Positions 1 to 42,008 of a stretch of DNA of 42,008 nucleotides are shown piece by piece (positions within the stretch are counted from its first letter, which is position 1; every line of letters starts with the position of its first letter). Below the pieces are notes generated by a model. The model had not been told where the DNA came from. It was given only the letters and a program-made list of their open reading frames with translations, and made no database searches. The stretch spans positions 26,708-68,715 of the forward strand of contig JBBTSG010000014.1 in NCBI GenBank assembly GCA_038064775.1. Reading direction: 5' to 3'. Both the position numbers and the translations under genes were made by a program. This DNA is from Patescibacteria group bacterium. Its GTDB lineage: Bacteria > Patescibacteriota > Minisyncoccia > UBA6257 > GWB1-50-10.

Positions 1-27
1 GGCGGGAAGGTTAAAGAGGTATAAAAA

Positions 28-52
28 AACCGAGGATAAAATATCCTCGGTT
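28..52. terminator. Intrinsic terminator hairpin downstream of ORF 58..306
   Basis: AACCGAGGATA/TATCCTCGGTT perfect inverted repeat; the A-run on + gives a U-tail on -. Confidence 0.75.
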
Positions 53-57
53 GTTGT

Positions 58-306
58 TTAAACTCTTTCATGCTCTGGTACTTTCGATCGGCCGGGTAGA
101 TCGCGCGCATCAATAGGTTTATTACCAACTTTAATTGGTTCGGGAGAATTGTTCAAAAAATGCCGTTTTATTTCCGCGCCAGTTACCGGTCCGATAACGC
201 CAGCTTCGTTGAACATGGCCGTATCGCCAGCCGGACAATCGCAAGGCAAATCATTATTGCCAGTTTCAATTACGCCAGAGCCGTTACATTCTGTGCATTT
301 TGGCAT
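58..306 (-). CDS. Hypothetical protein, N-terminal Cys motifs (CxxC...CxC), possible Zn-binding
   Basis: 82-aa ORF with AAAGGA SD-like site upstream and its own terminator. Confidence 0.65.
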   Translation of the reverse strand: MPKCTECNGSGVIETGNNDLPCDCPAGDTAMFNEAGVIGPVTGAEIKRHFLNNSPEPIKVGNKPIDARDLPGRSKVPEHERV

Positions 307-422
307 TACATCACCATCCTTTCTTATTTGTTTTTGTGAATGAACTTAAAATAATATTACTATTAATTTTATTATTATATCAAGCTAGTCCGCCAACTTT
401 CCTGCCTACGCAAGTAGAAAAT

Positions 423-453
423 AAAAAGGTGTTCAAAATCGAACACCTTTTTT
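423..453. terminator. Intrinsic terminator hairpin
   Basis: AAAAAGGTGTTC/GAACACCTTTTT inverted repeat. Confidence 0.75.
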
Positions 454-468
454 CTTCAATGTATTAAG

Positions 469-672
469 TTAAGGAATTATTGATTCTATTGATTCCAAAG
501 CTCTTTTCTTTGCTTTCTCTTTGCAAGAATCTGAGTCACAACAGCGAATAGCAGCCACATGCCCTTCTTTTGCGCACACTGCCTCAAGTGTTGCTTCTCT
601 TAAACAGTAAAAACATTCTTTTTTTTGGTCTGCCGACTTTGGCCGGAAAGTCACTTCTAACGCTTCATTCAT
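469..672 (-). CDS. Small Cys-rich hypothetical protein (CFYC...CC...C)
   Basis: Start moved to ATG at 672 (MNEALEV), which is preceded by AAGGAG; TTGACA promoter upstream. Confidence 0.65.
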   Translation of the reverse strand: MNEALEVTFRPKSADQKKECFYCLREATLEAVCAKEGHVAAIRCCDSDSCKEKAKKRALESIESIIP

Positions 673-763
673 AAAATATCTCCTTAAGTTGTGAAAGTTT
701 GTAAAATTGACAATTACTCTAAATTCAATGCTATCAGATTTATACTTACTTGTCAATATAACC

Positions 764-2035
764 TTACCAATTTCGGTGGGGAAATCTTTTTCTCTCGCCT
801 TGGCCCGGCGGACCGAAAGAACGGCGCGCGCCCTGGCCGGACGAGCTAAAACGAGAACTAGGACGGCGGCCGCGATTAGAGCGTTCTATTGTTTCCGGAA
901 TTTTGTCGCTTTTCCGCGCTGGCGGAAGTTCGGGCAGTTTTGAAAGCGGCAAAGTAACGCGAATTAATCGCTCAATCGCCTTTACGTCACTCCGCTCGTC
1001 TGGCGTGGCGAATGAAATTGCGTGTCCCACGCCGCCTGCTCGGGCCGTTCGGCCGATACGATGAACATAATCTTCGGCAGTGCTCGGCAAATCGAAATTT
1101 AATACAAGCTCAATCCCCTTCACGTCTATTCCCCGCGCGGCAATATCAGTGGCAACTAGCACACGATATTTGCCGTTCTTGAAGCCTTCAAGCGCTTCGC
1201 GGCGTTGTAAGAGTGACCTGTTTGAATGAATCTCGGCGGCGGAGTAGCCCATTCCGCGAATGTTTGTGGTGATTTTCCGCGCGCCGTGTTTTGTTCGTGA
1301 AAAAACAAGCACCGAGCCTTTATATTCAAAAAGAATTTTTTCGAGCAAGCGCGGCTTGTCATGCCTATCTAAAAAGAAGAGTTCGTGGGTGACTTTTTCC
1401 ACAGTTGTGCCCGGCGGCGCAATTTCAATGCGGGTGGGAGTTTTCATATATTTTCTCGCGATCGTGATTATGTCTTCCGGCATCGTGGCCGAAAAAAGCA
1501 TGGTTTGCCGTTCGCGCGGCACAGCACTTAAAATAATTTTAAGTTGTGGCGCAAAACCCATATCAAGCATTCTGTCCGCTTCATCAAGCACAAGTATTGA
1601 AACAGAGTTAAGTTTAAGAGTTTTTTGATTAAGATGATCGATAATTCTTCCGGGCGTGCCGATTATAATTTGAGGATCTCTTTTAAGCGCTTGAATTTGC
1701 CGGAATATTGCCTCCCCGCCGATTAAAAGCGCCGTTCGCAGGCCGAATTGCGTGCCAATTTTATGAAGAACTTCTTGAACTTGCAGGGCGAGTTCCCGCG
1801 TAGGCAAAACTACTAATCCGTTTTTTCCTTTAAGCGAGGATTGAATCATCGGGATGCCAAATGCTAAAGTTTTTCCGGTGCCAGTTTGCGCTATGCCAAT
1901 TAAATCTTTTCCTTCGATTGCCGAAGGAATGGATTTTTTTTGAATCGGCGTGGGAATTTTAAAACCAAGTTTATCAAGTGCGCTTAAAATATTCGGAGCA
2001 ATGCCAAGCTCGTAAAAATCTGAGGAATTGTTCAT
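764..2035 (-). CDS. DEAD-box ATP-dependent RNA helicase (RhlE-like)
   Basis: Q motif, AQTGTGKT, PTRELA, TPGR, DEAD, SAT, ARGID, HRIGRTAR; basic C-terminal tail. Confidence 0.95.
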   Translation of the reverse strand: MNNSSDFYELGIAPNILSALDKLGFKIPTPIQKKSIPSAIEGKDLIGIAQTGTGKTLAFGIPMIQSSLKGKNGLVVLPTRELALQVQEVLHKIGTQFGLRTALLIGGEAIFRQIQALKRDPQIIIGTPGRIIDHLNQKTLKLNSVSILVLDEADRMLDMGFAPQLKIILSAVPRERQTMLFSATMPEDIITIARKYMKTPTRIEIAPPGTTVEKVTHELFFLDRHDKPRLLEKILFEYKGSVLVFSRTKHGARKITTNIRGMGYSAAEIHSNRSLLQRREALEGFKNGKYRVLVATDIAARGIDVKGIELVLNFDLPSTAEDYVHRIGRTARAGGVGHAISFATPDERSDVKAIERLIRVTLPLSKLPELPPARKSDKIPETIERSNRGRRPSSRFSSSGQGARRSFGPPGQGERKRFPHRNW

Positions 2036-2075
2036 TTCTAATACAATAGCACGGAAATCAGATCACTGGAAATAA

Positions 2076-2104
2076 AAAAGCGTTCCGATTTTTGGAACGC
2101 TTTT
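2076..2104. terminator. Intrinsic terminator downstream of ORF 2125..3384
   Basis: AAAAGCGTTCC/GGAACGCTTTT inverted repeat. Confidence 0.75.
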
Positions 2105-2124
2105 GCGTTATTAAAAACTACTCG

Positions 2125-3384
2125 TTATTTCGCGAAAGGCCGGCAAACTTTAGCCTTCATTCCCCAAAAACTCAACTGAAATCTGGTTTTAATATTAACC
2201 TTCGGAAGAATTTTCTTAACATCAACGGATAGAGGAATGTTTTCGAGAGAAATATTGGCTCGAAGATTCTCGAAATAAACCCTATCCTCAGTTAATATTT
2301 GCTCTGTTTTCATTCGATTTCTTTCAGTCAATTTTTCAATCGCTCTTTGTTCGCGTTTTTCTTTCCATTCTTTTGTCATTATTTTCTTCATTATAAAGAA
2401 AAGCAGAAGAAACAGCACAAAAATAAAGGCCATACTAACAACCACAAAAGAAACTACTCCTAAATTTTGAATTATGTAAGTAGTAATCCCAGCTACCACT
2501 AAAGAAAGAGAAAGAAAAATGTATGGGACGGCCAAGATAGGAATATGCCTCATTGTTTTTTCATTGCCCCATTTTCGCCACGAGAATTCACTGCCAAATC
2601 GGTAAAGATTCATTTCTGAATTATCTATATCGATCCAGCTATTCAAGATGTTTTTAAACACAGGAATTGGCTGATAGCCTAAGAATAAAAGAAATGAAGA
2701 TCCGATCAGTGTGTAGAACGTTCCAATAAGACCGATAATTAGGCGCCCGATAATAAGTAAGGGTGGCTGTAACGTAAAAGCAAAAAGCTTTCTTTTACGG
2801 TAAGCACATTGGTCAATCGGTGGTCTTTTAAACCAACGATTTACCCAGTCCCAAATGAACTGACCGAAAACCGTTTTTGGCTTTTCAGCAAAAAGTTCCG
2901 CCGGCACTTCGAATTCGACAGCAACTGCAGCAGAAAAAGTATTTTCAGAATTTTCTTTAACGCTTTTCCCTACCATACCGTAGTTAATGGACATATCATA
3001 ATACGAATCTTCGTCCTTTTTTATATAGAGCCTGACGTTCTTTAGAGCTGTCTCCTTATCACCACAAAAAACAATGGCGATAAAATGGTGCTGTCCTGGT
3101 CTACATAACTGGATATAGCCAACCAAATCCTCCACTGGGAAAGTATGACGACGACCATGATAGTAATTTATTATTTCTTTGAATTCATTGAAAGATATGT
3201 CATTGTGCTCGCAAATTAATATGTATCGCGGTTTTTTCTCGATTAATTCATCGGAAAAATGCCATTCTACCGGCACGGTTGCCGTATCGAGAATATTACT
3301 CCCGCCATTCAAAACTAGCTTAATGTCGGGCGTAACTTGTTTTTCTTGACTTTGTTTCTTCGTAACAGATTTAACTGTACTCAT
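2125..3384 (-). CDS. Hypothetical membrane protein (soluble N-domain, about 3-4 TM segments, charged C-terminus)
   Basis: 419-aa ORF, AAGGAG SD, TTGACA promoter at 3467-3472, hydrophobic stretches. Confidence 0.8.
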   Translation of the reverse strand: MSTVKSVTKKQSQEKQVTPDIKLVLNGGSNILDTATVPVEWHFSDELIEKKPRYILICEHNDISFNEFKEIINYYHGRRHTFPVEDLVGYIQLCRPGQHHFIAIVFCGDKETALKNVRLYIKKDEDSYYDMSINYGMVGKSVKENSENTFSAAVAVEFEVPAELFAEKPKTVFGQFIWDWVNRWFKRPPIDQCAYRKRKLFAFTLQPPLLIIGRLIIGLIGTFYTLIGSSFLLFLGYQPIPVFKNILNSWIDIDNSEMNLYRFGSEFSWRKWGNEKTMRHIPILAVPYIFLSLSLVVAGITTYIIQNLGVVSFVVVSMAFIFVLFLLLFFIMKKIMTKEWKEKREQRAIEKLTERNRMKTEQILTEDRVYFENLRANISLENIPLSVDVKKILPKVNIKTRFQLSFWGMKAKVCRPFAK

Positions 3385-3502
3385 GATAAATCTCCTTATT
3401 TTATTGTTAAAAGAATTAGTTAATTTTTCTAAAACTGAACTAAGACTAGCATATAATATGCTAATTTGTCAATAGTAGCTAAGATACTAAATTTTTAGCC
3501 GT

Positions 3503-3976
3503 TTAACCGAGTAAATTTCTTAGTTTCGGAAATTTTGCGCAAATCGGCAAATTCGCGCACCAATTTTCCAATCCCCAAACTCGGCCAGCGTGAGTGGCGG
3601 CGAAAAACAATAAAGCGAAGATAAAAATAATATGCTCATCAACAAGATAGCCGTTCGTGACAAATGGCAAAGCGTTCGCCGGCAAATAATAAAGGAGCAT
3701 TAAAACGGCGCCGAGAACGGAACTTAATCGGACAAACAAACCTAAAATCAGCGAAACGCCCAAAAGCGCGAGTCCCCATTCGTTTACGAAATTTATCAGC
3801 GGTAAAATCGCCGGACTGGCAAGCCAACCGTAAAAACCGGCAAAGGTTTTAGCATGCGTTAAATAACCTGCCGCTGACCAATCAGAGTTTAAAATTTTAA
3901 CTAGGCCAGCGTAGAAAAAAAGCCAACCCAAGCTAATCCGCAAAAGAAAAAGTGATATTTTTTCAAATTTTGTCAT
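3503..3976 (-). CDS. DoxX family membrane protein
   Basis: LLRISLGWLFFYAGLVK, GLALLGVSLILGLFVRL and the DEH motif; four TM helices. Confidence 0.85.
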   Translation of the reverse strand: MTKFEKISLFLLRISLGWLFFYAGLVKILNSDWSAAGYLTHAKTFAGFYGWLASPAILPLINFVNEWGLALLGVSLILGLFVRLSSVLGAVLMLLYYLPANALPFVTNGYLVDEHIIFIFALLFFAATHAGRVWGLENWCANLPICAKFPKLRNLLG

Positions 3977-3977
3977 T

Positions 3978-4205
3978 TTAATTATTAATGAGTTTTTCTT
4001 TAGCTACTTCTTTTTTTGACCGTTTGCTCCAAATATAGATGTAGAGAATTTCTAGGATTCCTGCGAGGTTTACGATTAAAAGAGCGATAAACCAATTTTT
4101 ATCACCGCGGCGGGCGGCGCGCCAGAGAGCTATTCCCTTCCAAACTAAAGTCCAAACGACTAACGGATAAAAGAGCGGATTATTTATTAAAGCTTGCGTA
4201 TCCAT
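3978..4205 (-). CDS. DUF5652-like small membrane protein
   Basis: WTLVWKGIALWRAAR...WFIALLIVNLAGILEILY pattern. Confidence 0.8.
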   Translation of the reverse strand: MDTQALINNPLFYPLVVWTLVWKGIALWRAARRGDKNWFIALLIVNLAGILEILYIYIWSKRSKKEVAKEKLINN

Positions 4206-4224
4206 AAGATTATTTTAGCATAAT

Positions 4225-5415
4225 TTAAACATAAAGTCGGATAAGTTCCTCAAATTTCGGCAAACGATGAGAAACGGGGGCGCCTATTTTTACGCCGTAA
4301 ACGCCTGCCGCTTTGGCGATTTGAATGATAAAAGAGTCGTCGGTTTCACCGGAGCGGTGAGAAACAACGCATTTTAAGTTCCGGTTATGAGCCATATTAA
4401 TCGCCGCGCAGGTTTCGGTGAGCGAACCGATTTGGTTCGGTTTGATAATCACGCCGTTTATAAGTCCATTTGAGGCGCAATTAGCGATTATTTCCGTATT
4501 AGTAGTTGTTAAGTCATCGCCAATAATTAGTTTTTCCGGCATCACCTTCATGAGCGATTTAAAGCCGGTTTCGTCAATTTCCGCGAACGGATCTTCAATG
4601 GAATAAAGCGCCGACAGTTTAGCGAAATAACCTATGTAAACTTCCCGTAATTCTTCTCGGCTGATTTTCTTTTCTTCAAAATAATAATCCCCTTCTTTAT
4701 TGAATTCGGAAGCGGCGGCATCAATGCCAAGCAAGAATTTATTTTTGAGACCGGCTGATTCAATTTGTTTGTTCAAAAATAGGAGCGGCTCTAAATTGCT
4801 TTTGAATTTCGGCGCGTAGCCACCCTCGTCGCCCAAAGGAATATTTTCAAGTTTATATTCCTTTTTTAGCGCCACGCCTAAATTTTTGTAAAAATCTTTT
4901 AGTTCACTGATTGTTTCTTCCACGGAATTAATCGGCCGGGCAAGAACAAGATATTCTTGGAAATTAAGGTTGTTTTTGGCGTGAGCGCCGCCGTTAATAA
5001 GATTCGAAAAAATAACCGGCGGCTCGTCGCTAACATTTTTGAAAAATTCTTGCCGCAATATTTGCCACGGCTCTTTTTTTGCCGCCGCGGCGAGCGCTCG
5101 GCTAAAAGCGATAGAAATTCCCAAAATCAAATTACCGCCGAATTGTTTTTTGTTTGACGTGCCATCTAAATCAATCAAGAATCTATCAAGATTTTCGATG
5201 GTTTCAAAATCCTTATCTTGGATTTCTTTCTTTATTTCGCCGGCTTTTTTAGATGCTTCAGCTGGCGATAAAACACAAACCTCGTTTGCGCCGCGGCTTT
5301 TGCCGGAAGGAATTTTGGCGACAAAACTTCCGTCTGAGGTTTTTAGCTCAACTTCAATTGTCGGCTCACCACGTGAGTCGGTAATTTCCTTTACTCTAAT
5401 CGCTTCAATTTTCAT
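4225..5415 (-). CDS. eno: Enolase (divergent, shortened)
   Basis: DSRGEPTIEV, INGGAHA, FQEY, GDEGG, SIEDPF, IKPNQIG, SHRSGET. Confidence 0.92.
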   Translation of the reverse strand: MKIEAIRVKEITDSRGEPTIEVELKTSDGSFVAKIPSGKSRGANEVCVLSPAEASKKAGEIKKEIQDKDFETIENLDRFLIDLDGTSNKKQFGGNLILGISIAFSRALAAAAKKEPWQILRQEFFKNVSDEPPVIFSNLINGGAHAKNNLNFQEYLVLARPINSVEETISELKDFYKNLGVALKKEYKLENIPLGDEGGYAPKFKSNLEPLLFLNKQIESAGLKNKFLLGIDAAASEFNKEGDYYFEEKKISREELREVYIGYFAKLSALYSIEDPFAEIDETGFKSLMKVMPEKLIIGDDLTTTNTEIIANCASNGLINGVIIKPNQIGSLTETCAAINMAHNRNLKCVVSHRSGETDDSFIIQIAKAAGVYGVKIGAPVSHRLPKFEELIRLYV

Positions 5416-5427
5416 TCGGTCTAAATT

Positions 5428-6432
5428 TTACGACGTGAGATTAGTCGGACGCCCGGCAACAAACGCTTTAATATTTTCTATCGTTATTTCTAAAATTCTT
5501 TGCATCGCTTCTTTTGAATTAAAAGCATTATGCGGTGTGATTAAAACATTCGGCATTTTCATCAAAATATGATTTTCGAGAATTATTCTGAATTCTTCTT
5601 TATTAATTTTGTTTTTCATCAGTAATTCCAATTCTTCTTTGGTTTCACCCTCTTCTTCTAAAACATCAAGCGCCACGCCGGCAAGAATTTTTTTATCCAA
5701 AGCCATTACAAGCGCGTCTGTTTCCACAAGGCCGCCACGGGCAGTATTCACTAAATAAGCTCCTTTTTTAATAAATAAAATATTTTTTTTATTGATGAGG
5801 TGGTGAGTGTCTTTATTGTAAGGAGCGTGAAGAGTGATGAAATCAGAATTTTTTAAGAGTTCTTCAAGTGGAACATATTGAAAATCTATTTCTTTCGCGA
5901 AATCTTTATTTGGAAAAGGATCGTAAGCTAAAACATTCAAGCCAAAACCTTTGGCAATTTTTATCGCTTGCTTGCCAATTCGGCCAGTACCGACAATGCC
6001 GATAGTTTTTCCCGCCAAATCCACGCCTCGCAAACCTTCTTGTTTAAAATCACAATATTCTTTAACTTCATCAATCGCCTGATAAATTTTTCTAGTTAAG
6101 TTTAAAAGCAGGCCGAAAGCGTATTCAGCAACGGTGTTATCGCCATAGCCAGGCACGTAAGCGACCGCAATCCCCTTTTTCTTACAAGCCGCTAAATCAA
6201 CATGATCAAAACCAACTGAGCGAGTGGTTATAAATTTCAAATTTGGCATTTTTGCTATAACTTTAGCGGTCACTGGCGAGCCAACAAAAACGGAAATAAT
6301 ATCAAAGTCCGTTTGCGTTGGTATATTGTTTTCAGAAAGCTTATCGGCGGTAAAGAAAAAATCAGCGTCAGGAAAATTCTTGCGGAGAATTGCTTCTTCC
6401 CATCCTTCCGACCCAAAAAACCCTATTTTCAT
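5428..6432 (-). CDS. D-isomer-specific 2-hydroxyacid dehydrogenase (D-lactate/glycerate dehydrogenase-like)
   Basis: RSVGFDH, GIVGTGRIG, NTARG, LDVLEEE, TPHNAF; start moved to ATG 6432 (MKIGFFG), which removes the overlap with the + strand gene. Confidence 0.92.
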   Translation of the reverse strand: MKIGFFGSEGWEEAILRKNFPDADFFFTADKLSENNIPTQTDFDIISVFVGSPVTAKVIAKMPNLKFITTRSVGFDHVDLAACKKKGIAVAYVPGYGDNTVAEYAFGLLLNLTRKIYQAIDEVKEYCDFKQEGLRGVDLAGKTIGIVGTGRIGKQAIKIAKGFGLNVLAYDPFPNKDFAKEIDFQYVPLEELLKNSDFITLHAPYNKDTHHLINKKNILFIKKGAYLVNTARGGLVETDALVMALDKKILAGVALDVLEEEGETKEELELLMKNKINKEEFRIILENHILMKMPNVLITPHNAFNSKEAMQRILEITIENIKAFVAGRPTNLTS

Positions 6433-6483
6433 ATTCTTCCATTTTAATCTATTTTGATTTAAACTGAAAACGTCAAAGTTCCT

Positions 6484-7488
6484 ATGGCAAACGACACAAC
6501 CATAATTAAGAGAAGCCCTTTTATCCTTATTAGGACTTTCGTGGCAATCGAGTTTATGGCCTTTTTCGCCTATTATCTTTCGACTGGCCACGGCAGCTAT
6601 AAGTCGGAATTTTATAATACGTTGTTTTTACACAATCTTCTTTCTTATGAAATTGCCAAAATACTGTTTCTATCCAGCGCCCAGCTTTTAATCACTATCT
6701 ACGCTTTCGTTCGTTGGTATACTGAATCTTACTCCGTTCGTCCGGGCACGCTTGCCCACCAATGGGGTGTTTTTTTTAAAAAAGATAAGACCATTCCTTT
6801 GAACAAATCAATGACTGTTACGGTTTCTTCAAATCCTTTCGGAAAATGGTTCCACTACGGTTCGATTAATATTGAGAATGGTTCGCAAAACTCTTCAGCT
6901 GTTCTCACTGGTATTTCGCGGCCGGCTGATGTTATGAAAAGTATTGAGCGGTGCATTAATCCACAAAATAATCATTTTGCCGAGCCGGACGTACCGCGAC
7001 TTCTTAAGGCTGACGAGCATGAACGACTTGAATTTAAATCATCACTCCGCTTCGATCACAAAAATGGCAACGTGAACCGCGAATTAGAATGGGCAACAAT
7101 GAAAACAATCGCGGCTTTTTTGAACACTAAGGGCGGCGAAATTGTGCTTGGCGTGAGCGACCGGCGCGAACCGGTTGGGCTTTTGAGCGATTATCGAACT
7201 TTGCGGCGGCCGGACAGCGACGGCTTTGAAAATCATTTTACTCAAGTATTTAATATGATGATCGGGCCGGAATTCCGACACCTTGTGAAACTTTGGTTTA
7301 ATCGGTTAGGCAATGACGAACTCTGTGTTATACAAGTGGCGCCGAGCGCCCGGCCGGTTTATTTGAAAATTGATGATAACGAACATTTTTACGTTCGCAC
7401 CGGAAACGTGACAACGCCACTAAAATTAAGCGAAGTGGAAGTTTATCGCCGCTCGCGCTGGCCGAGCCGCATTACTCAAAGCGCTTAA
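6484..7488 (+). CDS. Membrane-anchored protein: 2 TM + bacterial PH-like (bPH_2) domain + C-terminal Schlafen/AlbA_2 domain
   Basis: EHERLEFKSS...IAAFLNTKGGEIVLGVSD...FYVRTGN is the AlbA_2 signature; WYTESYSV...GVFFKK...PFGKWFHYGSI resembles bPH_2. Confidence 0.8.
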   Translation: MANDTTIIKRSPFILIRTFVAIEFMAFFAYYLSTGHGSYKSEFYNTLFLHNLLSYEIAKILFLSSAQLLITIYAFVRWYTESYSVRPGTLAHQWGVFFKKDKTIPLNKSMTVTVSSNPFGKWFHYGSINIENGSQNSSAVLTGISRPADVMKSIERCINPQNNHFAEPDVPRLLKADEHERLEFKSSLRFDHKNGNVNRELEWATMKTIAAFLNTKGGEIVLGVSDRREPVGLLSDYRTLRRPDSDGFENHFTQVFNMMIGPEFRHLVKLWFNRLGNDELCVIQVAPSARPVYLKIDDNEHFYVRTGNVTTPLKLSEVEVYRRSRWPSRITQSA

Positions 7489-7517
7489 ATTGAAACGCGC
7501 TTTTTTGTTCAAATAAA

Positions 7518-7548
7518 AAACCGCTCTGAGTTTTTCGAAGAGCGGTTT
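7518..7548. repeat. Family-A tandem-GA hairpin forming a bidirectional terminator
   Basis: AAACCGCTCTGAGTTTTTCGAAGAGCGGTTT. Confidence 0.8.
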
Positions 7549-7900
7549 ATTTCAAAAATTGTTTGAAATTTGTGAGTATTCCATCATCAGCGCGGAGGCC
7601 GGTCGGTGTTATTTTCATAAACCAATCGTTTATTTCAATGAACTTTCCGACTTCTTTTCTAAGCTTGAGCCAGAGAATTATAAATCCGACAAAGGCCGAA
7701 TGATCGCTTGCTGGCAGGCTGTATGGTTTCTCGCGCGATCCAAGGCCGTAAACGAAACGGTGTTCAACAGAAGGATCGAGAACTCTCACGTCCCTCTTTT
7801 TGCCTTCAAGTTCGGCTGTTTCAAATTTTTTTTTGCCTTTTCTTGTCGCAACATGAATGCTGTTTGTACAAATCCAAATATTCATCCGTTCGGAAGTCAT
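7547..7900 (-). CDS. Hypothetical protein
   Basis: 117-aa ORF with GAAAGGT SD-like site upstream; ends at the terminator. Confidence 0.6.
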   Translation of the reverse strand: MTSERMNIWICTNSIHVATRKGKKKFETAELEGKKRDVRVLDPSVEHRFVYGLGSREKPYSLPASDHSAFVGFIILWLKLRKEVGKFIEINDWFMKITPTGLRADDGILTNFKQFLK

Positions 7901-8041
7901 AACTTATCTACCTTTCTTATCTTTAGTTTTTATTGTTCTGAGCAAAGCATAAGTTCTCTCTAAAAAATTGTCAAAAATTACCCTATTTCGTATATAATAG
8001 TAGTAGCGTAAATTAACATAATTTAGATTAGGAGCGTAAAT

Positions 8042-8458
8042 ATGAAAATCCCAGCGCGACCGGATGAAATACAGAAAAGATTTGAAGGCAAAATAGCGGG
8101 TAGGCCAGGTGAAGGATTCGCGGAAGTTATTACACAAAGCAAAAACGGTAAAGATGTTCCGGACTGCTGGTGCCCGAAATGCGGCAAACTTGCTAGCACG
8201 TTAGAACATGGCAGCAGGAATATAGGTTTCAGAAGATTTGACTATCCCCGCTTTATTTGTAATGATTGCAGCCTTATTTATTTCAATAAATCAGTTGTTA
8301 AAAATCTTTTGCGTGAATATTTTTCGTCTCGCAGTCTTCACACAAAAGGAGAATTCGCCAGCGCTTGGCGCATTATAAATGCCGAAATCGAAGAATTTAA
8401 AAAATGGTGGAGAGAACACGGTTGGAAAATAGCTATTTTCAAAAGAAAAGCGCCCTGA
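8042..8458 (+). CDS. Hypothetical protein with Zn-ribbon (CPKC...CNDC)
   Basis: AGGAG SD; its TGA stop is supplied by the family-A repeat. Confidence 0.7.
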   Translation: MKIPARPDEIQKRFEGKIAGRPGEGFAEVITQSKNGKDVPDCWCPKCGKLASTLEHGSRNIGFRRFDYPRFICNDCSLIYFNKSVVKNLLREYFSSRSLHTKGEFASAWRIINAEIEEFKKWWREHGWKIAIFKRKAP

Positions 8459-8478
8459 GTTTATCGAAGGGCGTTTTT
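8446..8478 (+). repeat. Family-A hairpin/terminator
   Basis: AAAAGCGCCCTGAGTTTATCGAAGGGCGTTTTT. Confidence 0.85.
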
Positions 8479-8484
8479 ATTTTA

Positions 8485-8703
8485 TTATGAGATCTCAAAA
8501 ATTTTTTCTTTGGAAGTGGCGCCAGATACAAGCCGCACGCAATAAAACGGCAATTTAAAATATTCGGCAAGCGCTTTTACGATAGCCACGTTTGCCCTTC
8601 CTTCTCTCGGCGGTTCTTTTACTTTAACAATAAATTCTGTTTCACTAACTTTAAATACACCTTCGATTTTTGACGCTGGCCGAGCTTTTACAGATATTTT
8701 CAT
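8485..8703 (-). CDS. DUF167/YggU family protein
   Basis: VKVKEPPREGRAN...LVSGATSKEK. Confidence 0.9.
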   Translation of the reverse strand: MKISVKARPASKIEGVFKVSETEFIVKVKEPPREGRANVAIVKALAEYFKLPFYCVRLVSGATSKEKIFEIS

Positions 8704-8875
8704 ATCTTTAAAATTATTTCTTCAAAAACGGTGAGAAGCGATACTTGCTAAGCAGTAAAGAGATATTGTAACTAAGCTTAAAATTATTTCCATAAAATTT
8801 GTATTTATTACCCTTCATAGATAAAAACGAACCAACTGGGAGTTAGTTACACATATAAGGGCTATGGTAATGTTT

Positions 8876-11245
8876 CTATTTCTTACTTAACGCAACAATT
8901 GTTTTAATAACCGTATCCGGATTTAAAGACATCGAATGGATGCCGGCTTTCACGAGAAATTCCGCGAAGTCGGGATAGTCCGACGGCGCCTGCCCGCAAA
9001 TGCCGATATATTTTTTCTTTTTGTTGCATTTCGCGATAATCTCGGCGATGAGTTTTTTTACCGATTCGTTTTTCTCGTTCGCGATGTGTGTTACGATGCC
9101 CGAATCGCGATCTAATCCGAGCGTAAGCTGAGTTAAGTCATTTGAGCCGATAGACATTCCGTCAAAAACTTCAAGAAATTTATCGGCAAGCAAAATATTT
9201 GAAGGAATTTCACACATCACATAAATTTTCAACGATTTATCTTTCTTCCGACTTAAGCCGTATTTCGCCATTGTTTTTACAACTTGCTCCCCTTCCTCCG
9301 GCGTGCGGCAAAAAGGAATCATCGGAATAACATTCGTAAGCCCCATTGTTTCGCGGACTTTTTTCATCGCTTTTACTTCCAAACCGAAAGCGGCTTCAAA
9401 CTTTGGATCGTAGTAACGGGAAGCGCCACGCCAGCCGATCATCGGGTTTTCTTCGTGTGGTTCATATGCCGCGCCCCCTAAAAGTTTTGAATATTCGTTC
9501 GTTTTAAAATCCGAAAAGCGAATTATCACTTCGTAGGGATGGAAAGCCGCGCCAATTTTTGCGATGCCTTCAGCAAGTTCGTCTATGTAATATTGGACTT
9601 TGTTTTTATAGCCCAGTGTTAATTTATCAATTTTTTCTTTGAGTTGCTTGTCTTTTAATTTCCCGTAATTTAATAAAGCGTTTGGGTGAATTTTAATATG
9701 AGAAGCGATAATAAATTCAAGCCGGCCCAAACCAACGCCTTCTACCGGCAAGTAATGATTTTTAAAGGCCTCATCTGGCGTACCGATATTTACCATAATT
9801 TTCACCGGCGGCTTTGGAATTTTCCCTAAATCATGCTCAATTGCTTCAAACGGCAGTTTACCGTCATAAACCACGCCGGTTTCACCCGAAGAACAATCGA
9901 CGGTTACTATTTGCCTGTTTTTAAGTTTCACGGTGCTGTTTTTTGTGCCGACAATACAAGGAATACTAAGTTCGCGGGAAACAATCGCGGCGTGACTAGT
10001 TCTTCCGCCTTCGTCAGTTACAATCGCGGAGGCAATTTTCATAATCGGTTCCCAGTCGGGATCGGTAATTCTTGTTACTAACACTTCGCCTTTTTTAAAT
10101 TCACCGATTTTTTTCGCACTCTCAATAACCCGCACCGCGCCCGCGCCAATTTTCGCGCCAACCGCAATACCACTTGTTAATATTTTACTTCTCTTTAAAA
10201 GATGATATTCCTTGTAAACTTTTTTACTCTCCATTGCATGAACAGTTTCCGGGCGCGCTTGAACGATAAAAAGTTCTTTGGTTTTTCCGTCTTTCGCCCA
10301 TTCAATATCCATCGGATGTTTGAAATGTTCCTCGATTTTCACACACCACTTAGCGAGCGTAATCACTTCGTCTTCTTTTAGGCAAAAACGATTTTTGTCA
10401 TTTTCAGAAATTGAAACTTTTTTCGTGCCAGTCGGCGCATAGATTAATTTAACTTTTTTCTCGCCAAGATTTTGGGCAATAATCGCTTTTTTCCCTTCGG
10501 CTAAAGTCGGCTTAAAAATAATCCACTCGTCGGGAATAACTTTGCCTTGAACAATCATTTCACCCAAACCCCACGAACCGTTTATAACAATAATTTTGTC
10601 AAAACCGGATTCGGTGTCAATTGTAAAAGCCACGCCTGATGAAGCCGCGTCCGAGCGAACCATTTTCTGAACGCCAACCGAAAGCGCGGCGTCAAAATGA
10701 GAAAAACCCTTGTCTTTACGGTAAGAAATTGCCCGATCAGTGAAAAGCGAAGCAATGCATTTTTTAGTAGCTTCGAGAACGGCTGATACTCCGCGAATAT
10801 TTAAATAAGTTTCCTGTTGGCCGGCAAAAGAAGCGCCGGGCAAATCTTCGGCTGTCGCAGAGGACCGAACAGCTGTATCAACATCCGCACCATACATTTT
10901 TTCAAGTTTCTTATAGGCCTTCGCGATTTCTCGTTCTAATTCTTTTGGTAATTTCGCTTCTACTATCGCTCGCCGCACCGCTTTGCCTCGCGCTTGGAGA
11001 TTTTTAATATTTTTTGTATTTAGTCCTTTAAGGATTTTTTTAATTTGCGCGTCAAGTCCGGTGGATTTTAAAAAGTAACGGTAAGCGTAAGCGGTTAAAG
11101 CAAAACCGTTTGGAATGTTAATGCCTAAGGGCGTAAGGCAAGCGTACATTTCGCCCAAGGCGGCATTCTTACCGCCGACTAAAGGCACGTCTTTAATCGT
11201 TAAATCCTTAAACCAAATAACAAATTGTTTCTTTTTATTAACCAT
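8876..11245 (-). CDS. ppsA: Phosphoenolpyruvate synthase (pyruvate, water dikinase)
   Basis: VGGKNA, AVRSSATAED, SFAGQ, GGRTSHAAI (phospho-His), EENPMIGWRG, SIGSNDLTQ, GICGQ. Confidence 0.96.
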   Translation of the reverse strand: MVNKKKQFVIWFKDLTIKDVPLVGGKNAALGEMYACLTPLGINIPNGFALTAYAYRYFLKSTGLDAQIKKILKGLNTKNIKNLQARGKAVRRAIVEAKLPKELEREIAKAYKKLEKMYGADVDTAVRSSATAEDLPGASFAGQQETYLNIRGVSAVLEATKKCIASLFTDRAISYRKDKGFSHFDAALSVGVQKMVRSDAASSGVAFTIDTESGFDKIIVINGSWGLGEMIVQGKVIPDEWIIFKPTLAEGKKAIIAQNLGEKKVKLIYAPTGTKKVSISENDKNRFCLKEDEVITLAKWCVKIEEHFKHPMDIEWAKDGKTKELFIVQARPETVHAMESKKVYKEYHLLKRSKILTSGIAVGAKIGAGAVRVIESAKKIGEFKKGEVLVTRITDPDWEPIMKIASAIVTDEGGRTSHAAIVSRELSIPCIVGTKNSTVKLKNRQIVTVDCSSGETGVVYDGKLPFEAIEHDLGKIPKPPVKIMVNIGTPDEAFKNHYLPVEGVGLGRLEFIIASHIKIHPNALLNYGKLKDKQLKEKIDKLTLGYKNKVQYYIDELAEGIAKIGAAFHPYEVIIRFSDFKTNEYSKLLGGAAYEPHEENPMIGWRGASRYYDPKFEAAFGLEVKAMKKVRETMGLTNVIPMIPFCRTPEEGEQVVKTMAKYGLSRKKDKSLKIYVMCEIPSNILLADKFLEVFDGMSIGSNDLTQLTLGLDRDSGIVTHIANEKNESVKKLIAEIIAKCNKKKKYIGICGQAPSDYPDFAEFLVKAGIHSMSLNPDTVIKTIVALSKK

Positions 11246-12521
11246 TTAAAGCGATGATTAAATCCGATACATTCGAACCGGTGTCGCCAGTTTCCAAATA
11301 ATCGCCGACTTTAGTGAAAAAATCATAAGAATTGTTCTTTTCCAAAAATTTTTCCGGACTGAGTTTCAACTTTTCTGATTTCTTTTTAGTTAAAGTATCA
11401 ACTAAAGCGCCAGCGTGACCGCTGTTATCTTTGCCGTCGGAAGCCAACGCTATAATTATCTGCTTTTCATTAATCGAGCGCAAAGCAGAAAGGGCTAATT
11501 CCTGATTCCGGCCACCCTTACCTTTGTTTTTAAGCGTGACCGTTGTTTCACCACCATAGAGCAAAACCTTTTTGGCGCCTACCGCTTCAAGATTTTTTTG
11601 AATAACCGCGCCCATTTCCTTAGCTTCGCCTCTAAATTTACGATCCACTATTTCTGCCGCGAAACCAAATTCCTCCGCTTTTTTTGCCATTGCCCTTAGC
11701 GCGATCTCGTTACTTAAAATGATAACGTTACGAACTCGTTCAAAATATTTATCTTCTTTCGGCGTTTCAATAAATTCGCTAGGCGTAAAACCCGAACAAT
11801 TTTTAAGATTGTATTTTTCGAATATTTTTCCCGCCTCAGCAACGGTAGTTGTGTCTTTAACCGTTGGCCCCGAAGCAATGAATTCAAGATTGTCACCTAA
11901 AACGTCTGAAAAAATAAGTGAAACAATTTTTGCCGGATACGCGGCTTTAGCCAAATTACCGCCACGGGCAAGCGACAAATGTTTGCGCACCGTGTTTAAT
12001 TCATAAATATCCGCGCCTTTTTTAGTTAAACACTCGAAAATTTTTAATTCTGCTTCAAGCGCAAAACCAGCCGGTCGACAAAGTAAGGTTGAGCCGCCGC
12101 CAGAAATTACAAAGATTACAAGATCATCTTCATTCAAGCCGGTAAGCATTTTAATAATTTCACCAGTCGCCTCAATATTTACCTTTGACGGTAATGGATG
12201 AGTGCCGGTAAAAACCTTTATTTTTTTTAAATGTCCTTTTCGAACATCAAGCACGATCCCCTCGTTTAACTTATCGCCTAAGATTCCATCAATTACCGCG
12301 CCTGACTCAAAAGAACACTTTCCAATACCAACAAAGAAAATCCTTTTAATTTTTTCAAGCTCAATTTCTTCACCGCCAAGGTGAAGAAATCGGCCAAGTA
12401 TTTTTACGTTTCGCTGTATGGCAGCAGTTGTATCAATCGCTTCAAGGCCCGCTTCAGCAATAAGCAAGGCAAATTTCCTTGAATCGTTTTCCGCAAGTTT
12501 ATCAAGATTCTTAATTTTCAT
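11238..12521 (-). CDS. Glycerate 2-kinase (DUF4147/MOFRL family)
   Basis: GTHPLP, ISGGGS, RKHLS, SDVLGD, IASGPT, GGETTV, GGRNQE, TGSNVSD. Confidence 0.9.
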   Translation of the reverse strand: MKIKNLDKLAENDSRKFALLIAEAGLEAIDTTAAIQRNVKILGRFLHLGGEEIELEKIKRIFFVGIGKCSFESGAVIDGILGDKLNEGIVLDVRKGHLKKIKVFTGTHPLPSKVNIEATGEIIKMLTGLNEDDLVIFVISGGGSTLLCRPAGFALEAELKIFECLTKKGADIYELNTVRKHLSLARGGNLAKAAYPAKIVSLIFSDVLGDNLEFIASGPTVKDTTTVAEAGKIFEKYNLKNCSGFTPSEFIETPKEDKYFERVRNVIILSNEIALRAMAKKAEEFGFAAEIVDRKFRGEAKEMGAVIQKNLEAVGAKKVLLYGGETTVTLKNKGKGGRNQELALSALRSINEKQIIIALASDGKDNSGHAGALVDTLTKKKSEKLKLSPEKFLEKNNSYDFFTKVGDYLETGDTGSNVSDLIIALNG

Positions 12522-12556
12522 GCCAAATTTATTCTAATCGCTCTAGCAAAAAAGAA

Positions 12557-12587
12557 AAAGCGCCCTTCGATAAACTCAGGACGCTTT
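12557..12587 (-). repeat. Family-A hairpin/terminator
   Basis: AAAGCGCCCTTCGATAAACTCAGGACGCTTT, near reverse complement of the 8446 copy. Confidence 0.85.
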
Positions 12588-12927
12588 AAAATATTTTAAA
12601 CCCAACTTTTTTGGCCTTTTTCAAAATCCATTCTTGTTTCCATTTTAAAACCGAGCTTTTTATAAGCAAAATTTCACCATTATTCATTACAACATAACGA
12701 TGCCAGCCACCAAATCCATAAATAGTACTGCTATCGTGAACTGAGATAGTAAATTCGGCTTTCACTCTTGGGCTATACCTCTTGTTATTTTTTGAAAGAT
12801 TTTTCCAGTGATCATGAAATGCTTTGAAGGAATAATCATCGGTGTCATTTTCTCTTTCCCGAAAACCCTCTCCTTCAACCTGAATCATCTTCTTAAACGC
12901 GTTTTTCTGAAAAATAAAAACCGGCAT
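12586..12927 (-). CDS. Hypothetical protein
   Basis: 113-aa ORF, GGAG SD, terminator immediately downstream. Confidence 0.6.
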   Translation of the reverse strand: MPVFIFQKNAFKKMIQVEGEGFRERENDTDDYSFKAFHDHWKNLSKNNKRYSPRVKAEFTISVHDSSTIYGFGGWHRYVVMNNGEILLIKSSVLKWKQEWILKKAKKVGFKIF

Positions 12928-12987
12928 AACTTTTCTCCAAAGTTTTTGTTATAAAATGTCTGATAAAATTTTAACTCCGAATAACTT

Positions 12988-13332
12988 CTATTTCAACTCA
13001 AGAACAATCAGTCCGCGCTTTCTTATTTTATCCCCATAAGCCGGAAAATGATCGTACATTTTTTGCAAATCTTCTTTTGAAGAAGATTCTGGGTTGATGT
13101 TTCTTGCTTTGTAAATCCGCAGCATTGCGTCCACCGAATCAAAACGGCGCGCCCGCGTAACTTTCTTTTTTAACTTAGAACTACCGCAAACAAAAGTAAT
13201 TTCATCGCCGGCTTTGATATCCCGATATCTAACAGAGGCCGCGCGCGTTTCCACTTTTTTCCGACCGCTTTCAATTGCGTCAAAAATAGCCTTTTCCGCC
13301 TTACGAATTCTAAAAACGTAACGTTTTACCAC
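12988..13332 (-). CDS. ASCH/PUA-like domain protein
   Basis: FDAIESGRKKVETR...IKAGDEITF matches the ASCH GxKxxExR motif. Confidence 0.85.
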   Translation of the reverse strand: MVKRYVFRIRKAEKAIFDAIESGRKKVETRAASVRYRDIKAGDEITFVCGSSKLKKKVTRARRFDSVDAMLRIYKARNINPESSSKEDLQKMYDHFPAYGDKIRKRGLIVLELK

Positions 13333-13335
13333 CCT

Positions 13336-13453
13336 TTAATTATACGCCTTTTTCTTTAGGATGTCGAGGTAACTCGCCGTTGTTGAATCTTTCCAATTTA
13401 ATCCTAACGCTTTTGAAATTTTCCACCCTGAATTTTAGTTCTATTTCTTTCAT
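13336..13453 (-). pseudogene. Internally deleted CYTH-family (CyaB-like) gene remnant
   Basis: ATG 13453 gives MKEIELKFRVENF (CYTH ExExK); a shifted frame gives KISKALGLNWKDSTTASYLDILKKK (CYTH-like C-terminus); the core is missing. Confidence 0.6.
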
Positions 13454-13854
13454 GGTTTTATTAGGAATTCTTGGATTCCTTCATTATCTAAAAATGGTTT
13501 TAAATCGGGATAATTACTGAATTCGCTTGCGACAATCCATTTCATTTCTGAGTGATCTTCCTTATTTACTTGGATGTCTTGAGTATCAAGTTCAATCAGG
13601 AATGGTATTACCGTCCATTTACCCTCACCATCAGTGATATCGAATGAATCTGATTTTCTAATAATACTTCCTTTTGTATTTAGCTCTTCTTTAACCTCTC
13701 TTATAATTGTTTCTTCGGGAGATTCGAGATTATCCATAAACCCTGAGATAAATTCCCACTGATTAGGAGCAAATTTCTTAGTTGCCGCACGTTTAGCAAT
13801 TAAGTACTTATTCTTATTTCTTATAACAGCTATTGTGATAACGTAAGTTTCCAT
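13450..13854 (-). CDS. NUDIX hydrolase
   Basis: SGFMDNLESPEETIIREVKEELN Nudix box. Confidence 0.88.
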   Translation of the reverse strand: METYVITIAVIRNKNKYLIAKRAATKKFAPNQWEFISGFMDNLESPEETIIREVKEELNTKGSIIRKSDSFDITDGEGKWTVIPFLIELDTQDIQVNKEDHSEMKWIVASEFSNYPDLKPFLDNEGIQEFLIKP

Positions 13855-13855
13855 A

Positions 13856-16399
13856 TTATTTCCCATGACACTTCTTATATTTCTCTCCTGATCCGCACCA
13901 ACAGGGATCGTTTCTTCCTATACTCTTGAATTCCGGTGGGGGCGCCTGCGTTTTTTGAGTTGGCTGATTTAGATTCTCCAGTTTCAAATCAAAAACCTGG
14001 AAAACCGTGTTAAAAACAATCGTTTCGAAATTCTTTTCGAGCGCTTGAAAAAGCTGATGCGCCTCGCGCCGATATTCCACAAGCGGTTCGTGCTGGCCGT
14101 AAGCGCGAATATTTACCGATTCGCGCAGACCGTCAAGATTTTCCAAGTGGTCAACCCAAAGCATATCTAAAATTCTGGCTAAATGTTGGCCGATTATAGC
14201 GGATCTTAACGGTTCAAATTCCGTGGGCACCGCCGCTACTTTTTTATTAAATTCTTCAAATTGTTTTTGCCCTTCTTCATTCGGTTGGCTTTCCAGTTGG
14301 TTTTTTGTTGCTCCTAAAACTTTTTCAAAAATTTCTTCCAAAATCGGCCTTACTTTATTTTCTTCGCCAAAGCGCAAAAACTTAGCACGCCGATCATAAA
14401 CAACTTTCCGCTGTTTGTTTAGCACATCGTCAAAATCAAGAAGATGATGGCGAATATCAAAATTCGCTCCTTCCACTTTCGCTTGCGCTTGGTTCACCAC
14501 CCGCGAAACCATACTTGATTCAATTGGAATATCAGAAGGAAAATTAAACCTTTCCATCAAAGCTTTTAACCGATCGCCGCCGAAAATCCGCGTTAAATCG
14601 TCTTCGAGCGAGAGAAAAAATCTTGAAGAACCCGGATCGCCTTGTCTGCCGCTCCGGCCGCGCAATTGATTATCAATCCGCCGCGCTTCGTGCCGCTCCG
14701 TGCCAATTATATGCAAGCCACCTAATTCTTTGATTCTTTCGGCAGCTGATTTATCCGGCGGATTGCCGCCTAAAACAATATCAACGCCACGGCCGGCCAT
14801 ATTTGTCGCAACAGTGACGGCGCCTAACCGACCAGCTTGAGCAATAATCTCCCCTTCCCGTTCGTTATTTTTGGCGTTTAAAACTTCATGAGGAACGTTA
14901 GCGCGCTTTAAATAATCAGAAATAATTTCGTTGTTTGTAATGGAGGTTGTGCCAAGCAACACGGGCTGGCCTTTTTTATTTTTTTCTTTAACTGCTTCGA
15001 CAATAGCTTCATATTTCGCCTGCTTAGTTTTATAAATTGCGTCAGAGTGATCCTCTCGAACCATTGGCCTATTTGATGGAATTGATTGAACGTCAAGGTT
15101 ATAAACTTTATGAAATTCTTCGGCTGAGGTTTGCGCCGTGCCAGTCATGCCGGCAATTTTTTGGTAAAGCCGGAAATAATTTTGAATGGTGATAGTCGCG
15201 TAAGTGCGGTTTTCCTGCCGCACCGCCAAATTTTCTTTTGCTTCAATTGCCTGATGAAGGCCGCCTGAATAACGCCGGCCGTAAAGAATGCGACCGGTAA
15301 ATTCGTCAACAATTAAAATTTCGCCGTTTTTTACCATGTATTCTTTGTCCCGCTTGAACAAAGTTTTGGCTTTCAAGCTTTCTTGCAAGAAGTGAACAAG
15401 TCGAGCGTTTGCCGGATCAAAAATATTTTTAATGCTGATCATTTTTTCCACCTTATCCAACCCTGCTTCGGTGATATTCACCGATTTTATTTTTTCATCA
15501 ACCGCGTAATCCTCTTCCGGTTTCAACGCTTCAACGACTTTGGCAAAAGTTTTGTAAAATTCGCTCGACTCCGCGTCTGGCGCGGCAATAATTAAAGGCG
15601 TCCGCGCCTCATCAATTAAAATACTATCCACTTCGTCAATGATGGCGTAATTATGTCCGCGTTGAACTTTATCGGCTAATTTCAGAGTAAGATTGTCTCG
15701 CAAAAAATCAAAACCAAATTCGTGATTAGTGCCATAAGTAATGTCCGCCAAATACGCCTCTTTTCTATTAATTGGCCGCAAAAATTTTTCAATAACGCGA
15801 AAACTGCCGACCTCGTCCCGTTCTTTGTCTAAATCACTAACTTCACCCTTCGACTCGCTCAGGGCAGGCCCTTCGACGCGGTTTAAAGCAAGAAATTCTG
15901 GATCATAAAGATAAGCGGTATCGTGAATAATGCAAGAAATTTTTAATCCGAGCGAGTGGTAAATTTGGCCCATCCAAACCGTATCGCGGCGCGCCAAATA
16001 ATCGTTCACGGTAACCACGTGAACGCCGCGTCCGGTTAAAGCATTTAAATACGTTGGTAATGTGGCGACTAATGTTTTTCCTTCGCCGGTTAACATCTCC
16101 GCAATTTTTCCTTCGTGAAGAACCATGCCGCCCATAAGCTGAACATCAAAATGGCGCTGGCCGAGTTCGCGTTTTGCCGCTTCGCGAACCAAAGCGAAAG
16201 CTTCCGGCAAAACTTCTTCAAGAACTTCTTTATCACCATTTTTTGATTTAACTTCTTCTCGCAGTTTTAATGATTTTTCCTTAAGTTCTTCGCTACTTAA
16301 CTTTTCAATTTCTTTCTCTTTATCGTTTACAAGCAAAACAACGCCTTCGAGGCGTCGCAGAATTCTTCCGGAGAATAATTTTGTTAAAAATGATGCCAT
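13856..16399 (-). CDS. secA: Preprotein translocase ATPase SecA
   Basis: MLTGEGKT, DEVDSILIDEARTPLII, ATNMAGRG, RRIDNQLRGRSGRQGDPG, SEC-C motif GRNDPCWCGSG. Confidence 0.98.
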   Translation of the reverse strand: MASFLTKLFSGRILRRLEGVVLLVNDKEKEIEKLSSEELKEKSLKLREEVKSKNGDKEVLEEVLPEAFALVREAAKRELGQRHFDVQLMGGMVLHEGKIAEMLTGEGKTLVATLPTYLNALTGRGVHVVTVNDYLARRDTVWMGQIYHSLGLKISCIIHDTAYLYDPEFLALNRVEGPALSESKGEVSDLDKERDEVGSFRVIEKFLRPINRKEAYLADITYGTNHEFGFDFLRDNLTLKLADKVQRGHNYAIIDEVDSILIDEARTPLIIAAPDAESSEFYKTFAKVVEALKPEEDYAVDEKIKSVNITEAGLDKVEKMISIKNIFDPANARLVHFLQESLKAKTLFKRDKEYMVKNGEILIVDEFTGRILYGRRYSGGLHQAIEAKENLAVRQENRTYATITIQNYFRLYQKIAGMTGTAQTSAEEFHKVYNLDVQSIPSNRPMVREDHSDAIYKTKQAKYEAIVEAVKEKNKKGQPVLLGTTSITNNEIISDYLKRANVPHEVLNAKNNEREGEIIAQAGRLGAVTVATNMAGRGVDIVLGGNPPDKSAAERIKELGGLHIIGTERHEARRIDNQLRGRSGRQGDPGSSRFFLSLEDDLTRIFGGDRLKALMERFNFPSDIPIESSMVSRVVNQAQAKVEGANFDIRHHLLDFDDVLNKQRKVVYDRRAKFLRFGEENKVRPILEEIFEKVLGATKNQLESQPNEEGQKQFEEFNKKVAAVPTEFEPLRSAIIGQHLARILDMLWVDHLENLDGLRESVNIRAYGQHEPLVEYRREAHQLFQALEKNFETIVFNTVFQVFDLKLENLNQPTQKTQAPPPEFKSIGRNDPCWCGSGEKYKKCHGK
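15846..15887 (-). repeat. Family-A hairpin plus a degenerate second copy, in frame inside secA
   Basis: Sense strand ...AACCGCGTCGAAGGG CCTG CCCTGAGCGAGTCGAAGGG encodes NRVEGPALSESKG. Confidence 0.8.
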
Positions 16400-16403
16400 T
16401 CTA

Positions 16404-16474
16404 TTAGGAGGTCGGGCGGATAGCGGTGACCTCCAATTTTTTTTGAATTAGCGAGTGCTCTATCTATCCGCCCG
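16404..16474 (-). promoter_or_regulatory. Structured secA 5' leader with two mutually exclusive helices
   Basis: CGGGCGGATAG (16413-23) pairs with CTATCCGCCCG (16464-74); GGAGGTC (16407-13) pairs with GACCTCC (16428-34). Confidence 0.55.
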
Positions 16475-16592
16475 TAGTATTATGCCACTTCAAGCTATCA
16501 ATGAACAAGGGTCATAAAATATTGATATTAAAAGCGAAAGAGAGGTATAGTTACGAAAGAATAATTTTACAAATTAATATAAGGAGTTGAAA

Positions 16593-19500
16593 ATGAAAAG
16601 AAATAGCTTAATTCTTACCTGTTTTTTGACGCTTTCGTTATTCTTTAACGAAACAGCGGAAGGACAAAGAAATCGGACGTTGATGTCAAGGCCTTTTGAA
16701 TGGCAAATGATTCGGGGTGATCATTATATGATTTACTTCCCTAAACAAACCGAAACTATTGCTAGAAAGGTGGCAAAAGAAATTCCGACTATTCTTAAAC
16801 TTTATTCGGAGAAAATTTTTGTCACAGAAAGACCAATAAATGTTCCAAAAGACACACTCGAAAAATACCGCTACACAAGCGACAATAAGCTACCAAAATG
16901 GCTTACGCATCGGCCGTTCATAAGCGATACTCTCGGAAATGTAATCTATAAAAAACTTTACTGGCTACCAGAAACGCTCGTTATCGTTCTTTATCCCAAT
17001 ATGCAAGATTTTGGTGAACAGCGAATTGTTGATGAGTTTTTCCCGCCGGGAGTTTTGGGATTTACCGAGTATGGAAATAATCGAATTGCTCTTCCGTATA
17101 GCGGTAATGATCACGAATTCAAAGCAACTTTAAGCCACGAAATCGCTCACGCTTGTCAAAATCTTTTTGTTAAAGATGAATCTGATGTTGCTGATAAGCT
17201 TGGTTTGCCAAACAACAGCAGGCCTCGATACCCTCTTTGGTTTAGCGAAGGGTTTGCGGAATTTTCTTCAAGCGATATTTATATGGATTCTCTAGGAGAG
17301 CAGAGCGATTATCGACGTTATCGCACCGAAGAAATAAATTTAGAACTCACAGTTAATGAGAAGATACCTTCGCTTGAAGAATTAAAATATAACGGCGGAT
17401 TTCTGGTTTACACTATGGGCTACGAATTCCTGCGCTTTATGGCAAAACGTTTTGCGCCTGATTCTATTTCAAATCTTATGAAAAAAACTGCGCGTAACGA
17501 GGATTTTGAAAAAGCTTGGCTTCACACCTTCAAAGAACCGCTTCTTACTTCAGAAACAGAATGGTGGAAAAAAAGAAAAGTGCTTTATGACTTAAGAACA
17601 CTTTTTGAAAAAGCTGATAAACTACCGCAGGAAAAAATCGAATCCGATTCGATACAGGGCATTAAAGAATTAGAAATAATCGGCAAGGCTGGTTTTGACC
17701 CAAAAACTAGAACGATTGTCTTTTACGAGCCAAAAAAGAAATGGGGCATTAATGTGGCAAGTTTCAGTTTCGATGATACGGATATTACCAAATCAAAAAT
17801 TGAAATTGACCATCAATTTGCAAATAAATCGCTTTGGTATCGTTTAAACAATCCACCGGCTGTTTTCGGCGATCGGGTTCTTATTACTCTTTCGGGCGTT
17901 AATCAAAATTACATCCGTATTTTTGAACTTCAGCGTGGAACCGATGGAGAAAGAACTGGCGTAGAACTTAAAGAAGAAATCACTATTCCTGGAATTCTTT
18001 GGGTTAAGGATTTCCGCTTCGAGAGCGAAGATTTATTTTACTTCGTCGGTATGGATACTCTTGGCGAAGAAAATATTTATAGTTATTCAATTCTAAAAAA
18101 GGAATTGTCGAAACTCACGAATACTTCAGTAGCTAAAGAACAACCGGGAATCTTTGATCAAAAACTTGTCTACATAGCGAGTGGTAACGCGCGCGATGAG
18201 CATTTTCTATGCATTGAAGAAAAAGGCGAGGTCTCTCGTGTTAGTTTTTCGAATGAACGATTCGTTGATCAATGGATTGCGGATTCTTCTTGGATTATTG
18301 TGAAAGTTTTAACCGATAAGGCGATCCCCGACCTTATCTTTTGGCCTAAAGGCAGTTCTTTCGCTTACCGATATAAGTATGGCAATCCTTTTTACGGCGA
18401 TACTGGTATAAATTACGTCCGTTACCCGTTTGTTAGCCAACTTCTCGGTTTTTCTTCCGATGGAAAATTCATAGTAAGGGAAAGTAAAACCAAAGACGCG
18501 GAAAATGGCCGTTTTGTAGTCATCACGCTCGATACAAGTCTTCTCGAAAAAATCGAAGTGAAAATCATAAAAGGAATTCCTCAATCTGCTCAATTTATAA
18601 ACGACACTTCTAAAGTTGAGCCGCCTAACGATTCTTATAAATATCGGGGCGATTTGCCGTTTGATAATATCTTCGGCATCGACTTCCCAGGAATGGGAAA
18701 AACGAACGCTACTGGTGAAAAAGGAATGGAGATTAGCATGTTACTTGACAGACGATATGCTTATCAACATATGGGAGTTCGCTGGTTTGATTTTTCGAAA
18801 AGGTTAAGAAAGGAAACGGGACTTGGCGTAACAGGTCAACTAAGAGTACGGCGCTCGCCGGAATCTGGGCAGGAAGAACTCATCAAAGGAGGTATTCTTG
18901 AACTGAAACGGAGTTATAGCTGGCCATTTGATCTCGAAAACAGCATTACTCTTATGGGTGGCGTTGGTTTTTATGCCCAGCAACCACCCGACATAACTGT
19001 TCGTGACACTACAAAAAAAGATTCTTTGAATTGTGGCATCTTTGGTTGTGGCGATACCTTGAAAACAGTTGCTCAACCCGCTTTCTTGCATTCAACCGTA
19101 ATTCGGCTTGAAGCGAAATTTGTTTCGGACGGCAGTTTCGTAGATTTTTTCCGTTCCACAAAACACGGACATTATCTTGCTGTAAACTACGGCGTCATTA
19201 AGGGATTTTTAGGAGCGCTTCACAATACCGAAATTAACACCGAATTTGATGTTGACTTACGGTATTACTTCCGACCTTGGCAAGCTCGTCCTTATTTAGC
19301 GACTAGAGTTTTTTACGGAATTTCAACTGGTTATGGACCGTACGCTTTTTTCAATCCAGATCTCTATCGCAAACCGGGTTTTTACAGATTTAATTGGAGT
19401 AAAAGTTTTGGTAATAAAGTCTTCCTTTATAATCTGGAAGCTCGATTCCCTCTTTTTAGATTCTTTATGACTAATTATGAATTTTGGGAACATGAACGGC

Positions 19501-19712
19501 CTTGGTGGTTTTTCTCTTTCCAAGTAGCACCTTTCTTTTCCGGCGGCGATATTAAATGGCTCGGCGAACCGTTTAGCTTTGTGAATCGTTTCGGATTTGC
19601 CTGTAAAATGAGCTTATTTAGCTGGGCGCCAGCTTACTTAAGATATGAGTATTATAAATATCTTGATGAACAACCTTGGCAATCAGCTATGACTTTTGAA
19701 TTTGAGTACTAA
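16593..19712 (+). CDS. Large secreted protein: signal peptide + gluzincin (peptidase MA-like) + beta-propeller-like region + Omp85/BamA-like C-terminal beta-barrel
   Basis: SHEIAH...PLWFSEGFAEF; beta-rich middle; DVDLRYYF, GNKVFLYNLEARFPL and aromatic C-terminus FEFEY; AAGGAG 6 nt before ATG 16593. Confidence 0.7.
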   Translation: MKRNSLILTCFLTLSLFFNETAEGQRNRTLMSRPFEWQMIRGDHYMIYFPKQTETIARKVAKEIPTILKLYSEKIFVTERPINVPKDTLEKYRYTSDNKLPKWLTHRPFISDTLGNVIYKKLYWLPETLVIVLYPNMQDFGEQRIVDEFFPPGVLGFTEYGNNRIALPYSGNDHEFKATLSHEIAHACQNLFVKDESDVADKLGLPNNSRPRYPLWFSEGFAEFSSSDIYMDSLGEQSDYRRYRTEEINLELTVNEKIPSLEELKYNGGFLVYTMGYEFLRFMAKRFAPDSISNLMKKTARNEDFEKAWLHTFKEPLLTSETEWWKKRKVLYDLRTLFEKADKLPQEKIESDSIQGIKELEIIGKAGFDPKTRTIVFYEPKKKWGINVASFSFDDTDITKSKIEIDHQFANKSLWYRLNNPPAVFGDRVLITLSGVNQNYIRIFELQRGTDGERTGVELKEEITIPGILWVKDFRFESEDLFYFVGMDTLGEENIYSYSILKKELSKLTNTSVAKEQPGIFDQKLVYIASGNARDEHFLCIEEKGEVSRVSFSNERFVDQWIADSSWIIVKVLTDKAIPDLIFWPKGSSFAYRYKYGNPFYGDTGINYVRYPFVSQLLGFSSDGKFIVRESKTKDAENGRFVVITLDTSLLEKIEVKIIKGIPQSAQFINDTSKVEPPNDSYKYRGDLPFDNIFGIDFPGMGKTNATGEKGMEISMLLDRRYAYQHMGVRWFDFSKRLRKETGLGVTGQLRVRRSPESGQEELIKGGILELKRSYSWPFDLENSITLMGGVGFYAQQPPDITVRDTTKKDSLNCGIFGCGDTLKTVAQPAFLHSTVIRLEAKFVSDGSFVDFFRSTKHGHYLAVNYGVIKGFLGALHNTEINTEFDVDLRYYFRPWQARPYLATRVFYGISTGYGPYAFFNPDLYRKPGFYRFNWSKSFGNKVFLYNLEARFPLFRFFMTNYEFWEHERPWWFFSFQVAPFFSGGDIKWLGEPFSFVNRFGFACKMSLFSWAPAYLRYEYYKYLDEQPWQSAMTFEFEY

Positions 19713-19717
19713 AAAAT

Positions 19718-19752
19718 AGCCCTGACGTAAAAAACGTCGGGGCTTTTCTTTT
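19718..19752 (+). terminator. Intrinsic terminator of the large secreted-protein gene
   Basis: AGCCCTGACGT...ACGTCGGGGCT followed by a T-run. Confidence 0.8.
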
Positions 19753-19757
19753 GCCTG

Positions 19758-19865
19758 AAAAAAACCTCCGCCCTTGCGGGCGGAGGAGAAATTAGAAGGG
19801 CTTACCTTGGTTTTCGCCGCGAACCGAAGTTCTTGACGACAAGGCAAACTCAGCACTTCACTAAC
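19758..19865 (-). ncRNA. Candidate small structured ncRNA (about 105 nt; long hairpin with UUCG loop; possibly divergent SRP RNA)
   Basis: Own promoter TTGCAA-17-TACTAT with extended TG (19872-19900), terminator CCTCCGCCC-GCAA-GGGCGGAGG-T7, no ORF. Confidence 0.6.
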
Positions 19866-19901
19866 AAAAGCATAGTAGCATACATCTATTTAAATTGCAA
19901 G

Positions 19902-20948
19902 TCACAAAAGTTGATCTTCCGATTTTGGACCTTCAACCGCTAACGGTTTGATTTCCATTGCTTCGCCAGTAATCTGTAAAACGTCTTTATCAATTTTCCC
20001 GAATTCTTTATAAGCATTGTTATACATATTAACAGTGGTGCCTAAATTCTTGCCGAGCCGCTGCATGTAATCGTCGTAAGAACCAAGGTGTTTACTTAAA
20101 CGCTCTACTTGCTTGATAATATCGCGGGCTTGCTCGGAAATTTTTTGGTTTCTTAAACCTTGTAAAACTGTTTGAAGATAAGCTAAAAAAGAAGTTGGCG
20201 AAACTATAATCACTTTCTTTTGGCCGGCGTAACTAATTAAATTTTTCGTATCGTCAGTCACTGCCCCCACTTTATTGATTAGTAAATCGTAATAAACCGC
20301 CTCTGATGGAATAAACATAAAAGCGAAATCCATGGTGTTTTCTTCTGGCTTCACGTATTTTGACGTTTCATCAATCCGGTTTTTCAAGTCATTAACAAAA
20401 GCTGATTCGTATTTTTTTCGATCGGTATCATCACGCGCTTCGAGAATACGGTTATAATTTTCCAAACTAAATTTCGAATCAATCGGAATAATCCGCTTAT
20501 CAATTAAAACAACCGCATCAACAATCACGCCATCGCTAAAGGCGTATTGCATTTTATAGGCGCCGGGCGGCAAAACATTTTTCAAAACCGTTTCCAAATA
20601 ATACTCGCCCAAAATCCCCCGCTGTTTCGGGTTTTTTAAAATATCCTGCAGATTTTTCAACTGATCAGCGAAATTCACTACTTGTTTATTAGTCTCATCA
20701 AGGCGAGTCAATTTTTCGGTGACGTCACGGATAATTTTGGCGCTCTCGCCGAATTGCCGCTGGATTACCTTAGTTGATTCACCAAGTTTGCTGTCGAGCG
20801 TCCGGCCGATCTCGTTAATCTGATTTTGAAGCATTACGAACGACTGATCGCCATTCTTGCCTTTCCTTTGCTCGGAAAGAAACCGAAAAATTAAGGCAAA
20901 GCCAGCGATTATTACTAATACCAAAATGCCAAGAATTATTTCAACCAT
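19902..20948 (-). CDS. rmuC: DNA recombination protein RmuC
   Basis: N-terminal TM, coiled coil, RGILGE, PIDSKF, FAFMFIPSE, VSPTS. Confidence 0.92.
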   Translation of the reverse strand: MVEIILGILVLVIIAGFALIFRFLSEQRKGKNGDQSFVMLQNQINEIGRTLDSKLGESTKVIQRQFGESAKIIRDVTEKLTRLDETNKQVVNFADQLKNLQDILKNPKQRGILGEYYLETVLKNVLPPGAYKMQYAFSDGVIVDAVVLIDKRIIPIDSKFSLENYNRILEARDDTDRKKYESAFVNDLKNRIDETSKYVKPEENTMDFAFMFIPSEAVYYDLLINKVGAVTDDTKNLISYAGQKKVIIVSPTSFLAYLQTVLQGLRNQKISEQARDIIKQVERLSKHLGSYDDYMQRLGKNLGTTVNMYNNAYKEFGKIDKDVLQITGEAMEIKPLAVEGPKSEDQLL

Positions 20949-21043
20949 GAATGATATTCATTTTACATTATTTAATCACCTTAAAACAACAAAGATATTG
21001 CTAAGAAAAATGTCTCGGAGCTCGAGCGGGCGTTGTTGCTCCC

Positions 21044-21379
21044 CTAGTTCACAGAAATGATTGTGGCGAGGGCAATTAAAATAATGAAAGCAATAAGAAT
21101 ATTAAAAGAGAAGAAAATGATAGAAATAAACCTCTGACGGTAGAAAAACTGGTAAGCTAAAAACGTATTTACAATAAAGGCAACAAAACCAGTAAGCCAA
21201 ATCCATGATAAATCGCTCGGCGCTCCAAAAACGTCAACGCCGCGAAAAGAGTCAAAATGAAGAATAATTGTTGATGGCAAACCTCCTAAATTAAAAAAAA
21301 CAACAAAACCGCTTATCAAAAAAAGCCCGGCACTTATCGCTGTTAAAACCAACGGTAATTTTTGTTTGAGGATGAGCAT
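21044..21379 (-). CDS. Hypothetical membrane protein (DUF1648-like, ILHF..GVD motif)
   Basis: Three TM segments; IILHFDSFRGVDVFG. Confidence 0.7.
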   Translation of the reverse strand: MLILKQKLPLVLTAISAGLFLISGFVVFFNLGGLPSTIILHFDSFRGVDVFGAPSDLSWIWLTGFVAFIVNTFLAYQFFYRQRFISIIFFSFNILIAFIILIALATIISVN

Positions 21380-21484
21380 TTGTGCTGTAATTATACACTT
21401 TGCACGAACCTATTTTGAATAAAACTGACGATGAGCTTCGCGCGTCCCACCTTCTGGCTTTGAAAAAGCCGATTAGTTCGTTGT

Positions 21485-21571
21485 TGGTGCGCGGGAGAGG
21501 ATTCGAACCTCCAAGCCCTTGCGGGCGCTACCACCTCAAGGTAGTGCGTCTGCCAGTTTCGCCACCCGCGC
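21485..21571 (-). tRNA. tRNA-Leu(GAG)
   Basis: GCGCGGG...CTACC-TT-GAG-GT-GGTAG, long variable arm, GGTTCGAATCC, encoded CCA. Confidence 0.96.
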
Positions 21572-21749
21572 AAGACAGTAATAATATATCCGATTTATCG
21601 CTGTTTTTCAATAATAATTTGACAGATAAATAGCAATACGATTATTATTAACTAGGTAGTCGATGGCTCCCCGTCTTTGGCGGGATGCTCATATAATTGT
21701 AGTGAAATTTTCTTCGCTACGATTACGAGCTCAAAAATTTCAACATATT

Positions 21750-22022
21750 ATGGCACATACAAAAGCTAAGGGTTCAAGTAAGCTCGGACGCGAATCCGAG
21801 TCAAAACGGCTTGGCGTAAAACTTCAAGACGGCGAAAAAGTAGCGCCGGGCGAGATTATTGTTCGCCAACGCGGCACGAAATTTTATCCAGGACAAAACG
21901 TTAAACGTGGCGCGGACGACACGCTCTACGCCCTTAAAAGCGGTTCGGTTAAATTTACTACTTCAAAACGCACGCATTTTGACGGCTCAAAGAAATTTGT
22001 GAATGTTGTTCAAGTGATCTAA
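21750..22022 (+). CDS. rpmA: 50S ribosomal protein L27
   Basis: [24 protein letters not shown]...IIVRQRGTK; start moved to ATG 21750. Confidence 0.97.
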
Positions 22023-22475
22023 ATCAACCGCTTCCGTTTTTTCTTCTTTAGTTTTTACTTTTAAATCTGTTTTAATCCCCCCTCCAAAATCAATATTTAC
22101 TTTATGATCGCCTATTGTTTTAATCGGATGTTCTAAAAGTATCTTAAAATTTTTGAATCCGTTATTTTTTAGGAAGTTTCCGATTTCTCTTTCGCCTATT
22201 GAACCAAAAACTTCGCCTTTTTTGCCGGTTTTTAAACCAAATTCAGCGGTTAATCCATTAAGCCGGCTCGCGTCAACTTCAAGTTTTTTCAAAAGTGCAT
22301 CATGCTCGGCAGTCAAAATTTCTTTCTGCCGCTTAAGTTTTTCTAAAGTATTAGGCGTAGCAATCATTACAAGTTTTTTCGGCAAAAGGAAATTGCGAAC
22401 ATAGCCGTCAGCAATTTCTTTCACTTCGTATTTTTTGCCCAATCCTTTGATATCCTGAAGAATAATTACCCTCAT
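21987..22475 (-). CDS. rplI: 50S ribosomal protein L9
   Basis: [14 protein letters not shown]...[10 protein letters not shown]...VFGSI...PIKTIG; overlaps rpmA convergently by 36 nt. Confidence 0.95.
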
Positions 22476-23671
22476 AGTTCAGCTCGTAAAATTTCCAAAG
22501 CTTTTTCTAACTGAATGTCTTTAGTACTCGTTGAGTTTTCGTCTAGCGCTTTAACTTCAATGTCCGGTGTTAAACCCTTTTTGTTAATTTCCGTGCCGTT
22601 CGGCGTGAGCCACTCCGCCACCGAAACTTTTAAGCTCGAACCGTCTTTCAAATTTTGAATTTCTTGAACCGTCCCTTTACCGAATGATTTTTCGCCAATA
22701 ATTTTTATATTCCGATTGTCGCGCAGGGCACCCGCCAAAATTTCTGAAGCTGAGGCAGAACCGCCATTCATTATAATAACCATTGGTAGATTTCTCATTG
22801 CTTCATTGCCATTCGCATAAAATTTATCTTCATTGCTAGCGTGATATCGTTCCCGGACAACTACATCGCCCCGTTTTAAAAACCAGCCAGCTAAATTTAC
22901 TGAAACATCCAAAAAACCACCGGGATTATTCCGTAAATCTAAAACCACGCCTTTTGCACCGTGAGTCAGTGCTTCAAACGCTTTATTGTAAAAAAGCGAA
23001 GGCGCGTTGGAATTAAAATTATAAAGGTGAAGATAGGCAATTTTTCCTGGTTTCATTTCGTAGTCAAGCGTTGGTACGTTGATAATCGCACGAGTGATCT
23101 TAATTTCTTTAGCCGCCGCCCAACTATCGCGTGAAATTAAAAATACTACCACCGTTCCCGGCTCGCCGCGGATAATTTTTATCGCCTCATCAATCGGAAG
23201 GCCGGTTGAATCCGTATCATTGATCTTCAATATTTTATCGCCTGGCCTCAGACCGGCTGCTTCGGCTGGAGTGTCTTTTAAAGGCGCGATTACCACCAAC
23301 TGGTCATTTTTTATACCAATCTGAGCGCCAATACCGCCAAAACTGCCGCTTAAATCTTGCGCAAATTTTTGGGTATCAACGGGTTTGAAAAAGGTCGTGT
23401 AAGGATCTTTAACTGTGCCGACTACTCCTTGAATCGCTCCATAAAGAAAATCTTGATCTTTAAAATCTTGGACGTTAACATAACGACTTTTTACAATATT
23501 TACCGCATCCCAGAAAAGAGAAAAATCAGCGTTGATTAGCTCGTGACTATCGGTAATATTAATAACCGCTCTTTGGCTGCCAAAACGAAATCCGCCGTAA
23601 AAAAAACCGCCGGCAACAATAAGAATAAAAAGCGTGAAACCGAGTATTTTTGAAACTTTTTTGAAACGCAT
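22472..23671 (-). CDS. ctpA: Carboxyl-terminal processing protease (S41A, PDZ)
   Basis: DPYT, GIGA PDZ, DLRNNPGG, SASASEI, SFGKG. Confidence 0.92.
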   Translation of the reverse strand: MRFKKVSKILGFTLFILIVAGGFFYGGFRFGSQRAVINITDSHELINADFSLFWDAVNIVKSRYVNVQDFKDQDFLYGAIQGVVGTVKDPYTTFFKPVDTQKFAQDLSGSFGGIGAQIGIKNDQLVVIAPLKDTPAEAAGLRPGDKILKINDTDSTGLPIDEAIKIIRGEPGTVVVFLISRDSWAAAKEIKITRAIINVPTLDYEMKPGKIAYLHLYNFNSNAPSLFYNKAFEALTHGAKGVVLDLRNNPGGFLDVSVNLAGWFLKRGDVVVRERYHASNEDKFYANGNEAMRNLPMVIIMNGGSASASEILAGALRDNRNIKIIGEKSFGKGTVQEIQNLKDGSSLKVSVAEWLTPNGTEINKKGLTPDIEVKALDENSTSTKDIQLEKALEILRAEL

Positions 23672-23758
23672 AGATTTAATTTAACAGGATTTTTTGTTTT
23701 AAGGCAATTTAACTAATCCATTTGTCATTAATTCGGATTTTAGCATAAAATTAAGATA

Positions 23759-24094
23759 ATGGCGCTTGATAAAAATTATCTTGAAACATTAAGAAAACGT
23801 TCAAAGCAAGGCCATATTTATAGAAAGTATCAATTGACCGGCCTTATGCTTGCCGACCTGCTCCGCGATCGACCGCATAAAGCAATTTATATCCGACTTG
23901 CTAAAAACTATGATGAAGGAGAACTAATGGGAATTGCCAAGGAAATATCTCAAAATAAAAACATTATAAACCGCGGCGCTTACTTCATGAAAATAGTTCA
24001 GAGTTTGCCGAAAAGCGTCCGAAAACCAATCGTAAAAAAACCGAAAATCCAAAAAAAGAAGCAGAAAGAACTTTTCAAATGGAAGAAAAAATAG
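23759..24094 (+). CDS. Basic hypothetical protein upstream of def
   Basis: 111-aa ORF overlapping the def start; -10 box just upstream. Confidence 0.7.
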   Translation: MALDKNYLETLRKRSKQGHIYRKYQLTGLMLADLLRDRPHKAIYIRLAKNYDEGELMGIAKEISQNKNIINRGAYFMKIVQSLPKSVRKPIVKKPKIQKKKQKELFKWKKK

Positions 24095-24588
24095 TAACAA
24101 TTGAAAAGAAAAGTGATGAAAGATTTCTACGCGAAAAAACGCGGGATTTTGATTTCTCGAAACATTCAAAAAAAGATATTCGGGAGTTAGTGAAAAATAT
24201 GAGATTGATGATGAAAAAGGCGAATGGCGTCGGCCTCTCTGCTAATCAAATTGGCCTACACCACAAAGTTTTTGTCGCCCAAGTGCCAGACAGCCAAAAC
24301 CAATTAAAATTCTACGCGATTTTTAATCCGAAAATTGAAAAAGCGTCTGTTGAGAAAGAAATTCTTGAAGAAGGATGTTTGAGTATACCTGAATCCTACG
24401 GATCGGTTCCGCGAAGCTATCGACTCACTCTTATCGGTCAAGATCAGGCCGGCAAAAAAATAAAAATAAAAGCGTGGGGGCTTCTGGCGCGAGTTTTCCA
24501 ACATGAATGCGATCATTTGGACGGTAAACTATTTATCGACCGAACAAAACAAGTGTTGAAGAAAGAACCTGCGCACCATGACAAATGA
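24079..24588 (+). CDS. def: Peptide deformylase
   Basis: GVGLSANQIG, EGCLS, QHECDHLDG. Confidence 0.97.
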   Translation: MEEKIVTIEKKSDERFLREKTRDFDFSKHSKKDIRELVKNMRLMMKKANGVGLSANQIGLHHKVFVAQVPDSQNQLKFYAIFNPKIEKASVEKEILEEGCLSIPESYGSVPRSYRLTLIGQDQAGKKIKIKAWGLLARVFQHECDHLDGKLFIDRTKQVLKKEPAHHDK

Positions 24589-24605
24589 CAATAACAATAA
24601 ACAAA

Positions 24606-25439
24606 ATGAAATATGTCTTCTTCGGCACGCCGGAATTTGCCGAGGTTATTTTGGAAAAACTTATTGAAAACGGCATTCCGCCAAGTTTAGTTGTTTGCAA
24701 TCCCGATAAGCCAGCTGGTCGCAAAAAAATTATCACTCCCCCTTTAGTTAAGATTTTAGCTGAAAAAAACAATATTAAAGTTTACCAACCTGAAAAGTTA
24801 GAAGTTAAAAGTTTTAAAAAAGAGATTGGCGAATCTGGATTTGCCGTTGTCGCCGCTTACGGGAAAATTATCCCAAAAAATATTATTGATTTATTTCCGC
24901 AAGGCATAATCGGCGTTCATCCTTCGCTTTTACCTAAATACCGTGGCGCTTCTCCAATTCAGACGGCAATTCTTAATAATGAGGAACAAACTGGCGTCAC
25001 TTTTTATTTACTCGATGAAAAAACCGACCACGGGAAAGTTTTAGCTCAACAAGCGCTCTATGAACCAATTGATCAAATTTATTACGAAGAATTATTGAAA
25101 AATCTTGCCTCACTTGCGGGAGAAATGCTCGCTGGATTTTTGCCAGATTTTGTAAAAGGTGAAATAGCGCCGCAAGCGCAAGATGAAACGCAAGCGACTC
25201 AGACAAAAAAATTCACAACGGATGACGGACGCGTTGATCTAGGAAAGGATGATCCGGAGGTAGTTTGGCGAAAAGTGCGCGCCTTAAATCCAGAACCGGG
25301 CGTATTTACCCTGAGTCCGTCGAAGGGCGGACTAAGAAGAATGAAAATACTAGAGGCGGATTTTTTTCCGGCAGTTGCCGGAGGCAAATTAAAACTGAAA
25401 AAAATTCAGTTTGAAGGCAAAAAGCCGCAAGATTTATAA
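24606..25439 (+). CDS. fmt: Methionyl-tRNA formyltransferase (short C-domain)
   Basis: FFGTPEFA, VAAYGKI, HPSLLPKYRGASPI; start is ATG 24606 or 24585. Confidence 0.95.
   Translation: MKYVFFGTPEFAEVILEKLIENGIPPSLVVCNPDKPAGRKKIITPPLVKILAEKNNIKVYQPEKLEVKSFKKEIGESGFAVVAAYGKIIPKNIIDLFPQGIIGVHPSLLPKYRGASPIQTAILNNEEQTGVTFYLLDEKTDHGKVLAQQALYEPIDQIYYEELLKNLASLAGEMLAGFLPDFVKGEIAPQAQDETQATQTKKFTTDDGRVDLGKDDPEVVWRKVRALNPEPGVFTLSPSKGGLRRMKILEADFFPAVAGGKLKLKKIQFEGKKPQDL
25309..25327 (+). repeat. Family-A hairpin in frame inside fmt
   Basis: CCCTGAGTCCGTCGAAGGG encodes LSPSKG. Confidence 0.8.
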
Positions 25440-25452
25440 ATAGTTACTTGTC

Positions 25453-25683
25453 TTATTTCTGCGCTTTTTCGTCCAGATATTCAACAAAGGATTTAAGTTG
25501 AATCAAAGCTATCGCGCGATCTTCTATTTTTTTGGCGTTTGTTTCAAGATAGCGCCACCAATTTTGGTCGCCTTCAAGTAAAGTATTAAAAAGCTCGGCA
25601 TGGTTTTTCAGTTTTTCCAAAAGCGCGTCAATTTCCTGTTCGGTTTTTTGCTCTGGCAAGAGTTCTTTTGGAAACTGTTCCAT
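25453..25683 (-). CDS. Small acidic hypothetical protein
   Basis: 76-aa ORF co-oriented with sod. Confidence 0.65.
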   Translation of the reverse strand: MEQFPKELLPEQKTEQEIDALLEKLKNHAELFNTLLEGDQNWWRYLETNAKKIEDRAIALIQLKSFVEYLDEKAQK

Positions 25684-25690
25684 AGTTTAG

Positions 25691-25909
25691 TTATTTATTT
25701 TGTTCTTTTTCTAAAACTTCCAAATATTTTTCTTTTGCGATACGAGCTTTTTCTTTCGCGTCTATTGGCGCGTTATGACGACCAGCTATTCCTGAAGCTT
25801 TAAGCCAATCCTGTCTTAATTCTTCTAAAGTAACGTCTTCAAACGGCGCTTCTTTTGCCCGTTCTACTTTTTTCCGCATGCTTTCGGTTTCTTGAGGAAT
25901 CTTTTCCAT
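25691..25909 (-). CDS. Small charged hypothetical protein
   Basis: 72-aa ORF starting 3 nt after the sod stop. Confidence 0.65.
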   Translation of the reverse strand: MEKIPQETESMRKKVERAKEAPFEDVTLEELRQDWLKASGIAGRHNAPIDAKEKARIAKEKYLEVLEKEQNK

Positions 25910-25912
25910 GTT

Positions 25913-26572
25913 TTAGATAAATAATTTTTCAACTTCATTCCAATTCACTACGTTCCACCACGCCTCAATATATTCCGACCGGCGGTTTTGGTATTTCAAA
26001 TAATAAGCGTGTTCCCAAATATCGAGTCCGAGTAATGGTTTTAATCCTTGAGAAATAGGATTGTCTTGATTGGATGTCGTAATAATCGACAAGCCCTTCG
26101 ACTCGCTTTGCTCGCTCAGGGCAAGCCATGCCCAGCCGCTTCCAAAAACACTAACAGCCGCATTTGAAAATTGTTCTTTAAACTTCGCGAAATCGCCGAA
26201 AAACTTTGTGATTGCGTCGGCAATTTTACCGGTTGGTTCACCTGCCTGCGCAGGCAGGTCGCCAGTTGGTGAATTAGGCGCCATAATCCGCCAAAAAAAA
26301 GAATGGTTGTAATGTCCCCCGCCGTGATTTTGAACGGCTTTTCTAATATCTTCCGGCACAGCACTTAAATTCGCGAGCAACTCTTCAAGCGATTCTAGTT
26401 CAGGCTTGCCCGCCGTAGTTTCAGCGAAGGCGGGATGTTTCGTGAGCGCTTCATTTAATTTTGTGACGTAAGTTTGGTGATGTTTTGTGTGGTGAATTTC
26501 CATCGTTCGCGCGTCAATAAACGGTTCAAGGGCGTCGTAAGCGTATGGCAATTTTGGAAGTTCATATTTCAT
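25913..26572 (-). CDS. sodA: Fe/Mn superoxide dismutase carrying three palindromic in-frame inserts
   Basis: [33 protein letters not shown]. Confidence 0.93.
26092..26122 (-). repeat. Family-A hairpin (long form) in frame inside sod
   Basis: GCCCTGAGCGAGCAAAGCGAGTCGAAGGGC encodes [10 protein letters not shown]; core differs by 1 nt from the copy at 27610. Confidence 0.85.
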
Positions 26573-26582
26573 CCCGTTAGAA

Positions 26583-27113
26583 TTAAGATTGCTTTAATCG
26601 TTTGTTTACGACCATCAACATTATGATCAATAAAAAAATTGTGAGTGACATCATTGGCATCGTAATATAGCCAAATTCCATTACGTAGCGTTTAGCGCAA
26701 GAAACTAAACTTGCTCCGCATAAACCAGTGGTAATTCCCATTTGTATAAGATGATTATAAAGAGCAATAATAGCGCCGAGAATCGAAAGAATTAATGCAT
26801 TAAGCGAAGAAATAGTATAATCTTTTTTCCAAAGGGCAATTCCAAAAATAATCACTTGCGGATACATAAAAATTCGCTGAATCCAGCAGAGGTTGCAAGG
26901 TTCGTAGCCGGCGATACTCGAATAAAACAAACTGCCGATGGTAGCGCCGAGCACGGCCAAAAAAGAGATGAAAAAAGCATTTTCTCCGAAAAATCTAAAA
27001 AATTTGTTGGATGTTTGTTTGAAAACTAAAGAACCAAAAAGCGCCAAAATAATTAATTGGCCGAGAACGGTGAGAATTCCTAAAACTGAATTTATAGCTG
27101 GGGTAGTAAACAT
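26583..27113 (-). CDS. Disulfide bond formation protein DsbB/BdbC family
   Basis: [25 protein letters not shown]; second Cys pair; TM helices. Confidence 0.9.
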
Positions 27114-27499
27114 TAATTAGTAGGGAGTGCGCAACCACTTTTTTCGGCAAGTCGTTCTAAAGAAATTACGTCGATCTCGCGCGTGCCGTCCGGATATTGC
27201 CAAGTAGGATAACCGTCAATTCCTTGTTTCTTACAAACATCAAGCTGACCGTTACCGTCTGGTGTGGAACACTCAACGTATGGCAAAAATTTTTCGGCTG
27301 AACCGAACATTTTCTTTTGGTTCTGGCAATGTGGACACCAAAAAGCGCCGTAAAAAGTCAGTCCTTTGTCTTTAAGACAAGTGGCAAAACCATCGAGTTT
27401 ACTCGGTGCATTTTTTGAAATTGATGACCAGACAAAAAGTCCGGCGAGAACGAAAACGACAACTGCAACCCAAATCCAAGTTGATTTATTATTATTCAT
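27113..27499 (-). CDS. Membrane-anchored thioredoxin-fold protein
   Basis: FYGAFWCPHC...YVEC...C...GYPTW. Confidence 0.88.
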   Translation of the reverse strand: MNNNKSTWIWVAVVVFVLAGLFVWSSISKNAPSKLDGFATCLKDKGLTFYGAFWCPHCQNQKKMFGSAEKFLPYVECSTPDGNGQLDVCKKQGIDGYPTWQYPDGTREIDVISLERLAEKSGCALPTN

Positions 27500-27539
27500 A
27501 AGCTAATTTAATTATACTTGCGGTTTCAAAAATCACAAT

Positions 27540-27610
27540 TGCGGGATCGTCTAATGGTAGGACGTCTGGCTCTGAACCAGAAAATTGGGGTCCGATTCCC
27601 TGTCCCGCAG
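27540..27610 (+). tRNA. tRNA-Gln(CTG)
   Basis: TGCGGGA/TCCCGCA acceptor stem, TCTGG-CT-CTG-AA-CCAGA; T-loop TCCGATT; CCA not encoded. Confidence 0.92.
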
Positions 27611-27682
27611 CACTTCGACTCGCTTCGCTCGCTCAGTGCGAGCACATAAATTGACGAAGTGTCCTGAGCGAAGTCGAAGGAC
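27610..27682. repeat. Inverted pair of family-A hairpins between tRNA-Gln and the GIY-YIG gene
   Basis: GCACTTCGACTCGCTTCGCTCGCTCAGTGC (27610-39) and GTCCTGAGCGAAGTCGAAGGAC (27661-82). Confidence 0.85.
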
Positions 27683-27686
27683 CAAA

Positions 27687-27926
27687 ATGTATTACGTTTA
27701 TTTGATTCAATGTGAGGATAAAAGCATATACACTGGTATTACCAATAATCTAGAAAGAAGATTCAAGGAACATAAAGGTAAAATTGGCGGACACTATACA
27801 GCATCTCATAAAGTTGAAAGGATTATTCACACGGAAGAATTTGAAACTAAAAGCGAGGCATTAAAACGGGAATCACAAATCAAAGGTTGGCGCAGGGAGA
27901 AGAAGTTAGCTTTAATTGGTAAATAA
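27687..27926 (+). CDS. Stand-alone GIY-YIG nuclease (UPF0213/YhbQ-like)
   Basis: MYYVYLIQC...IYTGITNNLERRFKEH...EALKRESQIKGWRREKK; start moved to ATG 27687. Confidence 0.92.
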   Translation: MYYVYLIQCEDKSIYTGITNNLERRFKEHKGKIGGHYTASHKVERIIHTEEFETKSEALKRESQIKGWRREKKLALIGK

Positions 27927-27957
27927 GTCATCCCGCTCGGGGAGCGTCTGAATATCC

Positions 27958-28404
27958 ATGAAAAAAGTAAAGACAAAAAGAAATCCAGTTATTGCACTTC
28001 AGCTCTCTTTAAGATTTGCAAAGGAATACTTAAAAATTCTTTGTGAAATGAGAAAAAAGCATACCACTGCTGAAATTCAATTATAAAAAGAACTCACAAT
28101 CATTCACCGAGCATTGTGGACTTCGTTAATTATTGAGATAGGACGTCTATTCGATCCTTATAAAGGAAAAAATAAAAAGATTATTTCATTAAAGAAAATA
28201 AAAACTTTTAAAGAAATGATAGACAATGTTCATGGCGAAGCAATCATATGTAAAATAATTAACACGAGAAATACGTTTACAGCTCATTGGGCAGAAGAAG
28301 GAAGTAACCCTATTGCAGTCACTGAGATATGTAATTCAAAACTAGGAAAATTACTTGATGAACTAAATAAATTATCAATCACTACTGATATGATAAAACT
28401 ATGA
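27958..28404 (+). pseudogene. HEPN (AbiU2-like) domain gene interrupted by an in-frame TAA at 28084
   Basis: ATG 27958 is in frame with ORF 28114..28404; LIIEIGRLFD...ISL...RNTFTAH (R-X5-H). Confidence 0.6.
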
Positions 28405-28550
28405 AACCAAAAGATTATTTATGGCTGTTAATTCCCCTTGGAATTATTGTGCTTATTATTCTTTCCGTTCTCTTTGTGCCTGCAGAAAAATATGACCCAG
28501 ATTTCGATCCTAGAATTGAAAATTGTGGGCCAGGTGGCACGCCATGCTAA
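28401..28550 (+). CDS. Small single-TM protein (49 aa)
   Basis: MKPKDYLWLLIPLGIIVLIILSVLFVPAEKYDPDFDPRIENCGPGGTPC; ATGA overlap with the upstream stop. Confidence 0.6.
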   Translation: MKPKDYLWLLIPLGIIVLIILSVLFVPAEKYDPDFDPRIENCGPGGTPC

Positions 28551-28682
28551 TCTAGAGCGCTCGAGACATGTCGTTCTAGTAAGGTCGGGACGACCTCCTA
28601 AAACCCTTACTGGACTTGACAGTCCAATGGTTCTACCTCAAAACGGTCAGTCAAAAAAATAAGGTCAATAAATAGAGCATAT

Positions 28683-28711
28683 TTGACAATTTGTTTTAAG
28701 TATGCTACACT
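28683..28711 (+). promoter_or_regulatory. Sigma70 promoter
   Basis: TTGACA-17-TACACT with extended -10 TG. Confidence 0.65.
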
Positions 28712-28767
28712 TTAAACTAGCTCATAACTAATAAATTAGTTCTTGAAAATTTCATAAAGGAGAGATT

Positions 28768-28974
28768 ATGGCCGCGCCAAGTTGCTCCAAATGTCATTTA
28801 ACAATGCGGGAAGTAAAAACAACAAAGAAATACGTGAAATATGAATGTCCGGAAGAATGCGGAAATACGCTAACAATACAAAAGAAAAAAGATCCCGTGT
28901 TCGAAAAACCCAAGCCCGCGACTTTGTTTTCACAAACACTGCCCCCTCCAAAAGAACCAGATCTATTTTCTTAA
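28768..28974 (+). CDS. Small Zn-ribbon hypothetical protein
   Basis: CSKC...CPEEC, AAAGGAG SD, own promoter and terminator (28990-29017). Confidence 0.7.
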   Translation: MAAPSCSKCHLTMREVKTTKKYVKYECPEECGNTLTIQKKKDPVFEKPKPATLFSQTLPPPKEPDLFS

Positions 28975-29059
28975 AACAGTTTTTATAAGAAACCGCCCTT
29001 AATTTTGGGCGGTTTTTATATATTGTGATAAAAATATTTTCGAAATATAATTAACACAA

Positions 29060-29374
29060 ATGAAAATTTCTCAAAAACTAATCCCTTTCCTAGAAGTAGC
29101 TGGCCTTACTTTTTATGTGAGCATATTTGCCATTTCTGTCCAAACCGCCGGTTCTATTTTGCCGCCAATTCCAGAACCGATTATTCCAATGATTATCTTC
29201 CTACTCCTTTTTGTTTTTTCGGCAATAATCTGTAGCGCTTTAATGCTCGGCTATCCGATTTATCTTTTTTTCGATAACCGCAAGCAAGAGGCAGTAAAAA
29301 TTTTAATTCAAAGCGTTATTTGGCTTGCGATATTTTTTATTATTTTTGTTTCGCTCATCATACTTACAAAATAG
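29060..29374 (+). CDS. Hypothetical 3-TM membrane protein
   Basis: LLLFVFSAIIC..L.LGYP pattern; -10 box just upstream. Confidence 0.75.
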   Translation: MKISQKLIPFLEVAGLTFYVSIFAISVQTAGSILPPIPEPIIPMIIFLLLFVFSAIICSALMLGYPIYLFFDNRKQEAVKILIQSVIWLAIFFIIFVSLIILTK

Positions 29375-29392
29375 TTAACCATAGAAATAAGA

Positions 29393-29425
29393 AAAACCAC
29401 CCTGAGTTTATCGAAGGGTGGTTTT
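29393..29425. repeat. Family-A hairpin forming a bidirectional terminator
   Basis: AAAACCACCCTGAGTTTATCGAAGGGTGGTTTT; the 19-nt core is identical to 8453-8471. Confidence 0.85.
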
Positions 29426-29431
29426 AAAATT

Positions 29432-30622
29432 TTACCGTTTTAAGTTTCGCGCTACTTCCAAGGCTTTAAAAAGCTGAACGTCTTGCGGGTTCTTTGTCTG
29501 ATCGTTTAATGGCAAGATCTTAAAATCTAGTTTTAAGCCTACGCCCTTAACAGAAATTCGATTGGGTGTTAACCAACGATTGGTAGTAAGAGTGATCCTC
29601 GAGCTGTCAGGCATTAAAAAACAGGTTTGAATTAAATTCTTGCCAAAAGTTTCTTCGCCGACAGTAACCGCCAAATCATAATCCTTTAGAGCGCCGATCA
29701 CCATTTCTGAAGCGGAAGCAGTTCCTTTGTTAACTAAAAATACCTCCTGTCGGTCTCGAAGCGGAGCAAAAAATTTTCTTGTTTCAACTTTCACAATCTT
29801 TTCACTATCACGCCCCAATTCAAAATAAATGGTCTCCCCTCTCGGAAGCCAAAGAGAGATAAAACGATCAGCTGAAATAACAGGTCCGCCGCCATTATTT
29901 CTAAAATCAAAAACAAATCTGGCTTTCGGAAAATAATTCATAACATCATAAACAAAAGATTCGATAGTATCAATATTCCTTTGCTCAAAATTCGGCAAAG
30001 ACAAAACAAAAATACTATCTTCAAAAATCTGGCATTTAAACTCGTCTTTTTCAATGCGCCAAAAACTTCTCCTCAAGGAAAGTTTTTGTTTTTTATGATT
30101 TCTCGTCTTCAAAACTTCAAGAGAAACTAAAGAATTAAGAGGGCCGGCAAGCGCGGTTATCGCCTCTCCTTTTAGCATTCCTTTTGTTTTTGCGCCGTCA
30201 ATTGAATAAATTTTATAACCAACTTCTAAACGGGCTTCGTCGGCAGAGCTTTTATCTTGAACGTTAGTAATAATCAAACAACTATCGGCGGTTTCTATTT
30301 CAATACCAATCAAACCAACCGTATCAGTAAAAAATATATGGTTATAGTACCAAAATTCTTTAGCGGTCAAAAAATTTGAGTACGGGTCATGAAGGGCAGA
30401 AACCATGCCTTTTAGGGCGGCGTGAACAAGTTTTTCCTGATCTGGCACGTCAGCGTAAAACTGGCTGTTAATTAAAATTTCGCCAATTCTCAGGTAAGCT
30501 AGCTCCCTGAAAAATTCGGAATCGTTAAAAAATTTCTCGCTTTTCGCGCTTTTCGTTTGGGCCTCCCCTACTCTAGGTAAAAACCAAAACAAGCATAAAA
30601 CTAAAATGACTGTCCTTTTCAT
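29432..30622 (-). CDS. Second, divergent S41 carboxyl-terminal protease with cleavable signal peptide
   Basis: HDPYS, IGIE PDZ, DFRNNGGG, TASASEM, TFGK. Confidence 0.85.
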   Translation of the reverse strand: MKRTVILVLCLFWFLPRVGEAQTKSAKSEKFFNDSEFFRELAYLRIGEILINSQFYADVPDQEKLVHAALKGMVSALHDPYSNFLTAKEFWYYNHIFFTDTVGLIGIEIETADSCLIITNVQDKSSADEARLEVGYKIYSIDGAKTKGMLKGEAITALAGPLNSLVSLEVLKTRNHKKQKLSLRRSFWRIEKDEFKCQIFEDSIFVLSLPNFEQRNIDTIESFVYDVMNYFPKARFVFDFRNNGGGPVISADRFISLWLPRGETIYFELGRDSEKIVKVETRKFFAPLRDRQEVFLVNKGTASASEMVIGALKDYDLAVTVGEETFGKNLIQTCFLMPDSSRITLTTNRWLTPNRISVKGVGLKLDFKILPLNDQTKNPQDVQLFKALEVARNLKR

Positions 30623-30700
30623 ATCGGTAAATCCTTTCTTCTTAATGATTTATTTGTGAAAGATAACTGATGTTGATTATAAATCTTTTAAGTAAAAAAT

Positions 30701-31050
30701 AAAAACCCCCAAGCGTTATAGCCGCGGGGGTTTGTTTTTTGGACACTACTAACTTTATTTAAAATACCAACAACTACCCTTTACGAAGATAGGTACGGCT
30801 CTATAGCTAAGACAGTTTTAAGGAAAGGCAGGTGTAAAGGTTTTTTTCTACGAAACTTCTTGATTAATGTAGAAAGTAGTTTGTTGGTTCCAAAATTCAG
30901 TTTTCCTACCGTTGCTTGTAAATAGGGCTGAAATTGGATTTTACGAGCGCAGGAGTTAGGCGCTCACTGCTTCCGACCGTCGTCCACAAAGCGATGGTTA
31001 AACTGCTTAGAACCGACCTTAAAAACAAGAAAAGATAGCGATAAATTGCT
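30701..31050. ncRNA. Candidate large structured ncRNA (about 250-350 nt)
   Basis: ORF-free region with six helices including a three-way junction; minus-strand TTGACA-16-TATAAT at 31057-31084; terminator at 30701-30740. Confidence 0.5.
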
Positions 31051-31164
31051 AAAAGCATTATAAGACATGATTAACGCCTGTCAAGAACAAATTTTGCTTA
31101 TTCAATTTTGTATAATAAATAGGTAAGAAAAAGGTCGGTTGATTAAAAATTCTTAAATTCCAAC

Positions 31165-31389
31165 ATGAAAGAACTTCATAAGGTTTCGTTTATACTCCTT
31201 GTAATCGGCGGCTTGAACTGGTTGTTGGTTGGTCTTTTTTCTTGGGACATCGGCGTGATTTTTGGCGGCCAAGACGCGGGCCTCTCAAGAATCATATACG
31301 TGCTGGTTGGTCTCTCGACAATCTACTTGCTCACAACGCACAAGAAAGATTGTCGTTACTGCATGTCCTCAATGGATATGCCTAAGTAA
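31165..31389 (+). CDS. DUF378 family membrane protein
   Basis: LLVIGGLNWLLVGLF...SRIIYVLVGLS. Confidence 0.9.
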   Translation: MKELHKVSFILLVIGGLNWLLVGLFSWDIGVIFGGQDAGLSRIIYVLVGLSTIYLLTTHKKDCRYCMSSMDMPK

Positions 31390-31472
31390 GATAACTTAAT
31401 AGAAAAAATCAAAAACGGTCTACTTTAAAAGAAGTAGGCTGTTTTTGTTTACGCTATAATTAAAGAGCTTTT

Positions 31473-32315
31473 ATGGATAAGAAAATAAAATCGATAAATT
31501 TTTTCTACCGATCGGAAAATAAAAAAGCGGTTTTTTGGAAAAAGAAGATCATACTTTGGCTTAAAAAGAATTATCCTCTCTTAAAAGTTACCAATAAAAA
31601 ACCGGGCGCAATAATCGTTCTTGGGGGCGACGGCACGGTACTCACCGCAACAAGGCATTACCAAAAATTAAACACCTTAATCTTAGGGTTGAATCTTGGT
31701 CAAGTAGGTTTTTTGACTGCCGTCCGTGAAGAGAAAAACTTTTTCCCGGCGCTTGAAAAATTTCTTAAAGGAGATTATTTAATAGTTGAGAAAATGACTT
31801 TACAAGCAAAAATTAAACGCAACAAAAAAATAATTTTTGAAACTTTTGCTTTAAATGATATTGTCGTAACTAATCCTTTAGGACTCGTGAAAATTGAGGT
31901 AATGATTACGGGCTATCCTTTTCAACACGTTCAAGGCACTGGCATTCTGGTTGCAACACCTACTGGTTCCACCGCTTATAATCTTTCCGCTCACGGTCCG
32001 ATTGTCTCTCCTGATATTAATTGCCTCATCGTTACTGAAATTCTTGATCATAATATCCCAACACCAAGCATCGTGCTTAAACCCGAAGAAACGGTCAGTT
32101 TAAAAATTTCAAGTTTCCGCGAACATAACCTGCTTGCAATGAAAAGCACCGGTAAAAAGGCGGAAGTAATAATGGTTGCGGATGGGCAAAAGATTTTCCC
32201 GCTTGTTGCAAAAGACGTTATTCAAATTTCCCGCTTACCCTATTCCGTTAAATTTGCCGAAATAGAAGAAAAATACTTTTTGAAAAGCCTTCGAGAAAAA
32301 TTTGCTTTCGATTAA
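31473..32315 (+). CDS. nadK: NAD kinase
   Basis: LGGDGT, GLNLGQVGFL, ALND, ATPTGSTAYNLSAHGP. Confidence 0.93.
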   Translation: MDKKIKSINFFYRSENKKAVFWKKKIILWLKKNYPLLKVTNKKPGAIIVLGGDGTVLTATRHYQKLNTLILGLNLGQVGFLTAVREEKNFFPALEKFLKGDYLIVEKMTLQAKIKRNKKIIFETFALNDIVVTNPLGLVKIEVMITGYPFQHVQGTGILVATPTGSTAYNLSAHGPIVSPDINCLIVTEILDHNIPTPSIVLKPEETVSLKISSFREHNLLAMKSTGKKAEVIMVADGQKIFPLVAKDVIQISRLPYSVKFAEIEEKYFLKSLREKFAFD

Positions 32316-32317
32316 AT

Positions 32318-33226
32318 TTAGGTTCGTAAGTAACGGCGGATAGCGAAAATACCAGAAACAATGCCTAATCCAGCGCAGAAAAGAAACTGATAAAAGAAAA
32401 GTGAATAAATGTTGTCTTGAAAATAAGCTTTAAGATTAACATCCGGAATAAACTGATAAATATGAGGCGAAATAAAATTAATAATCGGCCAAAGAGCAAT
32501 GAAACTAATAATGGCTGAAATCACGCCATAGACAGCTCCTTCAAAAATATATGGACCGCGAATAAAACTATTTGAAGCGCCAACCAATCGCATGATATTA
32601 ATTTGTTCGCTGTTTGAAAAAATAGCGAGCCGAATAGTGTTGAAAGTTACCGTGACGGCAAGAAAAGACAGAAAAACCGTGAGCACCAAACCGGTTTTTT
32701 TCATTGTGTCCACAAGTCCGACTAGCCGGTCAATTACCACTTGATTTTGAGCGTAAGTAACTTTTTCGGTCTGATTTTTAATATCTGCCGCTTCAAGATA
32801 ATTTGCTATCGCTTCGTATTCATGAGGATCGCGCGCTTTAATATTTAACGCTGGTAATAATGGATTAACGTCTAGTTGTTCCAAGGTTTGAGTAATTGTT
32901 TCTTCGTTCGCGTGGCGAGCTTTAAAATCAGCTAACGCCTGATCTTGAGAAACGTAATCCACTATTTTTACTTCTGATAGTCCCTCGAGTGACTTTTTAA
33001 TGCTCAAAATCGTGTCTTCGGAAATATTGCTTTTGAAATAAACGCTTATGTCAATTTTTTCCTGAATTGATTGAACGGTATTTTGGCCGGCAATATTAAA
33101 TAAAATCAATCCGCCAAAAACAAAAGCCGCCAAAATCATAATGCTAATTGTGGAGACAGAGAGCCAACCATTACGTAAAAATCCCTGCCAACCATATTTA
33201 ATAATTCTAGAAAGAGTTACCATCAT
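32318..33226 (-). CDS. ftsX: Cell division permease FtsX
   Basis: NTIRLAI...IMRLVGASNSFIRGPYIFEG; follows ftsE. Confidence 0.93.
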   Translation of the reverse strand: MMVTLSRIIKYGWQGFLRNGWLSVSTISIMILAAFVFGGLILFNIAGQNTVQSIQEKIDISVYFKSNISEDTILSIKKSLEGLSEVKIVDYVSQDQALADFKARHANEETITQTLEQLDVNPLLPALNIKARDPHEYEAIANYLEAADIKNQTEKVTYAQNQVVIDRLVGLVDTMKKTGLVLTVFLSFLAVTVTFNTIRLAIFSNSEQINIMRLVGASNSFIRGPYIFEGAVYGVISAIISFIALWPIINFISPHIYQFIPDVNLKAYFQDNIYSLFFYQFLFCAGLGIVSGIFAIRRYLRT

Positions 33227-33232
33227 ATAATT

Positions 33233-33916
33233 TTAACCGATAATAAACCGGCCGTTTTGTTCGTCTTTAACGACTTTTCCGTCTTCTAAGGTGATTACCC
33301 GCTCGCCGAGAGTATTTACAATTTCCTTGTCGTGAGTGGCAAGAATAACCGTGCTGCCAAGCTCGTTAATTTTATTTAAAAGTTTTATTACTTCCCAAGT
33401 GTTAAAAGGGTCAAGATTGCCAGTTGGTTCGTCCGCGATTAAAACTTCCGGCCGATTGACCATTGCCCGCGCGATCGCCACCCGCTGTTTTTCGCCGCCA
33501 GATAGTTCGGCTGGAAAATTTAAAATTTTATCTTTAAGGCCAACCATGTCTAACACTTGCGGCACGAATTCATTGATTTCGTTTTGCGGCCGACCGGCCA
33601 CTTCAAGCGCGAAGGCGATATTTTCAAAAACCGTTTTTCGTGAAAGTAAACGAAAATCCTGAAAAATCACGCCAATGTGGCGGCGAAATTCCGGCATTTC
33701 CCGGTGTTTTAATTTATTGATTTCGTAAGTGTTGAAAAAAATTTGGCCTTTAGTGGGCTGTTCTTCGCCAATTAAAAGCTTTACCACGGTTGACTTGCCC
33801 GCTCCTGATCGGCCGACAATCGAGACAAACTCGCCTGGCTGGACCTTAAAACTTACTTTGTCGAGCGCAACGGCGTTATGACTGTACGTTTTGGTAACGT
33901 TTTGAAAAATTATCAT
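33233..33916 (-). CDS. ftsE: Cell division ATP-binding protein FtsE
   Basis: GRSGAGKST, FQDFRLL, LSGGEKQR, ADEPTGNLD. Confidence 0.95.
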   Translation of the reverse strand: MIIFQNVTKTYSHNAVALDKVSFKVQPGEFVSIVGRSGAGKSTVVKLLIGEEQPTKGQIFFNTYEINKLKHREMPEFRRHIGVIFQDFRLLSRKTVFENIAFALEVAGRPQNEINEFVPQVLDMVGLKDKILNFPAELSGGEKQRVAIARAMVNRPEVLIADEPTGNLDPFNTWEVIKLLNKINELGSTVILATHDKEIVNTLGERVITLEDGKVVKDEQNGRFIIG

Positions 33917-33990
33917 GTTCTACTAATATAGATTATATCCGAATCTACGAATGCCTACGAATAAAATTCGTAGTAATTTGTAGGTTTATT

Positions 33991-34689
33991 TTACCTTTTT
34001 TTGATCAATAAATCCAGATTCCCCTCTAAAACCTCTTCTACTTTCGATATTTTTTCACCAGTAAGGTGATTTTTCACTTGTTTATAAGGATGTAAAACGT
34101 AAGAACGGATTTCATGACCCCATTCAGGCGCCACTCGCGTTCGCATATTAGAAATTTCTTTTTCGTGCTTTTCTTCCATCAATTTTATAAGCTTTGCTTT
34201 CAAAAGGTTTAATGCGCGTTCGCGGTTAAGCGCTTGTGACCGCTCAACTTGGGAAGCAGAAACAATGCCGGTCGGTAAATGAATTGCTCTTACTGCCGTT
34301 TCCACTTTGTTTACGTTTTGACCGCCCGGGCCGCCAGAACGATAAAATTCAACCTTCAAATCCTTTTCTGGAATATTAATATGCGCCGCTTCCACTGCCG
34401 GTAATTCCGGTAAAACATCAACGAGCGCGAAAGAAGTGTGCCTTAACTTTTTAGCGTCAAATGGCGAAATACGCACCAAGCGATGCACGCCAGATTCTTC
34501 TTTGAGCCGATTATAAACACCTTCTCCGCGAATTTCTATCGTGGAATCGTTAATAGTTATTAGTTTCCAGTTCTTTGTTGCCGCGTAGCGGCTGTACATC
34601 CGCAAAAGCATTTTTGCCCAATCTTTAGCGTCATCGCCTCCCGCACCCGCGAGAACAGAGATTGTTACGATATTAGGATTAAAATTCAT
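33991..34689 (-). CDS. prfB: Peptide chain release factor 2 lacking N-terminal domain 1
   Basis: GAGG..A.DWA.ML.RMY, GVHRLVRISPFD (SPF), RHTSFA, GGQ, IRSYVLHPY; only 232 aa. Confidence 0.85.
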   Translation of the reverse strand: MNFNPNIVTISVLAGAGGDDAKDWAKMLLRMYSRYAATKNWKLITINDSTIEIRGEGVYNRLKEESGVHRLVRISPFDAKKLRHTSFALVDVLPELPAVEAAHINIPEKDLKVEFYRSGGPGGQNVNKVETAVRAIHLPTGIVSASQVERSQALNRERALNLLKAKLIKLMEEKHEKEISNMRTRVAPEWGHEIRSYVLHPYKQVKNHLTGEKISKVEEVLEGNLDLLIKKR

Positions 34690-35317
34690 ATTCTTTCCCG
34701 ATTTCGAGTGATATGAATTGAATACCTAAAGGTGGCAATACTTGAGCAGGAATCCTATCCGTTGAACCGATGTTTTTCAAAATTCCATCGTGGACAGGAA
34801 AACATGATTTTGGTTTCAACTGTTTCGCATAATTTACGGCCTCTGATAATTTCATCCATGGACCAGCAACCGGCAAAGCAAGTACTTCAATCTCTTTACC
34901 AGGATTTATAAAAGCATCTCCTGGATAGAAAAGTTTTCTTGAAATGAAATATCCGGTATTATCTACACGCATAAGATTTTCATACATCTCGGCGTGTTTC
35001 TCACCAAAACCCTCAAAAAGAATTTCTCTTACGTTTTTGTTTTGATTGTGTAAAAGTAATTCGTATTGAATCTGTGCTTTTTCTAAAAGCACGCCTACTC
35101 CTTTATTGGTAAATATTTTTGCGTTCGGGTTATTCTGCAAAACAACCTTGAGCGATTCTACATGAAGATGGTCTGTGTGTTCATGAGTAATTAAAATCAC
35201 ATCAATATTTTTGATGCTTTTTTGTTCTTCGACCGTGTATGAACCGGGATCGGTCAAGATCCGCAATCGTTTTTCTTCAATTAACAGGCAACAATGCCCT
35301 AATTTTATTATTTTCAT
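34679..35317 (-). CDS. MBL-fold metallo-hydrolase
   Basis: LGHCC, TDPG, THEHTDH, YPGD, PVHD. Confidence 0.9.
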   Translation of the reverse strand: MKIIKLGHCCLLIEEKRLRILTDPGSYTVEEQKSIKNIDVILITHEHTDHLHVESLKVVLQNNPNAKIFTNKGVGVLLEKAQIQYELLLHNQNKNVREILFEGFGEKHAEMYENLMRVDNTGYFISRKLFYPGDAFINPGKEIEVLALPVAGPWMKLSEAVNYAKQLKPKSCFPVHDGILKNIGSTDRIPAQVLPPLGIQFISLEIGKEYEF

Positions 35318-35318
35318 G

Positions 35319-35390
35319 AGCCGGAGGCGAGAATTGAACTCGCGGCCTGCTGTTTACGAAACAGCTGCTCTACCACTGAGCTACTCCGGC
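35319..35390 (-). tRNA. tRNA-Thr(CGT)
   Basis: GCCGGAG-TAGCTCAGTGGTAGAGC, GCTGT-TT-CGT-AA-ACAGC, GAGTTCAATTCTC, CTCCGGC-T; CCA not encoded. Confidence 0.95.
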
Positions 35391-35836
35391 GTATTTCTAA
35401 TTAACTGACGACCTTCTCTTGCTCTTTTACTTAAAACCCGATTTTTTCTACCATTACCCCTATTTAAACCGGCATATGTTGGACTTAACGAATCGCAATT
35501 GGGACACAAAAGACGAAGGTTGCTTTCTATATTATTGCGCCAGTTTCCATCAATATGATCAGCAACTAACGGAACTTGCCCAGTCTTAATATTAATCTTT
35601 GCCCATCCACATAAGCAACACTTATTTCCAAACTTTCTTCGTAGGTATCGTTTAATATATCCCGAAACTATACCCAAACCCTGTAAACCCTTAATTTTTC
35701 CCGCCTTCCATTCTTTGATATATAACTGGAATTGGTATTCGATTTGGCATGCATTACTACAATATTTGTATATCGCACGAGCTGTTTCTTGACTACAATT
35801 CGCGCATTTTTCTCTAAGTTTTTTAGGCATTGACAT
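35381..35836 (-). CDS. Free-standing HNH endonuclease with Zn-binding motifs
   Basis: CANC, YCSNAC, CCLCG, ADHIDGNWRNN...NLRLLCPNC; stop codon lies inside tRNA-Thr. Confidence 0.9.
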   Translation of the reverse strand: MSMPKKLREKCANCSQETARAIYKYCSNACQIEYQFQLYIKEWKAGKIKGLQGLGIVSGYIKRYLRRKFGNKCCLCGWAKINIKTGQVPLVADHIDGNWRNNIESNLRLLCPNCDSLSPTYAGLNRGNGRKNRVLSKRAREGRQLIRNTPE

Positions 35837-35894
35837 AGACCAACTATAACATAATTTACGACCTTAATAAAAAAAATAAGTGGTTGCGATTTCA

Positions 35895-35927
35895 AAAAGA
35901 ATCTCCGCCCTTGCAGGCGGAGATTCT
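35895..35927 (-). terminator. rnpB terminator
   Basis: AGAATCTCCGCC-TGCAAG-GGCGGAGATTCT followed by a T-run on minus. Confidence 0.75.
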
Positions 35928-36385
35928 AGTAAGTCGTAAGCGGGATTCTGTTCCGGCGGTTGCCGGATGTGATAATTCATCTGGGCCCTCGATTGCTCTC
36001 GGGCTCTGGCGGCACTCTCCATTTCTGGAGTACGGCCTTGCACTCGGGTAAGGATTTAGCCGTTTCATTTTCGCTTTTTTATCTCTATAGCGAAATTAGA
36101 CCAAACTAGCTTGAGATTGGGTCTTCCCTCGGCTTTCGCCTCGGGACGTTTCTGTTCGCACCTCTAAGCTTTCACTCGACGGGCGTTACCCGCTACCTGC
36201 CGAATTTGTCCGAGCGTTGCGAGGTTACAAATTCGAGCATCCCGAGCCACGTCGAGGGATTTTTGTCCTTCGACAAACTCAGGACACTGAATTTTGTAAT
36301 TACTCGTTATAACTCGCAAACAAAATTCGTGAGTGTCCCGACTTTCCTCTATTATTTTTAAATAATAGCTATCACTTGACTTACT
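35928..36385 (-). ncRNA. rnpB: RNase P RNA with a large inserted helix
   Basis: GAGGAAAGTCGGGAC, GGGTAACGCCC, GTGCGAACAGAAAC, CCCGAGTGCAAG, ACAGAATCCCGCTTAC; P1 AGTAAGTC/GACTTACT; promoter TTGCAA-17-TATACT (36392-36420). Confidence 0.93.
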
Positions 36386-36448
36386 TTTAAAAGTATAACA
36401 CATCTAAATAAAACTTGCAAATCATTAATAAAAAGGTAATATAAAATT

Positions 36449-36715
36449 ATGGAAAAAATATCTGAATTTTCTAAAAGAGAAAACGAGCCTTATCCAAAAT
36501 TGTATTTAAGGGTGATGTCTGGAAAGGAAGATTTTATTGTCGGTCCGTTTAGTGATCACGTTGAATTTGAAACTATTCGCTCTGAATTAGAAGAAGCGGA
36601 AAAAATCGCAAGAAAAAACAAACGCTGGAAATTTGAGGGTTTCGCGACAAATGCTGAAAAAGTAAACACCACTTCGTTGGGCAAAATGCTGGAAATTATT
36701 GGCGGTTCCAAATAA
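36449..36715 (+). CDS. Hypothetical protein
   Basis: 88-aa ORF divergent from rnpB. Confidence 0.65.
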   Translation: MEKISEFSKRENEPYPKLYLRVMSGKEDFIVGPFSDHVEFETIRSELEEAEKIARKNKRWKFEGFATNAEKVNTTSLGKMLEIIGGSK

Positions 36716-36773
36716 ATATAAAAAATCTTGTTTTGTTAAGCGAGGTGGAATTTTAGATTCTTTTCAAATCACT

Positions 36774-36836
36774 TTATATCAAAGTGTCCAGCGCGCGGTT
36801 TACGAGCGCGTCTGCTTCGCCGTTATTTTTGCGCAA
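36774..36836 (-). pseudogene. Displaced duplicate of the rnhA 3' end
   Basis: Encodes RKNNGEADALVNRALDTLI*, versus the rnhA end REENGEADTLVNRALDTLL*. Confidence 0.85.
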
Positions 36837-36848
36837 TAACAAAAGAAC

Positions 36849-38060
36849 TTACTCAATAATATTTATCAAATCAGGAAATTTTTCTCGGTAGTAGTTAAGA
36901 CCTCTGGTTCGCAGTTCTTTATCGTCAATTCCTGTTTTAGAAATAAAATTTTTCTCGGTAATGTTAATAGATTCTATATCTTTAACCGTTAAGCCGCCCA
37001 ACACCTGCGCTTCAATATATTGCATCTTACTTGGCTCATAATATTTTATTTCTCTTCCGTTAACTGTGGCTTCGGTTTCACTAAGTAATTGATGATGTAA
37101 TGTGTACATCGATTTTGCGATGAGAGCGTGTTCAAAAGACAATTGCTGTTTTTTAGCGCTGCCGTCTTTACGCAAATCGCTAAATGGCTCAATAAGGCCA
37201 TTTATATTCATAGAATCGCCGGCCGTAAAAACGACCTTGTTCTTAACTCGCTCTGGATCGACAACAAACACAAAACTCCCGTATTGCGCCGCCGCACCCT
37301 TTTCTAACTCATTTTTGTAACCACTTGCCAAAGCCATATAAACCGGCTTTGAACCTGATTCTGATTCTGAAAAAATTCCGAGGTCTTTTTCTCTTTCGTC
37401 TCTGCGCAAATCATAGCCCTCATTATCCGCATCCATTATAACCCCAATCATCCCACCAGTTTTCCTCGCATCCTTTTTATCTTTTTCTTCAAGTTCGGCA
37501 AAAGGGATAAATTTACCGGCCTCCAAAATAGGAGTGATAGCGGAAGCATTTATAGTGAGTTTTGGTGAAGATTTAATTTGTTCATAAATATCCGAAAGTT
37601 TTCTAAGAAGGTCTTCTTGATCCTCTTTCTTTTCTTTCATAGGGGACACTTTGTCGAGAACTTCATAATTTATTTCCCTCGCAACCCGCCAATCTATAGA
37701 GTCTCCTTCTTTAATCCCCCGTTGCGCTCGAAGCTGGTTTTCTATGTTTAATTCTTCCGTAAAATAACTTTTTTTATCCGGCCTCCCTTTAAGACAGTGA
37801 TACTCAAAAAAATTTTGAAGCATCAACTTGATATTTTCAAACGATTTCTCATTAATCATTTCGACAACTGATTTTTCGGGAGTTTTTTCTCCTAATTCTT
37901 TCTCTGTCGGTTTTTCTATTTCCTCTTGCTGGATCAAGCCGAACACCGGGAATACTTCTTTATCCAAGAAATTTTTAAGCTCGCTGTTTTCTATCTCCTC
38001 TACGGCTTTCTCGTGAGGTTGCTCTGGTAATTGCGTACTCATTGATTCGAATTTCATCAA
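36849..38060 (-). CDS. Hypothetical protein with C-terminal DUF3626-like domain
   Basis: R..RE..LG, KPVYMAL, GAAAQYG, VFTAGDS, YIEAQVLGGLTVKDI; acidic low-complexity N-terminus. Confidence 0.65.
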   Translation of the reverse strand: MMKFESMSTQLPEQPHEKAVEEIENSELKNFLDKEVFPVFGLIQQEEIEKPTEKELGEKTPEKSVVEMINEKSFENIKLMLQNFFEYHCLKGRPDKKSYFTEELNIENQLRAQRGIKEGDSIDWRVAREINYEVLDKVSPMKEKKEDQEDLLRKLSDIYEQIKSSPKLTINASAITPILEAGKFIPFAELEEKDKKDARKTGGMIGVIMDADNEGYDLRRDEREKDLGIFSESESGSKPVYMALASGYKNELEKGAAAQYGSFVFVVDPERVKNKVVFTAGDSMNINGLIEPFSDLRKDGSAKKQQLSFEHALIAKSMYTLHHQLLSETEATVNGREIKYYEPSKMQYIEAQVLGGLTVKDIESINITEKNFISKTGIDDKELRTRGLNYYREKFPDLINIIE

Positions 38061-38062
38061 AA

Positions 38063-38503
38063 TTATAATAACGTATCCAAAGCCCTATTCACAAGCGTGT
38101 CCGCTTCGCCGTTTTCTTCGCGGGGAACGTAAGTGAACTCAACCGATTGAAAATCCTGCTTTAAATTCCAAACTTCAACAAAACGGGGAATAAGTTCGTG
38201 CTCTTTAATTTTGTAATCACCTCGCAGTTGGCTCACCACAAGTTCACTGTCGGAACGGATTTCAACATCCGTTTTTTTCGCCTCATCACCACCGATCAAC
38301 GCTTTGACTTTCTTTAAGCCAAAAACAACCGCTTCATATTCCGCAACATTATTTGTCGTCTCGCCTATCGCTTTGGAATAACCTCGGCCCAAGGCCGATC
38401 CGCCTTGGGCGGACTTATCTTTGATTACGACTCCAATCGCCGCCGACCCGGGATTTCCTCTCGCGCCACCATCTGTGTAAATGATTATTTTACTCTTTTC
38501 CAT
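38063..38503 (-). CDS. rnhA: Ribonuclease HI
   Basis: YTDGGARGNPG, TNNVAEYEA, SDSELVV, VPREEN..AD.LVN. Confidence 0.94.
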   Translation of the reverse strand: MEKSKIIIYTDGGARGNPGSAAIGVVIKDKSAQGGSALGRGYSKAIGETTNNVAEYEAVVFGLKKVKALIGGDEAKKTDVEIRSDSELVVSQLRGDYKIKEHELIPRFVEVWNLKQDFQSVEFTYVPREENGEADTLVNRALDTLL

Positions 38504-39312
38504 GGGAATGGTTTATTTACGGGAGTTATGAACGCTGAAGCGGCTTTGTGTCCTCCACTACCATATTTCGTGGCGATTTTTGCAACGTCTACTTTGCCGT
38601 TCGAACGCAACGAAACTCTTATTACTTTATTATCTCTTTGATACCAAATAATTCCTATCGGCGGTTTCATTTTTACAAGTTCGTGGCCTAACTCTGACCT
38701 GTAAAGCGGTGAATTCACGGCGAGAACTTTGTACCCTTCAAAATTTACAAGATAAGCTTTTTCAAGAATACGATTTATTAAAATTTTGTCGTAACGGAGC
38801 AATAATTTTCCACGATCGCTTACCAATTTCATTTTTTTCTCAAGCTCGCCTGCGAGTTTATTAAATGCGGAAAATGAAAATTCGTACAAATTTAGGTAAG
38901 AAATAATTTCTCTAGAAAATGGCAGTCGCCAATGCCAAAGATCCATATCTTCGATATAACGCAAAAGTTTCGGCACCGGTTTTTTAGGGTGGAAATATTT
39001 CCATGTTAAAACTGATCCAGAATGATTCAAATCAAAAGAATAACCAGCCCCTCTTTTTACTTGGTCTTTAGCGGTAATGTGGTGGTCTATAAAAATAACT
39101 TCCTTCGCAATTTTCAATAATTCCGAAAACATCGGTTCGCTGTGCGTAAAATCAACGCTGTAAACCAGCTTATTTTTTAAGCCCTTAGGCAATGGTAGGC
39201 CGCGATCAACTGCAATATAATCTGCTTTTTTACCTAATTTTTTGCGTGCCGCCCAAGCCGCCCCAAACCCGTCCGGACAATTTGCATGATACAAAACAAC
39301 GATTTTTTTCAT
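38485..39312 (-). CDS. DHH/DHHA1 family phosphoesterase
   Basis: YHANCPDG, VDF, IDHH, IEDMDLW, SLRS, GGHKAAS; start moved to ATG 39312. Confidence 0.9.
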   Translation of the reverse strand: MKKIVVLYHANCPDGFGAAWAARKKLGKKADYIAVDRGLPLPKGLKNKLVYSVDFTHSEPMFSELLKIAKEVIFIDHHITAKDQVKRGAGYSFDLNHSGSVLTWKYFHPKKPVPKLLRYIEDMDLWHWRLPFSREIISYLNLYEFSFSAFNKLAGELEKKMKLVSDRGKLLLRYDKILINRILEKAYLVNFEGYKVLAVNSPLYRSELGHELVKMKPPIGIIWYQRDNKVIRVSLRSNGKVDVAKIATKYGSGGHKAASAFITPVNKPFPWKRVK

Positions 39313-39427
39313 TGATTCTATACTATTATACGGTAAATACACTCCTAAAAACAAAACCTTAAAACTTGTCATAGGTTTAAACCTAGGGCAGATAGAAGTC
39401 CTTCGCAAAATTATTGCAAAATTAGCC

Positions 39428-39580
39428 CTATGGCAAAGCTGGCGGTAAAAGCACTTGCTCTGCGTTATTAATATTATTTCCGTCCAGGGGATTCTCACTA
39501 TTTGGTTTTTGCCAAAAATAAAACCCAACCAAGAAAATAATTATAATTATGGCGATTATTGGAACTAATTTTTTGTTCAT
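39428..39580 (-). CDS. Small single-TM protein (50 aa) ending PPALP
   Basis: MNKKLVPIIAIIIIIFLVGFYFWQKPNSENPLDGNNINNAEQVLLPPALP; starts 8 nt after the upstream stop; below the ORF-track cutoff. Confidence 0.65.
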   Translation of the reverse strand: MNKKLVPIIAIIIIIFLVGFYFWQKPNSENPLDGNNINNAEQVLLPPALP

Positions 39581-39588
39581 ATTTTTTA

Positions 39589-40260
39589 TTAGTTAGGCAA
39601 TTGAGGCAATGCCGGGACTTGATCTTTCAAACTAAACTGACAATTTTTTTCGACATTCACAATCATGCCATGACCCATCACATTACTTCCTTTTTCTTTG
39701 TCGAAATAAAATCCGATTAGGTTTTGCCATGGATTTTGACCTTCAGTCGCTTTCAGAGCATCATACGCGTACGCTTTCTTCACATTACAATTACCGGTAA
39801 TGTCGTTAAAATTCTGACCAATCATATCAGACGTAATAAATTTAAAATTCCAGCCCGTTAACATAGCAAACAATTCTTTTTGCATCTTGGGGACTGTATA
39901 GATTACATCGCCTTCTTCTGGATAATAAAACCAATACGAACCACGGACATATCTATCAAAATAATTAAAATCTATGCCAGAACCAGATAATGCTTGTTTT
40001 AATTCGCTAGTAATTTTTTCTTTTTCCTCCTTTGTAAGTTCTGGTTTAATCCTATAATACTTATTTAATATCGGGACGTAACTAAAAATATATTGCGCTT
40101 TTTCCATAAGCGGTCTAGGAAAATCCTCTCCGTTACCTAACAAATTCCAACCCTTATAAACATGCTTTGTAATGGTGCTACTAGTAGATTGCGCAAAAAC
40201 ACTCATTCCTCCAAAAAATAGAAGCGTCACTGCTAAAACGCCTAGAATGTATTTCTTCAT
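39589..40260 (-). CDS. Secreted hypothetical protein with two GWN motifs and a Pro-rich C-tail
   Basis: Signal peptide VFA-Q; KGWNLL, TGWNFK; VPALPQLPN. Confidence 0.75.
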   Translation of the reverse strand: MKKYILGVLAVTLLFFGGMSVFAQSTSSTITKHVYKGWNLLGNGEDFPRPLMEKAQYIFSYVPILNKYYRIKPELTKEEKEKITSELKQALSGSGIDFNYFDRYVRGSYWFYYPEEGDVIYTVPKMQKELFAMLTGWNFKFITSDMIGQNFNDITGNCNVKKAYAYDALKATEGQNPWQNLIGFYFDKEKGSNVMGHGMIVNVEKNCQFSLKDQVPALPQLPN

Positions 40261-40286
40261 AATTTAAGTATATAAGATTCGTTTCT

Positions 40287-41405
40287 TTATCGCAAGGCTT
40301 CTATCCCCAGCAACTTTTTTCCGCTCAAAAATTCCAGCATTGCGCCGCCGCCAGTTGATAAAAACAAATTCTTGTTTTTAGTTATGAGTTTTGAGTTGTT
40401 GGTTATAAGTTTAAGTGAAGCGAGTGTTTCGCCACCGCCAATAACAGCAATAGCTTTTTTATTCGCAAAAATAGCTTTCCACGTCGCGATTGTCCCTTTT
40501 TCAAATCCTTTTTTTTCAAAAAGCCCGATAGGACCGTTCCAGATTATCGTTTTTGATTTAGCGATAATTTTGCTCCATTCATTTATGGTTTGCGGCCCAA
40601 TGTCTAGAATTTTCTTTGCCGAAACTTTAATGTCGCTTGGCAAAACAATTTTCGGCGAGCCGATAAACTTTTTTACAAACGGCAGTGATGCTTTATCGTA
40701 AAAAGATTTACCAATCGGCAAACCATTCGCCAAAAAGAAAGTATTTGCCGGCCCGCCAGCAATTATAAATTTGTCCGCTTTGTTCCAAAAATATTTGAGC
40801 ACGCCCACTTTATCGGAAACTTTCGCGCCGCCTAAAACAATAACAAACGGCTTAGCACTATAGTTAATTATAGCGCCAAGTTTTTTTAGTTCTTTTTCAA
40901 GAAGTAAACCACCGTATGAGGGAAGATATTTTGTAATTGCGACAACTGATGCGTTCTTGCGATGAGAAACGGCAAAAGCGTCGTTCACAAAAAAATCACC
41001 GAGTTTAGCGAGCTCACGCGTGAAACTAGGGTCATTTGCTTCCTCTCCCTGGAAAAATCGTAAATTTTCGACGAGCACTATTTTCGCATCCGAATTTTTA
41101 ACCACTTTCTCTAAAGCACCCGTCCTAGCGGCGTATACAAAATCAACCGCAGTTTTTAATTTTTTCGCGAAAATGGGACCGAACGGAGCAAGAGAATAAT
41201 TTTTTTCGTACTTTCCAGGCCGGCCGCGATGGCTTAGCAAAATAATTTTTGTTTTATTTTTGAGCAAAAGCTTGATTGTCGGAATTACCGCCTCAAGACG
41301 ATAACTATCAAGCTCCCCGCCCGGCTCAATATTTAAATCAATTCGCAAAAGCGCGGTTTTACCAGCGTATTTTTTTAAATTTGTTTTTGAGAGAAATTTA
41401 ATCAC
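40287..41405 (-). CDS. pgk: Phosphoglycerate kinase
   Basis: RIDLN, SHRGRP, ENLRF, NDAFAVSHR, GGAKVSDK, WNGPIGLFE, STGGGA. Confidence 0.96.
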   Translation of the reverse strand: MIKFLSKTNLKKYAGKTALLRIDLNIEPGGELDSYRLEAVIPTIKLLLKNKTKIILLSHRGRPGKYEKNYSLAPFGPIFAKKLKTAVDFVYAARTGALEKVVKNSDAKIVLVENLRFFQGEEANDPSFTRELAKLGDFFVNDAFAVSHRKNASVVAITKYLPSYGGLLLEKELKKLGAIINYSAKPFVIVLGGAKVSDKVGVLKYFWNKADKFIIAGGPANTFFLANGLPIGKSFYDKASLPFVKKFIGSPKIVLPSDIKVSAKKILDIGPQTINEWSKIIAKSKTIIWNGPIGLFEKKGFEKGTIATWKAIFANKKAIAVIGGGETLASLKLITNNSKLITKNKNLFLSTGGGAMLEFLSGKKLLGIEALR

Positions 41406-41484
41406 TAAAATGATTATAACGTTTTCACAAAATAAAAAAACTCTCTAGATTAGAGTTTTTTTCTTAAAATTTACGACCAATGAA

Positions 41485-41604
41485 TTCCCGGCAAATCTTA
41501 CTTTCCCAGCCGCCGAAGCAGCAAGTATCATCAGAGTTCAACGCTTTTACTTCCGAGTTCGGAATGGGATCGGGTAGGTCACATTAAACCGAATCACCAG
41601 GAAA
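41485..41604 (-). rRNA. rrf: 5S rRNA
   Basis: CCTGGTG...CCCGATCCCATTCCGAACTCGGAAGTAAA...GATGATACT...GGGAAAGTA...GCCGGGA. Confidence 0.93.
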
Positions 41605-41656
41605 TCATTAGCCACAATTCCAACTTAAGTTAAAAATTCGTTCCTGAGTGAACGGA

Positions 41657-41943
<287 letters not shown>

Positions 41944-42008
41944 CATGATATCACGTATTACTACGCGCACGGACTATAATTTTATCCAAAAATTTGGATA
42001 GTTAACGT
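41944..42008 (-). mobile_element. Group I intron in 23S rRNA at the L2593 site (3' end only; runs off the window)
   Basis: rRNA homology stops exactly 5' of CGTGAGACAG; the insert ends in G and carries S-element-like ATTATAGTCC followed by a P9-like hairpin. Confidence 0.85.

Follow-up and report, generated by a model that had tools for sequence, protein, structure and literature searches.

The Omp85 barrel is treated as a hallmark of the outer membrane, and its presence is used to class bacteria as diderm or monoderm; on this count Patescibacteria are classed as having none. Among the Omp85/TpsB proteins, a WD40-Omp85 (WD40/peptidase) subfamily was set out by Heinz & Lithgow in 2014 (PMC4104836), has since been restated (PMC11358297), and is defined by N-termini other than POTRA. 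The pertinent passages of these accounts describe no experiment on its members and offer a BamA–BamB-like fusion as speculation only. Members scanned here carry PD40, Peptidase_MA_2 and Omp85 domains. The relevant passages of PMC7644211 define an L6 motif, (V/I)RG(Y/F), and a beta13 motif, (F/G)xDxG, report their salt bridge in all Omp85 structures, and describe this lid-lock as essential. The beta-signal of BAM-dependent outer membrane proteins is given, in the corresponding part of PMC13067283, as a C-terminal GxxPhi-x-Phi ending in an aromatic residue.

Here we report that P0001, a protein encoded in the window (the whole stretch of DNA analysed, 42,008 nt), is a divergent member of the known WD40/peptidase-Omp85 subfamily. 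It very probably has three domains: a gluzincin peptidase, a TolB-like propeller and a 16-strand Omp85 barrel. The open reading frame is real, with the frame intact from the ATG at 16593 to the stop at 19710–19712 of the forward strand (Table 1). A TTG at 16587 falls within the Shine-Dalgarno spacer, which makes the ATG the likely start. The gene is monocistronic, with its own Shine-Dalgarno sequence and terminator-like hairpin, and this bears out the first-pass annotation, which had described a self-contained cassette. The 193-nt divergent intergenic region contains six promoter-like sites against a mean of 7.4 in shuffled sequence; because there is no excess, the site listed in Table 1 is a candidate only. 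Export by the Sec pathway is predicted from the N-terminus, where residues 1–24 read as the signal peptide proposed earlier. Throughout the family alignment an N-terminal hydrophobic stretch precedes a small residue and RN, and residues 2–17 form a low-confidence helix in the AF2 model.

Table 1. Positions of the P0001 gene, its signals, its encoded domains and motifs, and the neighbouring secA (numbering of the window).
Feature	Position	Strand	Basis or remark
secA, divergent neighbour	13856..16399	-	Pfam SecA domains; synteny
Promoter-like site TTGATA / 18 nt / TATAGT, 10/12 matches (candidate)	16522..16551	+	in the 193 nt between the divergent P0001 and secA genes
Shine-Dalgarno AGGAG, 6 nt 5' of ATG	16582..16586	+	sequence read
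Complete ORF of peptidase-propeller-Omp85 protein P0001	16593..19712	+	1039 aa plus stop
Sec-type signal peptide (predicted), residues 1-24: MKRN n-region, 14-residue hydrophobic core, TAEG|Q end	16593..16664	+	read from sequence
Gluzincin metallopeptidase domain, about residues 30-340	16680..17612	+	structure matches and weak sequence matches
HEIAH zinc-binding and catalytic motif (H182, E183, H186)	17136..17150	+	invariant in 31/31 aligned sequences
WFSEGFAEF with E219, presumed third zinc ligand	17238..17264	+	E219 and G220 invariant in 31/31
TolB/PD40-type beta-propeller, about residues 343-655	17619..18557	+	structure and profile match
Omp85-type transmembrane beta-barrel, about residues 700-1039	18690..19709	+	model, fold matches, transitive homology
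KPGF at the L6 (V/I)RG(Y/F) lid-motif position, arginine to proline	19371..19382	+	residues 927-930, alignment
EARFPL, family-wide conserved strand motif, residues 949-954	19437..19454	+	E949 and R951 invariant; P953 nearly so
FFSGGD at the beta13 (F/G)xDxG position, aspartate lost	19533..19550	+	residues 981-986, alignment
C-terminal strand TFEFEY, alternating aromatics and terminal Tyr, beta-signal-like	19692..19709	+	sequence
Intrinsic-terminator-like hairpin, 11 pairs, then T-run	19718..19744	+	sequence analysis

A full-length phmmer search returned 578 homologues at E≤1e-3, of which 20 reach E≤1e-30; the distant matches align mainly over the peptidase region. In an unrooted tree, one deep, well-supported long branch parts 17 rows, hereafter the small-genome clade, from 97 other rows. 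Members of the clade are 23–48% identical to P0001. All six checkable genomes with a clade member measure 0.6–1.2 Mb and lack BamA, and PF01103 is absent from each of the five besides our own. A phylogeny of the homologues thus sets the clade apart and, being unrooted, does not support the origin from a diderm that had been suggested. The gene is present in two of 41 close relatives; a full-length match is found in none of 400 other genomes of the phylum sample, and the gene in none of 30 relatives of one carrier, G043. A gene this rare cannot serve the group at large as a device for attachment. Clusters of look-alikes occur most often in diderm phyla, for example Cloacimonadota, Gemmatimonadota, Myxococcota and Spirochaetota, an observation to be taken as a lead only.

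The gluzincin motif that had been noticed lies in a domain of matching fold. With the full AF2 model as query, the peptidase region aligns to M9 collagenase (7wss_A; Z 16.8, 236 residues aligned, 14% identity) and to M30 lugdulysin (7bb8_A; Z 16.1). Scores of sequence profiles fall short: Pfam Peptidase_M9 gives 20.8 bits where 26 are required, NCBIfam flagellinolysin 23.1 where 205 are, and no curated peptidase family of Pfam or NCBIfam matches P0001 over its cut-off. Relatives P0004–P0007 pass PF13485 (Peptidase_MA_2), whereas P0001 stays below. The residues H182, E183, H186 and E219 are invariant in both alignments of family members (15/15 and 31/31). Judged by these residues – an HExxH with a downstream Glu, as in a gluzincin (clan MA) – the peptidase is catalytically intact, with E219 the presumed third zinc ligand by virtue of its position. 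The segment around E219 may resemble the W-x-x-E-G motif of M1 peptidases.

The beta-rich middle, taken earlier for a propeller, has the fold of a TolB-type propeller. Residues 373–650 of the full model superimpose on E. coli TolB (1c5k_A) with Z 19.2 (235 aligned, rmsd 3.2), and a second TolB structure (7mx5_B) gives Z 18.6. Sequence agrees: the profile of alignment A1 matches TolB 7mx5_A at E 0.0013. PF07676 PD40 repeats are present in distant relatives; in P0001 itself the Pfam PD40 repeat is below cut-off.

The C-terminal amphipathic region, read previously as an Omp85-like barrel, is modelled as one. For residues 680–1039 AF2 returns a closed 16-strand transmembrane barrel (pLDDT 86.2, pTM 0.82), and pLDDT for the barrel is 84–86 overall. 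The best Foldseek matches are BamA barrels (E 4.7e-8). VIA-align places the barrel on D. radiodurans BamA (8xnb_A) with Z 20.0 over 297 residues (rmsd 4.2), and the 50 VIA-align entries listed are all Omp85-superfamily barrels. The full-length model reaches Z 20.9 to BamA; to BamA/TamA the barrel scores Z 20–21. PF01103 gives no match to P0001 at E≤1, and a Pfam search finds no POTRA domain in it. A profile of the clade's C-terminal domains matches those of P0043 (2e-26), P0060 (2e-20; named at source 'BamA/TamA family outer membrane protein [candidate division KSB1 bacterium]'), P0085, P0076 and P0073, and, of ten such relatives put through Pfam, eight pass PF01103, at 26.6–42.9 bits against a cut-off of 24. 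The Pfam Omp85 model misses the barrel of P0001, yet the clade's profile reaches relatives that pass, which identifies P0001 as a divergent subfamily member. Homology to Omp85 is thus transitive by sequence, running through P0043, P0060, P0076 and others.

Two short segments had been suspected of being degenerate lid motifs, KPGF and FFSGG. Both occupy the aligned positions, and the substitution extends beyond P0001: at L6, RG[YFW] occurs in 0/15 small-genome-clade rows versus 60/81 other rows, and at beta13 a hydrophobic-x-D-x-G/A pattern occurs in 0/15 versus 77/81. As far as the alignment goes, neither half of the Omp85 lid-lock survives in the small-genome clade. That the arginine of L6 and the aspartate of beta13 have been lost in a coordinated way suggests a barrel that has ceased to work as a gated insertase or translocase. 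Other features are retained. The N.E.RFPL motif reported earlier is present as NLEARFPL, and so is the terminal FEFEY. A terminal aromatic residue is found in 15/16 clade rows and 90/97 other rows; in P0001 the chain ends F-E-F-E-Y, and Gly is absent at the place expected by the GxxPhi-x-Phi motif.

If the lid-lock is lost, is the barrel still a membrane protein? It is conceivable that it is not, and that P0001 is a soluble or wall-associated secreted protease built on a barrel scaffold, or a pore-former directed against other cells. The absence of assembly machinery from the genome, the missing lid-lock and the failure of the Pfam Omp85 model would all accord with this. The distribution of hydrophobic residues argues otherwise. 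With strand faces defined on 14 diderm-type rows and then applied to the 17 rows of the small-genome clade, outer and inner face hydropathy is +0.91/-0.77 in the former versus +0.83/-0.75 in the latter; the outer face exceeds the inner in 14 of 14 strands, and the hydrophobic dyad pattern is kept. An alternating face as strong as that of diderm relatives would leave a soluble monomer prone to aggregation and, over divergence to 23–48% identity, should have decayed in such a protein; the high-confidence model is, moreover, a closed 16-strand barrel. On balance we consider a soluble protease or pore-former improbable. Since the hydrophobic face turned towards lipid has been preserved as well as it has in diderm relatives, we infer that the barrel still resides in a lipid bilayer.

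The question is then which bilayer, and in whose cell. The carrier is an ultra-small CPR/Patescibacteria-type bacterium, in line with what had been presumed from sequence: its genome of 605,612 bp is 95.24% complete with 0.04% contamination, and the metagenome-assembled genomes (MAGs) that contain syntenic homologues have Candidatus Jorgensenbacteria or Patescibacteria group in their titles. Diderm phyla are where the wider family is typically found, and two of the five loci found among genome contigs bear 'Gammaproteobacteria' titles, which might indicate a contaminating diderm contig, a chimera, or a freshly imported and decaying cassette. The titles look wrong, because the five other genomes are 0.6–1.2 Mb and without PF01103, and the 30 relatives of G043 are all 0.6–1.3 Mb. 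The gene lies, with its frame intact, inside a 69-kb contig between secA and rmuC, in a neighbourhood also seen in two other MAGs; both junctions are spanned by contigs of two groundwater samples with no differences listed, so that the contig is not chimeric. Its GC-content (0.393, versus 0.403 for the genome) falls at the 30th percentile of 3.1-kb windows, and one relative sits on an 876-kb contig of a 0.9-Mb genome. Together with the low contamination, these data largely refute an artefact or recent import already, and we hold either to be extremely improbable.

Linkage to secA is found in four of six loci, including that of a relative only 28% identical, and linkage to rmuC in three of six. 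The secA linkage and the native GC-content imply that any transfer was an old event; with the tree unrooted as well, acquisition from a diderm, as the first-pass annotation had it, is not supported. We conclude that the gene has long resided, and been conserved, in a few ultra-small genomes of Patescibacteria type.

Among the genes searched for, little was found from which an outer membrane could be made. In the genome of P0001 there are no matches for PF01103 (BamA), LpxC, LptD, OEP (TolC), TamB, OmpH (Skp), FadL or secretin, and the lack of an outer membrane presumed earlier thus agrees with the genes searched. POTRA has two matches elsewhere in the genome, both sub-threshold (12.9 and 12.4 bits). 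Across the 401 genomes sampled from the phylum, PF01103 never exceeds its cut-off; the control matched in seven diderm model genomes. The 930 ORFs of the genome include no other barrel of the P0001 family, nor does the genome show any evident partner lipoprotein or substrate barrel.

Sorting tails of type IX secretion (T9SS) occur in 6/6 clade-bearing genomes, a count that includes G043–G045, whose phylum assignment is unconfirmed, versus 21/400 other genomes of the phylum sample. The co-occurrence may reflect shared ancestry, because three of the six genomes are close kin. PorV was found in none of 41 relatives searched, and a PorU-type C25 peptidase in none of 25 of the family.

One could suppose that the carriers are not strictly monoderm, having retained an outer lipid layer from a diderm ancestor or built one anew, with P0001 as a vertical relic and perhaps the sole insertase. 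The deep branch against 97 rows is what an ancient divergence would produce, and secA synteny across members 28% identical, together with the T9SS-type tails, points the same way. Nevertheless, the searches yielded no second barrel of the family and no FadL, OEP, secretin, LptD, TamB, Skp, LpxC or PorV, and a gene missing from nearly all relatives searched is an odd choice for an essential envelope builder. P0001 belongs, moreover, to the WD40 subfamily and not to BamA, and it has lost a lid-lock that is called essential in the relevant part of PMC7644211. We regard an outer layer of this kind as very improbable.

Of all bilayers, the cell's own membrane alone is certain to be encountered by the exported chain. 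The barrel might insert into this sole membrane from outside, following Sec export, and so anchor a protease at the surface or in the S-layer zone. The N-terminal domains would then remain on the side from which the barrel inserts, just as they do when Omp85 proteins are normally made; the linkage to secA agrees with a simple pathway that needs Sec only, the lost lid-lock with a barrel used as an anchor only, the hydrophobic face is kept, and sortase (PF04203), an alternative means of anchoring, has no match in the genome. Against this, a 16-strand barrel risks leakage where a helix or lipid anchor would suffice, and the terminal aromatic strand has no reason beyond barrel closure. We know of no transmembrane beta-barrel in a bacterial cytoplasmic membrane. 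Insertion into the own membrane is, in our estimate, rather unlikely.

Because the carrier shows no means of building its own outer membrane, the bilayer that emerges as most likely is that of a diderm host, namely its outer membrane where the two cells attach, a choice that we put at somewhat under an even chance. P0001 is a single-chain machine of three domains, predicted to be Sec-exported; its barrel, serving mainly as an anchor or perhaps as an unlocked channel, would hold a propeller-gated protease at the cell surface, where it would trim envelope proteins at the host interface. The terminal aromatic strand may close the barrel by itself, or the host's BAM may recognise it. Any bilayer, the cell's own membrane included, would however suit the retained hydrophobic face and terminal aromatic; a delivery route into the host periplasm is not evident, and the gene is rare. 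To our knowledge there is no precedent for an Omp85 barrel inserted from outside into an LPS-bearing membrane. Taken whole, including the step into the host membrane, the explanation is a tentative one, a little short of evenly balanced.

A set of ultra-small Patescibacteria carries two modules of the diderm outer membrane with none of the matching machines found in the searches, an Omp85-barrel protease with a beta-signal-like end and several T9SS-tailed secreted proteins. A bolder reading, for which the chances are slim, takes two forms: either the parasites would address proteins to the host's BAM and T9SS, as organelle proteins are addressed, or a lock-less Omp85 would be the only insertase of an unseen outer layer of their own. 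Either form, if true, would bring the first case of Omp85-dependent biology to bacteria credited with a single membrane. The co-occurrence with orphan T9SS tails points to more outer-membrane-type modules in these symbionts than have been noticed, and may hint at the kind of host. Accessible portions of the literature on Omp85, BamA, monoderm CPR and type IX secretion contain no report of an Omp85-family protein or of T9SS tails in Patescibacteria; the co-occurrence of the tails with a P0001-family gene in 6/6 carriers is new here. Standard annotation misses this confidently modelled and conserved Omp85 barrel, which is joined to a protease with its catalytic residues intact, in genomes where searches turned up no genes for BAM, LPS or Lpt. 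The finding bears on whether, and into which membrane, an Omp85 barrel can assemble if BAM is lacking, on whether some CPR bacteria place proteins in host outer membranes, and on whether the lid-lock matters in an anchor-only barrel.

Each domain of P0001 has a counterpart among known systems. Its peptidase shares with gluzincins (M9 7wss, M30 7bb8, PF13485) the HExxH with downstream Glu and the fold; it differs in sequence matches that lie under curated cut-offs and in being covalently tied to a propeller and a barrel. Its propeller has the fold of TolB of the Tol-Pal system (1c5k, 7mx5) and a detectable sequence match to it, and is, unlike TolB, fused between peptidase and barrel. The barrel comparison, which included E. 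coli BamA (7nre), shows the 16-strand fold of BamA and TamA (Z 20.0–20.9 to 8xnb, 297–300 aligned, rmsd 4.2; Z 19.5 to P. aeruginosa TamA, 8us4), at 9–14% sequence identity, with no POTRA and with both L6–beta13 salt-bridge partners replaced. The patatin-Omp85 fusion PlpD likewise joins an Omp85 barrel to an envelope-acting enzyme domain; as presented in the corresponding part of PMC4104836, it combines a lipase with POTRA in a diderm with BAM, whereas P0001 has a metallopeptidase and a propeller, and its genome lacks BAM. From the WD40-Omp85 subfamily, of which P0060 is an example, P0001 differs in forming a separate long-branch clade, confined to genomes of 0.6–1.2 Mb without BamA where this is checkable, and in lacking RG[YF] and xDxG and scoring below the Pfam cut-offs for Omp85, PD40 and Peptidase_MA_2. 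It nonetheless has the same order of parts (Peptidase_MA-type domain, PD40/TolB-like propeller, Omp85 barrel) over a length of about 900–1100 aa, homology that is colinear across the three domains, and, in common with that subfamily, the ExRFP strand motif and a terminal aromatic residue.

The barrel gene is the single long plus-strand open reading frame in this part of the window, running from an ATG at 16593 to a stop at 19710-19712 and encoding a protein of 1039 aa. Starting instead from the TTG at 16587 would make the protein two residues longer, but this codon falls within the spacer that follows the AGGAG motif. Its neighbors are secA, which is divergent, and rmuC, which is convergent, and the barrel gene therefore stands alone; together with an AGGAG and a terminator-like hairpin of its own, this bears out the first-pass annotation, which had described a self-contained unit. 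The GC-content of the gene is 0.393 compared to 0.403 for the genome, which puts it at the 30th percentile among 514 windows, each 3.1 kb long. Two further GC-rich hairpins followed by T-runs are found nearby: one, perfect and with 8 G-C among its 9 pairs, lies after rmuC (window 19765-19786, minus strand); the other lies in the leader region of secA (window about 16409-16436). Less than 11 kb from the barrel gene is a gene for an S41 (CtpA-like) tail-specific protease (window 22472-23671, minus strand; Pfam Peptidase_S41 and PDZ). A putative second S41 (CtpA-like) gene, judged by eye, is situated within the same distance (window 29435-30622, minus strand; G000:C14:56142-57329 in the source genome), and the predicted signal peptide of its product ends in AQ.

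Positions of signals, neighboring genes and sorting-tail proteins
Feature	Position	Strand	Remark
AGGAG	16582-16586	+	before ATG 16593
terminator-like hairpin and T-run	19718-19744	+	after the barrel-gene stop
secA	13856-16399	-	divergent neighbor of the barrel gene
rmuC	19902-20948	-	convergent neighbor of the barrel gene
T9SS-tail protein (loci L013-L015)	C10:2188-3060	-	outside the window
T9SS-tail protein (loci L013-L015)	C20:5387-7150	+	outside the window
T9SS-tail protein (loci L013-L015)	C2:5561-6916	-	outside the window

Profile scans of the barrel protein detected neither Omp85 nor PD40: Pfam returned Peptidase_M9 alone (20.8 bits, below the cut-off of 26) and NCBIfam flagellinolysin alone (23.1 bits, sub-threshold). 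A PDB sequence search with the N-terminal 320 residues gave noise only (beta-galactosidase, E 0.48), and one with a profile of a family alignment reached TolB alone (best E 0.0013). The AlphaFold2 model of residues 680-1039, built on 28 sequences, is all-beta (pLDDT 86.2, pTM 0.82). Its best Foldseek matches are BamA barrels (E 4.7e-8, TM 0.61), and with VIA-align it matched D. radiodurans BamA at Z 20.0 (297 residues aligned, rmsd 4.2) and TamA at Z 19.5, all 50 entries listed being BamA, TamA, Sam50 or Toc75. For the full-length model (31 sequences; pLDDT 84.5, pTM 0.86), partners were found by a structure search independent of Foldseek: the barrel matches BamA (Z 20.9), residues 373-650 match E. 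coli TolB (Z 19.2, 235 aligned, rmsd 3.2), and residues 20-334 match M9 collagenase (Z 16.8, 236 aligned) and M30 peptidase (Z 16.1).

When 1.84 billion representatives were searched exhaustively, 578 relatives were retrieved at E<=1e-3, of which 132 reach E<=1e-10 and 20 reach E<=1e-30. Close relatives align over their full length; distant ones, of 900-1100 aa, are matched mainly in the peptidase region and bear Peptidase_MA_2 and PD40 repeats. A profile was made from the 15 closest sequences, using their C-terminal third only; searched against a set of 157 proteins, it matched the C-terminal thirds of distant proteins colinearly (for example, 2e-26 for P0043 and 2e-20 for P0060, the latter from candidate division KSB1). 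Ten of the profile-matched relatives were scanned with the Pfam Omp85 model (cut-off 24): eight passed, at 26.6-42.9 bits, while P0032 scored 22.7 bits and P0038 gave no match. H182, E183, H186 and E219 are invariant in all 31 aligned sequences. The first-pass observation, with its peptidase, propeller and C-terminal barrel, proved right in every part, and each of the three domains has a structural partner. In architecture this is an exported protein of three domains, and its catalytic site is intact.

In order to place the protein within its family we built a FastTree phylogeny, unrooted, from 114 rows, none shorter than 880 aa. A single branch splits off 17 rows from the remaining 97, with SH-like support of 100 and a length of 0.67+0.57; FastTree is prone to joining long branches. 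The 17-row clade includes all six rows whose genomes were checked. It is set apart by the state of the Omp85 lid-lock, a salt bridge between the arginine of (V/I)RG(Y/F) on loop 6 and the aspartate of (F/G)xDxG on strand 13, which PMC7644211 describes as present in every Omp85 structure. In the barrel protein the aligned positions read KPGF and FFSGGD. Counts were made with simple patterns anchored on a conserved ExRxP, present in 15 of 16 full-length clade rows and 81 of 97 other rows. Among rows with ExRxP, RG[YFW] is found in 0/15 clade rows compared to 60/81 others, and xDxG/A in 0/15 compared to 77/81; therefore, both partners of the salt bridge have gone together, as the lid motifs called degenerate at first pass had indicated. 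In 8 of the 15 clade rows the place of RG[YFW] is taken by PG and a hydrophobic residue. The lid-lock is absent from the clade.

Other barrel features are kept in the clade. These include the ExRFP strand, a terminal aromatic residue (15/16 clade rows, 90/97 others) and an alternating hydrophobic face. With strand faces assigned from the 14 diderm-type rows alone, mean hydropathy of the outer and inner face is +0.91 and -0.77 in those rows, and +0.83 and -0.75 in the 17 clade rows, where the outer face exceeds the inner in 14 of 14 strands. This pattern suggests a barrel still bathed in lipid. That the barrel sits in no membrane at all we regard as distinctly unlikely.

The history of the locus can be read from several sources. 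It is covered by per-run contigs from a single groundwater study, in two of its samples: one record spans 15800-20300 without difference (possibly the record from which this DNA derives), a second-sample record spans 16073-20300, and shorter records bridge 16217-17117 and 19667-20238. Locus DNA is present in groundwater metagenomes, and of the 4 runs retrieved none is listed as RNA. Syntenic homologues occur in metagenome-assembled genomes titled Candidatus Jorgensenbacteria (47% identical) and Patescibacteria group. The immediate divergent neighbor is secA in the window and at two other carrier loci, L003 (SecA 68% identical) and L004 (67%); at a third, L005, a secA fragment lies about 5 kb from a barrel member of 28% identity. 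Overall, four of six loci show linkage between secA and the barrel gene, and rmuC follows in three. The linkage could be an ancient gene order that has persisted, or could mean that the barrel protein is functionally connected with Sec export. A chimeric contig, a concern raised at first pass, and contamination were both rejected on the two-sample contigs that bridge both junctions, on synteny, on native GC and on the 876-kb contig that carries the gene in G043, another carrier; on the same evidence we give almost no credence to the notion that the gene is an artefact. Recent import was rejected on GC and deep synteny. The barrel gene is a resident of long standing.

It is also rare. Of 41 close relatives 2 carry the gene, which amounts to a single one of the family's 24 other genomes. 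It was found in none of 30 relatives of G043, and no full-length match turned up among the 400 other phylum-sample genomes, two of which gave peptidase-only matches. Because the gene is rare, any general role is argued against. Five other carriers (G041-G045) were found, with genomes of 0.6-1.2 Mb and no PF01103 match in any of the five. 'Gammaproteobacteria' titles attached to the carrier loci L005 and L006 were taken as wrong: the genomes are 0.9 and 1.2 Mb and lack PF01103, and the 30 relatives of G043 are 0.6-1.3 Mb.

The source genome (605,612 bp in 26 contigs; 95.24% complete, 0.04% contamination) and its 40 nearest relatives (0.5-1.4 Mb) are small. A check for an outer-membrane gene set, with controls positive in diderm model genomes each time, found no Omp85, LpxC, LptD, OEP/TolC, TamB, OmpH/Skp, FadL (PF03349, 0 matches), secretin or sortase in the source genome, and two sub-threshold matches to POTRA. 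The clade C-terminal profile, searched against its 930 ORFs, retrieved the barrel gene alone and no paralogous barrel. No genome among 401 sampled evenly across the phylum exceeded the PF01103 cut-off. The sole, sub-threshold match in that sample (L027, G095:C2:159686-162967; 18.1 bits, E 4.1e-4) sits within a 1555-aa open frame of a 2-contig, 0.7-Mb genome, and may be either noise or a further barrel of Omp85 type that has stayed hidden. That the barrel goes to a cryptic outer layer of the symbiont we consider very unlikely.

A screen of exported ORFs in the source genome revealed three proteins that end in type-A sorting tails (Por_Secre_tail) of type IX secretion (T9SS), over both curated cut-offs (NCBIfam 34-41 bits, cut-off 23; Pfam 33.6-41.3, cut-off 27). 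At E<=1e-3, 14 of the family's 24 other genomes encode the tail, among them genomes assembled in 4 and 7 contigs, and none of 16 genomes belonging to the order's other families does; over cut-off it occurs in 21 of 400 other phylum-sample genomes. The tail is a trait of the family. All five other carriers of the barrel gene possess it, making six of six, although the statistics of co-occurrence are weakened by three carriers being kin and three unplaced; in G043 tail and barrel gene share the 876-kb contig. As to the T9SS machinery, PorV was found in 0/41 genomes and a PorU-type C25 peptidase in 0/25 genomes of the family; SprA_N (PF14349) was found in 0/41, but its control also matched no genome. 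Complex prediction of residues 26-690 with a sorting tail of the same genome (score 0.00, mark 0.32) was weighed neither way.

The barrel bears the signature of a lipid-embedded protein. After Sec export it would enter a bilayer and could there hold a propeller-gated protease at the surface. Our leading reading, tentatively held and in line with the host-membrane idea of the first pass, is that this bilayer belongs to a diderm host, being its outer membrane where the two cells are in contact. The cell's own membrane is a rather unlikely destination.

Origin is a separate matter. The tree lacks a full-length alignable outgroup and is unrooted, so both import from a diderm and ancient inheritance fit, and on these sequences both remain candidates. 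The proposal that the gene was acquired from a diderm is thus unproven; if true, native GC and deep synteny mean that the event was not recent. Distant members carry source names such as 'BamA/TamA family outer membrane protein [candidate division KSB1]' and 'Tol biopolymer transport system component', and atlas look-alikes, a lead only, are commonest in Cloacimonadota, Spirochaetota, Pseudomonadota, Myxococcota, Gemmatimonadota, Elusimicrobiota and Fidelibacterota.

Heinz & Lithgow define a WD40-Omp85 cluster whose members have a TolB-like propeller, for which they offer, as speculation, a BamA-BamB-like fusion (PMC4104836); PMC11358297 mentions Omp85 subfamilies with 'divergent WD40 and peptidase domains'. 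The passages of these two papers that treat such proteins report no experiments on any WD40/peptidase-Omp85 member. The barrel protein shares the plan of propeller, peptidase and Omp85 with this known subfamily and belongs to a lock-less clade of it, one that is confined, as far as checked, to ultra-small genomes without BamA.

What the first reader, a model, noticed from the sequence alone, without database searches (positions are those of the whole stretch)
27610..27926. Candidate GIY-YIG-driven REP-like system: a tandem-GA hairpin family beside a stand-alone nuclease and spread through the window
Seen: an inverted pair of CTGAG-N-TCGAAG hairpins ends 4 nt before the ATG of a 79-aa GIY-YIG gene. 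The same motif recurs at 7524, 8453, 12563, 15846, 25309, 26094, 29400, 36239 (variant) and 36264. The fixed part is structural: a stem, tandem G.A/A.G mismatches, a G-C pair and a variable loop, while the flanking stems covary. The sod copy differs from the nuclease-adjacent copy by 1 nt over 24 nt. Known: REP elements cluster around, and are processed by, HUH-family RAYT (TnpA-REP) proteins. Inference: here a minimal GIY-YIG nuclease plays that role and seeds or maintains the hairpins. I cannot establish from this window whether this has been described before.
Basis: partly seen in the sequence, partly recalled or inferred. Interest (0 to 1): 0.85.

Follow-up and report, generated by a model that had tools for sequence, protein, structure and literature searches.

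The report
Hairpin repeats tied to GIY-YIG nuclease
A short DNA hairpin repeated through this tiny bacterial genome sits next to a very small nuclease gene and is found beside related genes in many other bacteria, which suggests an undescribed repeat-plus-enzyme pair resembling the known REP/RAYT system.

Summary
CTGAG-N(3-16)-TCGAAG occurs 10 times in the window against 0.14 expected. It occurs 35 times in the 606-kb genome against 3 for the reversed pattern.

An inverted pair lies between tRNA-Gln and a 79-aa UPF0213/Slx1-like GIY-YIG gene.

The link to the nuclease holds beyond this window:
- In 80 metagenome loci chosen only by the protein, the motif is about 56 times denser within 150 nt of the gene than farther away. 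It is present there in 17 of 80 loci.
- In ten genomes of other phyla, 8 of 18 small GIY-YIG genes have copies within 150 nt, often on both sides. None of 12 UvrC-size genes do.
- Across 249 genomes of the window's phylum, hairpin number tracks GIY-YIG number (rho 0.42; control 0.07). All 30 genomes with 15 or more hairpins carry the gene.

The link is not universal: there was no enrichment in 29 evenly sampled loci, and three genomes hold about 10 hairpins without a small GIY-YIG.

Copies also serve as terminator-like hairpins and sit in frame inside genes such as sod. Cleavage by the nuclease is untested. My literature searches found no description of this pairing.

The parts
27540..27611 (+). 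tRNA-Gln (CTG). The repeat doublet starts directly after its 3' end.
   Evidence: ARAGORN and Rfam tRNA at 57.9 bits. The same placement of the 24-mer follows tRNA-Met on G000:C15, tRNA-Leu in L004 and tRNA-Phe in L006.
27610..27639 (-). Long nested copy of the repeat (core 27613-27636, CTGAGCGAGCGAAGCGAGTCGAAG on the - strand). It is the left arm of the doublet.
   Evidence: An identical or near-identical 24-mer lies 19-124 nt upstream of related GIY-YIG genes in 13 of 80 metagenome loci and occurs in genomes G004 and G017.
27661..27682 (+). Short copy (GTC-CTGAGCGAAGTCGAAG-GAC), the right arm of the doublet, ending 4 nt before the ATG. Its 3' arm GAAGGA could double as the ribosome-binding site (read from the sequence, not tested).
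   Evidence: The two arms pair with each other in the fold of 27608-27686 (z -3.27). Plus-strand copies lie 8-23 nt before the ATG in L136, L137, L179, L181, L183 and L207.
27687..27926 (+). 79-aa stand-alone GIY-YIG nuclease gene of the UPF0213 / bacterial Slx1-like type.
   Evidence: PF01541 E 4.2e-20, 72.3 bits. The profile of its relatives hits PDB 1zg2 and 1ywl ('UPF0213') at E 4e-19 and 4e-18, and SLX1 (7cq2) at 1e-3. There are 610 homologues at E<=1e-5, up to 87% identical.
8445..8479 (+). Terminator-like copy: A-run, 11-bp stem enclosing CTGAGTTTATCGAAG, then T-run, at the stop codon of ORF 8042-8458.
   Evidence: DNA fold z -4.11.
12555..12589 (-). Terminator-like copy (CTGAGTTTATCGAAG) 8 nt after the 3' end of ORF 12586-12927 (-).
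29392..29426 (+). Terminator-like copy (CTGAGTTTATCGAAG) between convergent ORFs 29060-29374 (+) and 29432-30622 (-).
   Evidence: DNA fold z -5.35 on the + strand and -4.81 on the - strand.
7517..7549 (+). Intergenic copy (CTGAGTTTTTCGAAG) with a 9-bp outer stem, 20 nt before ORF 7559-7963.
15848..15862 (-). Copy inside the 847-aa ORF 13856-16399 (-), on the sense strand.
25311..25325 (+). Copy inside the 284-aa ORF 24585-25439 (+), on the sense strand.
26096..26119 (-). 24-nt copy in frame inside the superoxide dismutase gene. It encodes LSEQSESKG.
   Evidence: Among 11 SOD genes of relatives, only this genome and G004 carry the longer hairpin-coded segment at this loop.
36239..36284 (.). 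A second doublet: variant copy CCGAG..TCGAGG (+, 36239-36260), then TTTT, then GTCCTTCGACAAACTCAGGAC (the - copy, core 36268-36282).

Best explanation
The hairpins belong to a widespread family of short palindromic repeats with the core CTGAG-loop-TCGAAG. The coding partner of this family is a small, mobile UPF0213/Slx1-like GIY-YIG nuclease gene.

Positions 27610-27926 hold one such cassette at the 3' end of tRNA-Gln. It consists of a doublet of two inverted copies, as in a REPIN, followed by the nuclease gene.

Proposed mechanism (inferred, not shown):
1. The palindrome extrudes as a hairpin or cruciform.
2. The minimal nuclease, which has no DNA-binding domain of its own, recognises that structure, as Slx1 recognises branched DNA (recalled, not from a call), and nicks it.
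3. Copying or repair at the nick spreads single copies, doublets and tandem arrays to new sites. Favoured sites are the tips of existing hairpins and the 3' flanks of tRNA genes.
4. The host keeps copies that are useful or harmless. These are terminator-like hairpins at gene ends and in-frame insertions in protein loops.

Shown here: the repeat family, its physical association with this gene family in several phyla, the co-variation of abundance, and one cassette with inverted motif ends flanked by a duplicated target.
For: (1) Proximity. In 80 loci found by the protein alone, there are 24 strict motifs in 23,554 bp within 150 nt of the gene, against 4 in 220,755 bp farther away. That is 17 of 80 loci against 0.43 expected. 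With a looser structural definition it is 30 of 80 loci and a 12-fold density ratio.

(2) Other phyla. 6 of 9 and 2 of 9 small GIY-YIG genes have copies within 150 nt. The chance per gene is 0.3-7% from genome-wide densities. None of 12 UvrC-size genes do. L217 has 26-nt inverted copies at -67 and +65. L218/L104 has copies in opposite orientation on the two sides. L220 has 9 tandem copies right after the gene. A cultured example is Planktothrix agardhii plasmid p1, with a variant repeat on both sides of the gene.

(3) Specificity. In five hairpin-rich genomes of the same phylum, 8 of 14 genes scoring at least 57 bits have copies nearby, against 1 of 13 weaker matches (Fisher 0.009).

(4) Abundance. 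In 249 genomes, Spearman rho is 0.42 (p 7e-12) against 0.07 for the reversed pattern. Genomes without the gene sit at background (3.46 against 2.78). All 30 genomes with 15 or more hairpins have the gene. In the 20 closest relatives rho is 0.45.

(5) Mobility. L253 holds a 361-nt cassette with inverted motif ends, flanked by a 17-nt direct repeat (16 of 17 identical) of the tRNA-Ser 3' end. Homologues 70-87% identical carry names from several CPR classes, while same-family genomes reach only 51% or less. Hairpin-coded insertions are present in only 2 of 11 SOD genes.

(6) No rival enzyme. There is no Y1 transposase in G000, G021 or G024. No protein family recurs next to hairpins in 120 hairpin-chosen loci.
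Against: - No cleavage, binding or transposition has been shown.
- In 29 loci from an even sample of the phylum there is 1 strict motif near the gene and 0 far from it. Most GIY-YIG genes therefore have no such hairpins.
- G003 (11 hairpins against 0 control), G134 (10 against 1) and G029 (13 against 4) have only a UvrC-size GIY-YIG match.
- Of the four hairpin-bearing genomes in the second cross-phylum set, two (G277, G280) have no hairpin beside any GIY-YIG gene. C. metallidurans CH34 and a Rhizobium phage homologue also have none.
- In this genome the copies beside the gene are rare types. The commonest type (7 exact copies of CTGAGTTTATCGAAG) looks like an ordinary terminator.
- Of the 10 such copies that could be assessed, 9 have the G.A strand on the mRNA strand of the gene ending there, which also fits selection at the RNA level (my own crude ORF calls).
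- No tRNA-end duplication marks the right edge of the window's cassette.
- Related genomes are not independent, so the p-values overstate the case.
Confidence: 0.55

Rival explanations
1. The hairpins are landing sites, not products. The GIY-YIG gene is a selfish homing-type gene that inserts next to a common, conserved hairpin. The hairpins spread or are maintained by another process.
For: The gene is usually on one side of a doublet, 4-23 nt after the + copy. It sits beside tRNA genes in 29 of 80 loci, by my count. A second GIY-YIG subfamily in the same genomes targets tRNA genes without any such hairpins. Copy number of the gene would also rise where targets are many, which gives the same correlation.
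Against: Genomes without the gene have hairpin counts at background, and none of the 30 hairpin-rich genomes lacks the gene. No other enzyme family recurs near hairpins. Cassettes with inverted copies on both sides (L217, L218, L253, L277) look like one unit with its own ends.
Confidence: 0.2
2. The hairpins are host RNA or terminator elements. The ones beside the gene are its own regulatory signals: a read-through barrier after the tRNA and a hairpin that hides the ribosome-binding site, as in some phage homing-endonuclease genes (recalled, not from a call).
For: Seven exact TTTA-loop copies, plus variants, have A-run / stem / T-run architecture at gene ends. Of the 10 that could be assessed, 9 are in the sense orientation. 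The + copy before the ATG always has the sense orientation, and its 3' arm reads GAAGGA.
Against: Copies occur on both strands inside ORFs. They also occur as tandem arrays with 24-, 28- and 33-nt periods, and as inverted copies after the gene. A 17-27-nt sequence is shared across many phyla. No Rfam family matches: the best is GA-cis at 12.8 bits against a gathering score of 34.7.
Confidence: 0.12
3. There is no functional link. Small selfish genes and small repeats both pile up in the same permissive spots, such as tRNA flanks and gene ends.
For: In this genome 3 of 44 tRNA genes have family hairpins within 70 nt downstream. Both GIY-YIG subfamilies lie beside tRNA genes.
Against: The tRNA-associated second subfamily has almost no such hairpins: 1 of 13 weak matches, and one strict copy near the 15 matches in G002. 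In the other-phylum locus L104/L218, which was scanned for tRNA genes, the hairpin-flanked gene has none nearby. UvrC genes have none in 12 cases.
Confidence: 0.08

Closest known systems
REP / REPIN elements with their RAYT (TnpA-REP, HUH Y1) nuclease
   Same: Short palindromic repeats in tens to hundreds of copies, mostly at gene ends. They are often paired as inverted doublets, and they flank the gene of a small nuclease. Repeat load goes with presence of the gene, and some copies act as terminators (known for REPs, recalled).
   Different: The nuclease is a GIY-YIG, not an HUH enzyme, and no Y1 transposase was found in G000, G021 or G024. There is no GTAG or CGTC tag at the repeat end (described in the abstract of PMC3733652 seen). 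The conserved part is an inner CTGAG/TCGAAG core that is nearly the same across phyla. Copies occur in frame inside genes. The gene can be multi-copy (9 in G255) and looks horizontally mobile.
UPF0213 / prokaryotic Slx1-like minimal GIY-YIG proteins (PDB 1zg2, 1ywl)
   Same: The sequence family is the same: PF01541 and profile hits at E about 1e-19. It is a single domain with no accessory domain, as PMC1564403 describes for the group (passages read).
   Different: That paper predicts DNA repair and mostly vertical descent for the group. The passages I read do not mention repeats. Here the gene behaves as part of a mobile cassette with repeats.
Free-standing and intron-borne GIY-YIG homing endonucleases (I-TevI, T4 Seg proteins)
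   Same: GIY-YIG catalytic domain, selfish behaviour, placement beside conserved genes including tRNA genes, and a hairpin before the start codon (the last two features of the phage genes are recalled).
   Different: Those enzymes carry long C-terminal DNA-binding modules. This protein is 79 aa. NCBIfam's group I intron endonuclease model scores 17.1 bits against a cut-off of 56. There is no intron.
Small palindromic insertions in coding sequence (Rickettsia palindromic elements; enterobacterial small mobile sequences, PMC2759123 seen in a listing only)
   Same: In-frame palindromic insertions tolerated in protein loops, as in the sod gene here.
   Different: The insertions here are 15-24 nt, far shorter, and are linked to a specific nuclease gene.

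Membership tests
GIY-YIG nuclease superfamily (PF01541) | Significant match to the domain model over its whole length | tested here: met
   E 4.2e-20, 72.3 bits against a cut-off of 22.6; profile positions 1-76 of 78.
GIY-YIG nuclease superfamily (PF01541) | Conserved Tyr (GIY), Tyr-x-Gly (YIG), Arg, His and Glu positions | tested here: met
   Y5, Y15, G17, R24, R25, H29 and E62 are invariant in 30 relatives. Which of them is catalytic is recalled, not tested.
UPF0213 / prokaryotic Slx1-like subgroup | Closest solved relatives are UPF0213 proteins; minimal single domain | tested here: met
   1zg2 at 4.4e-19, 1ywl at 3.5e-18, SLX1 7cq2 at 1.1e-3. The protein is 79 aa.
UPF0213 / prokaryotic Slx1-like subgroup | Structure-specific cleavage of branched or hairpin DNA | not testable with these tools
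   Needs a biochemical assay.
REP-RAYT system | HUH Y1 transposase (PF01797) as the associated gene | tested here: not met
   0 matches in G000, G021 and G024. There are 2 in G255 and 1 weak match in G279.
REP-RAYT system | Repeats flank the nuclease gene, often in inverted orientation | tested here: met
   L217, L218/L104, L215, L253, L277, L286 and L295. In the window the copies are upstream only.
REP-RAYT system | Repeat load depends on presence of the nuclease gene | tested here: inconclusive
   rho 0.42; all 30 hairpin-rich genomes have the gene. But three genomes have 10-13 copies and no small GIY-YIG. No phylogenetic correction was made.
Intrinsic terminator | G+C-rich stem followed by a T-run at a gene's 3' end | tested here: inconclusive
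   By reading, seven TTTA-loop copies plus variants have this form. The consensus scan does not list the window copies in the scanned region (29402, 36268) because it allows no G.A mismatch. No transcript data were available.
Homing endonuclease gene | Filled and empty alleles of the same site | tested here: inconclusive
   One target duplication was found (L253). tRNA-Met on G000:C15 has the doublet but no gene. No true allele pair was examined.
Rfam GA-cis RNA (RF02987) | Score at or above the gathering threshold | tested here: not met
   12.8 bits against 34.7, E 3.6.

The most novel reading that the evidence does not exclude
UPF0213/Slx1-like minimal GIY-YIG nucleases, a large family with no known function, are the mobilising enzymes of a hairpin-repeat superfamily found across bacteria. 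The repeat has the core CTGAG-loop-TCGAAG with a tandem G.A step. This would be the first prokaryotic DNA repeat system driven by a GIY-YIG enzyme. Its copies would insert at hairpin tips and tRNA 3' ends, and in frame into proteins. It would also explain many spurious small ORFs in annotated genomes.
Probability: 0.4. Interest if true: 0.9.

Novelty: new variant of a known kind. Interest (0 to 1): 0.8.

Why it matters
If the link is causal, several things follow:
- A very common protein family of unknown function (UPF0213) gets a role.
- REP/RAYT gains a second, unrelated example of a nuclease living with its own palindromic repeats.
- There would be an explanation for how a near-identical 17-27-nt sequence comes to be scattered through genomes from CPR bacteria to Proteobacteria, Bacteroidota, Chloroflexota and cyanobacteria.

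It also has practical uses. These repeats break assemblies, create false ORFs, and insert short peptides into real proteins such as superoxide dismutase.

The system is small enough (a 79-aa protein and a 22-nt hairpin) for direct biochemical and structural study.

Tried and rejected
- **Rfam.** The gathering-threshold scan of the window finds only tRNA and rRNA. The permissive scan of 27500-27720 gives only sub-threshold GA-cis and snoZ165.
- **NCBIfam.** No family reaches its cut-off for the window protein.
- **Folding.** Single hairpins beside the gene do not beat shuffles under the standard DNA model.
- **Terminator scan.** It lists none of the window copies in the scanned region 20000-38000 (29402, 36268).
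- **Proteins near hairpins.** In 120 hairpin-chosen loci (872 kb), phmmer with the two own GIY-YIG proteins finds 1 small GIY-YIG, in L104. Clustering of 899 neighbouring ORFs finds no family in more than 3 loci.
- **Right edge of the window's cassette.** A search for a repeat of the tRNA-Gln 3' end or a right-hand motif copy after the window's gene found none before 29402.
- **Sequencing runs.** No RNA holder is listed. Laying contigs of four DNA runs gave summed depth peaks over the tRNA and the 24-mer, from many organisms. It also gave three short-sided joints that the tool itself flags as likely from other organisms. Nothing firm came of it.
- **Named records.** The C. metallidurans CH34 megaplasmid and Rhizobium phage RHph_TM21B homologues have no hairpins within 220 nt upstream or 270-305 nt downstream, the stretch I inspected.
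- **Literature.** GIY-YIG with 'repetitive extragenic palindromic': 0 papers. UPF0213 with GIY-YIG: 0 papers. GIY-YIG with REPIN/RAYT/MITE/extragenic: none of the 25 papers listed, out of 192, holds GIY-YIG. Six motif strings: 0 papers. YhbQ/COG2827/YazA: 3 unrelated papers. Further listings held nothing on such repeats. I read passages only of PMC1564403, PMC12455944 and PMC11270868. I did not ask for supplements. Subscription journals are not covered, so 'not described' means not found in these searches.
Full report
**What is in the window**

The motif CTGAG-N(3-16)-TCGAAG occurs 10 times in the 42-kb window, against 0.14 expected from shuffles. In the whole 605,612-bp assembly (26 contigs, 40% G+C) a script finds 34 copies. 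The genome search finds 35, against 3 for the same pattern read backwards.

At the finding's coordinates the order of features is:
- tRNA-Gln(CTG), 27540-27611;
- a 24-nt nested copy on the minus strand, 27613-27636;
- a 16-nt copy on the plus strand inside a GTC/GAC stem, 27661-27682;
- 4 nt;
- the ATG of a 79-aa ORF, 27687-27926.

The ORF is a full-length GIY-YIG domain (PF01541, E 4.2e-20). A profile of its relatives hits the two solved 'UPF0213' proteins, 1zg2 and 1ywl, at about 1e-19. It hits eukaryotic SLX1 weakly.

**What the copies look like**

They fall into three groups.

*(a) Terminator-like hairpins at gene ends.* The inner part is fixed: seven copies are exactly CTGAGTTTATCGAAG. 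It is enclosed by outer stems of 6-12 bp that differ between copies but stay complementary, with an A-run before and a T-run after. Window examples are at 8455, 12565 and 29402. These fold far better than shuffles (z -4 to -5). Of the 10 that could be assessed against my crude ORF calls, 9 have the G.A strand on the sense strand of the gene that ends there.

*(b) Copies inside ORFs, on either strand.* The 24-nt copy in the superoxide dismutase gene encodes LSEQSESKG. Among 11 SOD genes from relatives, only this genome and G004 carry the longer hairpin-coded segment at that loop. G004 has a second hairpin-coded insertion elsewhere in the gene. So copies do arise as insertions.

*(c) Doublets of two inverted copies.* Their arms can pair with each other by Watson-Crick pairs. 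Examples are the one beside the nuclease gene (z -3.27 for 27608-27686), the one at 36239-36284, and others in the genome.

The 24-mer abuts the 3' end of four different tRNA genes in three genera. In this genome 3 of 44 tRNA genes have family copies within 70 nt downstream.

The tandem G.A reading is not confirmed by the folding model. It is supported indirectly by the T-A to C-G exchange at the neighbouring pair.

**The family is not confined to this lineage**

The records are named as Proteobacteria, Bacteroidota, Chloroflexota, Actinomycetota, Cyanobacteria, Planctomycetota, Acidobacteriota and CPR groups.

These are not chance 17-mers. Of 136 copies, 32 have GTTCG[CT] directly upstream, 22 have GTCA[CT] directly upstream, and 57 have an inverted partner within 80 nt.

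**Is the nuclease gene linked to the hairpins?**

*Test 1: loci chosen by the protein only.* In 80 metagenome loci, 24 strict motifs lie in the 23.6 kb within 150 nt of the gene, and 4 lie in the 220.8 kb beyond. That is a 56-fold density ratio. 17 of 80 loci have a nearby copy against 0.43 expected. With a looser structural definition the figures are 30 of 80 loci and 12-fold. The usual layout is the one in the window: tRNA, 24-mer (-), spacer, short (+) copy, ATG. A tRNA gene lies within 300 nt in 29 of 80 loci, by my count. It is mostly tRNA-Gln or tRNA-Met, upstream on the same strand.

*Test 2: other phyla.* The genomes were reached through hairpin loci but scored for all GIY-YIG genes. 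Set one: 6 of 9 small genes have copies within 150 nt, 0 of 5 UvrC-size genes, and 0 of 5 other weak matches. Set two: 2 of 9 small genes and 0 of 7 UvrC-size genes. Genome-wide densities give a chance of 0.3-7% per gene. Some cases are striking:
- L217 has 26-nt inverted copies 67 nt before and 65 nt after the gene.
- L104/L218 has three plus copies before the gene and at least three minus copies after it.
- L220 has nine tandem copies right after the gene.

*Test 3: specificity.* In five hairpin-rich genomes of the window's phylum, 8 of 14 genes close to the window's type have copies nearby, against 1 of 13 weaker matches.

*Test 4: abundance.* Over 249 genomes of the phylum, hairpin count correlates with the number of such genes (rho 0.42). 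The reversed pattern does not (rho 0.07). Genomes without the gene are at background (3.46 against 2.78). All 30 genomes with at least 15 hairpins have the gene. The 20 nearest relatives give rho 0.45.

*Test 5: no other candidate.* No Y1 transposase is found in G000, G021 or G024. No recurrent neighbour family appears in 120 hairpin-chosen loci.

**Results against the link**

- The 29 best loci from an even sample of the phylum have 1 strict motif near the gene and none farther away. By eye only L277 is clearly flanked by a variant pair.
- G003, G134 and G029 hold 10-13 copies with only a UvrC-size GIY-YIG match.
- G277 and G280, the C. metallidurans megaplasmid and a Rhizobium phage have the gene without adjacent hairpins.
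- In this genome the commonest hairpin type is not the one beside the gene.
- The window's cassette has no recognisable right end.
- Genomes related by descent are not independent samples, so the p-values overstate the case.

**Signs that the gene-plus-hairpin unit moves**

- In L253 a 361-nt unit has ends CTTCGACAGGCTCAG and GTGAGCCTGTCGAAC, which are inverted copies of each other. It is flanked by a 17-nt direct repeat (16 of 17 identical) of the 3' end of tRNA-Ser.
- The window's protein has homologues 70-87% identical whose source names span several CPR classes. Genomes of its own family reach only 51% or less.
- Among related cassettes the right arm of the doublet is present or absent as a block.
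- Partial duplications of the arms occur both here and in a Pseudomonadota genome. These are repeats of GTCGAAGG and of the left arm.
- One paper lists GIY-YIG domain proteins among genes predicted to be transferred from Patescibacteria (PMC12455944, passage). Another reports GIY-YIG ORFs in non-intron insertions in CPR rRNA genes, with most insertions at the tops or bases of stem-loops (PMC11270868, passages).

**Most likely reading**

I give 0.55 to this reading: a repeat family and a small structure-specific nuclease form one system, analogous to REP/REPIN with RAYT but built on a different enzyme. The window holds one cassette at a tRNA 3' end plus dispersed copies. Some of these are used as terminators and some are tolerated inside genes. 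The enzymatic step is inferred from three things: the family's kinship with Slx1, the absence of any DNA-binding domain in a 79-aa protein, and the conserved G.A core.

The main rival (0.2) is that the gene merely lands next to such hairpins. That genomes without the gene have hairpin counts at background speaks against this, but does not exclude it. A purely regulatory or terminator reading (0.12) and mere co-accumulation (0.08) fit the data less well.

**Novelty**

My searches found no paper linking GIY-YIG genes with REP-like repeats, and none containing the motif. The 2006 survey of the superfamily treats the prokaryotic Slx1-like group as probable repair enzymes of mostly vertical descent. 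The passages I read do not mention repeats (PMC1564403). Coverage is limited to open-access text.

I rate this a new variant of a known kind: a nuclease with its own palindromic repeats.

Noticed in passing
G000:C6:1-700 (L002); L234-L243 (G002): A second small GIY-YIG subfamily sits directly upstream of tRNA genes. It is preceded by a partial copy of that tRNA's 5' end with a G+C-rich palindrome inserted in the D-loop region. In this genome the case is tRNA-Asn. In G002, 8 of 11 fetched loci show it (tRNA-Ala, Leu, Lys, Gln x2, Glu, Gly, Ser). It looks like a tRNA-targeting mobile cassette and carries no CTGAG/TCGAAG hairpins.
   Followed up: partly
window 26241-26258; eight more in G000: A second palindrome family, CCTGCCTGC-(0-6 nt)-GCAGGCAGG, has 9 copies in the genome. 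One lies in frame in the sod gene at a site where G004 has a hairpin insertion. Two lie beside tRNA genes. Similar palindromes interrupt the partial tRNA copies in G002.
   Followed up: partly
window 26348-26425: The sod gene has a further 8-aa insertion (around ETTAGKPE) that is absent from the 10 other SOD genes aligned. It has no clear motif.
   Followed up: no
window 28114-28404: A 96-aa ORF just after the nuclease gene has a weak, sub-threshold match to HEPN_AbiU2 (E 0.0045, 16.9 bits against a cut-off of 26.8). The stretch 27926-29060 holds only small unassigned ORFs and may be a small island at the tRNA gene.
   Followed up: no
G017 contigs C1, C3, C4, C7; L220:1769-2047: Head-to-tail arrays of the motif occur with periods of 24, 28 and 33 nt. 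In L220 there are nine copies directly after a GIY-YIG gene, and the ORF runs on through them.
   Followed up: partly
window 27611-27639: In the public run X1, the two contigs that match the window exactly end and begin inside the 24-mer. Summed contig depth over the tRNA plus 24-mer is 6-27 times the level of the flanks. This is what a repeat shared by many community members would give.
   Followed up: no
L003 (G000:C20:13879-17094), just upstream of uvrC: The ORF ending before uvrC reads ...GIDFLGYVVLPHYRVLRTKTKRRILRKI... by direct translation's sequence. From memory this resembles the C-terminal part of bacterial reverse transcriptases. No tool was run on it.
   Followed up: no
L350 (Planktothrix agardhii plasmid p1, 18156-19783): An annotated GIY-YIG gene lies between an MmeI-type restriction-modification gene and DISARM drmA. 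It is flanked on both sides by a variant repeat (TCTGAG-loop-CGAAGA and its long inverted form). This is a culturable organism in which to test the system.
   Followed up: partly
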